Shown here: positions 1 to 64,000 of the stretch, piece by piece | Layout: the number at the start of each line of letters is the position of its first letter | How positions within the stretch are numbered: position 1 is the stretch's first letter | NCBI GenBank assembly: GCA_051294905.1 | Contig: CM119371.1 | Coordinates: 10,976,001-11,040,000 of the forward strand | Direction of reading: 5' to 3' | Length of the DNA: 64,000 bases | Source: Botryllus schlosseri | Taxonomy: Eukaryota | The notes under the pieces: model-generated | Told to the model about the DNA's origin: nothing | Database searches by the model: none | Seen by the model: the letters and a program-made list of their open reading frames with translations, nothing else | Translations under genes and position numbers: made by a program

Positions 1-897
1 TATACAGAAGAAAAAAGTGCTGCACTTTCCATCTTTGCAGATAGTGCTGAAAGACAATGCTTCTGCATCGGGGGCTTTTGACAAAGTTGCAGGAAAGTAC
101 TGTCAGACCATAAATAGACTTGGTCAAGAGTTTGAGAACAGGTTTTCTGACCTGTATCAGCTTGAGCCATGTGTGTCGTTCCTTTCTAATCCTTTCATGA
201 ACGTGGACATATACATCGCTGAGCAGTTAAGTGCAACATTGAGCATGGATGCTGAACAGTTAGAGATTGAAATTGTTACACTGCAAAGTGACGTCCACCT
301 CAAAGCCCACTAGGCTGCAGCAAACTTTTGGTGCCTTGTTGACACGGAAAAGTACAGTGGTGTATGCGCAGCAGCTATGAAGGTTGCAAGCATGTTTGGT
401 TCAACTTATCGTTGTGAATCAGCCTTCTCGGACATGAACTTTATCAAAAACAAGCACAGAACACGCCTCACTGATGCACATCTGGAAGACTCACTCAGAG
501 TAGCAGTTTCAAGTTACATACCAGAGTACAGCGCAATAGCTGATAACATGCAATGCCAGCCTTCCCACTGACTGATATAAATAGAGATAACAAGATGTCC
601 ACTGTCCAGTCCAAAGTTGACTTGATTTGAGTTGACTGTTGCATTATTTATACAAATAGGTGCTATGGTGCTAAGTAATTCATAATTTCTTAATAAATGC
701 CAGTGAAGAGCTAGTTGAAATGAGATGTTTTGATTTTACAAGACTGTCTTGGAAAGAAGTCTTACTGCAATGTGATTACTGCCCTATGAATATCGAAGTG
801 GAAATTCAGGAGGGTAAACGGCGGGAGTAAATGGTGCCCGTTGCATCAATCAGTATCAAAAAGTAGCTCTCGGGTGCAAAAAGGTTGGTGATCCCTG
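1..897 (+). mobile_element. Right part of a hAT DNA transposon (left end outside the window)
   Basis: The transposase remnant is followed by a hAT-type terminus AAAAGGTTGGTGATCCCTG ending at 897. Confidence 0.8.
2..571 (+). pseudogene. C-terminal part of a hAT (Buster/Charlie, GTF2IRD2-like) transposase with one in-frame stop
   Basis: ORFs 17-313 and 377-571 share a frame and are separated by TAG at 311-313. They contain the hAT dimerisation motif MFGSTYRCESAFSDMNFIKNKHRTRLTDAHLEDSLR. Confidence 0.9.
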
Positions 898-1099
898 GTA
901 TATAGTATAGTATGCTATGTAAGATGTCATTGTGACGTAATATAAGCGTGTTATTTATGCTTGGTAATTATGGCTCACGTAATTGGAAATGTAAAATGTT
1001 ATTTACCCAATTTCCTATGAGTTAGGATTAAGGATAGGGCGCAGTATGTCGTTGAAAAAAGTATTATAATATATGCACGTGTTGGATTTGCGTATATAG

Positions 1100-2318
1100 C
1101 AGGGGTTCTCAGCCCTTTCTTGGCCGTGGCCCATTTTCCGGTTTAAAATTTTGCTGTGGCCCACCAGATATCGTGGAGTCATAATCCTGTTTAATGCGTG
1201 ATCATGATCATGCTGGACAGCGCCGATATGACTATTTCTCTAACTGATGATATTTAAATCTCAATTTCCCGGGATATGAAATCGCACGAAGCGCGAAAAA
1301 AAAATTCAAGTTGACTAAATATCCTCCAACAAACGACCAACGAAATAATCTTGGGCCCATTCGAGTTCTCCGAATTGGGGGTGTGGGTGCGGCAGTTACG
1401 GCCCTGGTAGATCATAAGCTAAAACTCTTAAGTACATTATTTTCGTCCGCTGCTCCATTCGCGTCGCTAAACACAATGATCATATCCCCGCACTGTGTGA
1501 TTGGGACTTTAGTGATACTATTGTGGGGAATATTATAATCATTTTGGGCCAGCATCGAACAATTCATTGGTGAATGGGGTACTACAGAGAAGTGAAGAAA
1601 GATTTTTCAATATGCATGATGTACTTGGTATGTCTTGTACCAAAACAAATGAAGTTGCGATGTCAGAATATTCAATCCAATGTTACAATCAATTCCTGTG
1701 ACTCTTTCATTATGTACAATGATTTTCAGGCCGGACATTTTAAACCGACTTCAAATATTAATGCACTCCGATAAATCCTCAATCCATTAAGATTCGTTGC
1801 GGTGGTGCAGTATACCTCCGCCAGAAGTTGCTAATAATTTGCAATTATGGCTATTTTTAGCTTACAATAATACGGCCGGCCGAAGTACAGTAAATTTGTA
1901 CATCAATTGCCCTTCATTGCGAGTTCATTGCATGCCCCTTTCAACGGCATACGACATATGACCCTGCCGGAATACTTGGTTACTTCAGCATTATCTTCCA
2001 GTTATAAGCTTGAAATTATTTTAGTTGCTGTTAGCCGTAGGTTGTCATAGCCATTAGAAAAAGCCATCGTTTCTCCCTAACGTTTTCAAATTGTAAATGC
2101 TGACTTCATACGTGCCACTGCGTCTAATCAGAGTCGGATGAAATGCTTGATGTAGCCTACGTATAAGTAGATAATACGAATCTATTTTTAGCGAATAACA
2201 TAAGAAATATAACTAAACTTACATTATTTCTGAAATTTTATAAATATAGCTCTGTGGCCCACCTCAAAATGCTCTATGGACCACCAGTGGGCCATGGCCC
2301 ACCCTTTGAGAACCCCTG
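1100..2318. mobile_element. Non-autonomous hAT element
   Basis: TIRs CAGGGGTTCTC...GAGAACCCCTG; 8-bp TSD GTATATAG at 1092-1099 and 2319-2326. Confidence 0.9.
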
Positions 2319-2487
2319 GTATATAGTATACAATTGAAGAAATAATATTATTTTTATCGAGGGACGTAGGAATTAGGATGAGGAGTAAAAACAAAACCGT
2401 GCTTTTCAGATAAGACGTTATATAATATCCAGTGGTCTGGTTGGTTAGCCAGACGAAGTAACGATGCAGTATCGTGATCGGAAATCG

Positions 2488-3052
2488 CATTGTAGATTGC
2501 CAACCCACGGATAGATGCGCAAGATGTGAGTCACGGATGAATGCACCGACTCACGTACTGCAGAGCCGGCTAAAAGCAGCAAACTTTGTAGTCCTAGAGC
2601 TGGCGATCCAAGCGTCCAAATTTGATGCATCTGGTCTTTATCGTAAGCTATTGATGCACTAATTCCGAAAATACAAATTAAAATCTCGTCAGGGCAATGT
2701 AACTGCTCCAAAATAGCCATTTAAGGCCGACTGTTCTGAAAAGTGAGAGCGCCGCAGCAGTATGACCACAACAATGACCAATTACGCCCAGCGATTGTTC
2801 AGAACAATGCCGATTGCCAGACTTTCACGACAATTTTGGGATGGTATCATTGCCTGGAAATATACTTTTATTGCGGAGTCAGTGCGACACTAGCTTTCGA
2901 TTAGGACCATACATATCAAATTTCGACGCTTAGATCGCCAGCTATAGGATTATCAATTCTGCTGCTTTTAGCCTGCTCAGCAGTTCGCTTCTCGGCGTAT
3001 TCAATCGTGAGTAACGTGTTGCGAATCAATCCGTTGGTTAGTAATCTAATAA
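2488..3052. repeat. Old imperfect palindrome (foldback MITE-like)
   Basis: 2557-2650 (GGCTAAAAGCAGC...GCTGGCGATCCAAGCGTC...TCGTAAGCTA) matches the reverse complement of about 2890-2985; similarity extends both outward and inward. Confidence 0.7.
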
Positions 3053-3559
3053 TTGTATACAATGGCAGCTGAGGCCAGCATAGCGGAAAAAATAAAAAAC
3101 TTCGCCCGCAAGGGCGCAGTCAAGGGCTTCCGCGAATGAATCCACCAAATTCCTTGTCGACATTTAAAGAGAATGCATCATAAGTCAATAATTTTATGTT
3201 GTGCTTGTCAGGTCTTAATAGCAATTTAATGTAATTGAAATTGTCATTGAGCAAAATTTCTGTCAAATTACAATTACAATTACACAAAATAAAAATGCTT
3301 AAATTACAATTACATTACAATTACATTGAAAAATGCAATTAACTACATTCAGCTCAATTACAAATTACATTTGATCCAACTCTGGTGCCAAAGGGGCCAC
3401 ACCCCCAAAAATTGCTCGTCAATTAACATAAGGTGGAGTATTTTTATTCAGACGTATTCAACTTGAAATTTTTCTTCGCCTTTCGCGCGATATATGGTGA
3501 CATTCGATTTTTTCAAACTACCGAGTGCCGTCCTCTTGATAAATGAAAATGATGGAATA

Positions 3560-4364
3560 GGCTTATAAAAATACGCATGATGTGCAGAATTGAATCTACC
3601 TGTATTGATATGTGCTGCCTTTCTAATAGGAAAAATCTATCAACTGGAACAATCAAATGCTCTGATATTCAAATATCAAAAATCTATATAATCCGTCGCT
3701 TTGCCAACACTTTCACCGGGGACTAGCAAGGGAAGATAAGATTACGCCATAACTGATATAAGTGTCAGTTACATTGATATTGATCAGAACGTATAAAACG
3801 ATTTCTACACTTGCTGTAGATATTATACCTCATGAAAAAATTATGCGGTAACCATCACTTTATTAGGATGGAATTTTCTTTTTTTGATACAATAAACATA
3901 TCCAATCAAGATGGATCTTGTACGTCTGCTAGACTTTTTATACAAGACAACGAAACATTCTTTATATCAATTTGGTTGATGCGAATAATGGATCGGTTGA
4001 GTATAAGCAGACTTCGCTCACTAGCTGCGTAGTTTCTTTCTTTCTTAATGTTGTGCTATTGTGGTCCATCAGATAAAGTCACTAAATTTTCACCAACAGA
4101 AAACTAAATATTTCAATCAAAGTATTCTTCCATGCTCGTTTAGTGGTGAGTTTATTTTCATGATTCCAGAGCCGTGCAGCTCGTGGCCTGAAGCTGAAAC
4201 AGAGAGAATTTCGACCAAAGATGTTATAATGACGGGAATATTGTAATTTCTGAAAAGGTTCACAGTGCAGAACATACCAAGGTTCGTTTGCGAACGTGAA
4301 AATCCAAATTTCTGACGTGCGCAAGCCGAACTCAAACGTGAACTTAACGTTCACACCATCCCTA
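3560..4364 (-). mobile_element. Longer, truncated member of the TAGGGATGGTG hAT family (paralog at about 45540-46357)
   Basis: Ends in CACCATCCCTA at 4364; the adjacent sequence is homologous to the MITE at 32923-33475. Left boundary is approximate. Confidence 0.55.
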
Positions 4365-4770
4365 GCATTATTATGATATTGCTGCGCACGAATAGCGAAT
4401 AGGCCTGTGTATCGACTATCGTATTCTTGGTGGTTACGTACTCAATATATGGCTACTTCAGACTTGCCTCTGACTTCTCACTAGAATTAGAAAAGGACTC
4501 ATAGCGTCATTGATATATTCGAACATCTTCCATACCAGCGGAGTATAGCGAAGTCGGCAAAATGCCGCCAGGTAATACTTAATACGTACCAATTTGTTTC
4601 AACAGAGCTGCATCACCTCAACAATATAGCTCTAACTAATGTATCCTTCTTGCGTCACAAGTTATAAGTTCACTCGCTTCAATCCGTTTACGGTCGAAAT
4701 GAGCCTCCACTTCCCGTGTGTCACAGAAGCCTCAGAGTAAATTGCCAGCATACCATCAGCGTCACTCGTC

Positions 4771-7700
4771 AGTAGTGTAATCGATCGCTGGCACATTGGT
4801 GTTTTTTGCATGGGCTCTTATGGGCGCGGTCGCACATCGTATGGAAAACTCGTGGTGGCATATCGTACTTTTTGACCCCCCTCTCGGTCGCACATCGTAA
4901 TGCGTTCTTATGGGTGCGCTCGCATGTCGTACTTTCAGGTATAGGTATCTCTCGCATATCGTATTGAAAACTCGTGTTGGCACATCGTACTTTTAGGTAT
5001 AGGCATCTCTCGCACGTCGTACTTTCGCGTATAGGCTGCGGCGATGATGTGCCTGTCATGTATTCTTACGCGATCGCTGGTGATTCACCATGTGTTCTTA
5101 TGGATGCGTCGGCATATCGTACTTTCGGGTATAGGAATCTCTCACACGGTGTTGAATATGTATCAAGTAAATAGTCATGCGAATGAACGTTTGTTAATGT
5201 GTATATCGTAAATTATTATATATGATATCGTAGTTCAGTCGCGACAAATGACCGATCGTGTTCTAACTCTTTCCTCGCTATTGATTGCTACGTAACCTGA
5301 ATATAGGCTGCGGCGGTGATTCGCCTGGCATGTCATGTATTCTTACGGGAACTGTGGTGACTCGCCATGTGTTCTTATGGGTGCGGTCGTGAATCGCCCT
5401 TTCGGTATAGACATCTCTCGCACGGTGTGGAATATGTATCAGGTATATTGATCACGTGTGTCTTATGGCGGGGGTGGCAAGCGGCTATTGTCTTATTTCA
5501 TACGATGGTGGTTGCAAGCGGCTCTTATTTCCTACGATGGAGGTCGCAAGCGTCTCTTATTTCTTACGACGGTGGTCGCAAGCGGCTCTTATTTCCTATG
5601 GCGGGGGGTCGCAAGCAGCTCTTATGTCTTATGGCGTGGCGGCATGCGGCTATTGCGTCTTATGGGTGCGGCGGCATGCTAATGTTTTCAGGTATAGGCT
5701 CCGGTCGCATGATAGCGTTATGGAGATAGGGATCGGTCGCATGCTAACGTTATGGGTATGGGCCGCGGCGATGATGTGCCTATCATGTATTCTTACGAGG
5801 TCTCTGGTGATTCGCCATGTGTTCTTATGGATGCGGTCGCATATCGTACTTTCGGGTATAGATCGCGAAGTTTGCCACAGAGCCGGCGTAGACGGTGTTT
5901 CGAATACCAACAAATTGTCACTTATTTCTATTCTAGCCGTAATCCTTTGTGAAGTTAACGCTTATTCAAAAGGTGTGGAATATTTGTAAAATCCTACGAT
6001 CACCCACAAGATAACACCTCAGACATAGTCATCTTTCACGATTTGGTGTCATAGCCATACCGATCACTCACGCGGTTAAATTTTAGTAATCAGTTTGTCA
6101 CAGAACTGGATTTCACTGGTAAGATTTAATAAATACCGACTAACAGAACCATCAGTGTGGGTAACTTGAATAGCAACAAATTGTCACTTATTTCCGACGG
6201 GGAAATTCACTAATTCGCAGTGCATTGTGCGATTTTGAAAACCAGATGTTGGCGGTTGTATTTTGACCTGTGAGACCAACTAAATACGTCCGTTTTAGAA
6301 ATTCGGAGCGCGCACTATCGTATCGATTATTCCACTAATCCATTCGGTGCTATTACATTCAGCAGTATTCAGTATTCAGCAGCGACACGAAAAACGACCA
6401 ACAAATAACCGCGCTCGTAAATTAACACTTCAAAAAGTGTAGAATAGATTGCAAATCCCGCGATCGCTGACAAGATAATGTCTCGGGCATAACCATTTTT
6501 AGTGACTTGGTGTTACAAACATACCGATCGCTCACGCGGTGAAATTTTAGTAATCAGTTTGTCACAGAACTTGATTTCGCTGGTAAGATTTAATAAATAC
6601 CGACTAACAGAACCATCAGTGTGGGTAACTTGAATAGCAACAAATTGTCACTTATTTCCGCCCTAACCCTAATCCTTTGTGAGATTACCACATACTCAAA
6701 TAGATGCGAAATAATTGTAAAATCATACAATCTTTTTAGGAATATTACTTGACTTGACCAACTTTCGGCTCTGTTTTCGATTTCCACACAGTCGCTATAA
6801 GTTTCCACGCTTCTAGAATAGGATTGACTTCAGACACGTCATAAGAATCATGGTAATAATCAATCAATGTGTCAATTTACCAACTCGAAATCTCACTCGC
6901 GCTACAAGTGAAGCTGAATTGTGTCCGAATATGATAATTTACCACCGCTCAGCGCCAAACTGACTCTGTATAACAATATTACGCATGCGCGGTATTTCAG
7001 AATGGTATAATGTCATTAGCAGCAAATATTTCACAAACTTAATCGTTTACACGAATCAAAGCTAAAGTTGAAACGACAATATCAAGGTTTGAAACCTTAC
7101 AACTCGATCAGTGATTTTTTATTCAACTGTAAAATAAGTTAATATTCTGTAAGACACAACAATTATTGCTCGGGTAATGTGACATTGAGATTACCAAATT
7201 GTATATTGAGTATACGAGATTTGAATGTTTGACTAGTGATAGACTGAAAAATATCTCGCAAGAGAATCCATGTGTTATAATGCAGGCTATCGTGATACAA
7301 ACAAATTCAATACGGAATACCTATTAACCAATTGGCCCCCAACCCGAGATTCGAGTGTTCGATCAGTGATCGATAAAAAAATATTTTCATGTATACCAAC
7401 TCTTGCGTTGTGGTGAAGGGTGTTACGATATGAGCAAAGTTTTAATAAACACCATTATCAGCACCCCGATTGAGAAAAAACTTGATTCGTATGTATGAAA
7501 AGTGTTTGATTGGGAATTTATTTATTTCTCACAATCCCGCCACTGTTTTGAGGACTGGTATTATATGATTATTAAATAATATTTCACAAACTCAAGCCAC
7601 TGTTTTTGAGGAATGGTATTATATGGTTATTAAATAATATTTCACAAACTCAACCCTAATCCTAAGACTTGAGAGAAATCACGTATTCGCTTGATGATAA

Positions 7701-8925
7701 CACGCATGCGACAAAAAACATCACCGCGATTTTGTAAACTGATCATACTAATCAGGGTATTAACCATCACGCTTCTAGAATAGGATTGACTACTAAAGGT
7801 AAATTCAGATAATCCAAAATGAAATATCTCAACTTTGACATAGTCTGAATTGAAATAGATTGACAAGAATACCTACCAACTTTCACCCACTCACATTTCG
7901 AAATTATACACACATTGATTTGAAACAAGTAATGTAACATTACAACTCTATTCCCGATCCAGCTTTCCGTTTGTCAAAGAGACATTTTAACATCTTACCA
8001 TACTCAAAAGAATTATTCACAACATTAACAAGTGTTTAAAATCTAGTTTTCACTTACTGGACTATATCACTACTACTCGCAAACTTGAATTAATTCATCC
8101 TTGTGGTATTCGTATGACCGATAATTTTTATTCAACTGTAAAAGTCGTTACTAATCTATAACACAAAGTAATCACTACTCGGAAAATCTAGTTTTCACTT
8201 ACTTGACTATATCACTACAACTCGCAAACTTGAATTAATTCATCCTGATGGTATTCGTATGACCGATAATTTTTATTCAACTGTAAAAGTCGTTATTAAT
8301 CTATAACACAAAGTAATCACTACTCTGTGCATACGACGAGATTTGAATACTCGGTCTATGATAGCAATTCGCACAAGTGAATCCAAGACATCGGGCTGTG
8401 AGAAAATCTTCACCACATTGACCTACTGCCTTATCCAACGTACTCAGAGTAAGTAGACACGATTTCAGTAATATACACAATCGTTACAACTGTAAACTTT
8501 ACTAATCAATCTCGGTCGTATTGACATATCACAGACCTGTGTTTTTTTTTATTCCTTCAGTAAAATGTAGTCGTATTAATCTGACGATAACGTGCACACA
8601 TAAGAAACATCACCGACATTTTATAATTGATCACCCGACTTAGGGTACCAATAAACATTACCGGGATTTTTATAAACTAGCCATATTACTCAATACATCT
8701 ATCAATATCAGAACGCAAAATCCAATACCGAAAGAAAAGTACTTTTTTAGTTTAATAAAAATCAAATCATTCGTCTTCATCTTGTGAATTGTCACGCACC
8801 CAACTAATATCATACCAAATAGTTATTTACAACAACCAAGACATAGAAAATTTGTTTTGGACGTTTCGATTTTATTACTGGATGTACTGATCCCTTCGCT
8901 TCATACAATCTAGATTTAAACACCG
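4771..8925 (+). repeat. Left TIR of the Maverick, 4155 bp
   Basis: Reverse complement of 17037-23380 (excluding the hAT insert). Homology stops at ...TAGATTTAAACACCG (8925). Mirrored ORFs 6590-6808/19152-19370 and 7642-7866/18094-18318 translate identically. Confidence 0.97.
5455..5665 (+). repeat. About 30-bp GC-rich minisatellite in the TIR (mirror at about 20295-20500)
   Basis: Units resembling GCAAGCGGCTCTTATTTCCTACGATGGTGGTC, repeated about 6 times. Confidence 0.85.
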
Positions 8926-11661
8926 GGCACACGGTAGGGTTAGGAAGTGTTTTGTTTAAGAGCGCGCGGGAATGTTTTTTATGCCTATACAACTAAACGA
9001 ATACCCATCGGCCTGCTTACTACATTTTAAAGATTCTCTCCACTATTGTGTATACAAGAATATACTTCTCTTAGTAAGCAATTTCTCGTGAATTCAGAAG
9101 CACTTTGACGCGTGTTAACTTCTATATTAGGTGACAGTATCATTTTCATGTCTGATAATGTTACTTGTCAAGGTGATACAAACGTAAGCTCAAACTACTT
9201 TAAAATTTAAAGTCTTACCAAATTTTATCTAAAACTGAAACTGTCGAGTACCGATAAAGTAGTCTAAAACCTAGTCACTTTTTACGTGGAGGGAGAACAT
9301 AGCGAAGTACTTGTACATTTTGCAGTACTCAAGTATAGGTTTGGCCTGCTTGCGCTATACTTAATGAAGTGATTACCTATTTACACTGCATCTACTTCGA
9401 TTTCAGAGTTTTTCGCTTTTTCCAGCAAACTATACCTTCAATACTTACTTTTCAACTAACTGTGAAATCATTACTTCTTGTACTTTAGTAGGACTTTACT
9501 GCTACAATGTACTTTTTTCAGTGGACCAGCGGTCTTGGTGAGTGTTGTCAGTTTCATCTATATCCTACGAAAAGCTACTTGAGCACTTCACGGGTTCGTA
9601 TCATCGCAAATAATATATTCTAAACATGTTTAGATAGCGAGGAGTTGTAATTATAGGTGAAAGGGACAAATTTTATCTAAAACTGAAACTGTAAAGTACC
9701 GATAAAGTGGTCTAGAGTATTTTTTATGTTTATTCAACTCAACGAATATCTTCATTTGGCCTGCTTACTACATTTTAAAGATTTTCTACGCTAGAAAAAT
9801 CGCTGTAACATGATAAGTATATTATAATTAATCTTATCAGCGCGGCATAGTACATTCGAGTAAATTCATTAAATTAGCTTATGTTTATGAAATTATTTGG
9901 TTTCTGAATTCTATCTAAAACTGAAACCGACGAGTATCGGTAAAAGGACTTATTACGTGCAGGGAGGCGATAGCGAAGTACTCGTGCATTTTGTACTACT
10001 CAAGTATAGGTTTTATCTGCTTGCGCTAAACTTAATCAAGTGATTAACTATTTACACTGCATCTACTTCTATTTCAGAGTATTCGGTTTTCAGGTAAACT
10101 ATACCTGCAATACTTTTTAACTCACTCGGAAATCATCACGTCTTGTACTTTACTAGAAATTTACTGCTACTAAATGTTGAAACGTACTGTTTTCAGCGGT
10201 CTTGATGAGTGGTGCTAGTTTCATCTATATCCTACGACGCATTTTCGCGCTGCAGAATGACTTATCGCAATAAAAATAACAAAAATACTTCGAGAATTTG
10301 CGAACTCTCACTGCGCAATATTTGAGTTTTACGAAGTAACCTTCAAAGTGAGCCTACATCTTGGATGTTATCCAAAACCACATACAATTTCGCTTCGAAC
10401 GAGGTATCCTTTAAAATAAGGTAGAAGTAGTCATTTCCGAGTAAGTAAAACGTTAGTACTCTAGGTATATTACTGTTTAATACTCTAGCTATCATGAAGT
10501 TGATGTACTCCAATATCATAAGGACTTGAGACTATGTGGTGCATCTAGGCAAAAAACCTACTTGGGTATTCTCAAGAAGTACGAGTGCTCAAGTATAAGT
10601 TTTCAAACCATTACCTTGACAAAATTTTCAGAATAGCAACTTTTGCGTAAAGTCTGTCTTGCATTTAGTTGCCGGCTCTGAAAGCAAGCAAAGTTTGTGG
10701 TATTTGCGCAACATCGAAATTTGTACACTTCACGCGGGGCCTACGATACTTATGGCCTAATATGGCACATTACACATGCTGGATATAAGAGGCCGACACT
10801 CCCAATCAGACATCACGACTGACTCAATGATTGCTTGCGATCTCACTTCTCGATACCAGACGCCTCGCCATACAAGTCTAATAAAGTATTATAACAGACA
10901 AAATTAGTTCTTTCAGATGAAACAACCCAATTAAGAGCCAAGTGACAGCGTCGCAATGTATTTAATCACCAACACACAAGAAGACAATGTAACGAGAATC
11001 CCCAACTTGGGCATGTAAAAGTATTTTACAGTATGGTAAAACGAATTCAAGCACGTGAAAATGAAATTCATTCATTTGGAACTACTCTGAAACACACACG
11101 TGGAGCTTGGCCATAGAAGTTCTGCAAGTGAAATGAATTACTGCAGTAAGCAAACTACGTCTTGCTCAACTGCCGCTTTTTAAAGTCCTTCACAGCATCT
11201 TTTCTCATATAAACGGACAACCGGTTTCAGAGTATACCCGCGTCGATCGCATCGCATCTATATCAACGGTTAACCACATGAAATAACAATATGCTCTTGT
11301 ATATCGAAATGTGTGCTTTGGAAATCGGCGGATATTGTGTGTCCTGGTGTGTGTGTCTGTGTGTGTCCCGGTTCGTGCTTTAGCCTCCCACAGAGTCAAT
11401 ATGTTGAAATTAGCAACCTCCATGACTTTGGTAACTGCTTGGTACACGGATAATGGTTGAATTTATGTCCCCGTCGCGCTAACAAATCCGGGTTACTTGT
11501 GAGTTTTCTCACACATGTTTACTATATTGTGTCACTCTTTATTGGTCAATACATATCCCACCGTTCAGTTTGAAATCGGAAACCCGAGAAAGTATTAACC
11601 GGATCCGGATATCAACTCTGAATCGACAAACCAATGAACAATATTCAAACATGTTACACCC

Positions 11662-13237
11662 CCGTGTTTCCATGAAAATAACAAGACATTACACATCCAG
11701 TATACTTCACGATTGTTCATAGATACCAAGTATTCGCGTAAAGGAGGTGTGTGACATTACATACATCATGGATAACATCATGGCCGGCACTACAAGCATC
11801 ATGGATTACAAATTCATGTTCTGAAGTCTCATACATGCACCGACTCTGTACATTCAATGTGGGGGTAGCTGACTTGGAGACAAAAAAACACACATATTTG
11901 ACCGTAACATGGTCTTAGTATGAACCGACATGCATTCGACTTGTGGAAAATGTGTCGCACACTATTTCACCGAGATTACAACCCTTTCACGGTTCACAAC
12001 TTGATATATCAACTTCACAGGGTAGTTCGGATTCTCAGGTAGACTTGAATCGTGATCCGGATCTCGGAATATAGTAAAATCGGGGTATGTAGTTTAATTA
12101 CTCACTTACTACTCTATATGTTGGTGGTGGTCATACCTGCAAACTTTTTTTGGTATGAACGTAGTGTTTCACCTTACATCAGTTGGTTCAATGTATGTAC
12201 CGGGTTGTGAAAACTGTCGCTGTTTTGACTATGTGTCACAATTAATACTAAATACGAGAATTCGTTACTCGTCGGAACGCCGCAGTCAGACATCGTTAAC
12301 AGCGATTCCGTGTATGGCAATCTTGAGTTCAATTGCGGTTTTGTGATGTTAACCAAGCGGCTGTGTTTCTGCGGTGTGAAGACTGAATTCGTGTTGTTTC
12401 CCCGCAAGAGTGCGATGTCTATTTCACACCTAGAGCAATTATAAAATGCATCTTCGAAACTTTTGGTCTAGTTCATCCGCTTGCATTTTGAAACGGACCA
12501 TCACGACAAGACTCTAACCCACCACATCCGTGGTTTCAGTTGATCATATCGAAGAATATCATGTCCATCCGTGTTACCACCCACAGATTTCGCCATCCTC
12601 ACACGGTAGTGCTAAGACACAGACAAGTGCGGTGGTGGAAATATTGAAAATGAGAAAGCAGACCTTGGTGTCATTTGATTTGGATTTTACACCCGATGAA
12701 CCCACCATTCGTACTGCGCATTGGGATGAGGATTCTATCATTGATGTCGAGGGAAAGGAGATGTACAGATTTGTTGGTGTCGTGAATATTCAACGAAAGT
12801 CGGGGTATATGGTTGTGCATGGTTCGCGTATTTGACTGTGGAGATATCGCTATATATAACGTGCTGTTCACCGTATCGATAGGACCAACGAATATCCGTG
12901 AAAGGGTTGTAATCTCGGTGAAATAGTGTGCGACACATTTTTCCACAAGTCGAATGCATGTCGGTTCATACTAAGACCATGTTACGGTCAAATATGTGTG
13001 TTTTTCTGTCGCACCTATAGGACGCCCCCTTGCCAAATCATCCACCCATTGCCGCACCTATAGCACACCCATTGCCACATCATCTGCGTTACATCATCAA
13101 GTGCCACGCCTATAGTGCCACATCATCACCGCATTGATTGCCGCATCTATATGGTGCACAGCGCCGCATCAACCAGCGCGATGTCGATTGGAAGTATACT
13201 GGATGTGTAATGTCTTGTTATTTTCATGGAAACACGG
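11662..13237. repeat. Two concentric internal inverted repeats in the Maverick core
   Basis: Perfect 47-bp pair at 11662-11708/13191-13237; about 110-bp pair at 11884-11992/12896-13005 differing by one indel. Confidence 0.93.
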
Positions 13238-13239
13238 TA

Positions 13240-14256
13240 TTTGATATGTTCCATTGTCATAATGTCCTACACCTGTGAACCAATCTTCAAGTTGCGCATT
13301 CAATGTTTAGCTCGGTAATTCCGTTATTAAAGTTGAGTATGCATAGGTACGTGCTACGCTCCCGCAAAGGTCGGTATGGAACTGCGTTAGTTTAAAAGTT
13401 GTTCAATCATGAAATGCGTAACAAAATTTGACATGGTGCATTGTCATAATGTCTTACAACTGCGTACCGAGTTTCAAGGTGGGGAGTCGATTATTAATAT
13501 GGTAATTCCGTTATTAAAGTTGACTATGTATAGGTACGTGCTACGCTACGGAAAAACAGATTTAGCCAAAAGTCTGTATAGAACTGCGTTGGTTTTAAAG
13601 GTGTTACATCATGGAATGCCTGACGAAATTTGGTATGGTGCATTGTTATTATGTCCTACAACTGCGTACCAACGTTCAAGGTGAGAATTTAATGTTTAAC
13701 ATGCTAATTCTGTTACTAAAATTGGTATCGGTATATGCTATGTTCACGAAAAACAGATATGCGTAAAAGTCGATATTCGACTGCGATAGTTTCAAAGGTG
13801 TTCCATCATTAGATGTGTGATGAAATTTAGCATGGTGCATTGCCATAATGTCCTACAACTACGTATCAAGTTTAGAGTTGGGATTCAATGTTAAGCATGG
13901 TAATTCCGTTATTAAAGTTGACTATGTATAGGTACGTTCTATACGCTCCCGCAAAACAGATGTACGCAAAAAGTCGATGTAGAGCCGCGTTAGTTTTAAA
14001 GTTGTTCCATTATGAAATGCGTGAGGAAATTTGGTATGCTACATAATCACAATGTCCTACAACTACGTACCAAGTTGCAAGGTGAGGAGTCACATATTAG
14101 CTTGGTATTTCTGTTATTAAAGCTGACTATGTATATGTATACGCTACCGAATACAGATTTAGGCAAAAGTTGCTATAGAACTGCGTTAGTTTTAAAGTTG
14201 TTCCATCATGAAATGGTTGATGAAATTTGGTATGCTGCATAATCACAATGCCCTGG
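13240..14256 (+). repeat. Tandem array of about five diverged 190-204 bp units
   Basis: Motif CATAATGTCCTACAACT recurs near 13257, 13445, 13647, 13844, 14048 and 14244. GGTAATTCCGTTATTAAAGTTGA and GAACTGCGTTAGTTTTAAA also recur. Confidence 0.9.
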
Positions 14257-17200
14257 AGCTCATTTAGATACGTTTTTAATGTAGTTTCACGTTCTAGTTG
14301 TTTTGATGTAAGGAGAAAATCATTCGATAACTCGATACAACTAGTTAACGCGCGTTGATGTAACTTTCCTCATTTGTATGCATAGCCTACGCGCAATTGG
14401 TTACCGAATTTTTCGATTAGTTTATATTCCGTATTTTATTTAAAACTGAAACTGTTAAGTACTACTTAAAGTGTTATAAAATGTGAAAAAGTGTACAAGT
14501 AGAATTATTACTATGTCATGAATAAGTAGTTTACAAATTCATACGATTTTTCTTTTTGCGTTCCGGGATAAAATGTAATTTTTCTCTCTTTTTTATTTTT
14601 TATTTTTTCAATAAAATTAGTATTCATTTTACAAAAAACGTCGTGTAAAGATAAAGTACTTGTACATTTCGTAGTGCTCAAGTATAAGTTTTTAATGTAT
14701 TAACTTGATAAAATTTTCAGAATAGAGACTTTTGCGTAAAGTCTGTCTTGCATTTAGTTGCCAGCTCTGAAAGAAAGCAAAGTTTGTGGTATTTGCGCAA
14801 CATCGAAAATCGATAAAGTAGTCTAAAACCTAGATACTTTTTACGTGGAGGGAGTACATAGCGAAGTACTTGTACATTTTGGAGTACTCAAGTATAGGTT
14901 TGGCCTGCTTGCGGTATACTTAATGAATCATTCCTGTGTCATAAACACTTGAGTAGTTGGTGCGTGTAGACAAAAACCTACTTGAGTACATAATTTTTAT
15001 TTTCCATTAAAATTTGTATTCATTTTACAAAAACGCCGTGTAAAGTTAAAGTACTTGTACATTTCGGAGTACTCAAGTATAGGTTTTGTTAGCGTATTAT
15101 ATGCTCAGTATATTATATGTCGAGAATTGTGGAGCATTTATGCGGGTCTCCGGGGTGCTCGTCATTGAGTGTCCGTGTTGGGCGATAAGTTTAATTCGCA
15201 AAATTAGTGTGTTCAAATCAGGCCTGTCGCCAATATAGTGATGTCGCATTAGCCCTAAATACACATAATAGAATATCAAGGAAAAGTATCATCTAACGTA
15301 TAATGAATGTTATTTATTTCTCGGAAGCAAGTTATTATCAAAGCATAGTGGTCAAAATTATCGTAGAGCAATACCGATTTTGCGTAAATTCCGTTATGCG
15401 TCTGACTACGTTACTAGGGATTATGTAGTTAGTTAGGAAATTAGGAGTCCTATCTTCCCAATCGGTATGGAACAACATCAAAAGCATCACAAAGCAATAT
15501 CATAACATAATAGAAAATCTGTCGATTCTAGCCAAGGTAAGTTTTGACGCAGCAATCATAAGTCGTAAAATGTGGAAACTGCAGAAACCGTAACTTGTAC
15601 ACATAAAATCAAGTTTAAAAAATATGGACGGATGATATTGGTCCTAAATACACATAATACAATATCTGAGAAAAGTATCAAGATGCGGCAATCAATGCAG
15701 CGATGATATAGCAATGGATGGATGATGTGGCACTATAGGCGTGACGCTTGATGATGTGACACAGATGACGTAGCAGATGAATGTTCCCTTATGGGATGAA
15801 AATGGGCGTGGCAATTAGGATGACGTGGCGCTCTCTGATTGGCCTGCAACAAAGTTCCTTACCCTCACTACTATTGAGGCCGTTCACACTTCCATTTGTG
15901 TGCATTGGAATCAACTTTTATCAAAATACACCAACCAAAACTCTGTCAACAAAAGGAGTTCGTGTATCACCTAAAAATAGTACATTGAACGCTCTCTCAT
16001 TCGAAATTTCATGCTGGTGACGGCATATTTTGTGATACGATTGTTGATATACAATGTTCTTTCCAATTTGCTACTACTTGCTGACGATTACCCCTGACGA
16101 GTGTCAGCCGAAAATATTCGGGTTCATTTCAATATGAATATACTATTTAATTGTAAATTGAAGTTCTGTACCTCCAAGAAGCTCTTCTGAAAAATAATTA
16201 TTTAGCGTAGTGACATTTTGTGACCAACGAATGCAAATCGATCATGATATTACATTATACGCTTTCGTCAACATAACGACTTGGCGTAGAAACACTTTCA
16301 CGTTTTTTGAATAACTGGATTCTCGAGACTTGTTACTTGTACGATGTACCGTTGGTATGCAACTATAACGACCATTTTGTATGATAGTATGTTTTAGCTG
16401 TATTGTTGCGAGGACAATCATATGATGACTCAGCACTTTTCGTTAGCAAAGTAAATTGTTTTGTGCGTTAGATTTGTGGAAAGTAAGTCGAATACATACT
16501 CTTTTGTGGAAGTAACTGTATTACTGTGATATCGTTGGTAGGTATCTCAAGCAGTCACCGTGGTTTTAATTTCGAAAGATGTCGCGATGTCGGTACAATG
16601 TTTTCTAAAAGTCAAACTCGGATGGATATGACTGTGTAGGACTTACGATAAACATTATACTCATACAACTTTGTTACAAGAACTATGATATTTCTGTAAG
16701 CACTATAGTTGTGTGTTGGATTATTTGAATATTTAGATGCGTGACCATTCGTGTAAAAAACGACATCAAAACAGTTTGCAGAGTCTAACCAATCATTTAG
16801 TTTCGTAGTGTGAGGATATCGAGTAAAGTCGACTACTTTGTGTGATGTAAATATCCTTCGTACTTTTGTAAGAGTTGTGAGGATGATCATTCGTATCCTA
16901 CAAAGTAACTAGTTGATACTACAAAATATTGAATGACCGCTAACACACTGAGTTCCTAACCCAAGATAGTGAAAATTGTTTATTGTTAGACTAACATAAT
17001 TCGTATCCAGCAAAACGATAGATACCGAAGGTTCGACGGTGTTTAAATCTAGATTGTATGAAGCGAAGGGATCAGTACATCCAGTAATAAAATCGAAACG
17101 TCCAAAACAAATTTTCTATGTCTTGGTTGTTGTAAATAACTATTTGGTATGATATTAGTTGGGTGTGTGACAATTCACAAGATGAAGACGAATGATTTGA

Positions 17201-20200
17201 TTTTTATTAAACTAAAAAAGTACTTTTCTTTCGGTATTGGACCTTGCGTTCTGATATTGATAGATGTATTGAGTAATATGGCTAGTTTATAAAAATCCCG
17301 GTAATGTTTATTGGTACCCTAAGTCGGGTGATCAATTATAAAATGTCGGTGATGTTTCTTGTGTGTGCACGTTATCGTCAGATTAATACGACTACATTTT
17401 ACTGAAGGAATAAAAAAAAACAGGTCTGTGATATGTGAATACGACCGAGATTGATTAGTAAAGTTTACAGTTGTAATGATTGTGTATATTACTGAAATCG
17501 TGTCTACTTACTCTGAGTACGTTGGATAAGGCAGTAGGTCAATGTGGTTAAGATTTTCTCACAGCCCGATGTCTTGGATTCACTTGTGCGAATTGCTATC
17601 ATAGACCGAGTATTCAAATCTCGTCGTATGCACAGAGTAGTGATTACTTTGTGTTATAGATTAGTAACGACTTTTACAGTTGAATAAAAATTATCGGTCA
17701 TACTAATACCATCAGGATGAATTAATTCAAGTTTGCGAGTTGTAGTGATATAGTCAAGTAAGTGAAAACTAGATTTTCCGAGTAGTGATTACTTTGTGTT
17801 ATAGATTAGTAACGACTTTTACAGTTGAATAAAAATTATCGGTCATACGAATACCACAAGGATGAATTAATTCAAGTTTGCGAGTTGTAGTGATATAGTC
17901 AAGTAAGTGAAAACTAGATTTTAAACACTTGTTATTGTTTTGAATAATTCTTTTGAGTATGGTAAGACGTTAAAATGTATCTTTGACAAACGGAAAGCTG
18001 GATCGGGAATAGAGTTGTAATGTTACATTACTTGTTTCAAATCAATGTGTGTATAATTTCGAAATGTGAGTGGGTGAAAGTTGGTAGGTATTCTTGTCAA
18101 TCTATTTCAATTCAGACTATGTCAAAGTTGAGATATTTCATTTTGGATTATCTGAATTTACCTTTAGTAGTCAATCCTATTCTAGAAGCGTGATGGTAAA
18201 TACCCTGATTAGTATGATCAGTTTACAAAATCGCGGTGATGTTTTTTGTCGCATGCGTGTTATCATCAAGCGAATACGTGATTTCTCTCAAGTCTTAGGA
18301 TTAGGGTTGAGTTTGTGAAATATTATTTAATAATCATATAATACCATTCCTCAAAAACAGTGGCTTGAGTTTGTGAAATATTATTTAATAATCATATAAT
18401 ACCAGTCCTCAAAACAGTGGCGGGATTGTGAGAAATAAATAAATTCCCAATCAAACACTTTTCATACATACGAATCAAGTTTTTTCTCAATCGAGGTGCT
18501 GATAATGGTGTTTATTAAAACTTTGCTCATATCGTAACACCCTTCACCACAACGCAAGAGTTGGTATACATGAAAATAATTTTTTATCGATCACTGATCG
18601 AACACTCGAATCTCGGGTTGGGGGCCAATTGGTTAATAGGTATTCCGTATTGAATTTGTTTGTATCACGATAGCCTGCATTATAACACATGGATTCTCTT
18701 GCGAGATATTTTTCAGTCTATCACTAGTCAAACATTCAAATCTCGTATACTCAATATACAATTTGGTAATCTCAATGTCACATTACCCGAGCAATAATTG
18801 TTGTGTCTTACAGAATATTAACTTATTTTACAGTTGAATAAAAAATCACTGATCGAGTTGTAAGGTTTCAAACCTTGATATTGTCGTTTCAACTTTAGCT
18901 TTGACTCGTGTAAACGATTAGGTTTGTGAAATATTTGCTGCTAATGACATTATACCATTCTGAAATACCGCGCATGCGTAATATTGTTATACAGAGTCAG
19001 TTTGGCGCTGAGCGGTGGTAAATTATCATATTCGGACACAATTCAGCTTCACTTGTAGCGCGAGTGAGATTTCGAGTTGGTAAATTGACACATTGATTGA
19101 ATATTACCATGATTCTTATGACGTGTCTAAAGTCAATCCTATTCTAGAAGCGTGGAAACTTATAGCGACTGTGTGGAAATCGAAAACAGAGCCGAAAGTT
19201 GGTCAAGTCAAGTAATATTCCTAAAAAGATTGTATGATTTTACAATTATTTCGCATCTATTTGAGTATGTGGTAATCTCACAAAGGATTAGGGTTAGGGC
19301 GGAAATAAGTGACAATTTGTTGCTATTCAAGTTACCCACACTGATGGTTCTGTTAGTCGGTATTTATTAAATCTTACCAGCGAAATCAAGTTCTGTGACA
19401 AACTGATTACTAAAATTTCACCGCGTGAGCGATCGGTATGTTTGTAACACCAAGTCACTAAAAATGGTTATGCCCGAGACATTATCTTGTCAGCGATCGC
19501 GGGATTTGCAATCTATTTTACACTTTTTGATGTGGTAATTTACGAGCGCGGTTATTTGTTGGTCGCTTTTCGTGTCGCTACTGAATACTGAATACTGCTG
19601 AATGTAATAGCACCGAATGGATTAGTGGAATAATCGATACGATAGTGCGCGCTCCGAATTTGTAAAACGGACGTATTTAGTTGGTCACACAGGTCAAAAT
19701 ACAACCGCCAACATCTGGTTTTCAAAATCGCACAATGCACTGCGGATTAGTGAATTTCCCCGTCGGAAATAAGTGACAATTTGTTGCTATTCAAGTTACC
19801 CACACTGATGGTTCTGTTAGTCGGTATTTATTAAATCTTACCAGTGAAATCCAGTTCTGTGACAAACTGATTACTAAAATTTAACCGCGTGAGTGATCGG
19901 TATGGCTATGACACCAAATCGTGAAGGATGACTATGTCTGAGGTGTTATCTTGTGGGTGATCGTAGGATTTTACAAATATTCCACACCTTTTTGAATAAG
20001 CGTTAACTTCACAAAGGATTACGGCTAGAATAGAAACAAGTGACAATTTGTTGGTATTCGAAACACCGTCTACGCCGGCTCTGTGGCAAACTTCGCGATC
20101 TATACCCGAAAGTACGATATGCGACCGCATCCATAAGAACACATGGCGAATCACCAGAGACCTCGTAAGAATACATGATAGGCACATCATCGCCGCGGCC

Positions 20201-20718
20201 TATACCCACAACGTTAGCATGCGACCGATCCCTATCTACATAACGCTATCATGCGACCGGAGCCTATACCTGAAAACATTAGCATGCCGCCGCACCCATA
20301 AGACGCAATAGCCGCATGCCGCCCCGCCATAAGACATAAGAGCCGCTTGCGACCCCCGCCATAGGAAATAAGAGCCGCTTGCGACCACCGTCGTAAGAAA
20401 TAAGAGCCGCTTGCGACCTCCATCGTAGGAAATAAGAGCCGCTTGCAACCACCATCGTATGAAATAAGACAATAGCCGCTTGCCACCCCCGCCATAAGAC
20501 ACACGTGATCAATATACCTGATACATATTCCACACCGTGCGAGAGATGTCTATACCGAAAGGGCGATTCACGACCGCACCCATAAGAACACATGGCGAGT
20601 CACCACAGTTCCCGTAAGAATACATGACATGCCAGGCGAATCACCGCCGCAGCCTATATTCAGGTTACGTAGCAATCAATAGCGAGGAAAGAGTTAGAAC
20701 ACGATCGGTCATTTGTCG

Positions 20719-22901
20719 CAGTGATGAGCGGAGTCTGCTTTTCCAGACTCCGAGTCCCTCCGACAACTTTGGTCTGTGAGGCAAAGTCCCTCCGACTCCG
20801 GGCAGCTCAATCCCAGACTCCGAGATAACCCGAAGAATCTTGTCCAGTCTCCGAAACATCCATAACGGTAGAGGTAGCTATTCAAAAACATTGTCGAAGA
20901 ATCCCAATGATAGCAACTCATAGTTCCTCTGACAGCTTCTGCTTCAAAGATGAAGCCTCCTCATCAAACTTAGGTTTCACCGTATATCTGGATGGCAAAA
21001 CGTCGTCTGCACTCACTTTGCCATGCATTTCCCCAATATCGATCAAGGCATCAGCCATCTGCTTGAGGTCCTTCCCCTCAACAGAGCTCAGTGGTCTGAT
21101 ATCATGGGATACAAAGGAGACAACACCACGGCAAAACTTCTCCTTTGATTTCTCGCTTACTTTTTTGTTGGAAGAAAGAAAGGAGCTTATCTTCAACTGC
21201 GATCCATTCTTCTTACACGCTTCGATATGTCTTCGAAGATGCGACGTACCACTTGTCAACTTTTGTAAACATTGCAATTTTGATATTTCGCAAACCCAGT
21301 ATACTGGCCATTATTATCATGCATCAGAGTGAAATCCTTCCACACATCACTCTTTTTCTGCCTCTTTGTGGGTAACCCACTTGACCACGACGGAGGAAAA
21401 CCAGTCAGTCCGAACTAACTACCACTTACATCGACGATCACATCACAGGTTTCAGTAAATTAAGTTCCGCATCGCCATGAAACAGTTGATGGAGCTGCAC
21501 TAAACAGACTTGATGCATCACTGACGCACCGATCGACGCTCCTTGGAGTTTACTAAATGACTATTGACTTCCAATTTTAAAGCTGATACATGATATCTGG
21601 AATTTGGAGTTTGAGACAGACCAGCAGCAGAAACTTGTTTGCGGTGCTGATTTTTCTTATCACATCAAAGTCATTTCTCAATCAAAACAAACATTACATG
21701 ACGCAAATTCAGAAGAGTTCTGGATGACTGATTACGTCTGTCAATATTGAAGGAAGCGTAGTTGATGCGAGTTGCGAGCAGAGCAAAGCAGACAGTTGTA
21801 GTTATTTAGTGTAGCTGTTCAGAAATTCGGAATATTTTGTTTTTACTGGGTAAGATCAGCTTACCTTAGTGATTTAGGTATTGTTGAAATCTTTGAAGCG
21901 GGCTTAGATGCTGGTATGCCCCTGTAAGCGGATCTTACTAGCGAAAATTCGTCGCAACGTCATTCAATCATTATAACACATTGTATAAGCTATTATTGTT
22001 TCAATCCAGAAACTTGCTTGTTGTATGTATATTTCTCACAGGTATAAAAGTAGTATTGATGTAACACTTATTATCGATATCTCTCACTGCAGAGTAGTAA
22101 AGTAGCAAAGTACGATGAAAGTTGCGAAAAGTTCTCACAAAAGTGGTATCGCATATTATCTCGTTTCAACTGATACCAACGTTGGGAATACATTTTCACA
22201 AAATGGACCTATTACTACGTTGAATGTCATCAGGATAATGGGATATATTCCGTTATGATCATGAACCTGCTGGAAGAATCAGGGTAGCTAAAGGATGTAC
22301 CATTGGGAAGCCGAAGCCCCGTTGTATGTTGCTGATTGTAAATGTTTCGCACAATTAATCGGGTAGCATGAAAATCAGTCACGAAACAAATACGCAAGGA
22401 GGAATGTGACTATAGAAGACTGCAATGACAGCAACATGGAAGATTCTGGAGATCTTATCTCATAATATGGTGACATTCAGCTGTGGATTCAAAGACTGCA
22501 TCTCAAGGCAGGGAGCAAATGATGCACTGCGGATGATATTGGGCGCCTTTAATTTTGTGAACTACAGACACTGCTCAACGAAAATGCCTTGCTAGATCAC
22601 TATGTTACTCTCCAGTCCCCAATTACAGTGCAGATGGCTGATTGCTATGCACTGGGCAATCATTTTTGCATGTTACCCGTCATATTACAACTTTACAAGG
22701 TGTCAACTGTCTGTGTTTTGGTTGGTAATCAATAGTGTCGTCCGGTCAGAGCTATCGAAAGATACCGGGGGCAAAACTTACAACACTCCGGTAAACTCCG
22801 GAAAAATATCTGTAGTAAACTCCGAGTCCACTCCGAGTATCACAAAATTGACAAAACTCCGCTCCGGATACACTCCGACTCCGCTCCGATGCTCATCACT
22901 G
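20719..22901 (-). mobile_element. Internally deleted hAT element (Hermes/hobo-like) inserted in the right TIR
   Basis: 11-bp TIRs CAGTGATGAGC/GCTCATCACTG; 8-bp TSD ATTTGTCG at 20711-20718 and 22902-22909. The left TIR keeps the empty site (CGACAAAT at 5242-5249). Subterminal ACTCCG repeats are present. Confidence 0.95.
20918..21310 (-). pseudogene. Truncated hAT transposase N-terminus: BED finger remnant plus Hermes-type DNA-binding domain
   Basis: CLQKLTSGTSHLRRHIEAC (BED-like) and SFVSHDIRPLSSVEG...LIDIGEMHGKVSADDVLPSRYTV (resembles the Hermes DxRPFxxVxG...LLPS segment). No catalytic domain follows. Confidence 0.85.
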
Positions 22902-24040
22902 ATTTGTCGCGACTGAACTACGATATCATATATAATAATTTACGATATACACATTAACAAACGTTCATTCGCATGACTATTTACTTGATACATATTCAAC
23001 ACCGTGTGAGAGATTCCTATACCCGAAAGTACGATATGCCGACGCATCCATAAGAACACATGGTGAATCACCAGCGATCGCGTAAGAATACATGACAGGC
23101 ACATCATCGCCGCAGCCTATACGCGAAAGTACGACGTGCGAGAGATGCCTATACCTAAAAGTACGATGTGCCAACACGAGTTTTCAATACGATATGCGAG
23201 AGATACCTATACCTGAAAGTACGACATGCGAGCGCACCCATAAGAACGCATTACGATGTGCGACCGAGAGGGGGGTCAAAAAGTACGATATGCCACCACG
23301 AGTTTTCCATACGATGTGCGACCGCGCCCATAAGAGCCCGTGCAAAAAACACCAATGTGCCAGCGATCGACTACACTACTCTCGTCAGCGGCAATTTGAA
23401 GCGTATCTCGCTGCGCCGATCACTTCATATCTGGAATACTTACAAGGGCACTTCTGTCTAATAAGGTATTTTGCAGTATTTCGCTTTTGTGACAGGTGGA
23501 TGCGATCCATATATTGCTGGAAACGGTTCGAGATTTCCTTTGATAACAGTGCAGCTATTTTGATCTATAGACATACAAACAAAGTATATTCTGAGAAAAA
23601 CTCTTTGAAAAACTACAACCGGTATAGCTTAGAAAAATAGGGATATGAACTTTAGAATGACATCAATAGACAGACACAGTTGTTGATAAGCATCTAACAG
23701 TGAACAATTTCTACCACAATTTGATCAGTTATAGCCACAAGGTAGGCACATAGTCACCTCGACTCTCGAACCATAATGATTTTACGCTTTTTAACAGCGG
23801 AAAAACGTTGAGCGGCAGTCTTATTTTATCCTTTAAAACCCAATATATTTTATGATTGCATTATCTGGGAACAGTACACTGTAAAAAATAAACCCGATTT
23901 ACCGCGAGTTGTTTGGAAGCACGGTAGCGAAACACATTGCGATAACAAAACCTTCCCGTAAGTCCATGGTAATTCAACTTACAGCCTTCCGGTAATCACA
24001 CTTTACGAGCAAAACGGTAATTTTAGAGATATCCTATACC

Positions 24041-24748
24041 TAGGATTGCCATATCGTCCTTATTTCTAAGATTTGTCCTTCTTTTCGAGTTGGGTCCTTA
24101 TTTTGTCTTATTTTCAACAACTACAGAACTTTGATCGTTTTCCTGTGGTAGCCTATCTGTGTTGCAATATCTGCAATTGTGAGATTAACCTGGAGTTCAT
24201 AGAAAAGACGGCTATTTCAACTTATATTGATACTCAAAACACAAGAAGTGTATCATTGCTTAGTTAGAGCCAGTCGATTGAAAGAAATTCACTAGTCGAT
24301 CAGCACCAACGACCACAGACTACAATGCAGCTGCTGCTAGGGGTATCTGGGCATTCCATACTGTAAAAGACCAGCAATCATTCCTCATCAACGATTGTAC
24401 ATCGCAATTGTTCAAAGAAATATTCCCCAACTCGCATATCAAGTAAACTTGCTTTGACCAGGACCAAGACTACAATTATTGTTACTGGAGTTCTTGCTCT
24501 ATATGATGAAAAACCTTTTACCATCTTGGTTGACGCCTTTAATCACAACGAGGTGAAGGAGTTTGGTTTATCACCCTATGGGGGGCCCAAGACCAACCTT
24601 TTTTTCGGCGAAAAGTATGAAAAATGATATGCCACGGCTGATATGAGCAGTGGGTACAAGGTAGCCTATATGCACAAAAACGCTTTTTAATGCCGATCTA
24701 ATTTTTCGACTGTCCTTACTTTTTTGTTCCATATCGATGGCAACCCTA
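24041..24748 (+). mobile_element. hAT derivative with a transposase remnant
   Basis: Ends TAGGATTGCCAT...ATGGCAACCCTA; degenerate TSD CCTATACC/CCTAGATC; absent from the paralog near 47515. Internal frame GIWAFHTVKDQQSFLINDCTSQLFKEIF...RTKT is hAT-like. Confidence 0.75.
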
Positions 24749-26349
24749 CCTAGATCTCTGGTAGATTCAACCTACATGTCCCCGTACATTTGCGACCGAG
24801 ACTGTAAATTAACCACTCACTGGGAAGGTCTACACTACATGCTGTCTATGTAGCCTATTTCATGATTAGGCCTACCTGTCTGCTTGTAAATTAACGTACA
24901 CTATTAATATTTTTTTATTAGAATGCATGAAATATCATCACGAAAATACAAAACCGGTAAGCCTGAGAGTGTTAACAATCCATCACTCTGCTACATGCTG
25001 TATCCACCATTGCAAACTATGGGATTCTCGGATTGAAATATATCCTTTCCAATTGGTTCTCTTCGTCCTTATTCCTTCGCCTGTGTAGGTAGTATCTTGC
25101 AGTTCTACTCGAAAAGAATCTATGCGTAAGTCGCCATTAAACAAAGTTCCTGAATTAGAAATGACATTATACAGACCAACCCTTGGCCTACGGGCCAATT
25201 AAGCGCCGTATGATCGTGTTCTTGCCAAACGAGCCCAGTTGTATACAGAGGCGACCCGTAATATATGCAAGTGACATTATTATTGATCGAATTCATTCAT
25301 TAACTGAGAAAAAATTTCGCGCTTCTCGCGGCCAGAATATGAATGAACACAGTTGCTATCAATTGTATTGCTTAGTAATCAATTTTTAACGTTACCTGAT
25401 TCGGTTTGCTCCTATCGGACGACTAGAAAAAGGCCACCAACATTCAGACCCCCCCTCGCTGTGGTTCGTAAATCTCGTTTCCTTCAACCGAAAACTTTGG
25501 ACACCCCTGAACTAAGACAAATAGGCTAACAAACATATCTCAAGTTTCGAACTATCGGTACTGGTTCATTGTGTAACTCTAAGAGTTACATCGTTTTACA
25601 GGATTTAGAGATTTATGACTGACTTTATGTCTCTGGTATTGAAGCAAAGGTTCTTCATTTGAGGGAATGGACGTCAAACATATCCAGCAGTGCGTTAAAG
25701 AATATCCAAGCTGTGGCCCAATAAGGGATTTTGACAAGTCAACTGTTTCAATTCCTCAGCGGAGAATGTGGCGCCACAGGTCACTAGATAAGTCGACTAA
25801 TATCTCAAAATAAAACAGAGGATGCGACGAATGAAATATTTCAATGAAAAAAGAGTCATCCATGTATTACGCACAGTCGTAGATGTTCACGGTAGCTAAT
25901 ATTATGTATATTACTACTATATTTTACCATGCGTATCTCAGTCATCATTTCTAGGAATCTTCAACGAACTATTTCACTTTTTTTCAATCACAACACGCTT
26001 CGCACCACCCTTTGCGCAAGGCCCACACGATTTCGAAATCAGTGATATTCACCCCCTTCACATATGCCACCAATGACACTGGTCAACAAAATGAAGAAAA
26101 AGAATTCGACAGAACATCTGAGAGCCGTTTCTGGGGTTTTCGAGGTTACTGATTACGAATATCACATTAGTTCTGCCAGATTGGCTCTATTTCAGACGAT
26201 ATTTATACCCCTAAAAATGCCTAAAATAACTATTTCACTTGATAGGGAGAATAGTCGTTTTTTTCTAATTTTATGCAGCGGATAAATAGATAATTGACTA
26301 AGAAGAACCCTCATGTCGTTCTCAGTCATTCTGTCAATATTAACATGAC

Positions 26350-26640
26350 CTGGTGCGAAATATTTGTTTGTCAGCGGAATACATATTCTCCTGTATCATT
26401 TGGTCATTTTACCAGGATTAAAGAGAAGTATAAGGCTTTAAAATTAGTCTATGAAAAGCGTAACCACTGTACCCATATGAGTCTCATTTCTTTTGACTTG
26501 TAAATGGATAATTTTCAGCACAGTCAACAAAGTGGTTATAACTATAGTATACCTATCGAACGAGAAGCTTAAATCAGGTATCTTTTATAGATTTCAGATT
26601 CGAACAGTAATGAAAGATTCCTATTTTACATTAGGAAGGA
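26350..26640 (+). pseudogene. Decayed Chapaev3-like transposase fragment
   Basis: Motifs NTYSPVSFGHFTRIKEKYKALKLV and NEKLKSGIFYRFQIRTVMKD resemble the family's KLKEGIFxGPQIR motif. A CACTG start lies at about 26077. Family assignment is from memory. Confidence 0.5.
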
Positions 26641-28074
26641 GCATACTGCATGGGATTTACCCTAAGATGTAATGCAATTTACGCATTGGGTTTGTTCTTT
26701 TGCTAAATGATCAAGTGTCGACGGATAATATTTGTTATTAATTATTATTCACGTACTGGTGTGGTTGTGTGTCTAGTGTACTCAAACAAGCAAATAACTG
26801 CTTCGTAATGACAAAAGTTGAAACGAAATACGACGATAGTTTTGCGGAGTGTGGAATGAAGACTCGGGATAAATCTGAAGTGGGGAATGAAGGCAAAAGG
26901 TCGGGAACCACTGCTCTAGCCCGTCTACGGGTCAAGCACGTAGTGGTGACGGAATCGAGTCATTATAAATCATTCACAATCGTGCCATATTTCAGACTTC
27001 ATTCTCGAGATCCAATAAAAATTTTCGACGGGGGTACATTTACCTTACAGGATTGTTCACACGTTACTTTCTCGCAGACATCATCACGCAGAGCGTGATA
27101 GGAGGCTGCAATTCAAAGAATTTGGATCAAATATGTTAAGGTTACTGTAAAATTCCGCAATGTTACAAAATGTTCACAATGCAGAACCTTCCAATCCAAG
27201 GTTCATTTGCGTAGAAGAATCCTTGCGTGCATTTCAGACGATGTGACATTATGATTCTGTTTTGTATAAAAAAATGATTGCATGCTGTGACCTATTCTCA
27301 TAGAGATATCTCACAATCTCTAGTCTGCGTTGGTGCATTATATTGAGCCCGCATTGTCACATATCTATTCAAACCTCATGAAGCAGTGGCATTTGAGTTA
27401 ATAATAACAGGTCCCGTGTCGGTACCAGTGCTTATCGGCTTGTTCGCATATGTGGCATTGCTGGTTACGGGGGTGGTAGACTTCTTGGTCGTGTATACAG
27501 CCGTTACTGAAAAAAAAGAACTAGTGCAATGACTCGTATGGAAAAGCTAACTGATGACTGTAGGTTACTGTTATTAAGTCGAATCATTCGTTATGATGAT
27601 TGGCAATAATGTCTTATATCAAGGTCGATGGAAATTAGAGTGATTTCTGCTCAGAGGTATTGAGAATGATTCAGGCAAATACATTTTCTCTTATATACCA
27701 TTATATTTCTGATGCGATACCACGGTTTCGAAGAAGGCACCGGTGACATTGGCTCCACTAATACCAAATCGCAGTACTATATAGTCTCGAGATAGCTGCG
27801 TTCACTATTTATTAGGAATATTAAAGCCTAATATTGCTGAGATAAAGATACAATTAGGAATGACATTTATCGCCTTTTTAAATCATATATCTTCTTGTAT
27901 TCATTTAGGTATTGATGAATGTGTAGGGGAGATTTGCTGTCGACTATACTGTAGCTTTTGCAACATGGGCGTGAACTCAAAGCTACGCGTCTCAATACGA
28001 CATGAAAACAAAGTTTACCAACGTTTCGTTCAGAAGTAAAGAGTAGGCTACTATCGAAATGTGCAACTAATGAA

Positions 28075-29146
28075 TTGTGTTTGTTTGTTTCTGATATTCA
28101 TGGTGTTAGGAATACATTGGTAATTTTACACCAAGCCGATATCTATATTTTTGATTCCGTATTTACCGATTTGTCGCGCGGCCCACTTTTAGGCTTTTTA
28201 TACGACATCGCTTACACTAGGGCTCTGGTTTAAATCATGCTGATTTAAATCAGTGTGATTTAAATCAGTTTTTTTTTCGTAATTTTTTATTTTAATACTA
28301 CCATTTCGATTTTATTGGTTATTTTGTTTTTTTTTCAAATTTTCTGACAAGATGCGTGAATATGGTTTATTATCGGACAATCATGTGCATTTTATATAAA
28401 CCGGAGATAACATCTCGTCACCGGCACCGGTGTAGTTCAGCTATTTGACAGACAGACGGGAATAGAGCAAAGAGCGATAGTCAACCAATATGTTAGCGTT
28501 TTGCTGTGGATACTAGTTAGTTGTCTGCGACATGCTGCTTCTATTTTCGACGCACTGGTGGGATATCGCAAGCGAAGCGCAATCGGGAGTCTCTATCGAA
28601 TTCAAAAAATTTCCTCATCTCTGATCCAGTTTTCTGGCAGAAATCACTCCATCAATCAAGATGAAAATGCATCTATTATGGATGGTCCCGATTTGATTCA
28701 ACATGTTTCCTCGCTACTAGAACAGATCAGCTATAATTCGGGCGACCCATCATAATCACAGAGGTTTAACGTTTTCAGCTATCTGTATGATAATTCACAG
28801 CCCCACATTATTTAAGTTTAAGCGTTATCCTGTATCACCTTGATTGACATGGTCGTCATTCATCCCATTTTCTTTTGTTCGTGTTGTTGTTAATATGAGT
28901 AAGAAAAACTAAAAACAAACAAACAAAATCATGATTTGAATTATTTAAGTGATTAAAATCGATTTTAATCAAGGCAAAATGATTTAGACCAGAAACCCTA
29001 GCTTACACGGATCTCATGACGAGGACTAGCACGGATAAACCTCCAACATTCAGGTAGGAATTTTGGAGTCGACCTCGGTCGGACTCGAACCCGTAACCCA
29101 TTGATGTTGCAGCTGTGGATCATACCACTACGCTATATCTCGTCAC
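28075..29146 (-). mobile_element. tRNA-derived SINE split by a hAT MITE
   Basis: Minus-strand head TAGCGTAGTGG...CTGCAA...GGTTCGAGTCC (A and B boxes) at about 29065-29140; body AAGTGGGCCG at about 28180; (AAAC)n tail at about 28080. Homologous to 62041-62320. Confidence 0.8.
28218..29000. mobile_element. hAT MITE
   Basis: TAGGGCTCTGG...CCAGAAACCCTA; 8-bp TSD GCTTACAC at 28210-28217 and 29001-29008; GATTTAAATC subterminal repeats. Confidence 0.9.
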
Positions 29147-29269
29147 TAATGAATTGTTTGAAGTACAGACCAAATATCAAAACTTTTGATTATTTTCCGT
29201 AGCATAAAATCCAGATTAAGATTCTGTTACGAGGATTAACCCGTATTCTCGTGTGTCACTAACGTGATG

Positions 29270-30190
29270 AAGTAGTCGCATTGAGCTGGTGGTCGAATAT
29301 TTTATACCGGCTCTTGTCCTTATCAAATTGTCTTGCAATGTGGCGTTGCTTTATACGGAAGTTGTGGAATCATTCGCCGTGTGTGCAATCGTATAATGGC
29401 AATTTGCCCTTCACAAATCAAACTGGGTGTTCTAGAAGGTGGATGTAGAACAGCTCAATATATTTTCAGCGGTCCAGGAAGCCTATTAGAGGAACATGAT
29501 GCATAGGAAAATTTGGAAATGTCATAACGTACGTTACATAACATCTGTTGATACCGGACGGCTGAATGGTGATGTTGTAAAATTGCAAAGTGCAATGGCC
29601 ACCAAGGGTTTTGATAAACCACAGTATATTGGTTGCCAACGTCCTACTCTTGAGCCTTTAGCAGGTATCAGGGTTCTTTAATCCAACGTCTTCAACAAAT
29701 CAAACTATCACCTACAAATTTGTAGTTGATGTGGTAAAACACTATAAAAACTTTGTGCAATTCACCAGCAACAGATTCAGATGAAAATATTAGAAAACCC
29801 AGAATGGAGGGATAATTCTAAGTTTATCTTTGAGCAGTGCAGAGCATGCCGCTATTTCCAAGAAAATGGTAGATTACCGCTAATGAAATGACATAAACGC
29901 AATGCGAGATGGATCTCAAGAGCCATGATTGATTACTTCATAATGCCCAGATAGAGGGTAGCTCTGGAGATAACATGCTTATGCATCGGGAATGCGTGTG
30001 GGGAAGTCTGGATTTCCAACCAGAGGTCTAAAGATGGAATATACCAAAGATTATTCCATGCTATCTCCGATAATTCCGATGTAGATGTCCCAGGTACAAA
30101 CATAATTGCAGAAATGGATGTAAAGTTGATGGAAGAACATTACCAAAAGTGCAAAAGCACAAATATCTGAAGCTTGAATTCATAGCATAG
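29270..30190 (+). pseudogene. Decayed DDE transposase, cc8K15.2-like type (copy 1)
   Basis: Across frames: TSVDTGRLNG..., PQYIGCQ, RNARWISRAM, TNIIAEMDVKLMEE. These resemble the DTTxxNTG / CxHH / ARW / NxxAERxVKL motif series. Many stops and frameshifts. Confidence 0.6.
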
Positions 30191-30297
30191 AATTACTTTT
30201 CAATTGTATTTTTTTACATTTGAACCAATATCGAAACTTGAACTTAGTTGGTGCGGATGAACTCAAAACTGAACGGTGAACAAAATAATGTTACAAT

Positions 30298-32537
30298 TAA
30301 TGTTCCCTCTAATTTTTCACGAGTATGCGCAAACACGCCAACTCATTGCGCAGGCCCTTGGACAACAGTGGGCAACCAGGCTCCCCATAGGGTAATAAAC
30401 CAAACTTCTGGGGACCTGCGCCATCCAGACCCCCCATCGGGCTTTGCGCATTTTGCTGCTATACTCATTATCTACATTTGGTAGATGTGCCGCCTAAACG
30501 CGCGAAGCACGAAAAAGTTCTATAATTCATGATCGAATCGGTATATAGCTATCAATTTTTATGCTCTCTCTGCTCACGTAATCAGATTAACCGGTAGAGC
30601 TGATCGAATGGGGTCTGTTGGAAAAGGTAGGACCCTTAAATTATAATTAAACATCTTCGGGCGTACCCGTTGGTATAATGACTTCGTTACAGGATGCTAT
30701 TTTGTGACTTCCATGCTGTTCACATTTCACCATCCGAAAATTCGTTTGCTATTTTGGCTTCTCGACATATTTTACAGAGCAGACTTTCTCGCTCGAAAAT
30801 GAAAAATCTAATCTAATTTTATAGTTTTGTCTTCCGTTCCGTGACGTCACAATAAATCCGCGTATACATGGTGACATACTATAGGAGACAGACACACACG
30901 TACGAGAACGCACTTCAAATCAATACGTGCTATCGATGTAGGCCAGAGGTGGCCAACCTTTTTGCTATTCACGGCCGCATTTTGACTATACTGACGTAGC
31001 CAATAAATGGCCGCATTCCATGTTAAAATGTCTGTGACCATTTCCAGTGAACTCCGGACTAAGCTATTTAATCACATAGGCTTACTATACGCACCAAGGA
31101 CGCGATTGGTGACTGTGTGGTCTTGTTATGGCTCTGTACATAGTCGCGCCAAGCGCAAACAAATTTTCAGTTTCACAGATGGATTTCGTCATTAATATTA
31201 GTAGTTTTATTTAGTACTATCACACTGTTATCCTTTCTTAGTCCATGTAATCAGATTCACTGGTAAGGTTGATGCAGGGTGTTTTCAAAAATTTAGGGCA
31301 AGTTATAAATGATAATGCGTCTGGGTATGGGCCAATCGTTATTAGTAACTTTGTTGCATGCCGTCATTTCTTGACCTTCCGTCAGGATTGTTGGTATAGT
31401 CAGGAGCACACGATTGCCAGTTTGTATTTCAATATGGAGCGCATCATTTTCATCTGCTGTTCGAATCTGAACTGTGGGCACTGCTTAAAAAGGGCGCTAC
31501 TATATATTAAAATCCAAAAATGAAGTCACATTGAATCGCGCGCAGCGCGAAGAAAATTTCAAGATCAGAAAAAATATCTAAAGAAATCGAGAGTCAATTC
31601 GCAAATTCAAATTGCATGTCGACGGCCGCCAGCACATACTAATTGCATTCCGTGTCTACGGCCGCACAAATCTCCTTTTACGGCCGCAGGTTGGTTACGC
31701 CTGATGTAGGCCTACCGCGTTAGAACACTGATGTGGCGTCTTAATACCAGCAATGCACTCATTACTATCAATACCACCAGTCAGCTATAACGATATGAAT
31801 ATTCAAGTCTGACTGAAGCAAGAACAATATCAGCGTATGACCTTATCGACAGAAGATTCCCGTTCAAACAAATCGAATAAAATCAAAATTTGTGCTGCTG
31901 AGAAGATGATGTAGTTCAATGCCCTACAGTGCACAGTTGCAGCATTTCCCGACCAACGTTTGCAAGGGGATGGATTTATTTCAACGATAGTGGTGCTTGC
32001 ACTTGCATAATCTGCATATTATGCTATCTCAGAACGTGATCAGATTTGCCTGATGAAAATGATGACTTCGAAAATACACGGCATGTAATTGTACAATAGA
32101 TCTTATGCAATGTTTATGCCACGCGGAGATGACTATTCGTTAGTTTCTCACAGATTAACTTCGAGCTAGCCCACTTTGTTAAACCATGATATTTCGCCAT
32201 TCCCGGAAAAGATTGCGCTATAGAAATGATATCTAAAAGAAATATATCTTTCGTGGGGCGCACGTCATTGCAAATTATCATTTCTTCACAGAGCGCAATA
32301 TTTACCTTTACGGGCCGCACTTGTACCTCGGTTTCAGACTTCAGCGATAACGCTATTTTCCCCTGGCAATGTTTTTCACGAGTCTGCGTGCTTGCGCGGT
32401 CCCTTGGACAACGGTGCGCAACGACTAAAAAAAAGTCATCACTTCGGATTTTTTTGTGCGCAGCTTAGATTTTCTGTGCGCAGAGACCGTTTCACCACTG
32501 CGCATTTGCGCACGTGCGCAGCTTAGAGGGAACATTG
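30298..32537. mobile_element. hAT-type non-autonomous element with a nested insert
   Basis: TIRs AATGTTCCCTCTAA/TTAGAGGGAACATT; degenerate TSD GTTACAAT/GTTACCAC. Confidence 0.7.
30944..31703. mobile_element. hAT MITE nested in the 30298-32537 element
   Basis: CAGAGGTGGCCAACC...GGTTGGTTACGCCTG; 8-bp TSD ATGTAGGC at 30936-30943 and 31704-31711. Confidence 0.88.
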
Positions 32538-32922
32538 GTTACCACAGGTCCTCTTTTTTTTAACTGTTTTGAAAGTGTGCTCGGAGGATGCTCTTTTGGT
32601 CCTCTTATTTGAGATTTTGTCCTTTTTCTTGATAATTTTGGTCATAGTTATAGCAAAATCTTACTGATATGCCGTAAATCAGCACCGAAGTGACGCTCCG
32701 GCGGGTATTTCGGGAGCTGAATGGTAAGTTGACCTTTTTTTATTAGTCAACTACCTGAAAATGTGTATTTTGGGCACCGAGCAAGAAAGTTAACCTATTT
32801 TTAGTCAACCGACCACGAAGTGGGTAAATTCTACCATTTTTTGAGAATTCTCCTCCGGCTTTGCAAGTCTGAAAAGTGTCCTCTTTTTAGATTTCCAAAA
32901 TATGGTAACCCTAGGTAAATAC

Positions 32923-33475
32923 TAGGGATGGTGTTAACGCGAGGTCCACGTTCGCGTTATGTGTGTGAAGCTCTGAAATTTGGAAGTTCACATTGGTAGT
33001 TTCTGCACTGTGAGCCTTTTCGATGTATCACCATTATTCACGTAGTTCACGTAGTCTTTGGTTGCAATTCTTTTGCATTTCACCTTCAGACCACTCTCCA
33101 CGTGGCGCAGGCCACATGAAAAAAGATTCAGAACTAAACGACCATGCACCTTGCGAGTTACAAAAATTGGCTCTGAATATTAATCTTTCCGTTTGTGAAT
33201 CTTTACTTTTTGAAAATATAATAGCATTTCATTGTTCCAGTTGATGCATTATATGACGTTTAAAAATTCAGCATGTACTTCGTCGACATTGTGGCATAAT
33301 AGGGCTTGAGTCGTCGCTAGTTATCATGTATATTAATATATGATTTTTTGGAAATTTAGGGTTCGAATTAGCAATATGACGTCACGTGACGTCATAGGTT
33401 CGCGTTCACACAGAACCTGCCAAAAAGGTTCGCGTTGATACGAACCACAACCTTTCAGAGGTTCGCACCATCCTA
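32923..33475 (+). mobile_element. hAT MITE (TAGGGATGGTG family) that predates the duplication
   Basis: TAGGGATGGTG...CACCATCCTA; TSD GTAAATAC at 32915-32922 and 33476-33483. The same insertion is present at 62882-63442. Confidence 0.88.
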
Positions 33476-34074
33476 GTAAATACGTTTGACATAAACTATG
33501 ATTTGGCATATGGAGTTTGGAAAGGCTGCAATATGTTAGATCAACCATGAACCTCAGCTAAGACGTGTGAGCGTTAGCAATATCATTTGAGTAGCGACAA
33601 TCATTAAGTGACTCAATGCAAAAATTATGTTGAAAACCCTACGGATGCCCGAAACAAGCGATTGCGGGTGGCTGAACAAAATGCTGTCCCGGTCCGATCT
33701 GGATTGTAGGTACGAGAAAATTTCATGAAGGCTCAAGGTTAAGGAGCAATGATCGGTCACGCGTAATCTTGTCTGCTTGATCCACTCGTATTTTCACATT
33801 GTCGTGCAATTGCACCGGTATGCGTGTAATTTGACTCGTTTCTCATACGAATCGCTGTACATTGAATTACGTTCTCATTCGTTCGGACATATCACATGGT
33901 GGACATATTTCACAATATTGCATTGAAAGTATTTCGCGAACTGTAAATGGTTGGAAAGCTCGAAACACGATATAAATTAAATGTTGTAATATTAAATCCA
34001 AATTTGTTATCATCTTGTAATGTATCGCCGTCGATCAACCCTCGTCATCCTTCAACGAGTCCCAAAGCGAATAT

Positions 34075-34294
34075 TTATATTTCAACGACCTCATAGCTGA
34101 GGCCACTGGCTTGTGCAGAATTGGAAGTCACGTCGATCACTGATTCATACGCATTTCTGTCTTCGAGTTGCCTTCCAGAACATATTCCATCGCTGTCGTA
34201 CGGCGATTGCTCTCGTGATCCATCCAATTCATAAGTTTCGTATTCGTTCACTTCTGATAGAGCATTTGAACTGTTGTCTTGTTTACGTCCATTT
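34075..34294 (-). CDS. Last exon of a single-pass receptor: tyrosine-motif cytoplasmic tail
   Basis: Acceptor tttcaag|A is phase 2 and matches the TM-exon donor. Encodes RNGRKQ...NEYETYEL...SPYDSD...NAYESV...LSYEVVEI-stop. Confidence 0.8.
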
Positions 34295-35075
34295 CTTGAA
34301 AGCATTAAAATTATATGCTTTAATATGTATCCGTTTCAATTTACGTACTGAATCAGTGTATCGATATCGCACTACTGACTACACGAACGTGTTAGGATCA
34401 AGACCCTACCTTCGAATCATAAGTCATATCGAGTAATTACGCATTTTGACTCGAATCACGTCAAGTCAATCGATTTTGGAAGGTGACACGAGTCAATTCA
34501 AATCACTCGAATTTATGTAGCTCAAGGTCATCTTCGAGTCAAGTCAAGTCACAAAGTCATGTCAAATTTCGGAAGTAGACAATGAGGCATCTCAGGCCGT
34601 GTTAATTTTGACAAATGCCAAGCTTATTTTTTGGGATTTTTCAGATTTTATTTTTGACAATTTTGGCATCGCCATGAATTCATATTTATCGACTCAAATT
34701 AGCAATGTAAATTGCTTAAGTTTTGTCTTTCTTATGAACTAAAAGTCACAAAACATGCAGTATCCACACTTTGCCATCAAACAGCAATATTTTAATCCGA
34801 ATTAAAAACGATGTTTGAAACCAAACTTATCCGCTACAAAACCGAGTGCTTCTTCACTATCTATTCTCAATTCTCGATTCGCTATGCCTACAACATTTCC
34901 GGAATTCACACAGGTCACAATACGCTACATACAAAATTATAAAACGGATATATCTTTTAAACTAGAGCTGATCAACAATTTTAATTGACATTTTTTGATT
35001 CAGCGTACAAAGAAAAGAAAAGGAGTAGACTGTTTTCTTATCGGAAACAAACAATTTTTAAAAATTTGTGTAACA

Positions 35076-35607
35076 CAGTGGTTCCCAAACTTATTCTACT
35101 TCTGGCACACTGGAGGAATTATAAAACTCTCGCGGCACACTTGGGCCGAGAAAATATGCTTTTATAAAGATCAGTGTCTCTTAATACATGAACATGACAT
35201 ACCCAATAGAAAGGAAGTTGAATTGTTCATAAATCTACCCTCATTTTGTCATTAATTCTATACAGTTTCTCTCGTTTAGAGCTGTTAATTCAACTGAAAT
35301 AATAAATGCCATGTCTACCTAGCCATGAGTATACAAATTCTAACAGAACATTGATTGTTTTGCATCAATTATGGACTAGGATCTGCCAGCCGACGTCAAA
35401 AAATCATACAGTTTCTTTTGAAGAAAAAACTTGATTTAATATGATGTTATCACTAATTTCATTGTTACTTGTGCGTATATATCAGCTGTTGAAGAAGTTA
35501 AAGCGCCTGTACGTCGCATTTGCTAGTCTTCGGGCATTTTTCAAAATATTTATAGAGATCTGTGGTGGCACGCCTTTGTAGAGCAGCACACAGTTTTGTA
35601 AACACTG
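35076..35607. mobile_element. hAT (Charlie-like) MITE in an intron
   Basis: CAGTGGTTCCCAAAC...GTTTTGTAAACACTG; TSD not clear. Confidence 0.65.
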
Positions 35608-36108
35608 GTAATAAATACGGCATGGTTTAAAACCTTCACCAACAGCTATACGCGATCATAGAAGCGAATTGTCCGTGTAGTGATCGACCAGCAGTATTGC
35701 AACAATTCGCCATGACATATAAGTGCCAATATTTATTATATATTAATAAATGTTTACTCATTATGTGGGGCTGCCATTATACCAAAAATACTACATATAT
35801 TAACATTCCAAGCCTGGTCTACTAAGATGACGTCATCATGAATGGAACTCAGATACTGGACTGGACTCCGAATCGACAGATCATTACGTTGCAGCGACGC
35901 GATTCTTTCTGTATCTCGAATATGACAACGACTCCTGATGAGAGTCGGTCGAAATGCTCTGACTGGATAAAACTTGACAGTATGAACATATTGCTTCTTG
36001 TGATTATCAAAATATAGAATATGCGAAAATAAGTATAAGTAATTTTCAGAAATTGTGGAACGATTTGCAACGTTTTTGTAGATGACGTCAGCCGCAACAA
36101 AAACTCAC

Positions 36109-36211
36109 CTAATGTATATCAATATGAAAACTCCAATGAAAATCAGCAACAGGAAGCTTGCCGCAGATGCAATGATTGGAATACTAGTTTCCTGACTTTC
36201 AGAATCCATGT
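36109..36211 (-). CDS. Transmembrane exon of the receptor
   Basis: cctttcag|AC...ATTAG|gtgagt; 103 nt, phase 1 to 2. Encodes DMDSESQETSIPIIASAASFLLLIFIGVFILIYIR, a hydrophobic helix followed by basic residues after splicing. Confidence 0.85.
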
Positions 36212-37166
36212 CTGAAAGGAATGAAGAGTCTTCTTACCGCTTTAAAATTACCATCGATGCAGGTGATGTTGTTGCTTCAGTATTTTTGCTGTTTCGAATT
36301 CTTTAGTCATTTTACACCAGACCGATATTCTTCCAGATCGATATTCTTAATGGCGAATGCTTTGCTCAACTTTTCGCACGACCCACATTCGTCTTGGAAT
36401 TTCCCCGAGACACCGCCTTTCCGTAACGGGTGGCGCTAACGAGTAGGTAAACTTCAAACCATTCTAAATTTTGAACTCAATAGGCCTTTTGCAGGACTTC
36501 GATCACGTGACTAGATACGCATAGCAACCACAAATTGGTTAGCAAGCTACTTTCTCGCGCACCTGCTTCAGTGCTAAATATCGCATAGTGTACTGTTGAT
36601 TTCTGGTTGTAAACGTTTCGGAAATCTGTTGCAGAAGTCGTCAGAGATTTACCTTTGCTAGATGTCAATCCTCTACAAAGCACATAGAATGATATTGTCA
36701 TTTCGCCAATTTGACAGATATGCGTAACTTGATTATAAATTGATGCATTCTATCACATATAACCAATATGAGAAATGTTTTGTGTTGTTTCTTTCCTTAT
36801 TGTTCACGTAACACTTGTAAGATTTAGGGGCATATGGCACTACCACTGAGCTATATAAACACTGGAGTGCGCTACTCGCGATATTTGCGTGATCACTAGA
36901 AGCAGTTGCATTGTGGGTCGTAAGCTGGTCGATTTAGTACAGGAGCTTATGGAGAAGCATCCAGTGTTTAAATATATTTGATTCCTAATGAGTTTGTAGT
37001 ATTTTATACGGATGGATCTTTCAATGAATAATTATCGTAACATTCAGGATTTGTTTAAGCCCAATATCTTATTTTTATATCTGTGTTATCTGAGTAGTTC
37101 AACATGTCAAAGATATCTCGTTCTGGTGGTAGTGTTTGCTGCGCCTATATGGGTGCAGTAAAATAT

Positions 37167-37447
37167 GGTCCGTGGACATATGAGCATGCCACATTACAGC
37201 GTGCGACAACTTGGCATGCGACACATGAGCATGTGGGTTAAAGTACGGGTTAGGGGTAGATTAGGGTTGGATTTATGGTTGGGTTAGGGTTTAGGTTAGG
37301 TTAGGCTATGTAGGTTAAGTGTGGCTATGTTTCGGGTTAAGGTAAGTTTTTGGGTTTTATAGTCACATGCTGAAGTGACGCATGCTGATGTGTTCCATGG
37401 TGAACTGTCGTGTTCCATTGTGTCGCATGCTCATATATCGGGCAACC
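37167..37447. mobile_element. MITE-like element with a degenerate TTAGGG core
   Basis: Inverted ATATGAGCATGC/GCATGCTCATAT near the ends; central GGGTTAGGG-like tract at 37247-37340; flanks GTAAAATAT/GTAAATAT may be a TSD. Confidence 0.55.
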
Positions 37448-38076
37448 GTAAATATATCCACGGAGTCATATAAGAAGTAATAGCGACGGTAGTAGCGATG
37501 AAGAGTCCTTGGTACAGCGTCGGTATCCAAGAACATTTCACAGGTGAGTGAATGGCAGAATACGGTAAGCAGATCGGGAAGACTATCCTTGAATCAGTTT
37601 CTATTTTAAATTTCACCTGTCCATCACAGTCAATGACCAGATAAGCCACAGTAGTAATGAATAGGCCATGTTATATTGTCATTATACCAGAACGTTTTGT
37701 CACAGGTATATGAACGACGCTATTATCATAGCAGACTATGCCAGCAGTCCCAGCACCATATCAGTTCATCAGTATCTGTAGTAGCATGTCCACCTAGCTC
37801 ACTGTTTGTATTCTGTATGGGCAGTTCAGCCAATAATTAGTTACTTCTCAATCCTTGCTTAAAATTGTTGTGTGGGTAGGACTAGAGGTAAAGGTATAAT
37901 TGACGGCCTATGGGTTTTGTCCAGTCCTCGAACTCTTGAATCGGGTTCATAAACGTTTGACCCGCAACGATCAAGGCCATCAGTCATTGATAAATCATTG
38001 TGTTCAACAATGAACTTGATAAATATTCATGGTAGCGCAGGTCATGATGATTTCAGGACTGATAGTGGTGAATACG

Positions 38077-38590
38077 TAGGGTTACCATACGTCCTCTTTT
38101 AAGAGGATTTGTCCTCTTTTTTGACATTTTTGAAAGTGTCCTCGGAGGACGGCCTTTTGTCCCCTTTTTTGAGATTTTGTCCTCTTTTTTGAAAATTTAG
38201 GCCAGATTTAGAGCAAATTGCGAGTGATATGCCGTAAATTAGCACATAAGTGTCGCTGCGGCGGGTATTTCGGAGCGACAAACGGTTATATCAGCACTGA
38301 GTTAGAAGGTGACCTTTTTTTAGTCATCTACCTGGCAATGCGGAGAGAAAAACGGTATTTTGAGCAATGAGCGGAAAGATCACCTTTTTTTTAGTCATCC
38401 ACCAGACAATGCGGAGAGAAAAACGGTATTTTGGGCTCTGAGCGGGAAGTTGACCTTTTTTTGTTTTTTAGTCAACCGATCACAAAGTGGGAAAAATTAA
38501 CCGATTTTTGAGAATTCTTATCCGGTTTTGCAAGTCTCAAATTTCTGAAAAAGTGTCATCGTTTTAGATTTCCAAAATATGATAAGCCTA
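38077..38590 (+). mobile_element. TAGGGTTACCA-family MITE (second copy at about 32536-32913)
   Basis: TAGGGTTACCATA...TATGATAAGCCTA with GTCCTCTTTT subterminal repeats; body homologous to 32536-32913. Confidence 0.8.
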
Positions 38591-39761
38591 TAATACGGCT
38601 CTCCCATTTTTATTGTAAATGCTAGCAATAATCTGGCCAATGAAATGTCGTTAAGCGATAATTGCAAGAAAAGAATGTAGGAACACAAAAATGGAACATA
38701 ATGAGAGGAAGAGTTTGCATTCAGTCATCGTGGATGTAAGCTCTTGTCCATATCTGTTAAGGTCCGTTCAATAATTACAAAGGTAGCAACCACACACCAT
38801 AGCTTTGCCACGAATTACGCAACGAAGACAGATTTACGGAGTAATCAGATTAATGAGTTGAAATCTTCCTTACATGCCCATCCGCACTTAAAGGAACTGC
38901 TCCTCACTCACACTGCTATGACGTCATGCAAGCCTGATTTAAAAGACTTTGCGGCCGAGGTAGCGTATCACCAGTCACCACAAAATAACAAACTCCATTC
39001 GATAGCCTGTATTTCATTGTGACGTAGCCTAATAGAATCGTATTTTTGGTATTTTATGTCGTGGCTCTTTTAGAACTATGATTTTAGATATGCGTCTCGC
39101 GCATGAACCAGGTATGCTCACCTCTGCTATACAACGACGATTTAATGGTAACAAGTGCAAACGTAGATCTTGGCCATTAGCAAAACTATATAATCACGCC
39201 ACTTTATTATGAGTCGCCCGTAATTTACGAAGTACTTCTACTTTTGAATTTGCCTCCTTCTACCACTTACTCAAACGTTTATGTTTTAAACCAATTCCAC
39301 TTCCAGTTGGCCGTTTTGTTAGCAAAACCTATTACTTCTTGGACTTAATATTTTGTGAAGTGAAAAATAGCTTCGGAGTTTGTTTACATCATGTCTGTGA
39401 TGGAAATTGTCATACCAACTGGGCGGAATAGCTCCGGTACCACGGCGGCTTGGCATATTCCGATTTCCGCTTATTTGCGGTGTTATTAATAATTTTACAT
39501 TAATTACTAAATTGTAAAAGTTGTCACCTTCGAATAAATGTTAAAGGTATGCGACTCTACAACCAAACATTTCAGCGGAGAGAAATGTTTATTGATTTGT
39601 CAAACAGAAATGAAAGAAGACTCCTTCAAACTCCAAATACAAGAGAAATAATTTTACGCGATTTCGATTCAGAGACATCGACTACATGCCGTGGTTTGTC
39701 TAAGTCTCACCGTGAGAATCAGCCACGAGCGTTACATTATAAGTTATCAGTTATCACATAC

Positions 39762-39833
39762 CTTCATGTAACTCAGTTCCAGTGGATGATATCGTCCGCA
39801 TTGTCGACATTGTTCCTGTATGCTCATTAGTGT
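39762..39833 (-). CDS. Candidate Ser/Thr-rich stalk exon of the receptor
   Basis: gttacag|AC...GAAG|gtatgt; 72 nt, phase 1-1, open. Encodes DTNEHTGTMSTMRTISSTGTELHE. Confidence 0.55.
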
Positions 39834-42800
39834 CTGTAACTAATATTGATACGGTCAAAGTTGCGACTTATAAGTTCACATCATTTTCAAATCAAGTGAC
39901 TAATGACACACCTTGGATATTGGGTAGCATTAAATTCGGTATTACGACCAATAACCTCTAAATATCCACGAACTACTTTTGGAGTGTTCATTTCGGCCCT
40001 ATTTGGATATAGAAGAATTGTTGTAAATAATTGACTATTCGCCACTATATTCTGTTGTTGTTATTTAGAAGCATTATAACTGGGTGCATAAGGCCATTTC
40101 AGTAATACCAATGAGACAAGTTTATCTGAAATTTGGTACTGGTTAAGGTTTGACATGAGCAGAAGGATACCTACGGCTTCAAAGTCTACTTATATAAATA
40201 ATAAAAGAAATATTAATGCATGACTCTTCAACCGGGTGTCTCATACACCGTAGGGTGTACCATAATGTTTCAAGGGTGTACCACTCAGAGGGGGTGTACT
40301 GTGGTGCACCAGATCCTCCTTAAAGTGAACCAATAACTAGCTATGACAATAAATAGGAAAGTTCATGCTTTAGAACAGGCTGACCGGATGTGCAATGTCG
40401 TAAAATGTTCATATCAACGGGACGCAGCTTCCAAATTACATTCATTTTGTGATGTCATCAGAATATATGTCTCCTCGTTAATCAACCGTTGGTAATGGAA
40501 TTTTTGGGTCTTTTTGGAGTAAAACAGATTGGAGTTAACATGTGTCAGCTTGTGATGATCCAGTATGGAATTGGTGATTCATACACACCAAGGATTCTAT
40601 TAATTGTAGACAGGTGTGACACTGGGAACACCCTTCGCGTGGCATAGGCTACCAACTATACTGCTCTCAACGTACAGGGATTGTAGCCATGGGGATAACT
40701 GTATAATAATGCTTTTCCAGGAAACCTCCACGATGGCTCGGACATTTTAAATTGATACTTCCTGCCAGATGGTTTTAAATCGCGTAGTGTACATAATTGA
40801 AGAGGTATAGCCAGGGTGCTCGGACCTTGATGTCGAGATTGAGTACCGCTACGTTAGATGGGAACATCGGGAACATCGAGCCCTGATTAGCATTTAGCAT
40901 TTATTATACGTTGCAGTCTTGCTCATTCTTATTTCGATAAAGCCAGATGTGGCCGCTGGGCAGCCTGTAATTTTAAATACTGGGTTGTGGAGTCGGAAGT
41001 CCAGTTCCGACTCCCGAGTCTTTAAACGCACCGACTCCAACTCCTACTCCGAATCCGAATTTTCTTTACAGAACACCGATTCCGTCTCCAACTCCGACTC
41101 CAACAGCACTACAAATTCAGTTGGAAAATCATACGTCAACGTATGTTGGTTTAATGACATTCATATAACCTTTAAACATTTGCAAACATCACAATGAAAT
41201 GCAAAATTGTTTCATTGGGGCATAGCTAGAAATACTCTGTCTAATTAATATGGAAGCATTTATTTCGATATAGCCTTCCTTTTTCATATGTTATAAGTTT
41301 TTATAACATAGACAAGCCACGGATATTCTCTAATATGTATGAAACATTCACACATGATATATACCGAATCCCGTATAGATTGGAGATAGAACAATAGAAG
41401 TGTAGCTCTTGTTGTCTGCATGAGTCAGCAACTAATACATGTAAGTACATTGTACAAATGTACAAATATTCTCATCACAAACTATGCTGACGACAAGCAC
41501 AGACTCTCTCACTACTAAAAATATTTTTGATTTTGTCAAGTGGGAAGCAGCGTTTGGAGATATTTGCATAAATTTTACAAGTGACGTCGTCACTCACAAA
41601 ACCAAGCGATTTATTTGCTCTTTCACAGTATCACGGCATTATTCAAAAAATTGCTCCAAAATGTGATTGTATCAACTTTTTTGATTTTTCATGAAAGTTT
41701 TTTCAATTGTTTTGTCGATTTTTCATGCGACTAACTTTTTACTGGAAATATTTGGCACTGCATGTAAGTAAATCGCTTGATTATTTCACCGTCTTTTAAA
41801 TTTGAGGTAATTTCTGATATTCTCCATGGGTCAAGTTTTTCAGGCTATTGATTTTGTTGAAGTCGTCAACACTGAGTTTTGCTACTGTGCGTTGGATACG
41901 AATCGATTCGAGTATCTCACACCCTAATAATGTCAAATAACTTGTCCATAAATGCAACTTTTTAGTGCAATTTTTGTGAAAATGAATGCCACTTTTATCT
42001 GAAACCTTTCCTAAAATTGAGTGCAATTTCCACGGATATAACTGCAAGAAAAAAACTTGCCCAATTATTAGGCAACATTAGACACCCACTGCCCGAAATG
42101 ACTCAGTATGTGACGATAGCTAAATACAGCCTACTATCCTAAATATCACGAATTCACACTGTGCTCACTCATTTCGCGACAGTGGTGAAATGCAGCTTGT
42201 AATTGTTATGGCAGTGACCTTGGATCGACTATCCAATAATTATGCGACATCTCGGCCAAATCTAATTTCGGAAATTACTTACTTGAACACTTTTAATATA
42301 TTGATTTTGTACTTCAACTTCAAGTGGTTTGGACGTAACTTGGATCGATGATAATTTACCTGGTATGGACATTAGATGTAGAAAACACACCAGCAACTGC
42401 ATTATACAGGATCGATAATTACATTTATCGCTCCAGTACTGCTACAGCATATATTAGATAGCCGAGTACTGGTAGCTGGTATGATGCTGCAAATGCTATC
42501 ATCAAGGTCATTATGTGTCATAACGCTGCCATAACAGAAAATGTTCACTCACGGCATGATCGCTATTTAAGTTTGAATATCTTTGAAAACGAAGTTGAAG
42601 ATCGGATTGACTCGCTTTGATTCTACCGAGTTCTTGCATGGCATTCGATATCAATCAATCAAAAGAATAGATATTTTGCTTAACACACATATATTAGTGC
42701 TGTCATTCACAGATTTAAACAATATCTGCCTAATCACTATCTAAATATCTTACTTTCTGCTTCGACGATTATCTACTTCCTTATAAATCACGGTGTTGAG

Positions 42801-43247
42801 TACTCGGCTATATTGTTCTCGAAACGAATGTTTTAATTGGTTTTTCAGTGACCTCCTAAGACTAGTTTACGGACCGTCAAGAAGTTCATGGACTCCTGTT
42901 GAAATTTCTCAACCACTCAACTACCATACACAACGTATATCATCCACATAATTATTGAAGTGTGTATTTTCTACGGTAATTACTTTCAGATTATTTACGT
43001 AACTTCGCAGCGGATTTATAACTTGTTTTGATATGGCAGAAAACTTTTCAAGTAACAATCTACAGCTATATATCAAAGTATTAGCAACTGACAATTCACA
43101 ATGTACAATAAATATTCAGAAAAATTTATTGAAATGAAATATTAAAAGGCTTATCTCATATAATCAAGTAAAATCGTTGTCAATTATCTTTCCACCCATC
43201 AGTAGGCTATAAATAAATTGACGGTTATCGACGATATTTCAGGCTAC

Positions 43248-43426
43248 CTTTAGGAACACAGCTGTACGTGACGTTCCAAACTCTGTCTGGACCATTTTCG
43301 CAATCTTCGTAGAATTGATCCAGTAAATCGCAGGAGTTCTTTTTCTGACAGTCACTATCAACTTTGTCCACGAAATCCGCTGGAGAATCACAGTCTTCAT
43401 TCTTGTTTTCTTTATTCTTGCTGCAC
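43248..43426 (-). CDS. Extracellular Cys-rich exon resembling the C-terminal half of a SUEL/Gal_lectin domain
   Basis: tcttatag|G...AAAG|gtagcc; 179 nt, phase 2 to 1. Encodes CSKNKENKNEDCDSPADFVDKVDSDCQKKNSCDLLDQFYEDCENGPDRVWNVTYSCVPK, with the C..V...CxxKxSC...C...VxYxC spacing of SUEL domains. Confidence 0.7.
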
Positions 43427-43729
43427 CTATAAGAGTACATATTTAGATTTCTTGCGGTGTATATACGATTACCATACTCCGTACGTTGTTACGTGAGTAA
43501 TCTTGAAAAAAACTTTTTTTCCACATTTTAATTGATCTGTTTTTCTATTTTTACATTCAATACGTTCGATCCAGGTTTCCATGATTTAATTTCACCCAGT
43601 GATTGCTCAGCAGTAAAATCTGTACAGAACGTGAAAGTTGAACATTATTAAAAATTAAGGTTCAGTTTCGTGTGAACACTTGTATAAAAGGTTCGCTGCG
43701 AACTCGAACGTAACCACGAACATAGTGTC

Positions 43730-43870
43730 AGTTGCGGATTTTGAAAATTGAGTAGTTGTAGTTCTAGTAACGGATTTTGAAAATTGAATAGTTCTAGTTC
43801 TAGTTCTAGTTGCATATTTTAAAAATTCGGTAGTTCTAGTGCTCATTCTAGTTGCACATTTGAAAAAAAT
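43730..43870 (+). repeat. Short tandem array of about 36-45 bp units
   Basis: GTTGCGGATTTTGAAAATTGAGTAGTTGTAGTTCTA-like unit, about 4 copies. This explains the repetitive ORF 43655-44038. Confidence 0.75.
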
Positions 43871-46800
43871 AGGTTGCCGAACAACTAGAAAACACGTGTC
43901 GAAGGTTTGGGCGAATTGAGATGCCTGTGTTCTGTTGAGCGATGTTTGTGCAATGTACAGGCATTTCTCGCCCAGAGCCATCAGTGGTAACAGTGGTGTA
44001 TCCAGCGAGTGACATTTTGGGGTCGGAATTTCTCCCATTTCAAACCCGACACCCCATTCTTTTGAAATGTCGATTCAATGTCTGACATTCCCGATAAAAA
44101 AAATAACCTGTTTACTAGGAGAATGAAATCCAGCTCGGGACTGTTCTTAACTTTCAAAGACTTGGGAACCCCTACGTAACTTATAGGCAACTATTTTCCT
44201 GAGAATGACAGGCAGGAAATACTTTGGCGAGCTAAGTGTAAAGTTTGCCCTATAATCTGCGGTGTATTAGTTTAAATTAATTTATAACTTGAAAGTATGG
44301 AAATTACGTGGTCAACACAAGCTTCCGGGTGGATGTGTTACTATTAGGCAATTAGGAATTTAGAGATTACCATTAAAAGATGGTAAACAATAAACTTTAT
44401 TAACTCTTTTTAATCGCACCAACCCCTTGACACGGCCCTCTATCGCCCACCAAAATGCATGGGATTTTACAGCTTACTCACTATCCCTATCGGTGTGTTG
44501 GGTGGTGAAATCGTCATGTTATTTTGGTAATTTCGCTGGCAGGTTTTGTGAATTCGTCTTCTCGCAGCCTCAGCATATGACTGCATTCTTATGTCATAAT
44601 CTCGACTTAAACTAACCCATGTTACATCGACTTTAATTTGAATATAGATTACGCCAGGGATCGGCTACCCGTCGTACGCGTGCCAAAATTTGCACACAAG
44701 ATGGTTTTCATGCCACGCTAAATGATAGCAATTGCTTCGCTGCAATTAATTCAGAATCGGCATTTCAGAAGGACAGGGTTACGACTTCGTCCAACGGCAC
44801 GTACGCCACATCACACAACATACCACCATAACAAACATTCACCATTGGACAACTGATCGTGACTTATTGCGTGTAACCATTGACGGCATATACTAGTCTG
44901 TCATACAAATATCATGAATGTATGTGATATGTGCGTGCCGTTACATCCATGGAACCCTTGGGACTGACTTGAGGACCCCAGGGGGGCAGGAGCACTGGTT
45001 GAGAACAACCGGTATAGATGAATGTAATATACGTTGTTTTTACGGATGGGAATAGTCACTCTTTTCGCTAAGAATGTGGTTCTATCCCTTTAACTGCCCA
45101 GTGTCACATTTGCGGAATATGTGACAGTATGACGTCATCCGCGTAATACAAGGCCTGCAGTTAATTCGAGCGATACGAATAAGTTGTACCGGATACTGCA
45201 TAAGTGCTTTGAGTGATTAGGAAGGCAAATAAGAATATGATAGTCCTTCTAATTCTGCACGTTCTTCTGGGAGCTATTTACTGTGATGTGATATCACTGA
45301 TATGAACGATTTTGCTTTTTGGCATTGCGTACAATACCCACGCCAGAGACGTATCCAGGGGGCCAGAGGGGTCGTGCCCTTCAAAATTTGTTTCGTGATT
45401 TAACATAAGGTGGATAATTTTCAGGCAAATGTATTCAACTTCAAATTTTTCTTCGCCATCCTTGCGATATATAGTGACATTCGAATTTTTTAATTGCTGA
45501 ATATCCGCCTCTCGATAAATGAAAATGAAAGAATAGGCCTAAATAGAAATATGCATGATATACAGATTTGAATCTGACTGTATTAGTGTGTTCTGCCTAC
45601 CTATTAGGAACAATCTATCAACTGGAACAATGAAAATGGTGATTAAAATTGATTCAACCTATGTAATCCGTCGCTTTGACAACAATTTCGTCGGGGACTA
45701 GCAAAGTAAGATAAGCTTTGGCCAAAACTGACCCAAGCGTCAGGTACATTGACATTGATCAGAACGAATAAAACGGTTTTTACACTTGCTGCAGATATTA
45801 TACCTCAAGAACAATTTATGCAGCAACCATCACTCCAATAAGATTGATTTGGTTGGTTTTTATGACACAATAAACATATCAAATCACGATGGATCTCGTA
45901 CGTCTGCTAGACTTTTTATGTTTGGCAGCGAATTATTCTTTATATCAATTTTGTTGATGTCAATATTGTATCGATTGAGTACAAGCACACTTCGCTCAGT
46001 AGCTACGTCGCTTCTTTCTTTCCTAATGTTGTGCTATTGCGGACCACCGGAAAAAGTCACTAAACTGAATATTTCAATCAAAGTTTTCTTGCAAAGCAAA
46101 TATTTTTCAAATGAACAGGGCGCATGCTCATCTAGTGCTGAGTTTGTTTTCATGATACCAGAGCCACGCAGCTCGTGGTCTGAAACTGAAATAAAATGAA
46201 TTTCGACCACAGATGGTATAATAACGGGAAAATTTTATTTTGTAAAAAAGTTCACATTGTAGAGCTTACCAAGGTTCGTTTTCGAACGCGAACCTCGAAA
46301 TTTCCGAGGTTCGCACGCAGAACACAAACGTGAACTCAACGTTCGCACAATGTCTAGTATATATAACCATATTGCTGCGTGTCATGAATAGTGAATACGT
46401 GTAACAACTACGGCATTCTTGGTGGTATCGTACTTAATATATGCTGAATATGGCTACTTCAAACATGCTTCACTTCTCACTAAGATTAGAAATAGACTAC
46501 TAGCGTCATTGATACATTACAACATCTTCCATACCAGCGAAGCATAGCGATGTCGGAAAAATGTAGGCAATTAATTCTTAAGGCGTAGCTGCAACACCTG
46601 AACAATAACTCTAACTAATGCATCTTTTTTTTGCATCACAAGTTATAAGTTCACTCGCTTCAATCATTTACGGTTGAAATTGACCGCCACTTCCCGTGTG
46701 TCACAAACGCCTCACAGTAAATTGTTATCATGTCTTTTTGCGGCATTTGTCAGCGGCAATTACAAGCATTTCTCGTTACGCGGATCACTTCATATCTGGA

Positions 46801-48583
46801 ATACTCAAAAGGATATTTTAAAGATATTTTACAGTTTTTCGCGTTTGTGATGCGATCCATATATTGCTGGTAAGGCACAAGAAATTATTTCATAATATTG
46901 CACCTATTTTGATCTGAAGAGCTTCTTAGAGGTACAGAACTTCAATATACAATTGAATAGTATATTCATATTGAAAATAACCCGAATATTTTTGGCTGAC
47001 AGTCGTCAGGGGTAATCGTCAGCAACTAGTAGAGAATTGGAAAGAACATTGTATATCAACAATCGTATCACACACAAAGTATATTTTGAGAATAACGCGT
47101 TCTAAAACTACAACCGGTATAGCTTGCAAAAATAAGGATATCAACTTTAGCATGACATCAATAGCCACAGTCGTTGATAAGCATGAAACAGTGAACAATT
47201 TCTACCCCAATTTCATCATGTATAGCCACCAGGTAGGCACATAGTCACCTCGACTCTCGAACCATTATGATTTATCGCTTTTTAGCAGCGGAAAAGCATT
47301 GAGCAGCAGTCTTTTTTATCCTTTAAAATCAGCGATATTGTATGATTGCATTACCTGGAAACAGTCCACTGTGAAAAAATAACTCCGATTTACCGCGAAT
47401 TGTTTGAAAACACGGTAGCGTGACACTTCGCGATAACAAATCTTCTCGTCAGTAAATGGCAAATCAGCCTTCCGATAATCAAACTTTACGAGCAAAACTG
47501 TAATTTTACAGATTTCCCATCTCTGGTAGATTCAACTTACATTTCCCCGTACATTTGCGACCGAGACTGTAAATTATCCACTTACTGGGAAGGTCTGCAA
47601 GCTGTCTATGTATTTCATGATCACCCCTCTGCTTGTAAATTAATGGACGCCAGTATTATTTTTATTAGAAGGCATGAAACATCATCACAAAGATACAATA
47701 CCATTAAGCCTGAAAATGATACCAATCAATCACTCTGCTAAATGCTGTGTCCACCATTGCAAACTATAAGCTTTCCGATTGATCTCTATCCGTTCCGATT
47801 GTTTCTCTTCGTCCTTGTTCCTCAGCCAATGTAAGTATAGTACCTTGCAGTTCTACTAAAAAATAATTCACGCATTATTCGCTAACTTGTAAATGAAATT
47901 ATACAGACTAAGACAGGGGCGGACAACCCATGACCCACGGACCAAATGTGGCCCACGGAATGGTCTACTGTGGCCCGCGAGATAATCCTCGAATTTAGTT
48001 ATACCAGCAAGAAAATTTATTACCCAGGTAAAATTGCAAGGCCAACCAAAATTTGATTACCCCGACCGCGAAATTTGGAGTGTTGATGACTAAAATATCA
48101 GTTACGACGAATTGTCGTATAGCCAGGGGTCCGCCACATTTTTCGTAGATCTTCGTATATGACCATAAAGCAGAATATATTGTGGCAGATTCATTTGACT
48201 TGAAATTTTTCTTAGCTCTTCGCGCGATTTACTGCCACTCATAGCATTTGGTAGTGAAGCCCCCTCCTGAAAATTTAAATTACGCTTAATTTACAGAATT
48301 GAATCTAACCATTTGCAATTGGGAGAGAACGTGTTGTCTAACATACGATATCGCATCTACGCTCACGGTGAGATCGTCGTCGATGAAACCTTTGTACAAA
48401 ATGATAGACGCATGTTCGGCGAAATCTCCGATACTGAAATGTCTAAGCGGCAAATAATCATGTTATTGCCAAATGAGCCCAGTTGTATACAGATGCGACT
48501 CGTAATATATACAAGTAACAATATTATTCATCAAATTTATTCATTAACTGATAATAAATTCCGTGCTTCTCGAGGCCAGGACA

Positions 48584-49180
48584 TTATCATTATTATTATT
48601 ATTATTATTTGAATAGTGGCGCTTATGACCGATTAGGTCTTTTGCACCACGCACGAGATGATTAGCGTAAACAATATTTCACAGATATTTCGTATATGGC
48701 GTCATCGTGTGAATTCATGATAAGATTTGTCCGACTGTTTTTTTCTGGAAAACATGGTCGAAGACCGTTGGGATGAACGGGTGTAGGGGTGGACATGTGC
48801 AACGAGCGAGTTCAGACCTACCAGACTCATTCATTTCGAGACCAATCCCTTCTGCGTCAGGGCACATGAAGACGTAAAGTTTTGGCGAACAAACCGCCGA
48901 TGAAATGCGGTGCCAAAAACATAAGCGTCGACAAAACTTCGGTCTAAAAATGATGGTCAAACATTTCGAGATGGATTGGATATGCTCCGTTGTCGGCGCG
49001 GAATAATCCCCTTCTTGCAATATGAGTAGACAGTAGTACAGCTGCGATACGCAGAGGAATTGAATTCGCCCTAATTGGAAATCGCCTGCGTCAGACATGT
49101 TTTGTAGAGCTGTGTGGGGTAGAATTGTGGTGTGTGCGTTCTGTATGACATACATGCCCGAAAATCGTAGCATACAACTG
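48584..49180 (-). mobile_element. 5'-truncated non-LTR retrotransposon 3' end (I-clade-like)
   Basis: Minus-strand 3' stem-loop GGTGCAAAAGACCTAATCGGTCATAAGCGCC followed by an (AAT)n tail at 48584-48610; a possible C-terminal Zn-knuckle remnant lies upstream. 5' boundary is uncertain. Confidence 0.55.
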
Positions 49181-51594
49181 TAATATTAAAAATTACGAGA
49201 TGCCGCAATAACTCAAATGTTGGTGTTAGTCTAAAACCTGCTTTACCGTTATTAAACTGTAATGAATTCTTAAGTTAGATTGAGTCAAAGAGTAGAACAC
49301 ACAGTATCGGGAGTTATTTGTACTTCTCATAAACTTGCGAGACAGAAGTTGGGGCAACGTATCATCAGGTAGCGAGCTCTGAAGTGCCTACTCTCCTTGA
49401 TCGTTTTGCACCTTATGTTCCAAAGAAACGAAGCAAAAGCCTCAACACAAACATGTGGATTTTTCATCCTTTCGACAAACTGGAGCCTCGCGGGACCTTT
49501 GTGTCAGCTCTCAAATACGATTTTGCCAGCAAGCATTTTTCACTCGCGAAAAATACGCTGTATTTTGGACAGTAGTGCAGAACAGATTTCAAGACCTGGC
49601 CATCCAAGCACTAGTAGACGTTTTTGTACAAATTCCCAACACCATTGTTTGGCCGACAAGGGTTTTAGTGAAATAATTGAAAGCAAAACGAGCGAAAAAG
49701 TTGCCCTTTCAACGAGACACTTGATAGCTTAAGCTACATAGCAGCCAATTTGTTTCACATTTGAATAAAATGTTGTTAAGTAGGCCTGTCTGTTCTTTTT
49801 GTATAACAATTTTCGATTAGTTTGTGCGAATGAAATTTATTTCACAAACAAAGTGCGAACAGAGCTCAAAAAGGTTGAAAAGCACTGCTCTACTACTTCC
49901 CCGTGTTGCTCTTCGACTAAACAACAGGCCTTATAGTATGGAGGAGTGCGTCATATCATGATATTTTTTAAAACGTGCTGTTCGAGTAAACAGAGGATTA
50001 GTATCGCACTTCCATATCAATGCTATCATTTTCATCCCATGATGCGGACGAATGCTTATGCTGTCGACCATTGGATACCTCCTGGCATGCATCACTTTGA
50101 ATTAAGCTCGGCCCCTTTCGCACAGCGCAATAATTTGCACCTTTTGACAATTCATGCGAACGAAGTACTATCGTTTTCACAACTATTTACTTACTTCAGT
50201 AGATTTGAAGTCAGTCAATTCTACTTCTACTTCAAGTAGTTTTAGGTTGCTTGCGGAAGAATTGCTTCTACTCGTACTTGAGTAGATTTTCTCGTCTCTA
50301 CTCCTACTTCTACTTGAGTAGCATTCTTGACTACTTTGACCACCTCTGATTTAAACCGAATTTCATATTTTTCAATTCTCTCATCAACAGTTATAACTTT
50401 CCATGTCATCAAACAAACTGTTGAGGTTGCAAGCATCCGATCGCATTTTGTAATATGACGATAAGGGGGCGGGGAAATTTTCACTGTCATGAAGGGGGGC
50501 GTGTCTAAAAAAGGTTGGGAACCACTGTCCTAGACGATTTCGGAATCAGTGATATTCACCCGCTTCACTTATGCCAAAATTCGTTTTTAAGGACCACCCT
50601 AATATACATTATGGCTGCAAGGATTTGAAAGCAAATCAATGTTGCTAGTAGCCCAGTAACTGGATTAGCGAATAACTTTCAGAATAAATTCTGGTAAATA
50701 AACTTTACAGCTATATTAAAGTAATATTACATCCCAAATTGATTGTATGCTGTGACCTGTTCTAATGGAGATATCTCACAATCCCTTGTCCGCGTTGATG
50801 CATTATATTGACACCGTATCACATATCTATCCAAACCTTCCGAAGTAGTCGCATCGAAGTTACTAGTAACAAGTCCCGTGTCGACACTATAATCCTTATC
50901 GGCTTCTTCGCATATGTGGCACTACTGGTCATGGCGGTTCTCGAGTTCTTAGTCGTGTCTACAGCCATTACAGAAAAAAATCTGGTGCAATGACTCGTAT
51001 TGAAAAGTTAACTGATAACGTGTAGTCTTATTAAGCGGAATAATTTGTTATGATGATTGACAATAATGTCTTCTACGACGGTCGGTAGGAATTCGAGTGA
51101 TTTCTCCTCACGCGTAGTGAGAATGAATCAGGCAAATACATTTTATATTATATACCATTATATTTCTGATATTATATTATATACCATTATATTTCTGATA
51201 TTATATTATATACCATTATATTTCTTCCTCGGTTTCGAAGAAGGCACCGGTGTCATTGGCTCCACTAACAGTGCATTGCAGAACAGTGCAGCCCTATATA
51301 ATCTTGAAATAGCTGCGTTCACTATTTATTAGGAATATTAAAGCCTAAAAATGCTCAAATAAAGATAAAATTGGGGATAACATTTTTCTCCTTTTTAAAT
51401 CATATCATCTTCTATTCATTTAAGTATTGATGCATGTGTAGGTGAGAGGTGCTAGTCGACTATATTATGGCCTTGGCAACATGCGCGTAAACTCAAAACT
51501 ACTCGTCTCAATGGGACATCAAAACAAAGTTTACCAATATTTGCTTGATAAATTCAAAAGTAAAGGTATTATTGAAATGTGCAACTTATGAAAT

Positions 51595-52575
51595 GTGTTT
51601 GTTTGTTCCTGATATTCATGGTGTTTTGTAAACATTGGTCATTTTACACTAGGCCTGTATTCTATATTTTTGATTCCGTATCTACCAACTTGTAGCACAG
51701 CCCACTTCAAGGCTTTTTATACGACATCCCTTACGCGGATCCCCTCGCCAAGACGAGCACGTATACACTTCCAACATTCAAGTGGGAATTCTGGAGTCGA
51801 CCTCGGTCCGAATCGAACCCGTAACCCATTGGTGTTGCAGCCAGGACCGTAACTGCCGCACCCCAAACCCCCCAGTTAAGGGGTCCCGATATCGAAGGGG
51901 GCCCTAAATTATTTCGTGAATTAGCATAAATTATAGAGTATATTTTGCAAATTTTGGCAGTTTTTCAAAAAAATTTCGCGCCGTGCGTGACTTCAAGCTG
52001 CCAAAAATCTTGGTTATTGGGTACTCTTCCCCCAACAAAAAACACGCAACATTTATAGAAATGGGACTATCGGCGTTGGCCATTACCGTGCCACGACACA
52101 CCATGACATAAAGTATTAGGCCATGTAACATGCGACTCCAAGAAGTGTGCAAGAACCAACAGACTGGAGGTCACGAAATAACATCATGTAACGAAGTCAT
52201 ACCAACTGGCCCTCCCGCCCGAAGATGATTAATTATTATTCACGGACCCTACAGTTTCCAATACACCTCACTCAGCACTGCTGGTAAATCTGATTACGTG
52301 AGCAGAGAGGAAAAGAAACTGAAAGCAATATATATGCAATTCCCGATCTTATTGACCGATTTTATCATGAGTCATCGAAAATTTTCGCGCTTGCTGACTA
52401 AATAGTACTAATAATTTTGTGGCAAAAGCGAACAACTTGCCGGGGGGCCGGTTTATCACCCTATGGGCGGCCCAAGACCAACGTTTTTTTGAGGGGCTGG
52501 GGGGGAGGGGCTGACGAGGTGCTGCTACAGCCCTGGTTGCAGCTGTGAATCATACCACTACGCTATCTCGTCACT
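51595..52575 (-). mobile_element. tRNA-derived SINE (paralog of 28075-29146) split by a different hAT MITE
   Basis: Same head, body and AAAC tail as the copy-1 SINE; interrupted at 51842-52535. Confidence 0.8.
51842..52535. mobile_element. hAT MITE
   Basis: CAGGACCGTAAC...GCTACAGCCCTG; 8-bp TSD GTTGCAGC at 51834-51841 and 52536-52543. A related copy lies at 53448-54272. Confidence 0.85.
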
Positions 52576-53120
52576 AATGAAATGTTCGCAGTGCAGACCA
52601 AATAACAAAACGTTTGATGATTTTCCGTAACATAAAATCCAGATTAAGATTATGTTATGACTGTTACGAGGATAAGCCCGTATTCTCGTGTATCACCTCT
52701 AACTAGCTGTTTGTCGCATTGAAGCTGATAGTCGAATATTTTATGCCGGCACTTGTCCTTATCAAATTGTCTTGCAATTTGGCGTTGCTTGATACGAAAG
52801 TTGTGGAATTATTCGCCGTGTGTGCAATCGGGCCGGGTGTTGGTGATCGCTGATGTGGACGTTATATATCGTATAATTGGAATTTGCCTTTCACACATCA
52901 AACTGGATGTTTTAGAACAGTGGTTCTCAACCGGGGGTTCACGGACCCCTGGGGGGCCGTGAAGCATTTTCAGGGGGTTCGCGAAGCCTCAAAGTAGTTG
53001 ATAACCTCATTTGTATTTTTTAAATTCCGAAAATTAAGAGACGGTTTCGCTTCATAAAGTAGAACACCTGGGCTCAAATCAACAGAATGGCCGTCTGAGA
53101 TGAAGTATCCCACTGTGCAT

Positions 53121-56100
53121 CAGACATGGGGTGATTACTTCATGAATGTAATCGATTGCGATTACGATTACTTCTGAATCCCGCGATTACGATTACGATT
53201 ACAGCAAAATCAGGAAGTAGTCGATTACGATTACGATTACATGGGCAAAGTAATCACGATTACTCACGATTACATTCATCTTGCTTAGAAAACCAAGAAA
53301 ATGTATTGGAAGACAATTTAAGGATTACGATGAAAAGGCCTGAAAACAACCTTTTTATCGATGATACGTCATTTTTTTTGTTACGTCATAATATTTGCTC
53401 AACTTTATAGGAGACGATTTATCGCACCCATCGATTTGCATTCTTGGCAGGTCCGGAACTACCGCACCCCAAACTTCGTCCCCCTTCCCCCACCCAAAAA
53501 TCATTTGTCTTGGGCACCCATCGGATCATAATTTTTTTAAATAATTTTATATAATTCAATATTGATTCAGTCAATATTATTGGGAATTGCATATATACTG
53601 CTATAAATGTTTTATCCTCTCTCTGCCCATGTAATCAGATTTACCGGTAGCGCTGAGTGAGGTGTTGCCTGGGAAAATGTCGGGCCGGTAAATAATAATT
53701 GAACAATGAACATATTCGGGTGGGCCCGTTGTTATTTCATGTATTCCTGTCTGCTATGTCAGATGATATTAAAATCGCCCGAACGTATTAAACTAAAATA
53801 CGCACATGATTTCAAATTGGTATTTCTTCACTGTCAAATATTTTTTCTCTGCGGGGTGGCACTTGTCTTGCAGATTATCAGTACAGAAACATTTGGCGAC
53901 AGTCATTTATAGGCTACTATGAACAATTGAACATATTTGTATGTATTAAAAGTTTTCGGACAGCATAAGGGCAGAAGGTCGAGTTTTTTTCGCTGCTTAT
54001 CGTTCTTGCACACTTATCGGAGTTGCATATTGCATGGCCTAAAACTTCATCGTGGCGCGGTAATGGCCGACGCCGAACTGACAATTTCTGTAAATCATGC
54101 GTATTTTTCTTGGAGAAAGGTACTCAACAACGAAGAGGTTCGGCAGCATCAAATTGTTGTTGCATAAAGTTGCATATATATTCAAAAAATGCTCATGAAA
54201 TTATTTTGGGCCCCTTCGAGCTCCCCCCCCCCCCATTGGAGGGTTTTGGGGTGCGGTATAGTTACGGTCCTGGAGCGAGCTCGAAGGGGAATCAAAAGTA
54301 TTTCGTAAATCAACAGAAATTGTAGACTATTTTCGAGAAATTTAATCAACTTGAAAATTTTCGTGAAGCTTCGCAATTTAATTTCTGTAGATACCTTGGT
54401 TCTGAAATGCATACGCCTCCCCTTAAGCAAAAAAGCATGCCTAATTTATAGCAATAGGAAGTTCGATGCACGTCATTACCGCACCACGACACACCAAAAG
54501 ACAGGTGCAGTTTCAGCCAACATGTGACTCCACGAAGTGTGCTTCCAAAAAAGTCTTACGCCGAAACTTTAGGTATGTGTTAATTATCAATAGCCACGAT
54601 GGATGGACGTGATGAATAGTCATGTCCTCCCAATCTGAACCCCAAAATACAGATGCAACCCGGGCACCCTCAGAAAAATGAATGCATGGGAATTTGTGTG
54701 TGCGTCCCACTACATTTTTAGTCTGCTACACTTTTGGGTGACTACAATATCTTTTGATCATATAACAGACGTCATGCAATAATGTAATTATAACAACATA
54801 TCAGATGTTCGAATTACGAGCTCGCAGCTCGACCGGTAAATCTGGACATCGGAGGCTAGGATAGGATTGAAAATGAATGATAATATTATGTAATTATCAA
54901 TATTACTAACGAATTTCAGTCATCAACCTGAAAATTGACTACCTTATGGGAGCCATCCCGAAACCAACGTTTGGAGTGGGGGGACGAATTGCTGTTTTGG
55001 TCCTGATTCTAGCTACAACCCACACTAACATGGTGCATAAGCGGATGGCTATGGCGCAGGTCCAAATATTGAGTAAAGAATTGGAAAATAACTATTGGCG
55101 CCCGTTTCAAATAGAGTCATATGAGAAAAAGATAAAGTGAACAGAAAATGCTGCCTTCCATTTAATACAGATATGCTGCAAGCTGCCGTTAGGAATAAGA
55201 AAGGCTCGGTTATGATATATAAATGCAGCTGTTCGTTTTTAATGCTTCATTGTGGAAATCGTAATGACTCATTTTAGTAGTACAAGATTTCAAATCGATT
55301 TCCGGTGTACGTACGCATACGGATCGCCTAACAACAACGGTCCAACTGCGTTTAATTAACCATACCCATTACCTAAACATCAATTAATAAGTTACTATGT
55401 GAAATTAGGCAGAGTGGTGATTATTATTCTACTGCGAGTAGTGACGTCTCTACTGCACTGAAAACCTGATATCCAGCGCGGGCGGGTGTTTTTACAATCA
55501 CATTACAATGTACAATGTGCTGTACATTGTACATAGGATATCTGTTTACTATGTGTGGATACTTCTTACGCAATGGTGAGCAAAGCCAATAGGGGAGATG
55601 TGGTACCGATGGATCACTGGGACCAAAAATACTTTTAAAATTCTCCATGATAATTCCATGATTACACTCCGTGAATTTGTCTACAAGTACTTGCTGACAG
55701 AATCTTTCCTCACATGCAAAAAAATTCGACCTGCATGAGTTGAATGATTTACGTTATAGGGGGTGTAAAGTAAATTTGGATCGACATTTGCATTTTTCTA
55801 TATCACCTTTCAGACTAACAAACCCACCATAATTTTTGATGTGAAGCATAGGGCTTGTATCAGGGTATATAATGGCACATATTTTTTGAATCAATACCAT
55901 CCTCGAGTGGATTATTTTGAAGTCAATTACAATATTTATGGGGTGGGGGACCTATGGTACCATAGCCAAATCAAGCAAAATAGATGGACCAACTAATCAC
56001 TCAACAACAGAAACTCGCCTACATATATATAGGCTGTGAATCATAGCTACATACGGTGTTTTATCGCTATTACGAGGTATTTGAAATTCAAAATGTCGAT

Positions 56101-56835
56101 ATGCGGGTAATATGTATGTGGCATTAATTTTGTAAGTTTAGGCGAAAATCAAAACATGATTTTTTGCCAACATTTGAGTTGATATAATATATTTGATTCT
56201 TGAAAGTCGCGACGAAACATGCTTCATTGGCTTGCTGTAGCTTAGCTTACAGTACACAACAAAACAAGTCAACAAATTTGAGTTTTTGAGCGTATGTCTC
56301 ATAGGTCCGATGGTCGTGTGCCTTTGGACCCACCGGGTGGGGACCGATGACACGTTCGAGCAACAAATTTTAAACGTTTATAAATATTTCTTGAAAAGGC
56401 GGATATTCATGTAAATGTCCGCGATAGGTAGACTTTGTATCGAAGTGTTGAGACAGCAAAAGATCTGCTATTCTCGGCTGAAGATTTGAGGGCCAGAGAT
56501 CATTTTGTAATTTTTGATCCATCGGTACCACATCTCCCCTACTTCTGACGTAATAATGAGCAGTGGCGTTTGAAAATAAGACGTTGGTGCTATCAATAAG
56601 CCTGATATAATATCACTTCCTTGTTCAGAAATGTTCAGTTTATGTCGTGATCCTTGTACAAATAAAAAGTAATCGTTATTACACAAGTAAATCGATTAGA
56701 TATGCGAAGTAGTCGATTACGATTACGATTACTTTAGAATTTTTGCGAATGTAATCGATTGCGATTACGATTACTTGGAAATGCTGTAATCGTCGTAATC
56801 GATTACGATCACTAATCGCGATTACCCCATGTCTG
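53121..56835. mobile_element. hAT element with GATTAC subterminal repeats (nest 1, layer 2)
   Basis: TIRs CAGACATGGGGT/ACCCCATGTCTG; perfect TSD CTGTGCAT at 53113-53120 and 56836-56843. Confidence 0.92.
55590..56541. mobile_element. TIR element, possibly pogo/Tc1-mariner MITE (nest 1, layer 3)
   Basis: Perfect inverted ends TAGGGGAGATGTGGTACCGATGGATCA / TGATCCATCGGTACCACATCTCCCCTA. Confidence 0.8.
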
Positions 56836-57454
56836 CTGTGCATACTCATTTTAATTGCTAAATTGCCGAAAGCCTACTAGTACAAACATTTTGTTGTTTA
56901 GAGATGTTTTGTTGGCGATTGGGGAAAGAAAAAGTAGGATGACTAATGTCAATCATGGTGACTTCGAAATGTTTACAAAAATCGATTTTGTCTTGTGATA
57001 TACACAACCTTTCTTCAATGATGACTTAAACATAAACTGCTAGATGAAAATGACTAGGGTTGACGTTATATGTTCAGTTCATTAAAATAAATTTTTGTCA
57101 ACTTGGGTGTCATATTTGTTGCGATCATACCCAAATGTGTCGTCCGAAGCGTAACGCATTTTTATTACATTCGCCACTACTTATATTTGTAGAAATGGAT
57201 TTTCGACACTCGTTCATATCAAATCGAAGGCGTGGACTTTCAAGACACGGCCACGAATTTCAAGAAATGCAGTTACAGAATTCGATTTGCAAAACTAAAA
57301 GTCAACCCAATTTCTACAGTTATCACTTGCACAAGACCGATGATGATTGCACGATAATTGAGCCAAATTAGAAATAAAACTTCGTGGGGGTGCGCGGGGG
57401 ACCGTGACGGTCCGAAAGGTGTCCGCGAAGACAAAAATGCCGAGAAACACCATT

Positions 57455-58230
57455 CTCTAGAAGGTGGATATAGAACAGCTCAATATATTTTCAGCGGTTA
57501 AGAAAACCTAGCAGAGGAATATGATGCATAGGAAAATTTGGAAATGTCGTACCGTATGTGACATAACATCTGTTGACACCGGACGGCTGAATGGCGTTGT
57601 TGTTAAACTGCAAAGTGCAATGACCAGCAAGGGTTTTGGTAAACCACAGTATATTGGTTGCCAACATCCTACTCCTGAGTCTTAAGCAGGTATCAGAGTT
57701 CGTTAATCCAACGTCTTCAACAAATCCAACTCTCACCTTCAAATTTGTAGTTGATGTGGTAAAACACTCCGACATCTTGGTGCAATTTACCAGCCAGAGA
57801 TTCAGATAAAAATATTAGAAACCCAAGATGGGGGGATGATTTTAGGTTTATCTTTGAGCTGTGCAGAGCATGCCGCTATTTCGAAGAAAATGGTAGATTA
57901 CCGCTTATGAAATGGCATAAACTTCCATCTCTACGCAATGCGATATGGACCCTACGGGCGATGATTTTTCACTACATAATGCCTAGATGGAGGGTAGCTC
58001 TGGAGATAACATGCTTATTCATCGCCGATGCGTGTGGGGAAGTATAATTTTCTAACCAGAGGTATAAAGATGGAATATATCAAAGACTATTTCATGCCAT
58101 CTAGGATAAGTCAGTTGTAAATGTTCATAGTACTAACTTAATTGCAGAAAGAGAAGTCAAATTGATGGAAGAGCTTAACCAAAAGTGCAAAAGCGCAAGT
58201 ATCTGAAGCTTAAATTTATAACATAGAATA
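57455..58230 (+). pseudogene. Decayed cc8K15.2-like transposase (copy 2, 3' part)
   Basis: KPQYIGCQHP..., WGDDFRFIFELCRACRYFEENGRLPLMKWHKLPSLRNAIW..., TNLIAEREVKLMEE. Homologous to 29430-30190. Confidence 0.6.
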
Positions 58231-59116
58231 ACTTTTCAATTGTACTTTTTTACATTTGGACCAATGTCGAATAGTTGGTACGGGAAAATATTCACTATTT
58301 GAATAAAATAAGTACAATTTTGCTGATTTATACCAAAATGTTCATTGATACCAACTACTGGCAATTTGTTTCAAGTCATACCCCTATTGTGCAACCGTTA
58401 ATACGAACAATAGCGCTCATATTCGAGAGGTATCGGATGATGCGTGACCATATAAACCCAAAGTAATTCGTGATTGATTGCAATGTCGTATTTAGGCGGT
58501 CAACTGAAATATAAAGGGTTGCAATGACTCGAGTCATGACTCCTCTCGAACCCGACTCGAGTCACGTTTTTGGTGACTCGATTCGACTCGAGTCATTTTT
58601 TTCAAATGCGTAAAATGACTCGACTCGACTCGACTCGATTTTTGTTTTGACTCCTCTTGTACTCAAGTCATTGTGCACGACTCGATACTAGGATGGTTCA
58701 GATATACATTTCATTGTATTTCGAAGAAAAGTAAAGTCACCACATTGCTGGTATTTTATCTATCATTCCTGATACTTGGAAAACAGGGCCTAACAGAAAC
58801 TATTAGGACAAGGAAATATTACGATATTATGACTGCGAGCCATTCTATATCACTCGATCAGAGTTGAGAAAAGTGGGTTGAATCGGATTGAACTCAAAAC
58901 TGAACGGTGAACATAATGACTTGTACTCGGAACCGAGTCATAACACTTTGACTCGGACTCGACCCTCTACACCAGTGGTTCTCGACCTTTTTATCTTCGC
59001 GGACCCCTTTTGGACCGTCACGGACCACCGTGGACCCCCTCAAGTTCTAGTCAAAAATTAGCTCAATTGGGCTTATCGTGCAACCGTCAATATTGATTCC
59101 AGGCTAGTGACAAATA

Positions 59117-61645
59117 CACTGTAAAAAATCTGGTAGATTTACTGGGAAATCTCTGTAAATTTTACCACGAATTACCGGTCGCAGCCAATTACTGTACGTA
59201 GCTTGTCATTTTACATTTTGATATGTAATATTACCTTAATATAGCTGTAAAGTAAGTTACCAGAATTTCTTCGCAAAATTTCTGACAGTTACTCGTTACT
59301 GCAGTTTACCGGGCTATTGGCAAAATTGATTAGCATCAAAATCGCTGCAGCAGTGGTGGCTTTTGGGGTGGGCGAGGTGGGCGGTCGCCCGGGGCCCCCC
59401 CTGGTCGAAGGGGCCCCCCTATTTGGATTTTGCGCTTTTTTCAAGGAGAATGACAAATAAACATGGAAATCCGTGTACCAAGTAAGAATATGATTCCGTA
59501 CAAATGTGTCAATCAGCATCATCAAATCACTGCATTTGTTAGAAAAGTCCGGTATCCCGATAATCATCACGTCTCTGCATGAGGTAGAATTTCTTAGTTT
59601 TGATGTAGTCTATCCTTGCACACATGCAAAAGAGACATGGCCGAATCCAGGACTTGGGCAAACCTTTTGCGGTGGTGAAAGATAGATAATAATAACCGAT
59701 GCGGAATGGGGGTCTGGGGGGCGGAGCCCCCCAGAAGTTACGGATAGATACTTATAGGGGCCCCCCCGGTAAGTCTCGCCCAGGGCCCCCCCGTTCGTAG
59801 GGCCATCACTGCGCTGCAGCCAATGTATACGTAGAACTGAATGTTACTGATATATCATTCTAGAGGTGATTTCACCTGACTGAACCTCGTTTGCGAGACT
59901 GGGGCCTGTCATACCGAAATTGTTGGCCCTAGTACCAATTTAAGCTTAGTAGGGTACAAGAAATAACTGACAATCGTAGCTAATGTGGTATACCGTAGCC
60001 ATATTATATTATAAGGCAACGGCTGTACGGCCAGTCTCGCTGGTTACATTCGTTGTCACGGATAAGGCTGATAAGTTAGAAAATTAGTTCAGGATGTATA
60101 ATATTGCTCGGGGAAACTAGAAATATCAGCACCGCATGCTCAGCTGACCATTTGTTAATGGCGGACAAGGCGACCAAGGCGACCAAGGTTACATAAGGTG
60201 ACTGCTTTTTCTGAGATTCGTAGTAAACAACCAACGCACAACTGTGACATCACAAGCAGCGTCTGGTTAGGTAAGTACAGTAAGTAGTGAACAACACATG
60301 GAATATATATCAATTTATACGAAATTTGATGAAAAAAGGGACTATATGCAATGCTAAATGTTTCTGTATGGAAAAAACGACCCAGATCAAACATTATAAC
60401 GTGGCCAGTAAATATTATGGTGTCATGTGTCAGCGGATGAATACCATTTATTTCGAAATCGCGTTCGAGTGTCGTCTGGCCAGTGGCCATTAGTGAGATT
60501 TGAGCAAAGGGTGGAGCAAAGCTTGTTGTGCTTGAAGAAAGTGGACACGGTCGTTGAAGATTCCTAGGAATGCTGAATGGAATACGCATCTTAAAAGGTA
60601 ATACAGTACTACATAGTATTTGTTACCGTGAATATCTGACTCTGCACACCAGCACTCGATGACTTAGATTTCATGATTGATATATTTCATTCGCCGCATT
60701 CTCTGTTCTATTTTGGGATATTTGTCGACTTATATAGTGACCACATACTCCGCTGCGGAGGAGTTGAAACTGTTGGCTTGGTAATGTCATTTTCGGGCCA
60801 TAGCATAGATATGTTTTCATCCACTGCTAGATTTGTTTGCCACACAAGCCACCTTAAATTAGGAACCTTTTGCTTCAATACAGAGATTAAGTCATGAATC
60901 TCTGCTATGTCATGTAAAAGGCGGAGCCGTCATCACACAATGTGCCAGTACCGGTACTTCAAAACATGTTATATTTTTGTTAGCCCATTTGTCTTAGTCT
61001 TTATAATGTCATGTCCACTGTCCAGGTTAGGAACTTTGCTTTATATAGCGACTTACGCATGAATTCTTTTTAGTGGAACTGCAAGATAGCCTACTACTTA
61101 CACAGAAGGAATTAGAACGAGAAAAAGAAACAATTGGAAGTTTGGCCGGTGGTGGAATTAATTCACGTTTTCTTGAGACCACCTGTGTTACTGCATGTCT
61201 CCTAAAGAAGAATTAGACCTCCAGCAGCAATATTTTTCCATCGATAACCACTTCATCGTGATATCATGAATGAATATACAGTTTGTTCCAATGTCGTTTT
61301 GGGGATGTGAAGAAAATGTTGCGATATTTTTGCATCGGGTTGCTTTGCGATAGGTATGGATGTGCGTGAATTTACAAGCTGGTATGTAATCCTGATTTAC
61401 AGAGACAGCATGTAGGTAGGTAGGCGGTAAAATGACAGTCGCGATCGCAAATGTACAGGAGAACATGTAGATTAGATATACCGGAGGTGACTGTAACATT
61501 ACAGTCTGGCGTGTAAAGTGAGATTACCGGACGAGTGTAAGTTAAATTTACATTGACTAACGGTAATGTTAGATTACCACGAAATGTCTGGCTACCGTGC
61601 TTCCAAACATTTCGCGGTAAATCGAGGTTTTTATTTTTTACAGTG
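59117..61645. mobile_element. CACTG-ended (EnSpm/CMC-like) element (nest 2, layer 3)
   Basis: TA-CACTGTAAAAAAT...ATTTTTTACAGTG-TA. The same terminus family occurs at about 23877 and 47367. Confidence 0.78.
59351..59811. mobile_element. hAT MITE (nest 2, layer 4)
   Basis: CAGTGGTGGC...GCCATCACTG; perfect TSD CGCTGCAG at 59343-59350 and 59812-59819. Confidence 0.92.
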
Positions 61646-62040
61646 TAGCTACAAAATGGCTTTTCTTGAAAATAACGTCAAACCATACCAAGAAATAGTG
61701 GGTAGATTTTTATTTTTATTTCGATATGAATTGTGTAGCTGTATTTATTTTCTTGAAAATCCGCGGCTTCGATTTGATATGAACGTTTCCACAAAGATAG
61801 GCGGTGACGAATGTAATATAAACGCGTAACGATTTTCCGAATACAGCTTTTAGTGTGAGTTTTTAATGAACATATCACGTCCAACATAGTCTTTTCTATC
61901 CAGCACGTCATCTTGAAGTCATTTAATGGCAATATCACTGAAGAAAGCGGATTCGTGGCGAGGTTTCAATTCCTTCATTGGGACGAATTAGGAAAAAATC
62001 GAAGAATTTCTATTTCAAACGACTGTTACTAATTCGCCGT

Positions 62041-62320
62041 TGGTGGCGAGATAGCGCAGTGGTATAATCCGCAGCTGCAACACCAATGGTTGCGGGTTCG
62101 AGTCCGACCAAGCTGGACTTCAGAATTACTATAGCCAAGTGTTAGAGGTTTATATAGGCTCCTCCTCGCCACCTCATCCGCGTAAGCGGCGTCTTCAAAA
62201 ACACCTAGAAGTGGGCCGTGCTATCAGTTGGCAGTTACGGAAAAAATGAAGAATATCGGCCTGATGTAAATGACCATAGTAGTAGACTAACACCATGAAT
62301 ACCATAAAACAAACAAAACT
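62041..62320 (+). mobile_element. Uninterrupted tRNA-derived SINE
   Basis: TAGCGCAGTGG (A box), CTGCAA loop, GGTTCGAGTCC (B box), body AAGTGGGCCGTGCT, AAAC tail. Confidence 0.8.
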
Positions 62321-62881
62321 GATTTGCCGATACTAACAACCCCAAATCTAAATAATTTCGCTAACATATCGAAGTCACCCTGTTCGACCTTGCTATCTCC
62401 GACATTTTATTTTTCCACAAACCCCAACAAAACATCTCTAAAGAGCAATATCTCTGCATCGGCAGGCTATTGGAAATTTGGCAATAAATGGGTTTGCACG
62501 CACAATCGTACATTTCATCTCTGGTGACCATTTCAATGATGTGAGTCCTAATAAAGTTTGCGCAATTATGAAGCAAAACTGTCCTATGCTTTCCCTGATT
62601 TAAAAAAATACAAATCAGGTTTTCGATCATTTTGAAAATTTAGAGGTTTAGCGGACCCCCTGAAAATGCTTCGTGGACTCCCAGTTGAGAACCGCTGCTC
62701 TGCGCACTGACTTGAACTCGGACTTTACCCAGTGGTGAATTGAAAAAGACTCGATTTGTCTCCAGTCGAAACTGTAAATGTGATATTGACTTGTGACTCG
62801 GGACCTTGTGACTTGGTACAACCCTGGAAATATGGGTTATCTGGAATCATCCGTAATTATATTAGTAATTCAGGTAAATGC

Positions 62882-63442
62882 TAGGGATGGTGTTAACGTG
62901 AGGTTCACGTTTGCGTTCTGTGTTGAACCTCTAAAATTTAGAATTTCTCGTTAACGTTGGTAGTTTCTGCACTGTGAACCTTTTTGATGTATCACAAATT
63001 TTCAAGTCAATATAACGTATTTAGTTGCAATTCTTTTGCATTTCAACCTTCGATCACTCTTCACGTGCCGCCAGCAGCATGAATATATATTCAGCACTAA
63101 ATCACTATGCACCTTGCCAGTTCCAAAAACTAGTTCGGAATATTCATCTTACCGTTTGTGAATCTTTAGTGACTTTGTGAAATTATGATAGCATTTTATT
63201 GTTCCAGTTGATACATTAGGTGACGTTTAAAAATACAGCATGTACTTCGTCAACATTGTGGCATACTATGACCTGAGTCGTCGCTAGTTTTCATGTACAT
63301 TAATAGATGATTTTTGGAACTTTCGGGTTCGAATGGGCAATATGACGTCACGGGATGTCATGGGTTCGCGTTCACACAGATCCTTTCTAAAAGGTTCGCG
63401 TTCACACTAACCAGAATCTTTCAGAGGTTCGCACCATCCTTA
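62882..63442 (+). mobile_element. hAT MITE, paralog of 32923-33475
   Basis: TAGGGATGGTG...CACCATCCTTA; TSD GTAAATGC/GTAAATAC. Confidence 0.88.
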
Positions 63443-64000
63443 GTAAATACGTTTGACATAAACTATCATTTGGCCTGGACCATGGAGTTTGGAAAAGATG
63501 CAATATGTTAGATCAATCATGAACCTCAGTTGAGACATGTTAGCGTTACCAATATCATTTGAGTAGCGACAATCTCTAGCTGACTTAGTGCCAAAATTAT
63601 GTTGAAAACCCTACGAGCACCCGAAACAAGCGATTGGGGGCGGCTGAACAAAATGCTGTCTTGGTCCAATCTAGATTAGAGGTACGAGAAAATTTCATGA
63701 AGGCTCAAGCGCTAAGAGCGCCTAAAAGGTTAAAAACAATGATTGATCACGAGTATTCTTGTCTGCTTCATACACTCGTATGCTCAAATTGTCGTGCAAT
63801 TGCACCGGTAGTCGTGTAATTTAACTCATTTCTCATACGAATCGCTGTGCATCGAAATACGTTGTCATTCGTTCGGACATATCCAGGCCGTGTTATTTTT
63901 GGCATATGCCAAAACTGCCAAAAATAACTTATTTTTGGCATTTTTCGATATTTATTTTTGGCAGTTTTGGCATCGTCCTCTAAATAGATAGTTTCAGCCT

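Follow-up and report, generated by a model that had tools for sequence, protein, structure and literature searches.

A gene-less element with Maverick-type ends and 4.15-kb terminal inverted repeats in Botryllus schlosseri, a probable non-autonomous Maverick/Polinton derivative

Structure of the element and its target site

The window (the whole stretch of 64,000 nucleotides that was analysed) came from Botryllus schlosseri and contained a single inserted unit at positions 4771-23380, which was 18,610 bp long including a nested hAT transposon. The following features were distinguished at this locus and at a related site further downstream.

4765..4770, no strand: left copy of the target-site duplication (TSD), CTCGTC; the hexamer position was single in the paralogous empty site
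4771..8925, plus strand: left terminal inverted repeat (TIR), 4,155 bp, starting with AGTAGTGTAATCGATCGCTGG (BLASTN, MAFFT); its 50 frames (40 aa or longer) had no Pfam match
4771..5971, plus strand: outer part of the arm, G+C-rich (46-49%) and CpG-rich, with iterated motifs (composition, repeat search)
8926..17036, no strand: core, 8,111 bp, a non-coding, asymmetric repeat mosaic (repeat searches, Pfam, shuffles, read contigs)
17037..20718, minus strand: inner part of the right TIR, pairing with 5249-8925 (BLASTN, MAFFT)
20719..22901, no strand: nested non-autonomous hAT, 2,183 bp, in the right arm only (TIR, TSD, Pfam)
22910..23380, minus strand: outer part of the right TIR, ending in ...CACTACT (BLASTN, reading of the right junction)
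23381..23386, no strand: right copy of the TSD, CTCGTC, a perfect match to the left copy
46650..46830, plus strand: paralogous empty site in an older copy of the target repeat family, with the flanks contiguous around one TTTGTC

The nested hAT accounted for the difference between 18.6 kb and 16.4 kb. Without it and one copy of its duplication the element measured 16,419 bp, and the arms made up 50.6% of this length, in agreement with a preliminary description of the locus as a 16.4-kb element of which about half was TIR. At the left junction CTCGTC was followed by the element start AGTAGTGTAATCGATCGCTGG, and at the right junction the element end CCAGCGATCGACTACACTACT was followed by CTCGTC. 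The termini were AGTAGT on the left and ACTACT on the right; these ends and the perfect 6-bp TSD, both claimed previously, were read directly at the two junctions, and the empty-site control agreed with them. Namely, the flanks were part of an older repeat that had a paralogue in the same window at 45746-47520 (76-84% identity), where, at approximately 46724-46749, the two flanks abutted and the hexamer position was present once (TTTGTC). CTCGTC was therefore a genuine TSD, and all 18,610 bp between the flanks traced back to entry in one piece.

The right flank read CTCGTC-AG and the element began with AG, so that an 8-bp duplication, CTCGTCAG, was formally possible as well. Under this reading the insertion would be a hAT-like element whose left end, TAGTG..., follows the YARNG pattern. 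hAT transposons make 8-bp duplications and have short symmetric YARNG-type ends; eight identical bases did flank a slightly shorter element here, and hAT elements were active in this genome. However, the 8-bp duplication required the element ends to be asymmetric (TAGTG... on the left versus ...CACTACT on the right), with two bases left over. The AG after the hexamer was also ordinary flank in the empty paralogue, which made its match to the element start a 1-in-16 coincidence. Moreover, hAT elements are not known to have kilobase-long TIRs, and outside the nested hAT no hAT domain was found by Pfam. Thus, we considered a hAT-like origin highly improbable.

The insertion was young in relative terms since its arms were only about 1% apart, while it lay inside a repeat whose paralogues were about 22% apart. 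It was in this relative sense that the earlier proposal of a recent integration held. The observed/expected ratio of CpG in the window was 1.07, that is, there was no CpG depletion, which by itself makes a vertebrate host improbable.

Terminal inverted repeats

The two parts of the right arm (17037-20718 and 22910-23380) together comprised 4,153 bp. In BLASTN comparison the arms were 98.83% identical over 3,686 nt and 99.58% identical over 479 nt. The MAFFT alignment contained 41 mismatches over approximately 4,150 positions (23 transitions and 18 transversions) and three indels of 1, 1 and 2 bp. The differences were evenly spread along the arms, and identity dropped abruptly at the arm/core junctions, 8925|8926 and 17036|17037. 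Near-identical 4.15-kb TIRs with junctions at 8925 and 17037 were thus present as previously described. The possibility that the structure was a composite of two smaller elements was ruled out, as the inner ends of the arms carried no terminal motif.

Iterated motifs were concentrated in the outer part of the arm. A 26-mer, TCGCAYRTCGTACTTTYRGGTATAGG, occurred in the left arm in five inward-pointing copies (4920, 4978, 5010, 5110 and 5837). In the window as a whole it had 10 matches, five per arm and in the same orientation relative to the end, compared with none in 100 shuffles. The outer arm also contained 32/64-bp tandem units at 5491-5651. These iterated motifs are candidate protein-binding sites.

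Core and coding capacity

The core was built largely of repeats. Units of about 680 bp occupied 9221-10237 and about 14400-15100. Between them lay an internal inverted-repeat unit (11662-13237) followed by a 197-bp tandem array (13239-14254), and a unit of about 160 bp with a very high copy number was located at 16031-16196. Hidden palindromy of the core was ruled out: its halves shared direct repeats and no inverted ones.

No protein-coding gene was detected in the element. Between 4701 and 17100 (left arm and core), 140 stop-to-stop frames were 40 aa or longer, and none had a Pfam match at or above the family cut-off; four weak matches (E 0.023-0.049) all belonged to unrelated families. An additional 43 frames from the end of the right arm and the hAT region contained no protein-primed DNA polymerase B (pPolB), rve integrase, ATPase, protease or capsid protein. 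Thus, none of the genes that define Mavericks was found by Pfam in these frames, with the qualification that Maverick capsid proteins may be poorly modelled in this database. It follows that the element was not an autonomous member of this group and could belong to it only as a non-autonomous derivative.

The longest open reading frame of the core had 101 aa from a start codon, exactly as noted before, and 105 aa when counted between stops. A longest frame of at least this length was obtained in 159 of 300 core shuffles, and therefore its length was at the level of chance. The 105-aa frame had four relatives of 90-91 aa, which were 68-80% identical, lacked a Pfam domain and came from contigs of about 1 kb; we read these as further copies of a repeat and rejected the frame as a gene. 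The arms contained a longer stop-to-stop frame of 192 aa (5411-5986) that the preliminary description did not mention. It was also rejected as a gene: it lay on the 32/64-bp tandem units, which were free of stop triplets, had no Pfam match, and had no relatives among 627 candidates. Taken together, the Pfam search of 140 frames, the search for relatives of the 192-aa frame and the shuffles upheld the characterization of the element as gene-less, with no detectable coding capacity. Scanning the window for Rfam families and tRNAs found none.

These results also bore on the reading of the element as an ordinary dead autonomous Maverick with decayed genes. Its length would suit a full Maverick, and 96% of vertebrate Maverick loci were described as degraded in the part of PMC8097293 drawn on here. 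On the other hand, there were no relevant Pfam matches in the 140 frames, the frame lengths in the core did not exceed chance, and much of the core consisted of tandem and dispersed repeats. Arms that are 99% identical are incompatible with genes eroded beyond detection by Pfam. Therefore, a decayed autonomous Maverick was very unlikely, to the point of having almost no probability.

Copies and transcripts in sequencing reads

The comparison with sequencing reads covered one arm and the core (3001-17036) and used three DNA runs. Each of the three runs covered all 30 bins of this region (left flank, arm and core), and every core bin was multi-copy. These data indicate that the arm and core sequences were multi-copy, with summed contig depths not being copy numbers. 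The contigs of run X5 that matched arm segments at 7024-7456 perfectly or almost so had a depth of 633-709, and diverged single pieces of that run had a depth of 53-82. In most bins, unrelated repeats lying within the element, and not sister copies, may account for the high depth. None of the contigs listed bridged 4770/4771 or 8925/8926.

Seventeen of the variant positions listed, where contigs carried another letter, fell within 4771-8925. Six of them (5553, 6442, 6859, 8074, 8601 and 8796) were mismatches between the arms, and the contigs carried the letter of the right arm. At the other 11, both arms shared a letter that was missing from most contigs. The two arms were each other's closest relatives. 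Several arm positions in run X5 (e.g., 7369, 7662 and 8499) had no contig with the letter of the element. This could reflect lack of the insertion in the individual sequenced, a reading that we do not claim, as contigs of this kind show presence, not absence.

It could be proposed that a shorter Maverick-ended element was inserted first, and that a later local inverted duplication or gene conversion produced the 4.15-kb arms as a one-off event. Consistent with this, no second copy with junctions at 8925/17037 was present among the contigs listed. Moreover, contig joints in runs X5 and X14 (4981 to 6528, 5036 to 6201 and 5209 to 5786) showed that there were relatives with a differently built outer arm. 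However, the divergence of the outer 479 bp (2 mismatches) did not differ significantly from that of the remaining 3,686 bp (39 mismatches). A variant of this proposal, an assembly artefact, was contradicted by the 41 differences between the arms, the presence of the hAT in only one of them, the unique and asymmetric core, and the joined flanks in the paralogue. We thus regarded a one-off origin of the long arms, in either form, as distinctly improbable.

In the RNA run X23, of which about 6% was sampled, 4,561 reads matched the compared stretch with at least 85% likeness, and 98% of them continued into unlike sequence. The depth was 0-3.3 in the arm bins and reached 114-126 only at the high-copy unit at 15637-16572, values that say nothing firm about the expression of this particular copy.

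Relationship to Mavericks and other transposons

The commonest end motif of vertebrate Mavericks is 5'-(AGT)2//(ACT)2-3', which has been used together with a perfect 6-bp TSD to find these elements (PMC8097293, in the excerpt considered here). The 6-bp duplication is made by an rve-type integrase according to the available parts of PMC8097293 and PMC3014272. Intact vertebrate Mavericks were given as 12,723-24,620 bp long with a mean of 16,862 bp in the first of these sources, and Mavericks in general as 13-25 kb in the excerpt of PMC10748475. The present element had the same ends (the motif itself was defined on vertebrate elements), a perfect 6-bp duplication of CTCGTC, TIRs, and a length of 16,419 bp that was within the general range and near the vertebrate mean. 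It differed from autonomous Mavericks/Polintons in having no pPolB, rve integrase, ATPase, protease or capsid genes. It also differed in the length of the TIRs, which was 4,155/4,153 bp in comparison to 46-1,447 bp for vertebrate elements (PMC8097293) and 100-1,500 bp for Mavericks as a whole (PMC10748475), or about 2.8 times the upper value in the portions of these publications that we used. The same portions agree with the usual range of a few hundred bp to about 1 kb assumed in the preliminary description.

Since no Maverick gene or remnant was found in or beside the element, its assignment rested on the six terminal bases, the length of the duplication and the total size. No match to the 24-mer or the 21-mer from the termini, or to the subterminal 26-mer, was found in the viral and metagenome contig collections. 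Foldback transposons (FB of Drosophila, TU of sea urchin) have long inverted arms of iterated subterminal units around a non-coding middle, 8-9-bp duplications and other termini; duplications of the foldback/MuDR type are 9 bp. The element could accordingly be of a foldback or unclassified TIR type outside the Maverick superfamily, with AGTAGT ends and 6-bp duplications arising by chance and with cut-and-paste movement by an unknown DDE transposase. Its very long arms of iterated motifs and tandem units and its non-coding middle were indeed alike in anatomy, and no Maverick gene tied it to Mavericks. However, its duplication was 6 bp and its ends were AGTAGT, so that this reading needs a chance agreement with both the exact six-base Maverick motif and a duplication of exactly 6 bp; for the motif by itself the odds are about 1/4,096. 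An origin of this kind was unlikely, although it deserved some weight. Among other superfamilies, Ginger2 also duplicates 6 bp, but its targets are AT-rich (RTATAY) and its ends are TGTNR (PMC2836005). With ends of AGTAG and a target of CTCGTC, the element did not fit, and Ginger2/TDD was ruled out.

Thus, the element was probably a non-autonomous, gene-less Maverick/Polinton derivative that was integrated in trans. Having Maverick ends and no genes, it most likely moves with the proteins of a complete Maverick located elsewhere. Non-autonomous Polinton families have already been named in Repbase, e.g., Polinton-1N1_DR, as cited in the consulted part of PMC9341505; these fall into the same category (Polinton ends with an incomplete gene set) in a comparison made by name only. 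Polinton-N1A_NV is said to encode a capsid protein in the excerpt of PMC11296320, whereas no protein is encoded by the present element. Polintons of butterflies have been reported with TIRs of about 2 kb that carry genes, in the accessible part of a preprint (bioRxiv 10.1101/2025.02.07.637071), and they show that inner sequence copied to the opposite end can lengthen the ends of Mavericks. Both cases are far beyond the usual TIR length. As far as the preprint text at hand describes them, the butterfly TIRs carry hexon and adenain and belong to autonomous elements, while the TIRs found here were twice as long and non-coding.

Possible origin and significance

Adenovirus is a protein-primed linear replicon with repeated trinucleotide ends. 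In its defective genomes a lost end is regenerated by copying the other end, which yields long inverted terminal repeats, and helper-dependent "gutless" genomes without genes are replicated and packaged if the ends and a near-normal length are kept. These adenoviral forms are extrachromosomal in infected cells, while the Botryllus element is an integrated chromosomal copy known from its sequence alone.

The following course of events can be suggested. The protein-primed polymerase of a helper would have initiated at the repeated AGT ends and copied the linear form of the element. Copying of one end region to the opposite end may have produced the very long TIRs, either by a panhandle or template switch in the course of strand-displacement replication or by recombination between two molecules, and a limit on packaging size may explain why the total length is like that of Mavericks. 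The retrovirus-like (rve) integrase of an autonomous Maverick in the same genome would have recognised the ends, possibly aided by the five inward-pointing subterminal motif copies in each arm, and inserted the element in trans. The sequence itself shows that the element entered the older repeat as one 16.4-kb unit, making the 6-bp target duplication, that the arms have since drifted about 1% apart, and that one of them was later struck by a hAT.

A more far-reaching, rather doubtful extension by analogy is that the element could represent a gene-less, length-conserved "satellite genome" of a Maverick virus. Only the signals for replication, integration and packaging would be kept, in its ends; non-coding repeats would pad it to capsid size, the 4-kb ends would be a scar of end repair in protein-primed replication, and the proteins of a helper would copy and package it, allowing it to spread, possibly between cells or individuals. 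It is also possible that read-through transcription across the 4-kb arms yields long dsRNA, from which small RNAs would act to silence Mavericks that share these ends.

Current views regard Mavericks as integrated viruses whose DNA is copied by a protein-primed polymerase of their own. To our knowledge, almost nothing has been established about the DNA signals that suffice for their replication, integration and possible packaging. If the element is indeed a Maverick derivative, its canonical ends, the loss of every gene and the clean insertion would mean that the ends suffice for integration in trans. The arms would then delimit the likely region of the cis-acting signals, including the repeated 26-base motif. 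The combination of full Maverick length with giant inverted ends is the pattern of defective genomes in other protein-primed replicons, and the element provides a natural setting in which to ask whether Maverick replication proceeds through linear molecules whose size is limited by a capsid. Dependent Maverick derivatives were barely described in the literature that we searched.

The nested hAT

The hAT entered the right arm later than the element's own insertion. It had an 11-bp TIR, CAGTGATGAGC, and an 8-bp TSD, ATTTGTCG, at 20711-20718 and 22902-22909. One of its frames, 20921-21310 on the minus strand, was a remnant of PF10683 (Hermes DNA-binding domain, E 9.4e-7), and the protein relatives of this frame were generic zf-BED clusters only.

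Insertion of a complete unit into an older repeat

An inverted-repeat search of positions 3500-25000 revealed one dominant pair, formed by the two arms of the element. The flanks of the element belonged to an older dispersed repeat (3771-4770 and 23381-24037) that had a second copy at 45746-47520 with 76-84% identity.

Parts of the element and matches of its flanks
4771-8925: left arm, pairing with 17037-20719 and then, past a 2.2-kb interruption, with 22895-23380 (inverted-repeat search)
8926-17036: core
20719-22901: separate non-autonomous hAT transposon of 2,183 bp, interrupting the right arm only
3771-4744: flank, matching 45746-46724 (78%)
23384-23566: flank, matching 46749-46915 (76%)
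23575-24037: flank, matching 47070-47520 (84%)

In the second copy the flanks abutted and read ...GCGGCA TTTGTC AGCGGCAATT..., and the element locus read ...GCGTCA CTCGTC [element] CTCGTC AGCGGCAATT.... Since the flanks were contiguous with one hexamer in the paralogue, only one hexamer copy preceded the insertion, the second arose through it, and the complete unit entered in one step. Thus, the element was a true insertion, and the empty site at its locus would read ...CACTCGTCAGCGG.... The element started with AGTAGTGTAATCGATCGCTGG and its opposite end was the reverse complement of AGTAGTGTAGTCGATCGCTGG, with CTCGTC immediately outside each end, confirming the AGTAGT/ACTACT ends and the hexamer duplication of the preliminary description. 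The terminal 21-mer did not occur again in the window, even at 3 mismatches. As AG followed the right hexamer and also started the element, eight bases were formally repeated. However, reading them as an 8-bp duplication would make the ends asymmetric, and therefore we regarded the shared AG as a 1-in-16 coincidence. A hAT identity for the whole element was improbable since it needs asymmetric ends.

In BLASTN, identity between the arms was 98.83% for a 3,686-nt part and 99.58% for a 479-nt part. In a MAFFT alignment they differed by 41 mismatches (23 transitions and 18 transversions) and 3 small indels, which were evenly distributed along the arm. The arm/core boundaries were sharp, with identity ending at 8925|8926 and 17036|17037. 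Without the nested hAT, the element was 16,419 bp long (arms of 4,155 and 4,153 bp, core of 8,111 bp). Together, both arms accounted for 50.6% of this length, in agreement with the earlier estimate that near-identical terminal inverted repeats (TIRs) made up about half of a 16.4-kb element. The inverted ends of the hAT (CAGTGATGAGC) were 11 bp long, and its duplication, ATTTGTCG, measured 8 bp. A 130-aa frame of the hAT retained a remnant of the DNA-binding domain of Hermes transposase (PF10683, E 9.4e-7). The hAT entered one arm at a time when both arms already existed.

Coding capacity

Pfam was searched at E up to 0.05 with every stop-to-stop frame of 40 aa or more at 4701-17100 (140 frames). 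This gave four unrelated matches (E 0.023-0.049), all under the family cut-offs, and no match to a polymerase, integrase, protease, ATPase or capsid family. The 43 frames of 20651-23700 gave the hAT domain only, plus weak unrelated sub-cut-off Pfam matches. The longest core frame had 105 aa from stop to stop and 101 aa, the length noted previously, from a GTG start; its length was reached in 159 of 300 shuffles and was therefore a chance length. Four domain-less relatives of this frame (90-91 aa, 68-80% identity) were predicted on public contigs of about 1 kb, and we read them as other copies of a repeat. A 192-aa frame of the left arm exceeded chance length (0/300 shuffles). It lay on 32/64-bp tandem units free of stop triplets, where the three forward frames were all open, and it had neither a Pfam match nor a relative among 627 candidates in a large protein collection. 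No Rfam families or tRNAs were found in the window. The element was already gene-less at insertion: because its arms were 99% alike, there was no time for genes to erode past recognition.

Family assignment

In the vertebrate survey of Barreat and Katzourakis (2021, PMC8097293), the passages on Maverick structure give 5'-(AGT)2//(ACT)2-3' as the commonest end motif, perfect 6-bp duplications, intact lengths of 12,723-24,620 bp (mean 16,862) and TIRs of 46-1,447 bp (mean 402). Mavericks in general are described in another report as 13-25 kb long, with 100-1,500-bp TIRs and 5-8-bp duplications (PMC10748475). In its end motif, its duplication and its size, the element agreed with Mavericks. Its TIRs reached about 2.8 times the reported maximum, and none of the Maverick genes was present. 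Families other than Mavericks that make 6-bp duplications or have long arms did not fit. Ginger2 has TGTNR ends and AT-rich targets (PMC2836005), unlike the element in both respects. Foldback elements have 9-bp duplications, as against 6 bp here. Because the ends, the duplication and the length matched and these other families did not, we consider it fairly probable that the element was a non-autonomous derivative of a Maverick. The interpretation in the preliminary description was thus partly supported: the family and the non-autonomy proposed there were well grounded, while the helper, the satellite-like behaviour and the origin of the TIRs are hypothetical. The CpG observed/expected ratio was 1.07 over the window, with G+C of about 40%. 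As CpG was not depleted, the host was probably not a vertebrate, which made the vertebrate-defined end motif slightly weaker as support for the Maverick assignment.

Proposed mechanism

At the locus, one unit with canonical ends, sister arms and no genes had integrated cleanly and duplicated 6 bp of target. In our model, the integrase of an autonomous Maverick would have recognised the element ends, perhaps via the repeated subterminal 26-mer, and then inserted the element, whose linear form would be copied by the protein-primed polymerase of this helper. Other protein-primed replicons use a terminal trinucleotide repeat to initiate at an internal template position before sliding back, and the trinucleotide repeated at the ends of the element may represent the same arrangement. 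Defective adenovirus genomes copy one end region onto the other through panhandles; by analogy, the long TIRs could have arisen from copying of one end region onto the other. The total length, like that of complete Mavericks, hints in this single copy at a packaging size limit.

Mosaic structure of the arms and the core

In each arm, the outermost 1.2 kb was rich in G+C and CpG and consisted of iterations of a single theme. Namely, the 26-mer TCGCAYRTCGTACTTTYRGGTATAGG had 5 copies per arm at up to 2 mismatches, in uniform orientation relative to the end (10 matches in the window as against 0 in 100 shuffles). The inner arm contained 58-bp and 145-bp duplications. A palindromic core was rejected because the core halves shared direct repeats.

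Repeats within the arms and the core
4831 and 4889: shorter versions of the subterminal 26-mer
5491-5651: 32/64-bp tandem units, outer left arm
9221-10237 and about 14400-15100: satellite-like units of about 680 bp, core
11662-13237: inner inverted-repeat unit, core
13239-14254: satellite-like 197-bp tandem array of 4.4-5 units, core
16031-16196 (core) and 46905-47072 (inserted into the second copy of the older repeat): unit of roughly 160 bp, the two sharing 92% identity

The inner inverted-repeat unit, which contained the 105-aa frame, had arms at 11662-11708/13191-13237 (47 nt, 100%) and 11879-11992/12896-13010 (115 nt, 98%), and may be a nested element.

Parts of 3800-9800 occurred in public sequencing runs of organism A, from 12 studies, and of four further organisms, B-E. 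Contigs from X1 and X5 of organism A and from X14 of organism D, together with raw RNA reads of X23, were placed at a likeness of at least 85% on 3001-17036, a range comprising the left flank, one arm (the left) and the core. The contigs placed (223,366 from X1, 44,391 from X5 and 1,121 from X14) covered 30 of 30 bins and showed that every part of the arm and the core was repeated in the genomes of these runs. The degree of repetition, judged by summed contig depths that are not equal to copy numbers, differed greatly between parts, and thus much of the element was a mosaic of dispersed repeats. Moreover, contig joints going back 670-682 pointed to tandem arrays of the 680-bp unit elsewhere, and other joints, such as 4981->6528 and 10586->13245, represented relatives of different build. 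The bins with the 160-bp unit had by far the highest contig depth in the three DNA runs and were the sole well-covered bins in X23; the unit probably represents a family of SINE or MITE type.

For the arm segment with the least repetition, at about 7000-7500, X5 contained identical or near-identical contigs at depth 633-709, compared with 53-82 for diverged single pieces of this run, which suggests copies of the segment on the order of ten. In organism D, its segments had depth 6-7 and were 1-3% different, and two core segments (10918-11242 and 11347-11625) were without any difference. Runs X11, X13, X14 and X15 of the four organisms B-E contained about one quarter of the words sampled from 3800-9800. 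Either these organisms and the host are very closely related, or the repeats were shared recently. Among the 17 single-letter arm differences listed, 6 were arm-to-arm mismatch positions where the contigs carried the right-arm letter; at the other 11, both arms shared a letter absent from the bulk of the contigs. This pattern indicated that the arms descended from one sequence and were mutual closest kin. No contig among those listed for 3001-17036 spanned the insertion junctions or the arm/core junctions.

Comparison with known Polintons

Non-autonomous Polintons were mentioned in the literature searched, where no description of any one was found. Passages of two reports cite Polinton-1N1_DR from Repbase (PMC9341505) and Polinton-N1A_NV, said to carry a capsid gene (PMC11296320), and a passage of an Anolis survey refers to their apparent absence (PMC3014272). 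Butterfly polintons have TIRs of about 2 kb bearing hexon and adenain genes, according to the relevant section of a preprint (bioRxiv 10.1101/2025.02.07.637071) that alone paired kilobase TIRs with Polintons in the literature searched. Since both non-autonomous Polintons, known by name, and TIRs of about 2 kb were already reported, the novelty of an element with full length, 4-kb TIRs and no coding sequence at all was that of a variant rather than a kind.

Surroundings of the element

The 64-kb window contained no long ORFs or recognised genes; it was rich in repeats and poor in genes, and its genome lacked CpG depletion. The start of the window (2-568, +) had the remains of the C-terminus of a hAT transposase (dimerisation domain PF05699, E 9.3e-5), unrelated to the element. 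A weak match to a SUEL-type lectin domain at 43228-43488 (-) (PF02140, E 8.5e-4, under the cut-off) may represent an exon or chance.

Follow-up and report, generated by a model that had tools for sequence, protein, structure and literature searches.

The DNA at positions 4771-23380 is most probably an integrated, decayed and non-autonomous element derived from Maverick/Polinton viruses endogenous to its host, with the odd architecture of this copy being secondary. All positions are those of the window, meaning the whole stretch of 64,000 nucleotides that was analyzed (CM119371.1, 10,976,001 to 11,040,000). The assignment to a non-autonomous element of the Maverick/Polinton type had first been made in a reading of the letters alone (the sequence-only reading), and it was borne out by the ends, the 6-bp TSD and the terminal sequence, which are common to an autonomous Maverick in the same genome. 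The full element measures 18,610 bp with its nested hAT included; the 16.4 kb given in that reading is correct if the 2,183-bp hAT is excluded.

Ends, arms and gene content of the window copy

The outer features of the element are as follows, with no strand assigned.
4765..4770: left copy of the TSD, CTCGTC, read directly and matching 23381-23386
4771..8925: left arm, a family-1 Maverick derivative of 4,155 bp that begins AGTAGTGTAATCGATC, from inverted-repeat comparison
17037..20718: right arm, mirror of 5241-8925, from inverted-repeat comparison
20711-20718 and 22902-22909: 8-bp TSD of the hAT, ATTTGTCG, read directly
20719..22901: nested non-autonomous hAT, 2,183 bp, with CAGTG.../...CACTG ends
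22910..23380: outermost stretch of the right arm, up to the end ...GATCGACTACACTACT, from inverted repeats and reading of the end
23381..23386: right copy of the TSD, CTCGTC, read directly

The left boundary reads CTCGTC followed by AGTAGTGTAATCGATCGC, and the right boundary reads ...ACTACT followed by CTCGTC, confirming the AGTAGT/ACTACT ends and the perfect 6-bp TSD first reported at 4771-23380. The terminal pattern occurred twice in the window and not once in 100 shuffles. The original description of Polintons is said to give 5'-AG ... CT-3' as the rule for their termini. AGTAGT.../...ACTACT ends were found in all 10 elements read, the autonomous copy included, together with TIRs, and a 6-bp TSD flanked the window copy, seven of nine gene-poor copies and the autonomous copy. 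In Maverick/Polinton elements the TIRs are hundreds of nucleotides long and the TSD measures 6 bp (PMC8969392, in its accessible part). The arms of the window copy were 98 to 100% complementary by segment, and 41 substitutions separated them over about 4.15 kb (roughly 1.0%), so the claim of near-identical TIRs of 4.15 kb also stood. Tandem-repeat analysis found subterminal repeats with a 32-bp period in the left arm (4771-8925).

The element had been described as gene-less, and decayed Maverick genes were likewise absent: fragment-wise Pfam scans of the window element found no remnant of a polymerase, integrase, ATPase or capsid gene, and of its 67 ORF fragments with a length of at least 50 aa, none had an E value below 0.05. 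It carries neither the pPolB gene nor the rve integrase gene nor the capsid module (double-jelly-roll MCP, packaging ATPase and protease) of an autonomous Maverick. Rfam gave 0 matches in the whole window. The nested hAT has the ends CAGTGATGAGC, an 8-bp TSD, short TIRs that start with CAG and a transposase remnant, its ORF at 20918-21310 (minus strand) matching Pfam DBD_Tnp_Hermes at E 9.4e-7; a related hAT copy lies within another element of the family (E4).

An autonomous Maverick and a family of palindromes in the same genome

An autonomous Maverick that shares only its terminal part with the window element had been predicted, and one was found at C1:34868426-34884932 (16,507 bp, 763-bp TIR, TSD CACGAA). 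In terminal motif, TSD length and target type this helper agrees with the gene-poor elements, and in all nine copies compared the sequence shared with it was confined to the terminal 0.8 to 1.05 kb or so, as a mosaic of 70 to 97% identity. A 165-bp stretch just inside the left TIR of the helper occurred in both arms of five of the nine gene-poor elements, and no helper ORF had a protein-level match in the gene-poor arms outside the TIR. The first 24 bases of the window copy (…GATCGCTGGCAC) are a variant of the motif, unlike those of the helper (…GATCGGTCGTGA). The helper encodes an integrase (rve, E 2.6e-16; Chromo, 4.4e-8), a P-loop NTPase (ATPase) and, in a 432-aa ORF, what is by its modeled structure a double-jelly-roll capsid protein (MCP fold); the model (pLDDT 87.7) gave E values of 1e-12 to 1e-16 against capsid proteins of this fold. 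Its 1213-aa ORF is a pPolB homologue with nine homologues, the best eight at E 1e-133 to 1e-155, and PF03175 was present in four of the nine. A whole-genome search with PF03175 gave 0 hits, which reflects the insensitivity of the model rather than absence, because the helper polymerase ORF also misses PF03175 and yet has homologues that bear it and many genomic copies. The polymerase was found at 38 scored loci of 374 candidates (77 to 100% identity), and 22 of the 38 main matches had no internal stop, with open frames of 1129 to 1300 aa. The protein P0004 had no match among PDB sequences. In the polymerase of the single helper copy that was inspected by eye, two catalytic motifs contain unusual residues, so that this copy may be inactive.

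The canonical family-1 element is a near-perfect palindrome of about 13.4 kb, with arms of about 6.3 kb, which make up about 93% of the copy, and a centre of about 0.9 kb. Related terminal patterns occurred 519 and 504 times genome-wide, compared with once each for the reversed control, giving a family of roughly 500 terminus pairs. Among the 37 same-terminus pairs listed on C1 and C2, the median length was 14.2 kb and 22 fell within 13 to 16 kb. The gene-poor palindromes may account for more than 1% of the host genome, a rough figure from about 511 terminus pairs of about 14 kb, some helpers included. Arms of 6.2 to 6.5 kb at 98.5 to 99.9% identity were found in E1, E2, E5 and C14, and the closest relative of the window copy (L041, 97%) has canonical arms and a 914-bp centre. 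Within copies, arm identity was 98.5 to 99.98%, whereas copies of different subfamilies were only 50 to 90% alike; in C7b, the arms were 99.9% identical around a 5.9-kb insertion present in one arm only. A perfect 6-bp TSD was found in seven of nine gene-poor elements, six of these seven having a central CG (NNCGNN-like targets), and the other two (C5 and E4) had none. A 7-bp, P-like TSD was considered and rejected, as the seventh base differs in C14. Long ORFs in C7b, C14, C5 and E1-E5 belonged to nested elements only, such as a BEL/Pao-like LTR element in C5 and the hAT in E4. In C14, a 301-aa ORF and a P-like transposase lie in the centre; they were likewise rejected as an autonomous partner, as they belong to an independent nested P-superfamily transposon, whose four other copies are without arms.

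The canonical elements have a single conserved ORF, located in the centre, of which the window holds one copy.
12518..12835, plus strand: small orphan ORF of 105 codons between stops, of which the final ~70 are conserved among family members

In each of the 10 elements compared, its frame had no stop within the final ~68 codons (C7b having two stops further upstream), and the stop position was common to eight of the 10, C14 and L041 reading through to a stop two codons on. The dN/dS ratio was 0.12 to 0.48 in 34 of 36 pairs (the two exceptions being 0.75 and 0.99), a third-position excess was seen, and 147 of the 150 best genomic copies had no stop. The ORF had no Pfam match, and its profile, when run against 1.84 billion proteins, found one real match, a 91-aa copy of the same family; two further matches, to WD40- and TPR-like repeat proteins, were spurious. 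Its AlphaFold model (pLDDT 50) was unusable. A codon-periodicity scan of the arms and inner arms revealed no second coding region. The description of the element as gene-less is thus right for replication, integration and capsid genes and has to be amended for this one small ORF of the canonical copies.

Judging from the common ends, TSD and target type, the gene-poor palindromes would depend on the helper in trans, on its protein-primed polymerase for replication and on its rve integrase for integration. The family resembles parasites of viruses because only the Maverick ends are borrowed. It has the AG...CT termini, 6-bp TSD and TIRs of an autonomous Maverick/Polinton, and the same motif and subterminal 0.8 to 1 kb or so as the 16.5-kb element of the same genome, but differs in lacking the defining genes and in having arms of 4 to 6.5 kb; beyond the terminal kilobase, no recognizable Maverick sequence was present.

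Origin of the palindromes and comparison with known systems

Strict palindromy, within-copy arm identity despite deep subfamily divergence, and a narrow size range near that of the helper point to a single-stranded snap-back intermediate, and together are hard to explain by ordinary decay of a cut-and-paste element. With less certainty, template switching of the copy-back (snap-back) type, starting at one Maverick end, may have produced the palindromes, and the single strand of strand-displacement replication, in its snap-back or panhandle form, may have kept the arms identical. Growth of the TIRs by panhandle formation or template switching is plausible, and family 2 looks like the product of a second fold-back round on a family-1-like template. 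Snap-back defective genomes exist in adenovirus. Such viral snap-back or copy-back genomes resemble the present elements in having the same replication end on both sides, in being palindromic and helper dependent, and in having lost the viral genes; however, they are transient in infected cells, whereas the present elements are inherited as genomic insertions, have diverged into subfamilies and number in the hundreds. For protein-primed replicons, a panhandle model with a "homology-restoring" role has been described (PMC11886824, accessible part).

We tentatively consider that the palindromes could be the integrated satellite or defective-interfering genome of an animal polintovirus, made by copy-back from one viral end, mirrored anew in each round via the snap-back strand, packaged in the capsid of the helper and encoding one small conserved protein in the loop, the sole part without a duplicate. 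Packaging by the helper would account for a size (13.4 to 16 kb) near that of the helper genome (16.5 kb). Mavericks are regarded as viruses with a second life as transposons, and to our knowledge the mechanism of their replication and movement is largely untested. If true, this reading would give Mavericks a satellite-like parasite, none having been described before, and would mean that a helper-dependent "gutless" virus genome occurs naturally in an animal. Since hundreds of copies keep only the terminal kilobase of the helper, they define cis-acting sequences sufficient for Maverick mobility, and the family is a natural, marked substrate with which to probe the self-synthesizing model. We found no description of gene-less Maverick derivatives in the open literature beyond a remark on Tlr1, and Repbase entries may exist. 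Transpovirons are likewise gene-poor, linear, TIR-bearing relatives in the Polinton class that depend on another virus but, as far as the accessible part of the source describes them, are not palindromic (PMC5499653). Polintons of butterflies also have unusually long TIRs (about 2 kb) and include variants that lack polB and are still mobile; according to the accessible part of that report, genes for capsid and protease lie within these TIRs and the elements are still rich in genes, whereas the present arms are three times longer and non-coding (bioRxiv 10.1101/2025.02.07.637071).

A Maverick-derived family could instead owe its palindromes to chromosomal fold-back rather than protein-primed copy-back, with the arms homogenized by chromosomal gene conversion or hairpin repair. 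The contrast between arm identity within copies and divergence between subfamilies, and the near-identity of the arms of C7b around its one-arm insertion, would be expected from such repair. We nevertheless regard this origin as rather unlikely, as the palindromic form occurs in hundreds of dispersed copies with TSDs and so was transposed as a palindrome, insertions in one arm (the hAT of the window copy and those in E3 and C7b) were neither copied nor erased, and family 2 resembles a second round of fold-back.

It is very improbable that the family is a foldback-type cut-and-paste transposon of another superfamily (P/Galileo-like or Mutator/Foldback-like) whose likeness to Maverick ends is coincidental. 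Foldback has 9-bp and Galileo 7-bp TSDs, with Mutator- or P-type transposases in autonomous copies, whereas TSDs in the present family are 6 bp, as seen in seven of the nine copies. The P-superfamily transposase remnant in the centre of C14 seems to favor this assignment but lies in the independent, elsewhere armless transposon noted above. The terminal 0.8 to 1 kb, motif, TSD length and central-CG target are moreover common to a Maverick that encodes capsid, integrase and polymerase. What remains is a likeness of form: in the Drosophila elements FB and Galileo, too, the inverted arms are very long and rich in internal repeats and leave little or no middle (PMC3573991 and PMC4168063, accessible parts), and most copies are non-autonomous, but the present elements, at 13 to 16 kb, have the ends of a virus-like element and not those of a DDE cut-and-paste transposon.

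The mosaic core of the window copy and its proposed history

The region between the arms as first delimited (8926-17036) is a mosaic of foreign nested DNA, made up of a family-2 arm, a fragment of a short repeat and the inner right arm of family 1. Its parts, with no strand assigned, are as follows.
8926..8932: filler GGCACAC, 7 bp, at the deletion junction; family-1 match to 8925, family-2 match from 8933
8933..15872: complete family-2 arm, from palindrome centre to ...CACTACT terminus, by match to the C8 palindrome L040 and reading of the terminus
11207..13010: within the family-2 arm, module homologous (70-76%) to the family-1 inner arm and ~0.9-kb centre
13381..14254: within the family-2 arm, tandem array of a 197-bp unit, 4.4 copies
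15873..15878: ATTGAG, immediately after the family-2 terminus
15876..16187: end fragment (312 bp) of the high-copy family-3 short repeat, truncated on its left side where family 2 ends
16188..17036: further, inner stretch of the family-1 right arm, with the corresponding part of the left arm deleted, from matches of relatives

Over about 5 kb, the family-2 arm matches each arm of L040 (a palindrome with a central loop of about 43 bp) at 98% identity, and as a half palindrome it is 97 to 99% identical to many other loci; a piece of about 1.1 kb present in other copies is missing at 15501/15505. A 115-bp inverted repeat (11879-11993/12896-13010) surrounds a centre-like stretch of 902 bp within this arm. 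Telomere-like TTAGGG units were seen at the family-2 centre. ATTGAG is probably one TSD copy of the family-2 insertion that has undergone two transitions, because the short repeat has GTCGAG there. The unit of the short repeat is at least 623 bp; among the best 40 of 2183 candidates, all 39 other scored loci match query positions 4-315 at 98%, and the relative L041 shows the right end of the repeat together with the uninterrupted target. Measured from stop to stop, no ORF within 8926-17036 exceeds 105 aa; the absence of a long ORF had been read correctly, and the length of the longest one, given as 101 aa, had not.

The left arm stops short at 8925 compared with the canonical arms of about 6.3 kb, the arms of relatives extending beyond the homologous point. 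On the right, all matches of relatives begin at 16188 and cross 17037; no physical junction exists at 17037, where one had been placed. Among the best 40 of 1620 and of 4632 candidates, the window alone spanned 8925/8933 or 16187/16188, and the junctions are not the family features they had been taken for. Within these best 40 candidates per search, the architecture of a 4.15-kb TIR with an 8.1-kb core is a one-off rearrangement. The idea that this architecture is genuine and belongs to a recently integrated satellite that transposes as such gained from the perfect TSD, the arms of about 99% identity and a core free of long ORFs; given these junctions, the composition of the core and the 6.3-kb arms of canonical relatives, it is largely refuted and has very little probability left. 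Recent integration itself is doubtful in view of the arm divergence of about 1%, three nested insertions and a large deletion. An assembly artefact is the least credible source of the mirror-image structure at this locus, for although long palindromic repeats are difficult to assemble and four public sequencing runs over 8400-16700 yielded short contigs only, at very high repeat depth and with none listed bridging a junction, the arms differ at 41 positions, the hAT with its own TSD lies in one arm only, a matching TSD bounds the outer ends within unique flanks, and the same architecture occurs at many loci on many contigs.

The window mosaic is best explained by one deletion of about 14 kb that ends in the centre of a family-2 palindrome, and the order of nested events given here is the most parsimonious one. 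The family-3 short repeat would have inserted into the inner right arm, followed by insertion of a palindromic family-2 relative of about 16 kb into that repeat. A single deletion would then have fused the left arm at 8925, via the 7 filler bases, to the family-2 centre loop, with loss of the centre and of the inner parts of both arms as well as one half of the nested palindrome; separately, the hAT would have split the right arm. Giant palindromes are likely to be hotspots of breakage, and the window copy would represent one such break, at a palindrome centre.

A palindromic element with Maverick ends and its relatives

The structure that the sequence-only reading had proposed at 4771-23380 was recovered, with the ends, the CTCGTC target-site duplication (TSD) and the mirrored arms all found.

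Features of the window element (window positions, forward strand)
Left end: CTCGTC, then AGTAGTGTAATCGATC; read directly
4771-8925: left arm, mirrored by 17037-20718 plus 22910-23380 at 98-100% identity by segment
8933-15872: one entire arm of family 2 (a second, ~16-kb AGTAGT-ended palindrome type), from matches to L040, its example on C8, and to other loci
12518-12835: copy of the small centre ORF; a homologous module lies inside each family-2 arm
15876-16187: terminal fragment of a highly abundant short repeat whose unit spans 623 bp or more
20719-22901: hAT nested in the right arm, 2,183 bp, CAGTG.../...CACTG ends, 8-bp TSD ATTTGTCG
Right end: ...ACTACT, then CTCGTC; read directly

The arms differed by 41 substitutions over ~4.15 kb (~1.0% divergence), and the physical length of the element was 18,610 bp, rather than the 16.4 kb first reported, because the hAT interrupts the right arm. 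This nested hAT is non-autonomous, with a 130-aa ORF remnant that holds a Hermes-type DNA-binding domain (Pfam, E 9.4e-7); a relative 88-95% identical to it was seen inside another palindromic element (E4, C1:16430100-16448400). Between the arms the longest stop-to-stop ORF had 105 codons, and when decayed Maverick genes were sought, none of the 67 ORF fragments of at least 50 aa in the element matched Pfam at E <0.05. The terminal pattern occurred twice in the window versus not once in 100 shuffles, and the structure is not due to chance. Upstream of the element, a 178-nt inverted repeat (2493-2670 and 2871-3048, 77% complementary, 200 nt apart) was also noted.

In the 495.5-Mb assembly (219 contigs), a related terminal pattern (AGTAGT, 4-8 bases, GATC, 2-3 bases, TCGTGA) was found 519 times in forward and 504 times in reverse orientation, versus once in each for a reversed control, and facing pairs accounted for the majority of occurrences. 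The 37 listed pairs with the same terminus, from C1 and the start of C2, had a median length of 14.2 kb; 17 measured 13.2-14.6 kb and 22 measured 13-16 kb. When the midpoints of six longer pairs were sampled, five were gene-poor and one had long ORFs. The comparison took in eight further copies at full length and, for a ninth (L041), its inner 9.5 kb; E1, E2, E5 and C14 were clean and the others carried nested insertions. E1, E2 and E5 were 13.4-13.7 kb in total, with ~0.9-kb centres and arms of 6.2-6.5 kb that were 99.9%, 98.5% and 99.5% identical, respectively, and the 6.5-kb arms of C14 were 99.9% identical. Perfect 6-bp TSDs were present in seven of nine gene-poor elements, the window element included (CTCGTC, TACGTC, AACGAC, AACGTT, GTCGGC, CACGTG and CATGTA), with a central CG in six of the seven; the elements at C5 and E4 had none. 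Conservation within the element was highest in the innermost ~600 bp of each arm (~5% variable sites versus 35-50% elsewhere, across three subfamilies), in which codon periodicity was not found. The C5 element (L027-L029, C5:23596500-23624000), flanked by CTCGAG and GACGCA, holds a nested BEL/Pao-like LTR retrotransposon (rve, DUF7041) and has ~1 kb of Maverick-like sequence immediately beyond its right end; it is possibly a recombinant of two insertions. Parts of the window's repeat were also present in several seawater/marine metagenome runs and in runs of four other organisms, and a marine invertebrate is the probable host.

An autonomous Maverick with the same termini

The sequence-only reading had also anticipated an autonomous Maverick with only the terminal part in common, and such an element, here called the helper, was found.

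C1:34868426-34884932: helper, 16,507 bp, 763-bp TIRs at 98.95% identity, TSD CACGAA

The helper ends read AGTAGTTATATAGATCGGTCGTGA, of which the terminus of the window copy is a variant. Its 359-aa ORF contains rve (E 2.6e-16) and Chromo (4.4e-8) domains, and a P-loop NTPase is also encoded. The 432-aa ORF has "F54H12.2-like" homologues in many animals (134 matches), and its structure model (pLDDT 87.7, pTM 0.87) resembled double-jelly-roll major capsid proteins at E 1e-12 to 1e-16, the matched structures being those of SGIV, PBCV-1, Sputnik and mavirus. Nine homologues of the 1213-aa ORF were found, the best eight of them at E 1e-133 to 1e-155. PF03175 (DNA_pol_B_2) is present in four, and those that are named come from gastropod molluscs. 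Matches to the helper polymerase were scored at 38 loci of 374 candidates (77-100% identity), and 22 of the 38 main matches had no internal stop, with open frames of 1129-1300 aa; Mavericks are therefore abundant in this genome. A whole-genome scan with PF03175 found nothing, which reflects insensitivity of the model, since at least 38 loci encode Maverick polymerases, and such a negative scan is no evidence for the absence of Mavericks. In the one helper copy read by eye (L054:85-3723, minus strand; C1:34876484-34880122), the polymerase ORF had odd residues at presumed motifs A and C; ExoII-like and motif-B-like strings were present, in an uncertain reading made without alignment to characterised enzymes.

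The sequence common to the helper and the gene-poor elements was confined to the terminal ~0.8-1.05 kb, a mosaic of 70-97% identity, and no protein-level match of helper ORFs outside the TIR was found in the arms, barring nested and flanking elements at C5. The ends, the TSD length and the central-CG target are common to the helper, which encodes integrase, polymerase and capsid, and to the gene-poor elements, which have none of these genes and occur as hundreds of dispersed copies with TSDs. From these sequences we infer that the helper polymerase would replicate the gene-poor elements and that the helper integrase would insert them. They resemble foldback-like elements in structure and non-autonomous Mavericks in ends, TSD and helper; because they lack all of the gene content by which an autonomous Maverick is recognised, they are classed only as Maverick derivatives. 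In butterflies, bioRxiv 10.1101/2025.02.07.637071 describes ~2-kb gene-carrying Maverick TIRs as well as mobile Maverick variants that lack polB. A phrase search of the open literature for non-autonomous or derived Mavericks or Polintons returned only Tlr1 under such a name.

Composition of the interior of the window copy

The junctions between arm and core that had been placed at 8925 and 17037 did not prove to be features of the family. When the genome was searched with the left junction and the 40 top-scoring of 1620 candidates were compared, only the window itself crossed 8925/8933. In this search the left 300 bases of the query led to arms of family 1, to which the window element belongs, and the right 293 bases to a different repeat with very many loci at 97-99% identity. 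On the other side, the matches of all 40 scored relatives started at 16188 and continued across 17037 into the arm, and copy E3 was likewise collinear; 17037 is therefore no junction, and the right arm reaches 16188.

The first ~5 kb of the family-2 arm (8933-13972) was 98% identical to both arms of L040, which differ from each other at 1 of 4,959 positions and are separated by a ~43-bp loop, and other loci extended the match to a ...CACTACT terminus at 15872, ~8.05 kb from the centre. The window's family-2 arm lacks a 1.1-kb piece found in at least 12 other copies. The loop in L040 (C8:8072501-8082500) lies near 5004-5046, the corresponding window stretch being 8933-8962, and this loop holds degenerate telomere-like units (CCTAACCCTACC ACCTAA TACTAA). 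Copies of the short repeat were 98% alike (2183 first-look candidates), with a second window piece at 46913-47072, and its ends are not AGTAGT; it also had the deepest read-contig coverage of the whole stretch. The right end of its fragment adjoins the family-1 arm exactly where L041 runs uninterrupted; L041 is the nearest of the scored relatives of the window arms (97% identical) and has canonical arms at full length around a centre of 914 bp. After the family-2 terminus the window has ATTGAG versus GTCGAG in the short repeat, a difference of two transitions, and GTCGAG is a central-CG target. In the simplest history, the short repeat would have inserted into the inner right arm, a family-2 palindrome would have inserted into the short repeat, and a single ~14-kb deletion would have joined 8925, via 7 filler bases, to the family-2 loop, inside which the breakpoint lies. 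Cleavage of a hairpin or cruciform would break a palindrome at its tip (a "centre-break"). As a member of the gene-poor family, the window copy is an unremarkable, broken-down one.

A small centre ORF and the identity of the arms

The description of the element as gene-less held to the extent that no notable ORFs were found outside nested transposons in the gene-poor copies examined, but it is qualified by the ~0.9-kb centre of canonical copies, which contains a conserved ORF of ~105 codons. Conservation covers its last ~70 codons, none of the 10 elements has a stop within the final ~68 codons of the frame (two stops lie farther upstream in C7b), and the stop position is common to eight of the 10, that of C14 and L041 falling two codons later. 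Pairwise dN/dS was 0.12-0.48 in 34 of 36 pairs (the exceptions being 0.75 and 0.99), and substitutions were skewed toward third positions. Of 1114 candidates in the genome, the 150 with the highest scores were compared, a sample biased to conserved copies, and 147 of these were stop-free. The ORF had no Pfam family, lacked a conserved start codon and gave an unusable structure model, and its profile matched only a 91-aa copy of the same family among 1.84 billion proteins; a possible splice acceptor was seen by eye upstream. At C14, the remnant of a P-superfamily transposase and an ORF of 301 aa were considered as a possible autonomous partner and rejected. They belong to an independent nested element, since its other four copies are without the arms. 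This transposon (L024/L025, C14:18165500-18185499; element positions 7052-12500, at the boundary of arm and centre) has five near-identical genomic copies with remnants of TNP-like RNase H and GTP-binding domains; the 301-aa ORF has no Pfam family and is a member of a gene family that has 133 matches in the genome, many with an open frame.

Within a copy the arms were 98.5-99.98% alike, whereas subfamilies were often unalignable outside conserved patches, and the two arms therefore do not evolve independently. Some process must re-synchronise them, as is strongly implied by these identities. For protein-primed strand-displacement replication, PMC11886824 presents a displaced single strand proposed to pair its inverted ends (a panhandle), a model also invoked there for the restoration of terminal homology. 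The displaced strand of a gene-poor element would snap back over 6 kb, and a polymerase turning back on its template would make palindromes from one viral end; a 165-bp stretch found in the helper just inside its left TIR only was present in both arms of five of the nine gene-poor copies, in keeping with such an origin. Chromosomal gene conversion, which would keep the arms identical, is a live alternative. We favour snap-back or panhandle replication as the more likely source of both the palindromes and the arm identity. A family-2 arm includes sequence of an inner arm, of a centre and of 115 bp from the start of the opposite arm, as if a family-1-like template had been folded back a second time to give family 2. 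Sizes fell within a narrow range (13.4-13.7 kb for canonical copies, ~16 kb for family 2 and 16.5 kb for the helper), which suggests a length constraint, speculatively one such as encapsidation. Midway along a 20-kb pair with the same terminus (L048, C2:3714994-3717994), the sequence was itself a tight palindrome centre, in which 1047-1319 and 1683-1955 are mirrored ORFs of 91 aa, suggesting that more variants with re-folded, family-2-like centres exist.

Follow-up and report, generated by a model that had tools for sequence, protein, structure and literature searches.

An intron-split Botryllus schlosseri gene for a putative single-pass receptor joining a degenerate SUEL domain to an ITIM-type tail

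Vertebrate lectin-fold receptors with ITIMs include the CD33-related Siglecs and Ly49/NKR-P1. NK receptors turned their lectin fold into a protein binder. The tunicate Botryllus schlosseri carries Fester co-receptors (FcoR), which are single-pass proteins of clustered families with a signal sequence, an Ig-Sushi-Ig-Ig ectodomain (three Ig-like domains plus Sushi) and tails of more than 60 aa bearing ITIM and YxxI/L/V "core-1" motifs. Homologues of Src, SYK, SHP-1 and SHIP are expressed in a tunicate together with ITIM-bearing receptors. EVA-1 of C. elegans and EVA1C (C21orf63) are described as single-pass proteins with an RBL ectodomain devoid of the sugar residues. EVA-1 is reported to have protein ligands and to require its tail. 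For receptor-borne RBL domains, the latrophilin paper favours non-carbohydrate ligands.

Here, we describe a locus within a window of 64,000 nucleotides, the whole stretch of B. schlosseri DNA that was analysed. It contains a genuine animal gene, interrupted by introns, whose product would be a small membrane protein and may act as an immune-type signalling receptor. Every module of the protein is individually known. In the open-access literature, we found no description of a single sugar-blind SUEL domain joined to an ITIM-type tail, and in the only paper found there to mention both SUEL and ITIM, the latter term refers to a fish Siglec.

Exon structure and domain identity

The gene model and its candidate extensions comprise the following features.

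44824..44838, minus strand: speculative upstream mini-exon encoding MFVMV, phase-0 donor (score 3.3); low confidence
43473..43619, minus strand: newly found 5' exon, predicted from sequence, no reads; the acceptor before 43619 scores 2.5
43580..43582, minus strand: candidate start codon with A at -3 and G at +4, two codons past an in-frame stop
43427..43472, minus strand: 46-nt GT-AG intron, phase 2 (donor score 1.0, acceptor score 3.6)
43248..43426, minus strand: SUEL 3' exon (Cys3-Cys8) with a degenerate sugar site and one N-glycosylation sequon, NVT
39762..39833, minus strand: stalk exon, phase 1/1
36109..36211, minus strand: transmembrane exon, helix at residues 131-154
34075..34294, minus strand: terminal exon with the acidic cytoplasmic tail, five Tyr and the stop codon
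34138..34155, minus strand: NAYESV, a YxxV motif off the ITIM consensus (Asn at -2)
34084..34101, minus strand: LSYEVV, ITIM consensus, 18 residues past the YESV Tyr and three residues before the end

A preliminary description of this DNA had proposed four spliced exons (43426-43248, 39833-39762, 36211-36109 and 34294-34075) with GT-AG sites and compatible phases. Upon recomputation, coordinates and open frame all agreed. An AG stands directly before every exon, and a GT directly after each of the first three. With intron phases 1, 1 and 2, the joined 574 nt hold a single open frame of 190 aa to TAA, and the remaining two frames are closed by stops. The 5' exons had been left unplaced. One is now located 46 nt upstream of the first exon. 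The extended model has five exons and 227 aa, made up of a SUEL domain, an S/T stalk, one helix and a 73-aa tail. Order, strand and phases of all exons are mutually consistent. The stalk exon is the only open phase-1/1 exon above thresholds in the interval between its neighbours, and the stalk as a whole has 34 aa, 41% of them Ser or Thr. The helix exon combines the top splice scores with the highest hydrophobicity among 15 exon-frame candidates under strict thresholds on both strands. Helix hydropathy reaches 2.83 over 19 aa, and the flanking charges of -6 before and +1 after it point to an orientation with the N-terminus outside and the C-terminus inside. Splice sites were scored with generic matrices, under which the tail-exon acceptor (0.1) and the SUEL 3' exon donor (1.1) are weak. 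The earlier proposal of a spliced gene is supported, as is that of a product crossing the membrane once, with a SUEL-type ectodomain, a stalk and a Tyr-motif tail. The region is rich in repeats.

The identity of the outer domain was assessed by several searches. Pfam PF02140 aligns to the 3' exon at positions 24-80 of 80 (E 0.0058) with 17.4 bits, below the gathering cut-off of 31.4. A phmmer search of 1.84 billion proteins with the same exon gave two matches, both SUEL proteins (best E 2.8e-6). Closest in sequence were Ridgeia piscesae KAK2186570.1 and Hypomesus transpacificus XP_046870112.1, with 34-35% identity over the 3' exon. Atlas placed SUEL on 24 of 30 matches with a score of 0.92, a recognition under its threshold. 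A deep profile built from 395 natural SUEL domains aligned the two-exon domain at positions 5-97 of 98, with 23.1 bits compared to 18.3 for the 3' exon only. With a narrow profile of six domains, the score fell from 25.4 bits for the 3' exon only to 21.7 for the joined domain. Among 3483 six-frame pieces, the deep profile ranked the two SUEL exons first and third, and the whole window holds one SUEL domain. A structure model of the 59-aa 3' exon fragment alone had pLDDT 65, and its helix and strands followed one another as expected. Foldseek with this low-confidence model gave no match at E <= 0.001, and SUEL was absent among the matches listed. A PDB sequence search returned only a match at E 0.88 and, at E 4.2, a rhamnose-binding lectin. 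No candidate emerged when longer proteins were searched by words from the SUEL exon, and a metagenome scan confirmed 0 of 179 stretches. Across word search, phmmer and metagenome scan, no homologue sharing the whole architecture was found.

In RBLs, Cys1-Cys3 and Cys2-Cys8 are disulfide-bonded, and the 3' exon therefore needs two further cysteines, which the new 5' exon supplies. Read from the ATG at 43582, this exon contributes the first third of the SUEL domain, with Cys1, Cys2 and YG. The pattern C-x8/9-C...YG occurs at only one of 288 upstream phase-2 donors, which is this exon. The deep profile ranked it fifth among the 288 donors, with the four ranked higher having unusable donors, while the narrow six-domain profile left it outside the top 12. 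The 37-aa piece on its own was recognized by neither Pfam nor Atlas. With the predicted 5' exon included, eight cysteines lie at model residues 10, 20, 38, 49, 63, 69, 79 and 93, all on conserved profile columns, an arrangement that would permit the bonding pattern C1-C3, C2-C8, C4-C7 and C5-C6. The context of the ATG (A at -3, G at +4) is seen at 5.2% of 1279 minus-strand ATGs. Two other upstream candidates were rejected. A 5' exon at 46185-46040 overlaps a dispersed repeat, and a "C..C..WYGR" look-alike at 46614-46535 belongs to a repeat, the second copy of which has neither the two cysteines nor the acceptor.

Sugar site and cytoplasmic tail

As judged from its sequence, the outer domain is without the residues needed for rhamnose/galactose binding. 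The position after Cys1, an essential Glu in RBLs, is Lys, which is found at that column in none of the 395 natural domains. The Lys of the KY motif is replaced by Arg (391 of 395 natural domains have Lys, none Arg). YGV stands in place of YGR (kept in 372/395) and EDC in place of DPC (kept in 368/395), with the combined DPC..KY, kept in 363/395, also lost. The Asn74 region is deleted. The latrophilin paper gives that Glu as necessary for rhamnose/galactose binding, and the latrophilin RBL changes E42R and K120R each leave no detectable binding (Table 1). Sensing of rhamnose or galactose is thus not supported, since both necessary residues are replaced and YGR and DPC..KY are lost. The buried Arg of YGR is a structural residue according to the same paper, and its loss here counts against a model of a SUEL receptor.

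The tail carries Tyr at residues 173, 176, 187, 204 and 222. All five are directly followed by D or E (p ~1.6e-4 in 100,000 tail shuffles, for a statistic picked post hoc), and none of the 139 stop-free 73-aa pieces in the window is more acidic than the tail frame. The five Tyr, NAYESV and LSYEVV are present as the preliminary description had it. LSYEVV fits the ITIM consensus (S/I/V/L)xYxx(I/V/L) and accounts for the only one of the five Tyr to do so. An ITIM appears in 23% of tail shuffles with the broad consensus and in 11% with the strict one, and the consensus also occurs in 29 of 139 background frames. Two YxxPhi motifs arise in 18% of tail shuffles. With Y-[D/E] at every Tyr, the tail has the look of a phosphotyrosine platform under selection, though the ITIM match alone is weak. 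The tail may play an inhibitory role. A reading as ITAM or hemITAM was rejected, as the tail is without YxxL and the two YxxV Tyr are 18 apart. The tail exon has no Pfam match.

Proposed function and competing explanations

We suggest a lineage-specific single-pass surface receptor on a SUEL/RBL fold that would no longer bind rhamnose/galactose, with a protein ligand and probable SH2-phosphatase output. We hold this reading tentatively, at a little under an even chance. The disulfide-bonded domain, lifted off the membrane by an O-glycosylated stalk, would bind a protein ligand, as proposed for other receptor-borne RBL domains. Candidate ligands might be a self marker, a partner receptor or a microbial protein. 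Clustering could let a Src-family kinase phosphorylate the acidic tyrosines, and the distal pair YESV/LSYEVV might recruit a tandem-SH2 phosphatase (SHP type) or SHIP to damp signalling. The same YxxV motifs may drive endocytosis. A more specific version, which we consider speculative and rather doubtful, places the protein in a clustered, fast-diverging tunicate family of self/non-self receptors, with a SUEL fold turned from sugar to protein recognition, wired to an ITIM and possibly inserted as a signal-less type III protein.

The front end of the gene may be broken. The first 37 nt of the 5' exon contain three stops in the SUEL frame, and another frame of these nucleotides resembles the end of a signal peptide. 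Four strongly hydrophobic residues open the frame behind the 43619 acceptor, which runs for 20 codons before it reaches a stop. This signal-like stretch is shifted by one base relative to the SUEL frame, and a comparable hydrophobic start follows just 6 of 342 comparable acceptors. The model has no in-frame signal peptide, with the first twelve 19-aa windows at hydropathy -0.8 to -1.6. The mini-exon MFVMV, ~1.2 kb upstream of the 5' exon, could begin a signal peptide; it is one of five such candidates in 20 kb and its sequence is unique in the window. Either the protein has no signal peptide at all, or a frameshift interrupts its 5' exon. Membrane entry would proceed without a signal (type III) from the ATG at 43582, or via a signal peptide whose frame is displaced by one base in the assembly. 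The gene could instead be a recently disabled paralogue, silent or decaying, which once had a signal peptide and in which the one-base shift now halts translation after ~20 codons. The rare hydrophobic start, the possible start exon, the helix exon without reads and the repeat-dense surroundings all agree with such a history, and the odd sugar site may then partly reflect relaxed selection. We regard it as unlikely. The lesion is single and leaves eight cysteines, every splice dinucleotide and 227 codons intact. A well-placed ATG follows the stop, the flanking charges would correctly orient a signal-less protein, and a one-base assembly error or one bad allele would give the same picture.

The proposed receptor must also be weighed against a non-immune co-receptor or cargo receptor resembling EVA-1. 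Its RBL domain would recognise matrix or a secreted protein cue, with the Tyr acting mainly as YxxPhi endocytosis signals or as activating SH2-adaptor sites. Y-E and Y-D sites suit Src- or Nck-type SH2 domains, YESV and YEVV fit YxxPhi, and a single Tyr in five meeting the ITIM consensus points the same way. Single-pass EVA-1 likewise has RBL domains without the Glu/Lys residues, binds the proteins MADD-4 and SLT-1 and requires its tail. Against this stand the one RBL domain instead of two and the absence of an EVA-1 protein among the two phmmer matches. The word search, phmmer and the metagenome scan found no close relatives, which is more in keeping with recognition genes that evolve fast than with a guidance receptor that is conserved. 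On balance, we find this explanation rather improbable.

The preliminary description had envisaged a candidate inhibitory receptor, with an immune or allorecognition role, sensing rhamnose- or galactose-type glycans. Beyond the SUEL family match, the domain retains the CSL3-site Tyr and Gly as well as an acidic residue close to Asp79, and some different glycan is conceivable, as the latrophilin paper says of latrophilin. The sugar-sensing role is nevertheless very unlikely, given Glu to Lys, Lys to Arg, the deleted Asn74 region and the missing YGR and DPC..KY, with each of the two equivalent latrophilin changes abolishing binding.

Expression was assessed with 4 of 24 listed RNA runs (3 bulk, 1 single-cell), of which 3-13% each were mapped on 33801-53800. 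Between 75 and 98% of mapped reads diverge from the window further along and are repeat-derived. Read depth on the helix exon was 0 in all four runs at shallow sampling, and none of 15 listed of 59 joints in these runs joins exon to exon. For bins with the SUEL and tail exons, the listed rows point to nearby repeats, giving no assignment to exons. Spliced junction reads, which the preliminary description had named as its own test, were not recovered from the four runs at shallow sampling. A partly accidental chain, with the SUEL exons as a stray piece and the other three, for stalk, helix and tail, sharing no common transcript, would suit the lack of junction reads in the sampled runs, the weak tail-exon acceptor and 12 further open phase-2 candidates downstream, but is barely credible beside the fitting order, strand and phases, the unique stalk exon, the best-of-15 helix exon and the exceptional acidity and Y-[D/E] pairing of the tail.

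Significance and comparison with known systems

If expressed and inhibitory, the protein would add a new ectodomain to those linked with conserved tyrosine signalling in invertebrate chordates. The locus would also be a small and testable example of how a lectin fold may turn to protein ligands. A broken copy would mark birth-and-death turnover in a receptor cluster. As a practical correction, annotation as a rhamnose-binding lectin is unwarranted. If the self/non-self version were true, it would be an independent parallel to the reuse of the C-type lectin fold by NK receptors, on a scaffold other than that of the Ig/Sushi FcoR system.

With SUEL/RBL lectins such as chum salmon CSL3 and the mouse latrophilin-1 RBL, the botryllid protein shares eight cysteines in order, L-x-C, YG, G and a terminal Y-x-C. 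It differs from the secreted tandem-repeat lectins by being membrane-bound, by its Tyr tail and by several shorter loops. EVA-1 combines two RBL domains with a short tail, compared to one domain and five Y-[D/E] sites here. The word "tyrosine" is absent from the EVA-1 paper searched, and SUEL occurs 0 times in the main text of the FcoR paper. FcoR likewise are tunicate receptors with Tyr-motif tails, but neither their Ig and Sushi domains nor their signal sequence was found in our model, which also has no core-2 pair or hemITAM. The Siglecs and Ly49/NKR-P1 have Ig V-set or C-type lectin folds without homology to the SUEL receptor. CD33 has an ITIM and an ITIM-like motif ~18 residues apart, a spacing similar to that of the two YxxV motifs here, although in the botryllid tail the ITIM-like motif precedes the ITIM, unlike in CD33.

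Exon chain and SUEL domain

The candidate gene is built from the following parts.

43473..43619, minus strand: added 5' exon, with a candidate start ATG at 43580..43582
43427..43472, minus strand: 46-nt intron
43248-43426, minus strand: SUEL exon
39762-39833, minus strand: stalk exon
36109-36211, minus strand: helix exon
34075-34294, minus strand: tail exon

The last four exons, as placed by the preliminary description, are confirmed in position, as are their AG/GT splice sites and the phases 1, 1 and 2. Joined, they read as the claimed single open frame (190 residues), the remaining two frames being closed. The first of them is a fragment of a SUEL/rhamnose-binding lectin (RBL) domain, which Pfam returns (E 0.0058) below the curated cut-off. 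Only two of 1.84 billion proteins match this exon, both SUEL proteins (annelid, fish), and the family is present in 24 of 30 Atlas matches, whose recognition value the tool rates as weak. The predicted fold of the 59-aa SUEL fragment was of low confidence, and a Foldseek search with it gave no match at E <= 0.001. By its cysteine pattern, the predicted protein is a member of the SUEL domain family.

The SUEL exon begins at the third cysteine of the domain. Cys1, Cys2 and the YG motif are supplied by the frame ending at 43473, behind a phase-2 intron; an excerpted review gives Cys1-3 and Cys2-8 as paired in RBL domains. The C-x8/9-C...YG pattern occurs at one of 288 upstream phase-2 donors, that of the added exon. 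On a deep SUEL profile (395 domains out of 125 proteins, mostly fish), the two joined exons align over positions 5-97 of 98 and gain 4.8 bits on joining, and they place first and third among the window's 3483 six-frame pieces. The 5' piece ranks fifth of 288 on this profile, the four pieces above it having donor scores near -7. Joining lowered the score on a narrow 6-domain profile, and the 37-residue 5' piece has no match in Pfam or Atlas. The frame ending at 43473 is very probably the missing 5' part of the SUEL domain. No second SUEL gene was found within the window.

Front end and expression

In the SUEL frame, the ATG at 43582 has a good context, follows an in-frame stop and yields 227 residues, in which no signal peptide was found. 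The charges flanking the helix (-6 before, +1 after) would still put the domain of a signal-less protein outside, as in type III membrane proteins such as TACI. The frame directly after the acceptor of the 5' exon starts with ILLL and is open for 20 codons, ending one base out of step with the SUEL frame. Such hydrophobic open starts follow 6 of 342 comparable acceptors, a rarity comparable to that of the ATG context grade (5.2% of 1279 ATGs), both statistics being post hoc. Further upstream, at a distance of 1.2 kb, there is a possible hydrophobic start exon of five codons. Either the gene is intact and encodes a signal-less protein, or it has a single frameshift, which may be genuine or arise from an assembly error.

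Four of 24 listed RNA runs, from unspecified tissues and from individuals other than the assembled one, were placed on 33801-53800, with 3-13% of each run sampled and reads below 90% identity excluded. The helix-exon bin has depth 0 in all four, so that both junctions of this exon are without read support, and the depth tool cautions against treating a drop in coverage as a result. Among the 15 joint alignments shown of 59, none links exon to exon. Spliced reads, proposed earlier as a check, thus gave no junction support among the joints shown for four partly sampled runs. The missing reads weaken confidence in the gene without refuting it. In each of the four runs, most of the RNA depth falls on high-copy short repeats at 46915-47072 and 38077-38210, where reads continue into unrelated sequence, and a degenerate interstitial TTAGGG-like repeat (37240-37310) draws telomeric reads. 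With a possible frameshift and a helix exon free of reads on one side and an open frame on the other, a recently broken gene copy is conceivable, if unlikely.

Tyrosine tail and sugar-binding site

LSYEVV in the tail fits the ITIM consensus, as had been proposed, and NAYESV, described as ITIM-like, lies outside it. Chance alone yields an ITIM match in 23% of shuffled tails, or 11% under the strict consensus, and 29 of the 139 background frames also contain one. The stronger signal is that all five tail tyrosines have Asp or Glu as the next residue, a pattern spotted post hoc (p 1.6e-4). It argues for selected phosphotyrosine sites, their sign (inhibitory or other) not being specified by the pattern. 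Tyr-Asp/Glu sites also suit Src-type SH2 binding, YxxV suits endocytosis, and the 18-residue spacing of the two YxxV tyrosines is suitable for a tandem-SH2 phosphatase. An ITAM was ruled out, as these tyrosines are too far apart. The C-terminal V-E-I (34078-34086, minus strand) is a possible class II PDZ-binding end. Excerpts of PMC12582321 report Src, SYK, SHP-1 and SHIP homologues expressed in Botryllus vascular cells, and ITIM and YxxI/L/V motifs in the Botryllus FcoR receptors (Fester co-receptors); tyrosine-signalling machinery is therefore present in tunicates.

We tentatively favour a surface receptor whose SUEL fold would bind a protein ligand at the cell surface and whose distal tyrosines, upon kinase action, would recruit an SH2 phosphatase. 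An EVA-1-like or endocytic co-receptor, with which the YxxV motifs are compatible and the single SUEL domain less so, seems rather improbable.

The excerpted review lists Glu7, Tyr27, Asn74, Asp79, Gly83 and Lys86 as sugar contacts of the chum salmon lectin CSL3. Tyr and Gly are kept here, and near the Asp79 position an acidic residue remains, which different alignments read as Glu or as Asp; the stretch around Asn is deleted, and Lys stands in place of Glu and Arg in place of Lys. Each replacement occurs in 0 of 395 natural SUEL domains, a set biased to secreted fish lectins. Excerpts of PMC2430599 report that E42R and K120R render rhamnose/galactose binding by the mouse latrophilin RBL undetectable, and its authors consider such losses common in receptor-borne RBL domains, including EVA-1 of C. 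elegans, and favour non-carbohydrate ligands for them. We predict that this domain does not bind sugar, a conclusion independent of the inferred 5' exon because the Lys-to-Arg change sits in the firmly established SUEL exon. Lacking the essential Glu and Lys, the domain falls outside functional rhamnose lectins, and the glycan sensing suggested earlier is not borne out; a true glycan sensor is very unlikely despite the retained Tyr and Gly.

Repeat surroundings and known receptors

An 18.6-kb element (4771-23380) has very long inverted arms (4771-8925 and 17037-23380; 98.8-99.6% identical), TAGTG...CACTA ends and an 8-bp flanking repeat, CTCGTCAG. It is a foldback-like transposon, probably of hAT type. 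It contains a tandem array at 13239-14254 (units of ~190-200 bp, 72-78% alike) and, in its right arm, a nested element (20720-22901). The nested element has CAGTG termini and an 8-bp duplication (TTTGTCGC); its minus strand holds, at 20921-21310, a DNA-binding fragment of a Hermes transposase (PF10683, E 9.4e-7). Four dispersed pairs (0.8-1.4 kb, 77-86% identity) are either old transposon copies or remnants of local duplication.

Dispersed repeat pairs found by self-match, each in the same orientation
32913-33893 and 62872-63883
3384-4744 and 45359-46724
27271-28215 and 50736-51734
29431-30235 and 57456-58271

Because the window outside the gene is a mosaic of repeats (80 self-matches), each exon was tested against chance. 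The stalk exon is the sole open phase-1/1 candidate between its neighbours, the helix exon tops 15 candidates in splice scores and hydrophobicity, and the tail frame has the highest acidity among 139 stop-free pieces. The tail exon acceptor is weak (0.1 on generic splice matrices). An isolated hydrophobic exon-like stretch lies at 31179-31262 on the plus strand (splice scores 4.9/5.8, hydropathy 2.41). An accidental exon chain, which the weak acceptor might suggest, is highly improbable given these ranks.

A single SUEL domain lacking the sugar-binding residues and combined with an ITIM-type tail was not found described in the open-access literature, for which excerpts of PMC4133157 and PMC9316650 were further sources. 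The candidate receptor differs from EVA-1, which in the excerpted sources (PMC3269628 among them) has two RBL domains against one here. It likewise stands apart from FcoR, whose ectodomain is of Ig/Sushi type in the excerpts of PMC12582321, whereas that of the candidate is a SUEL domain.
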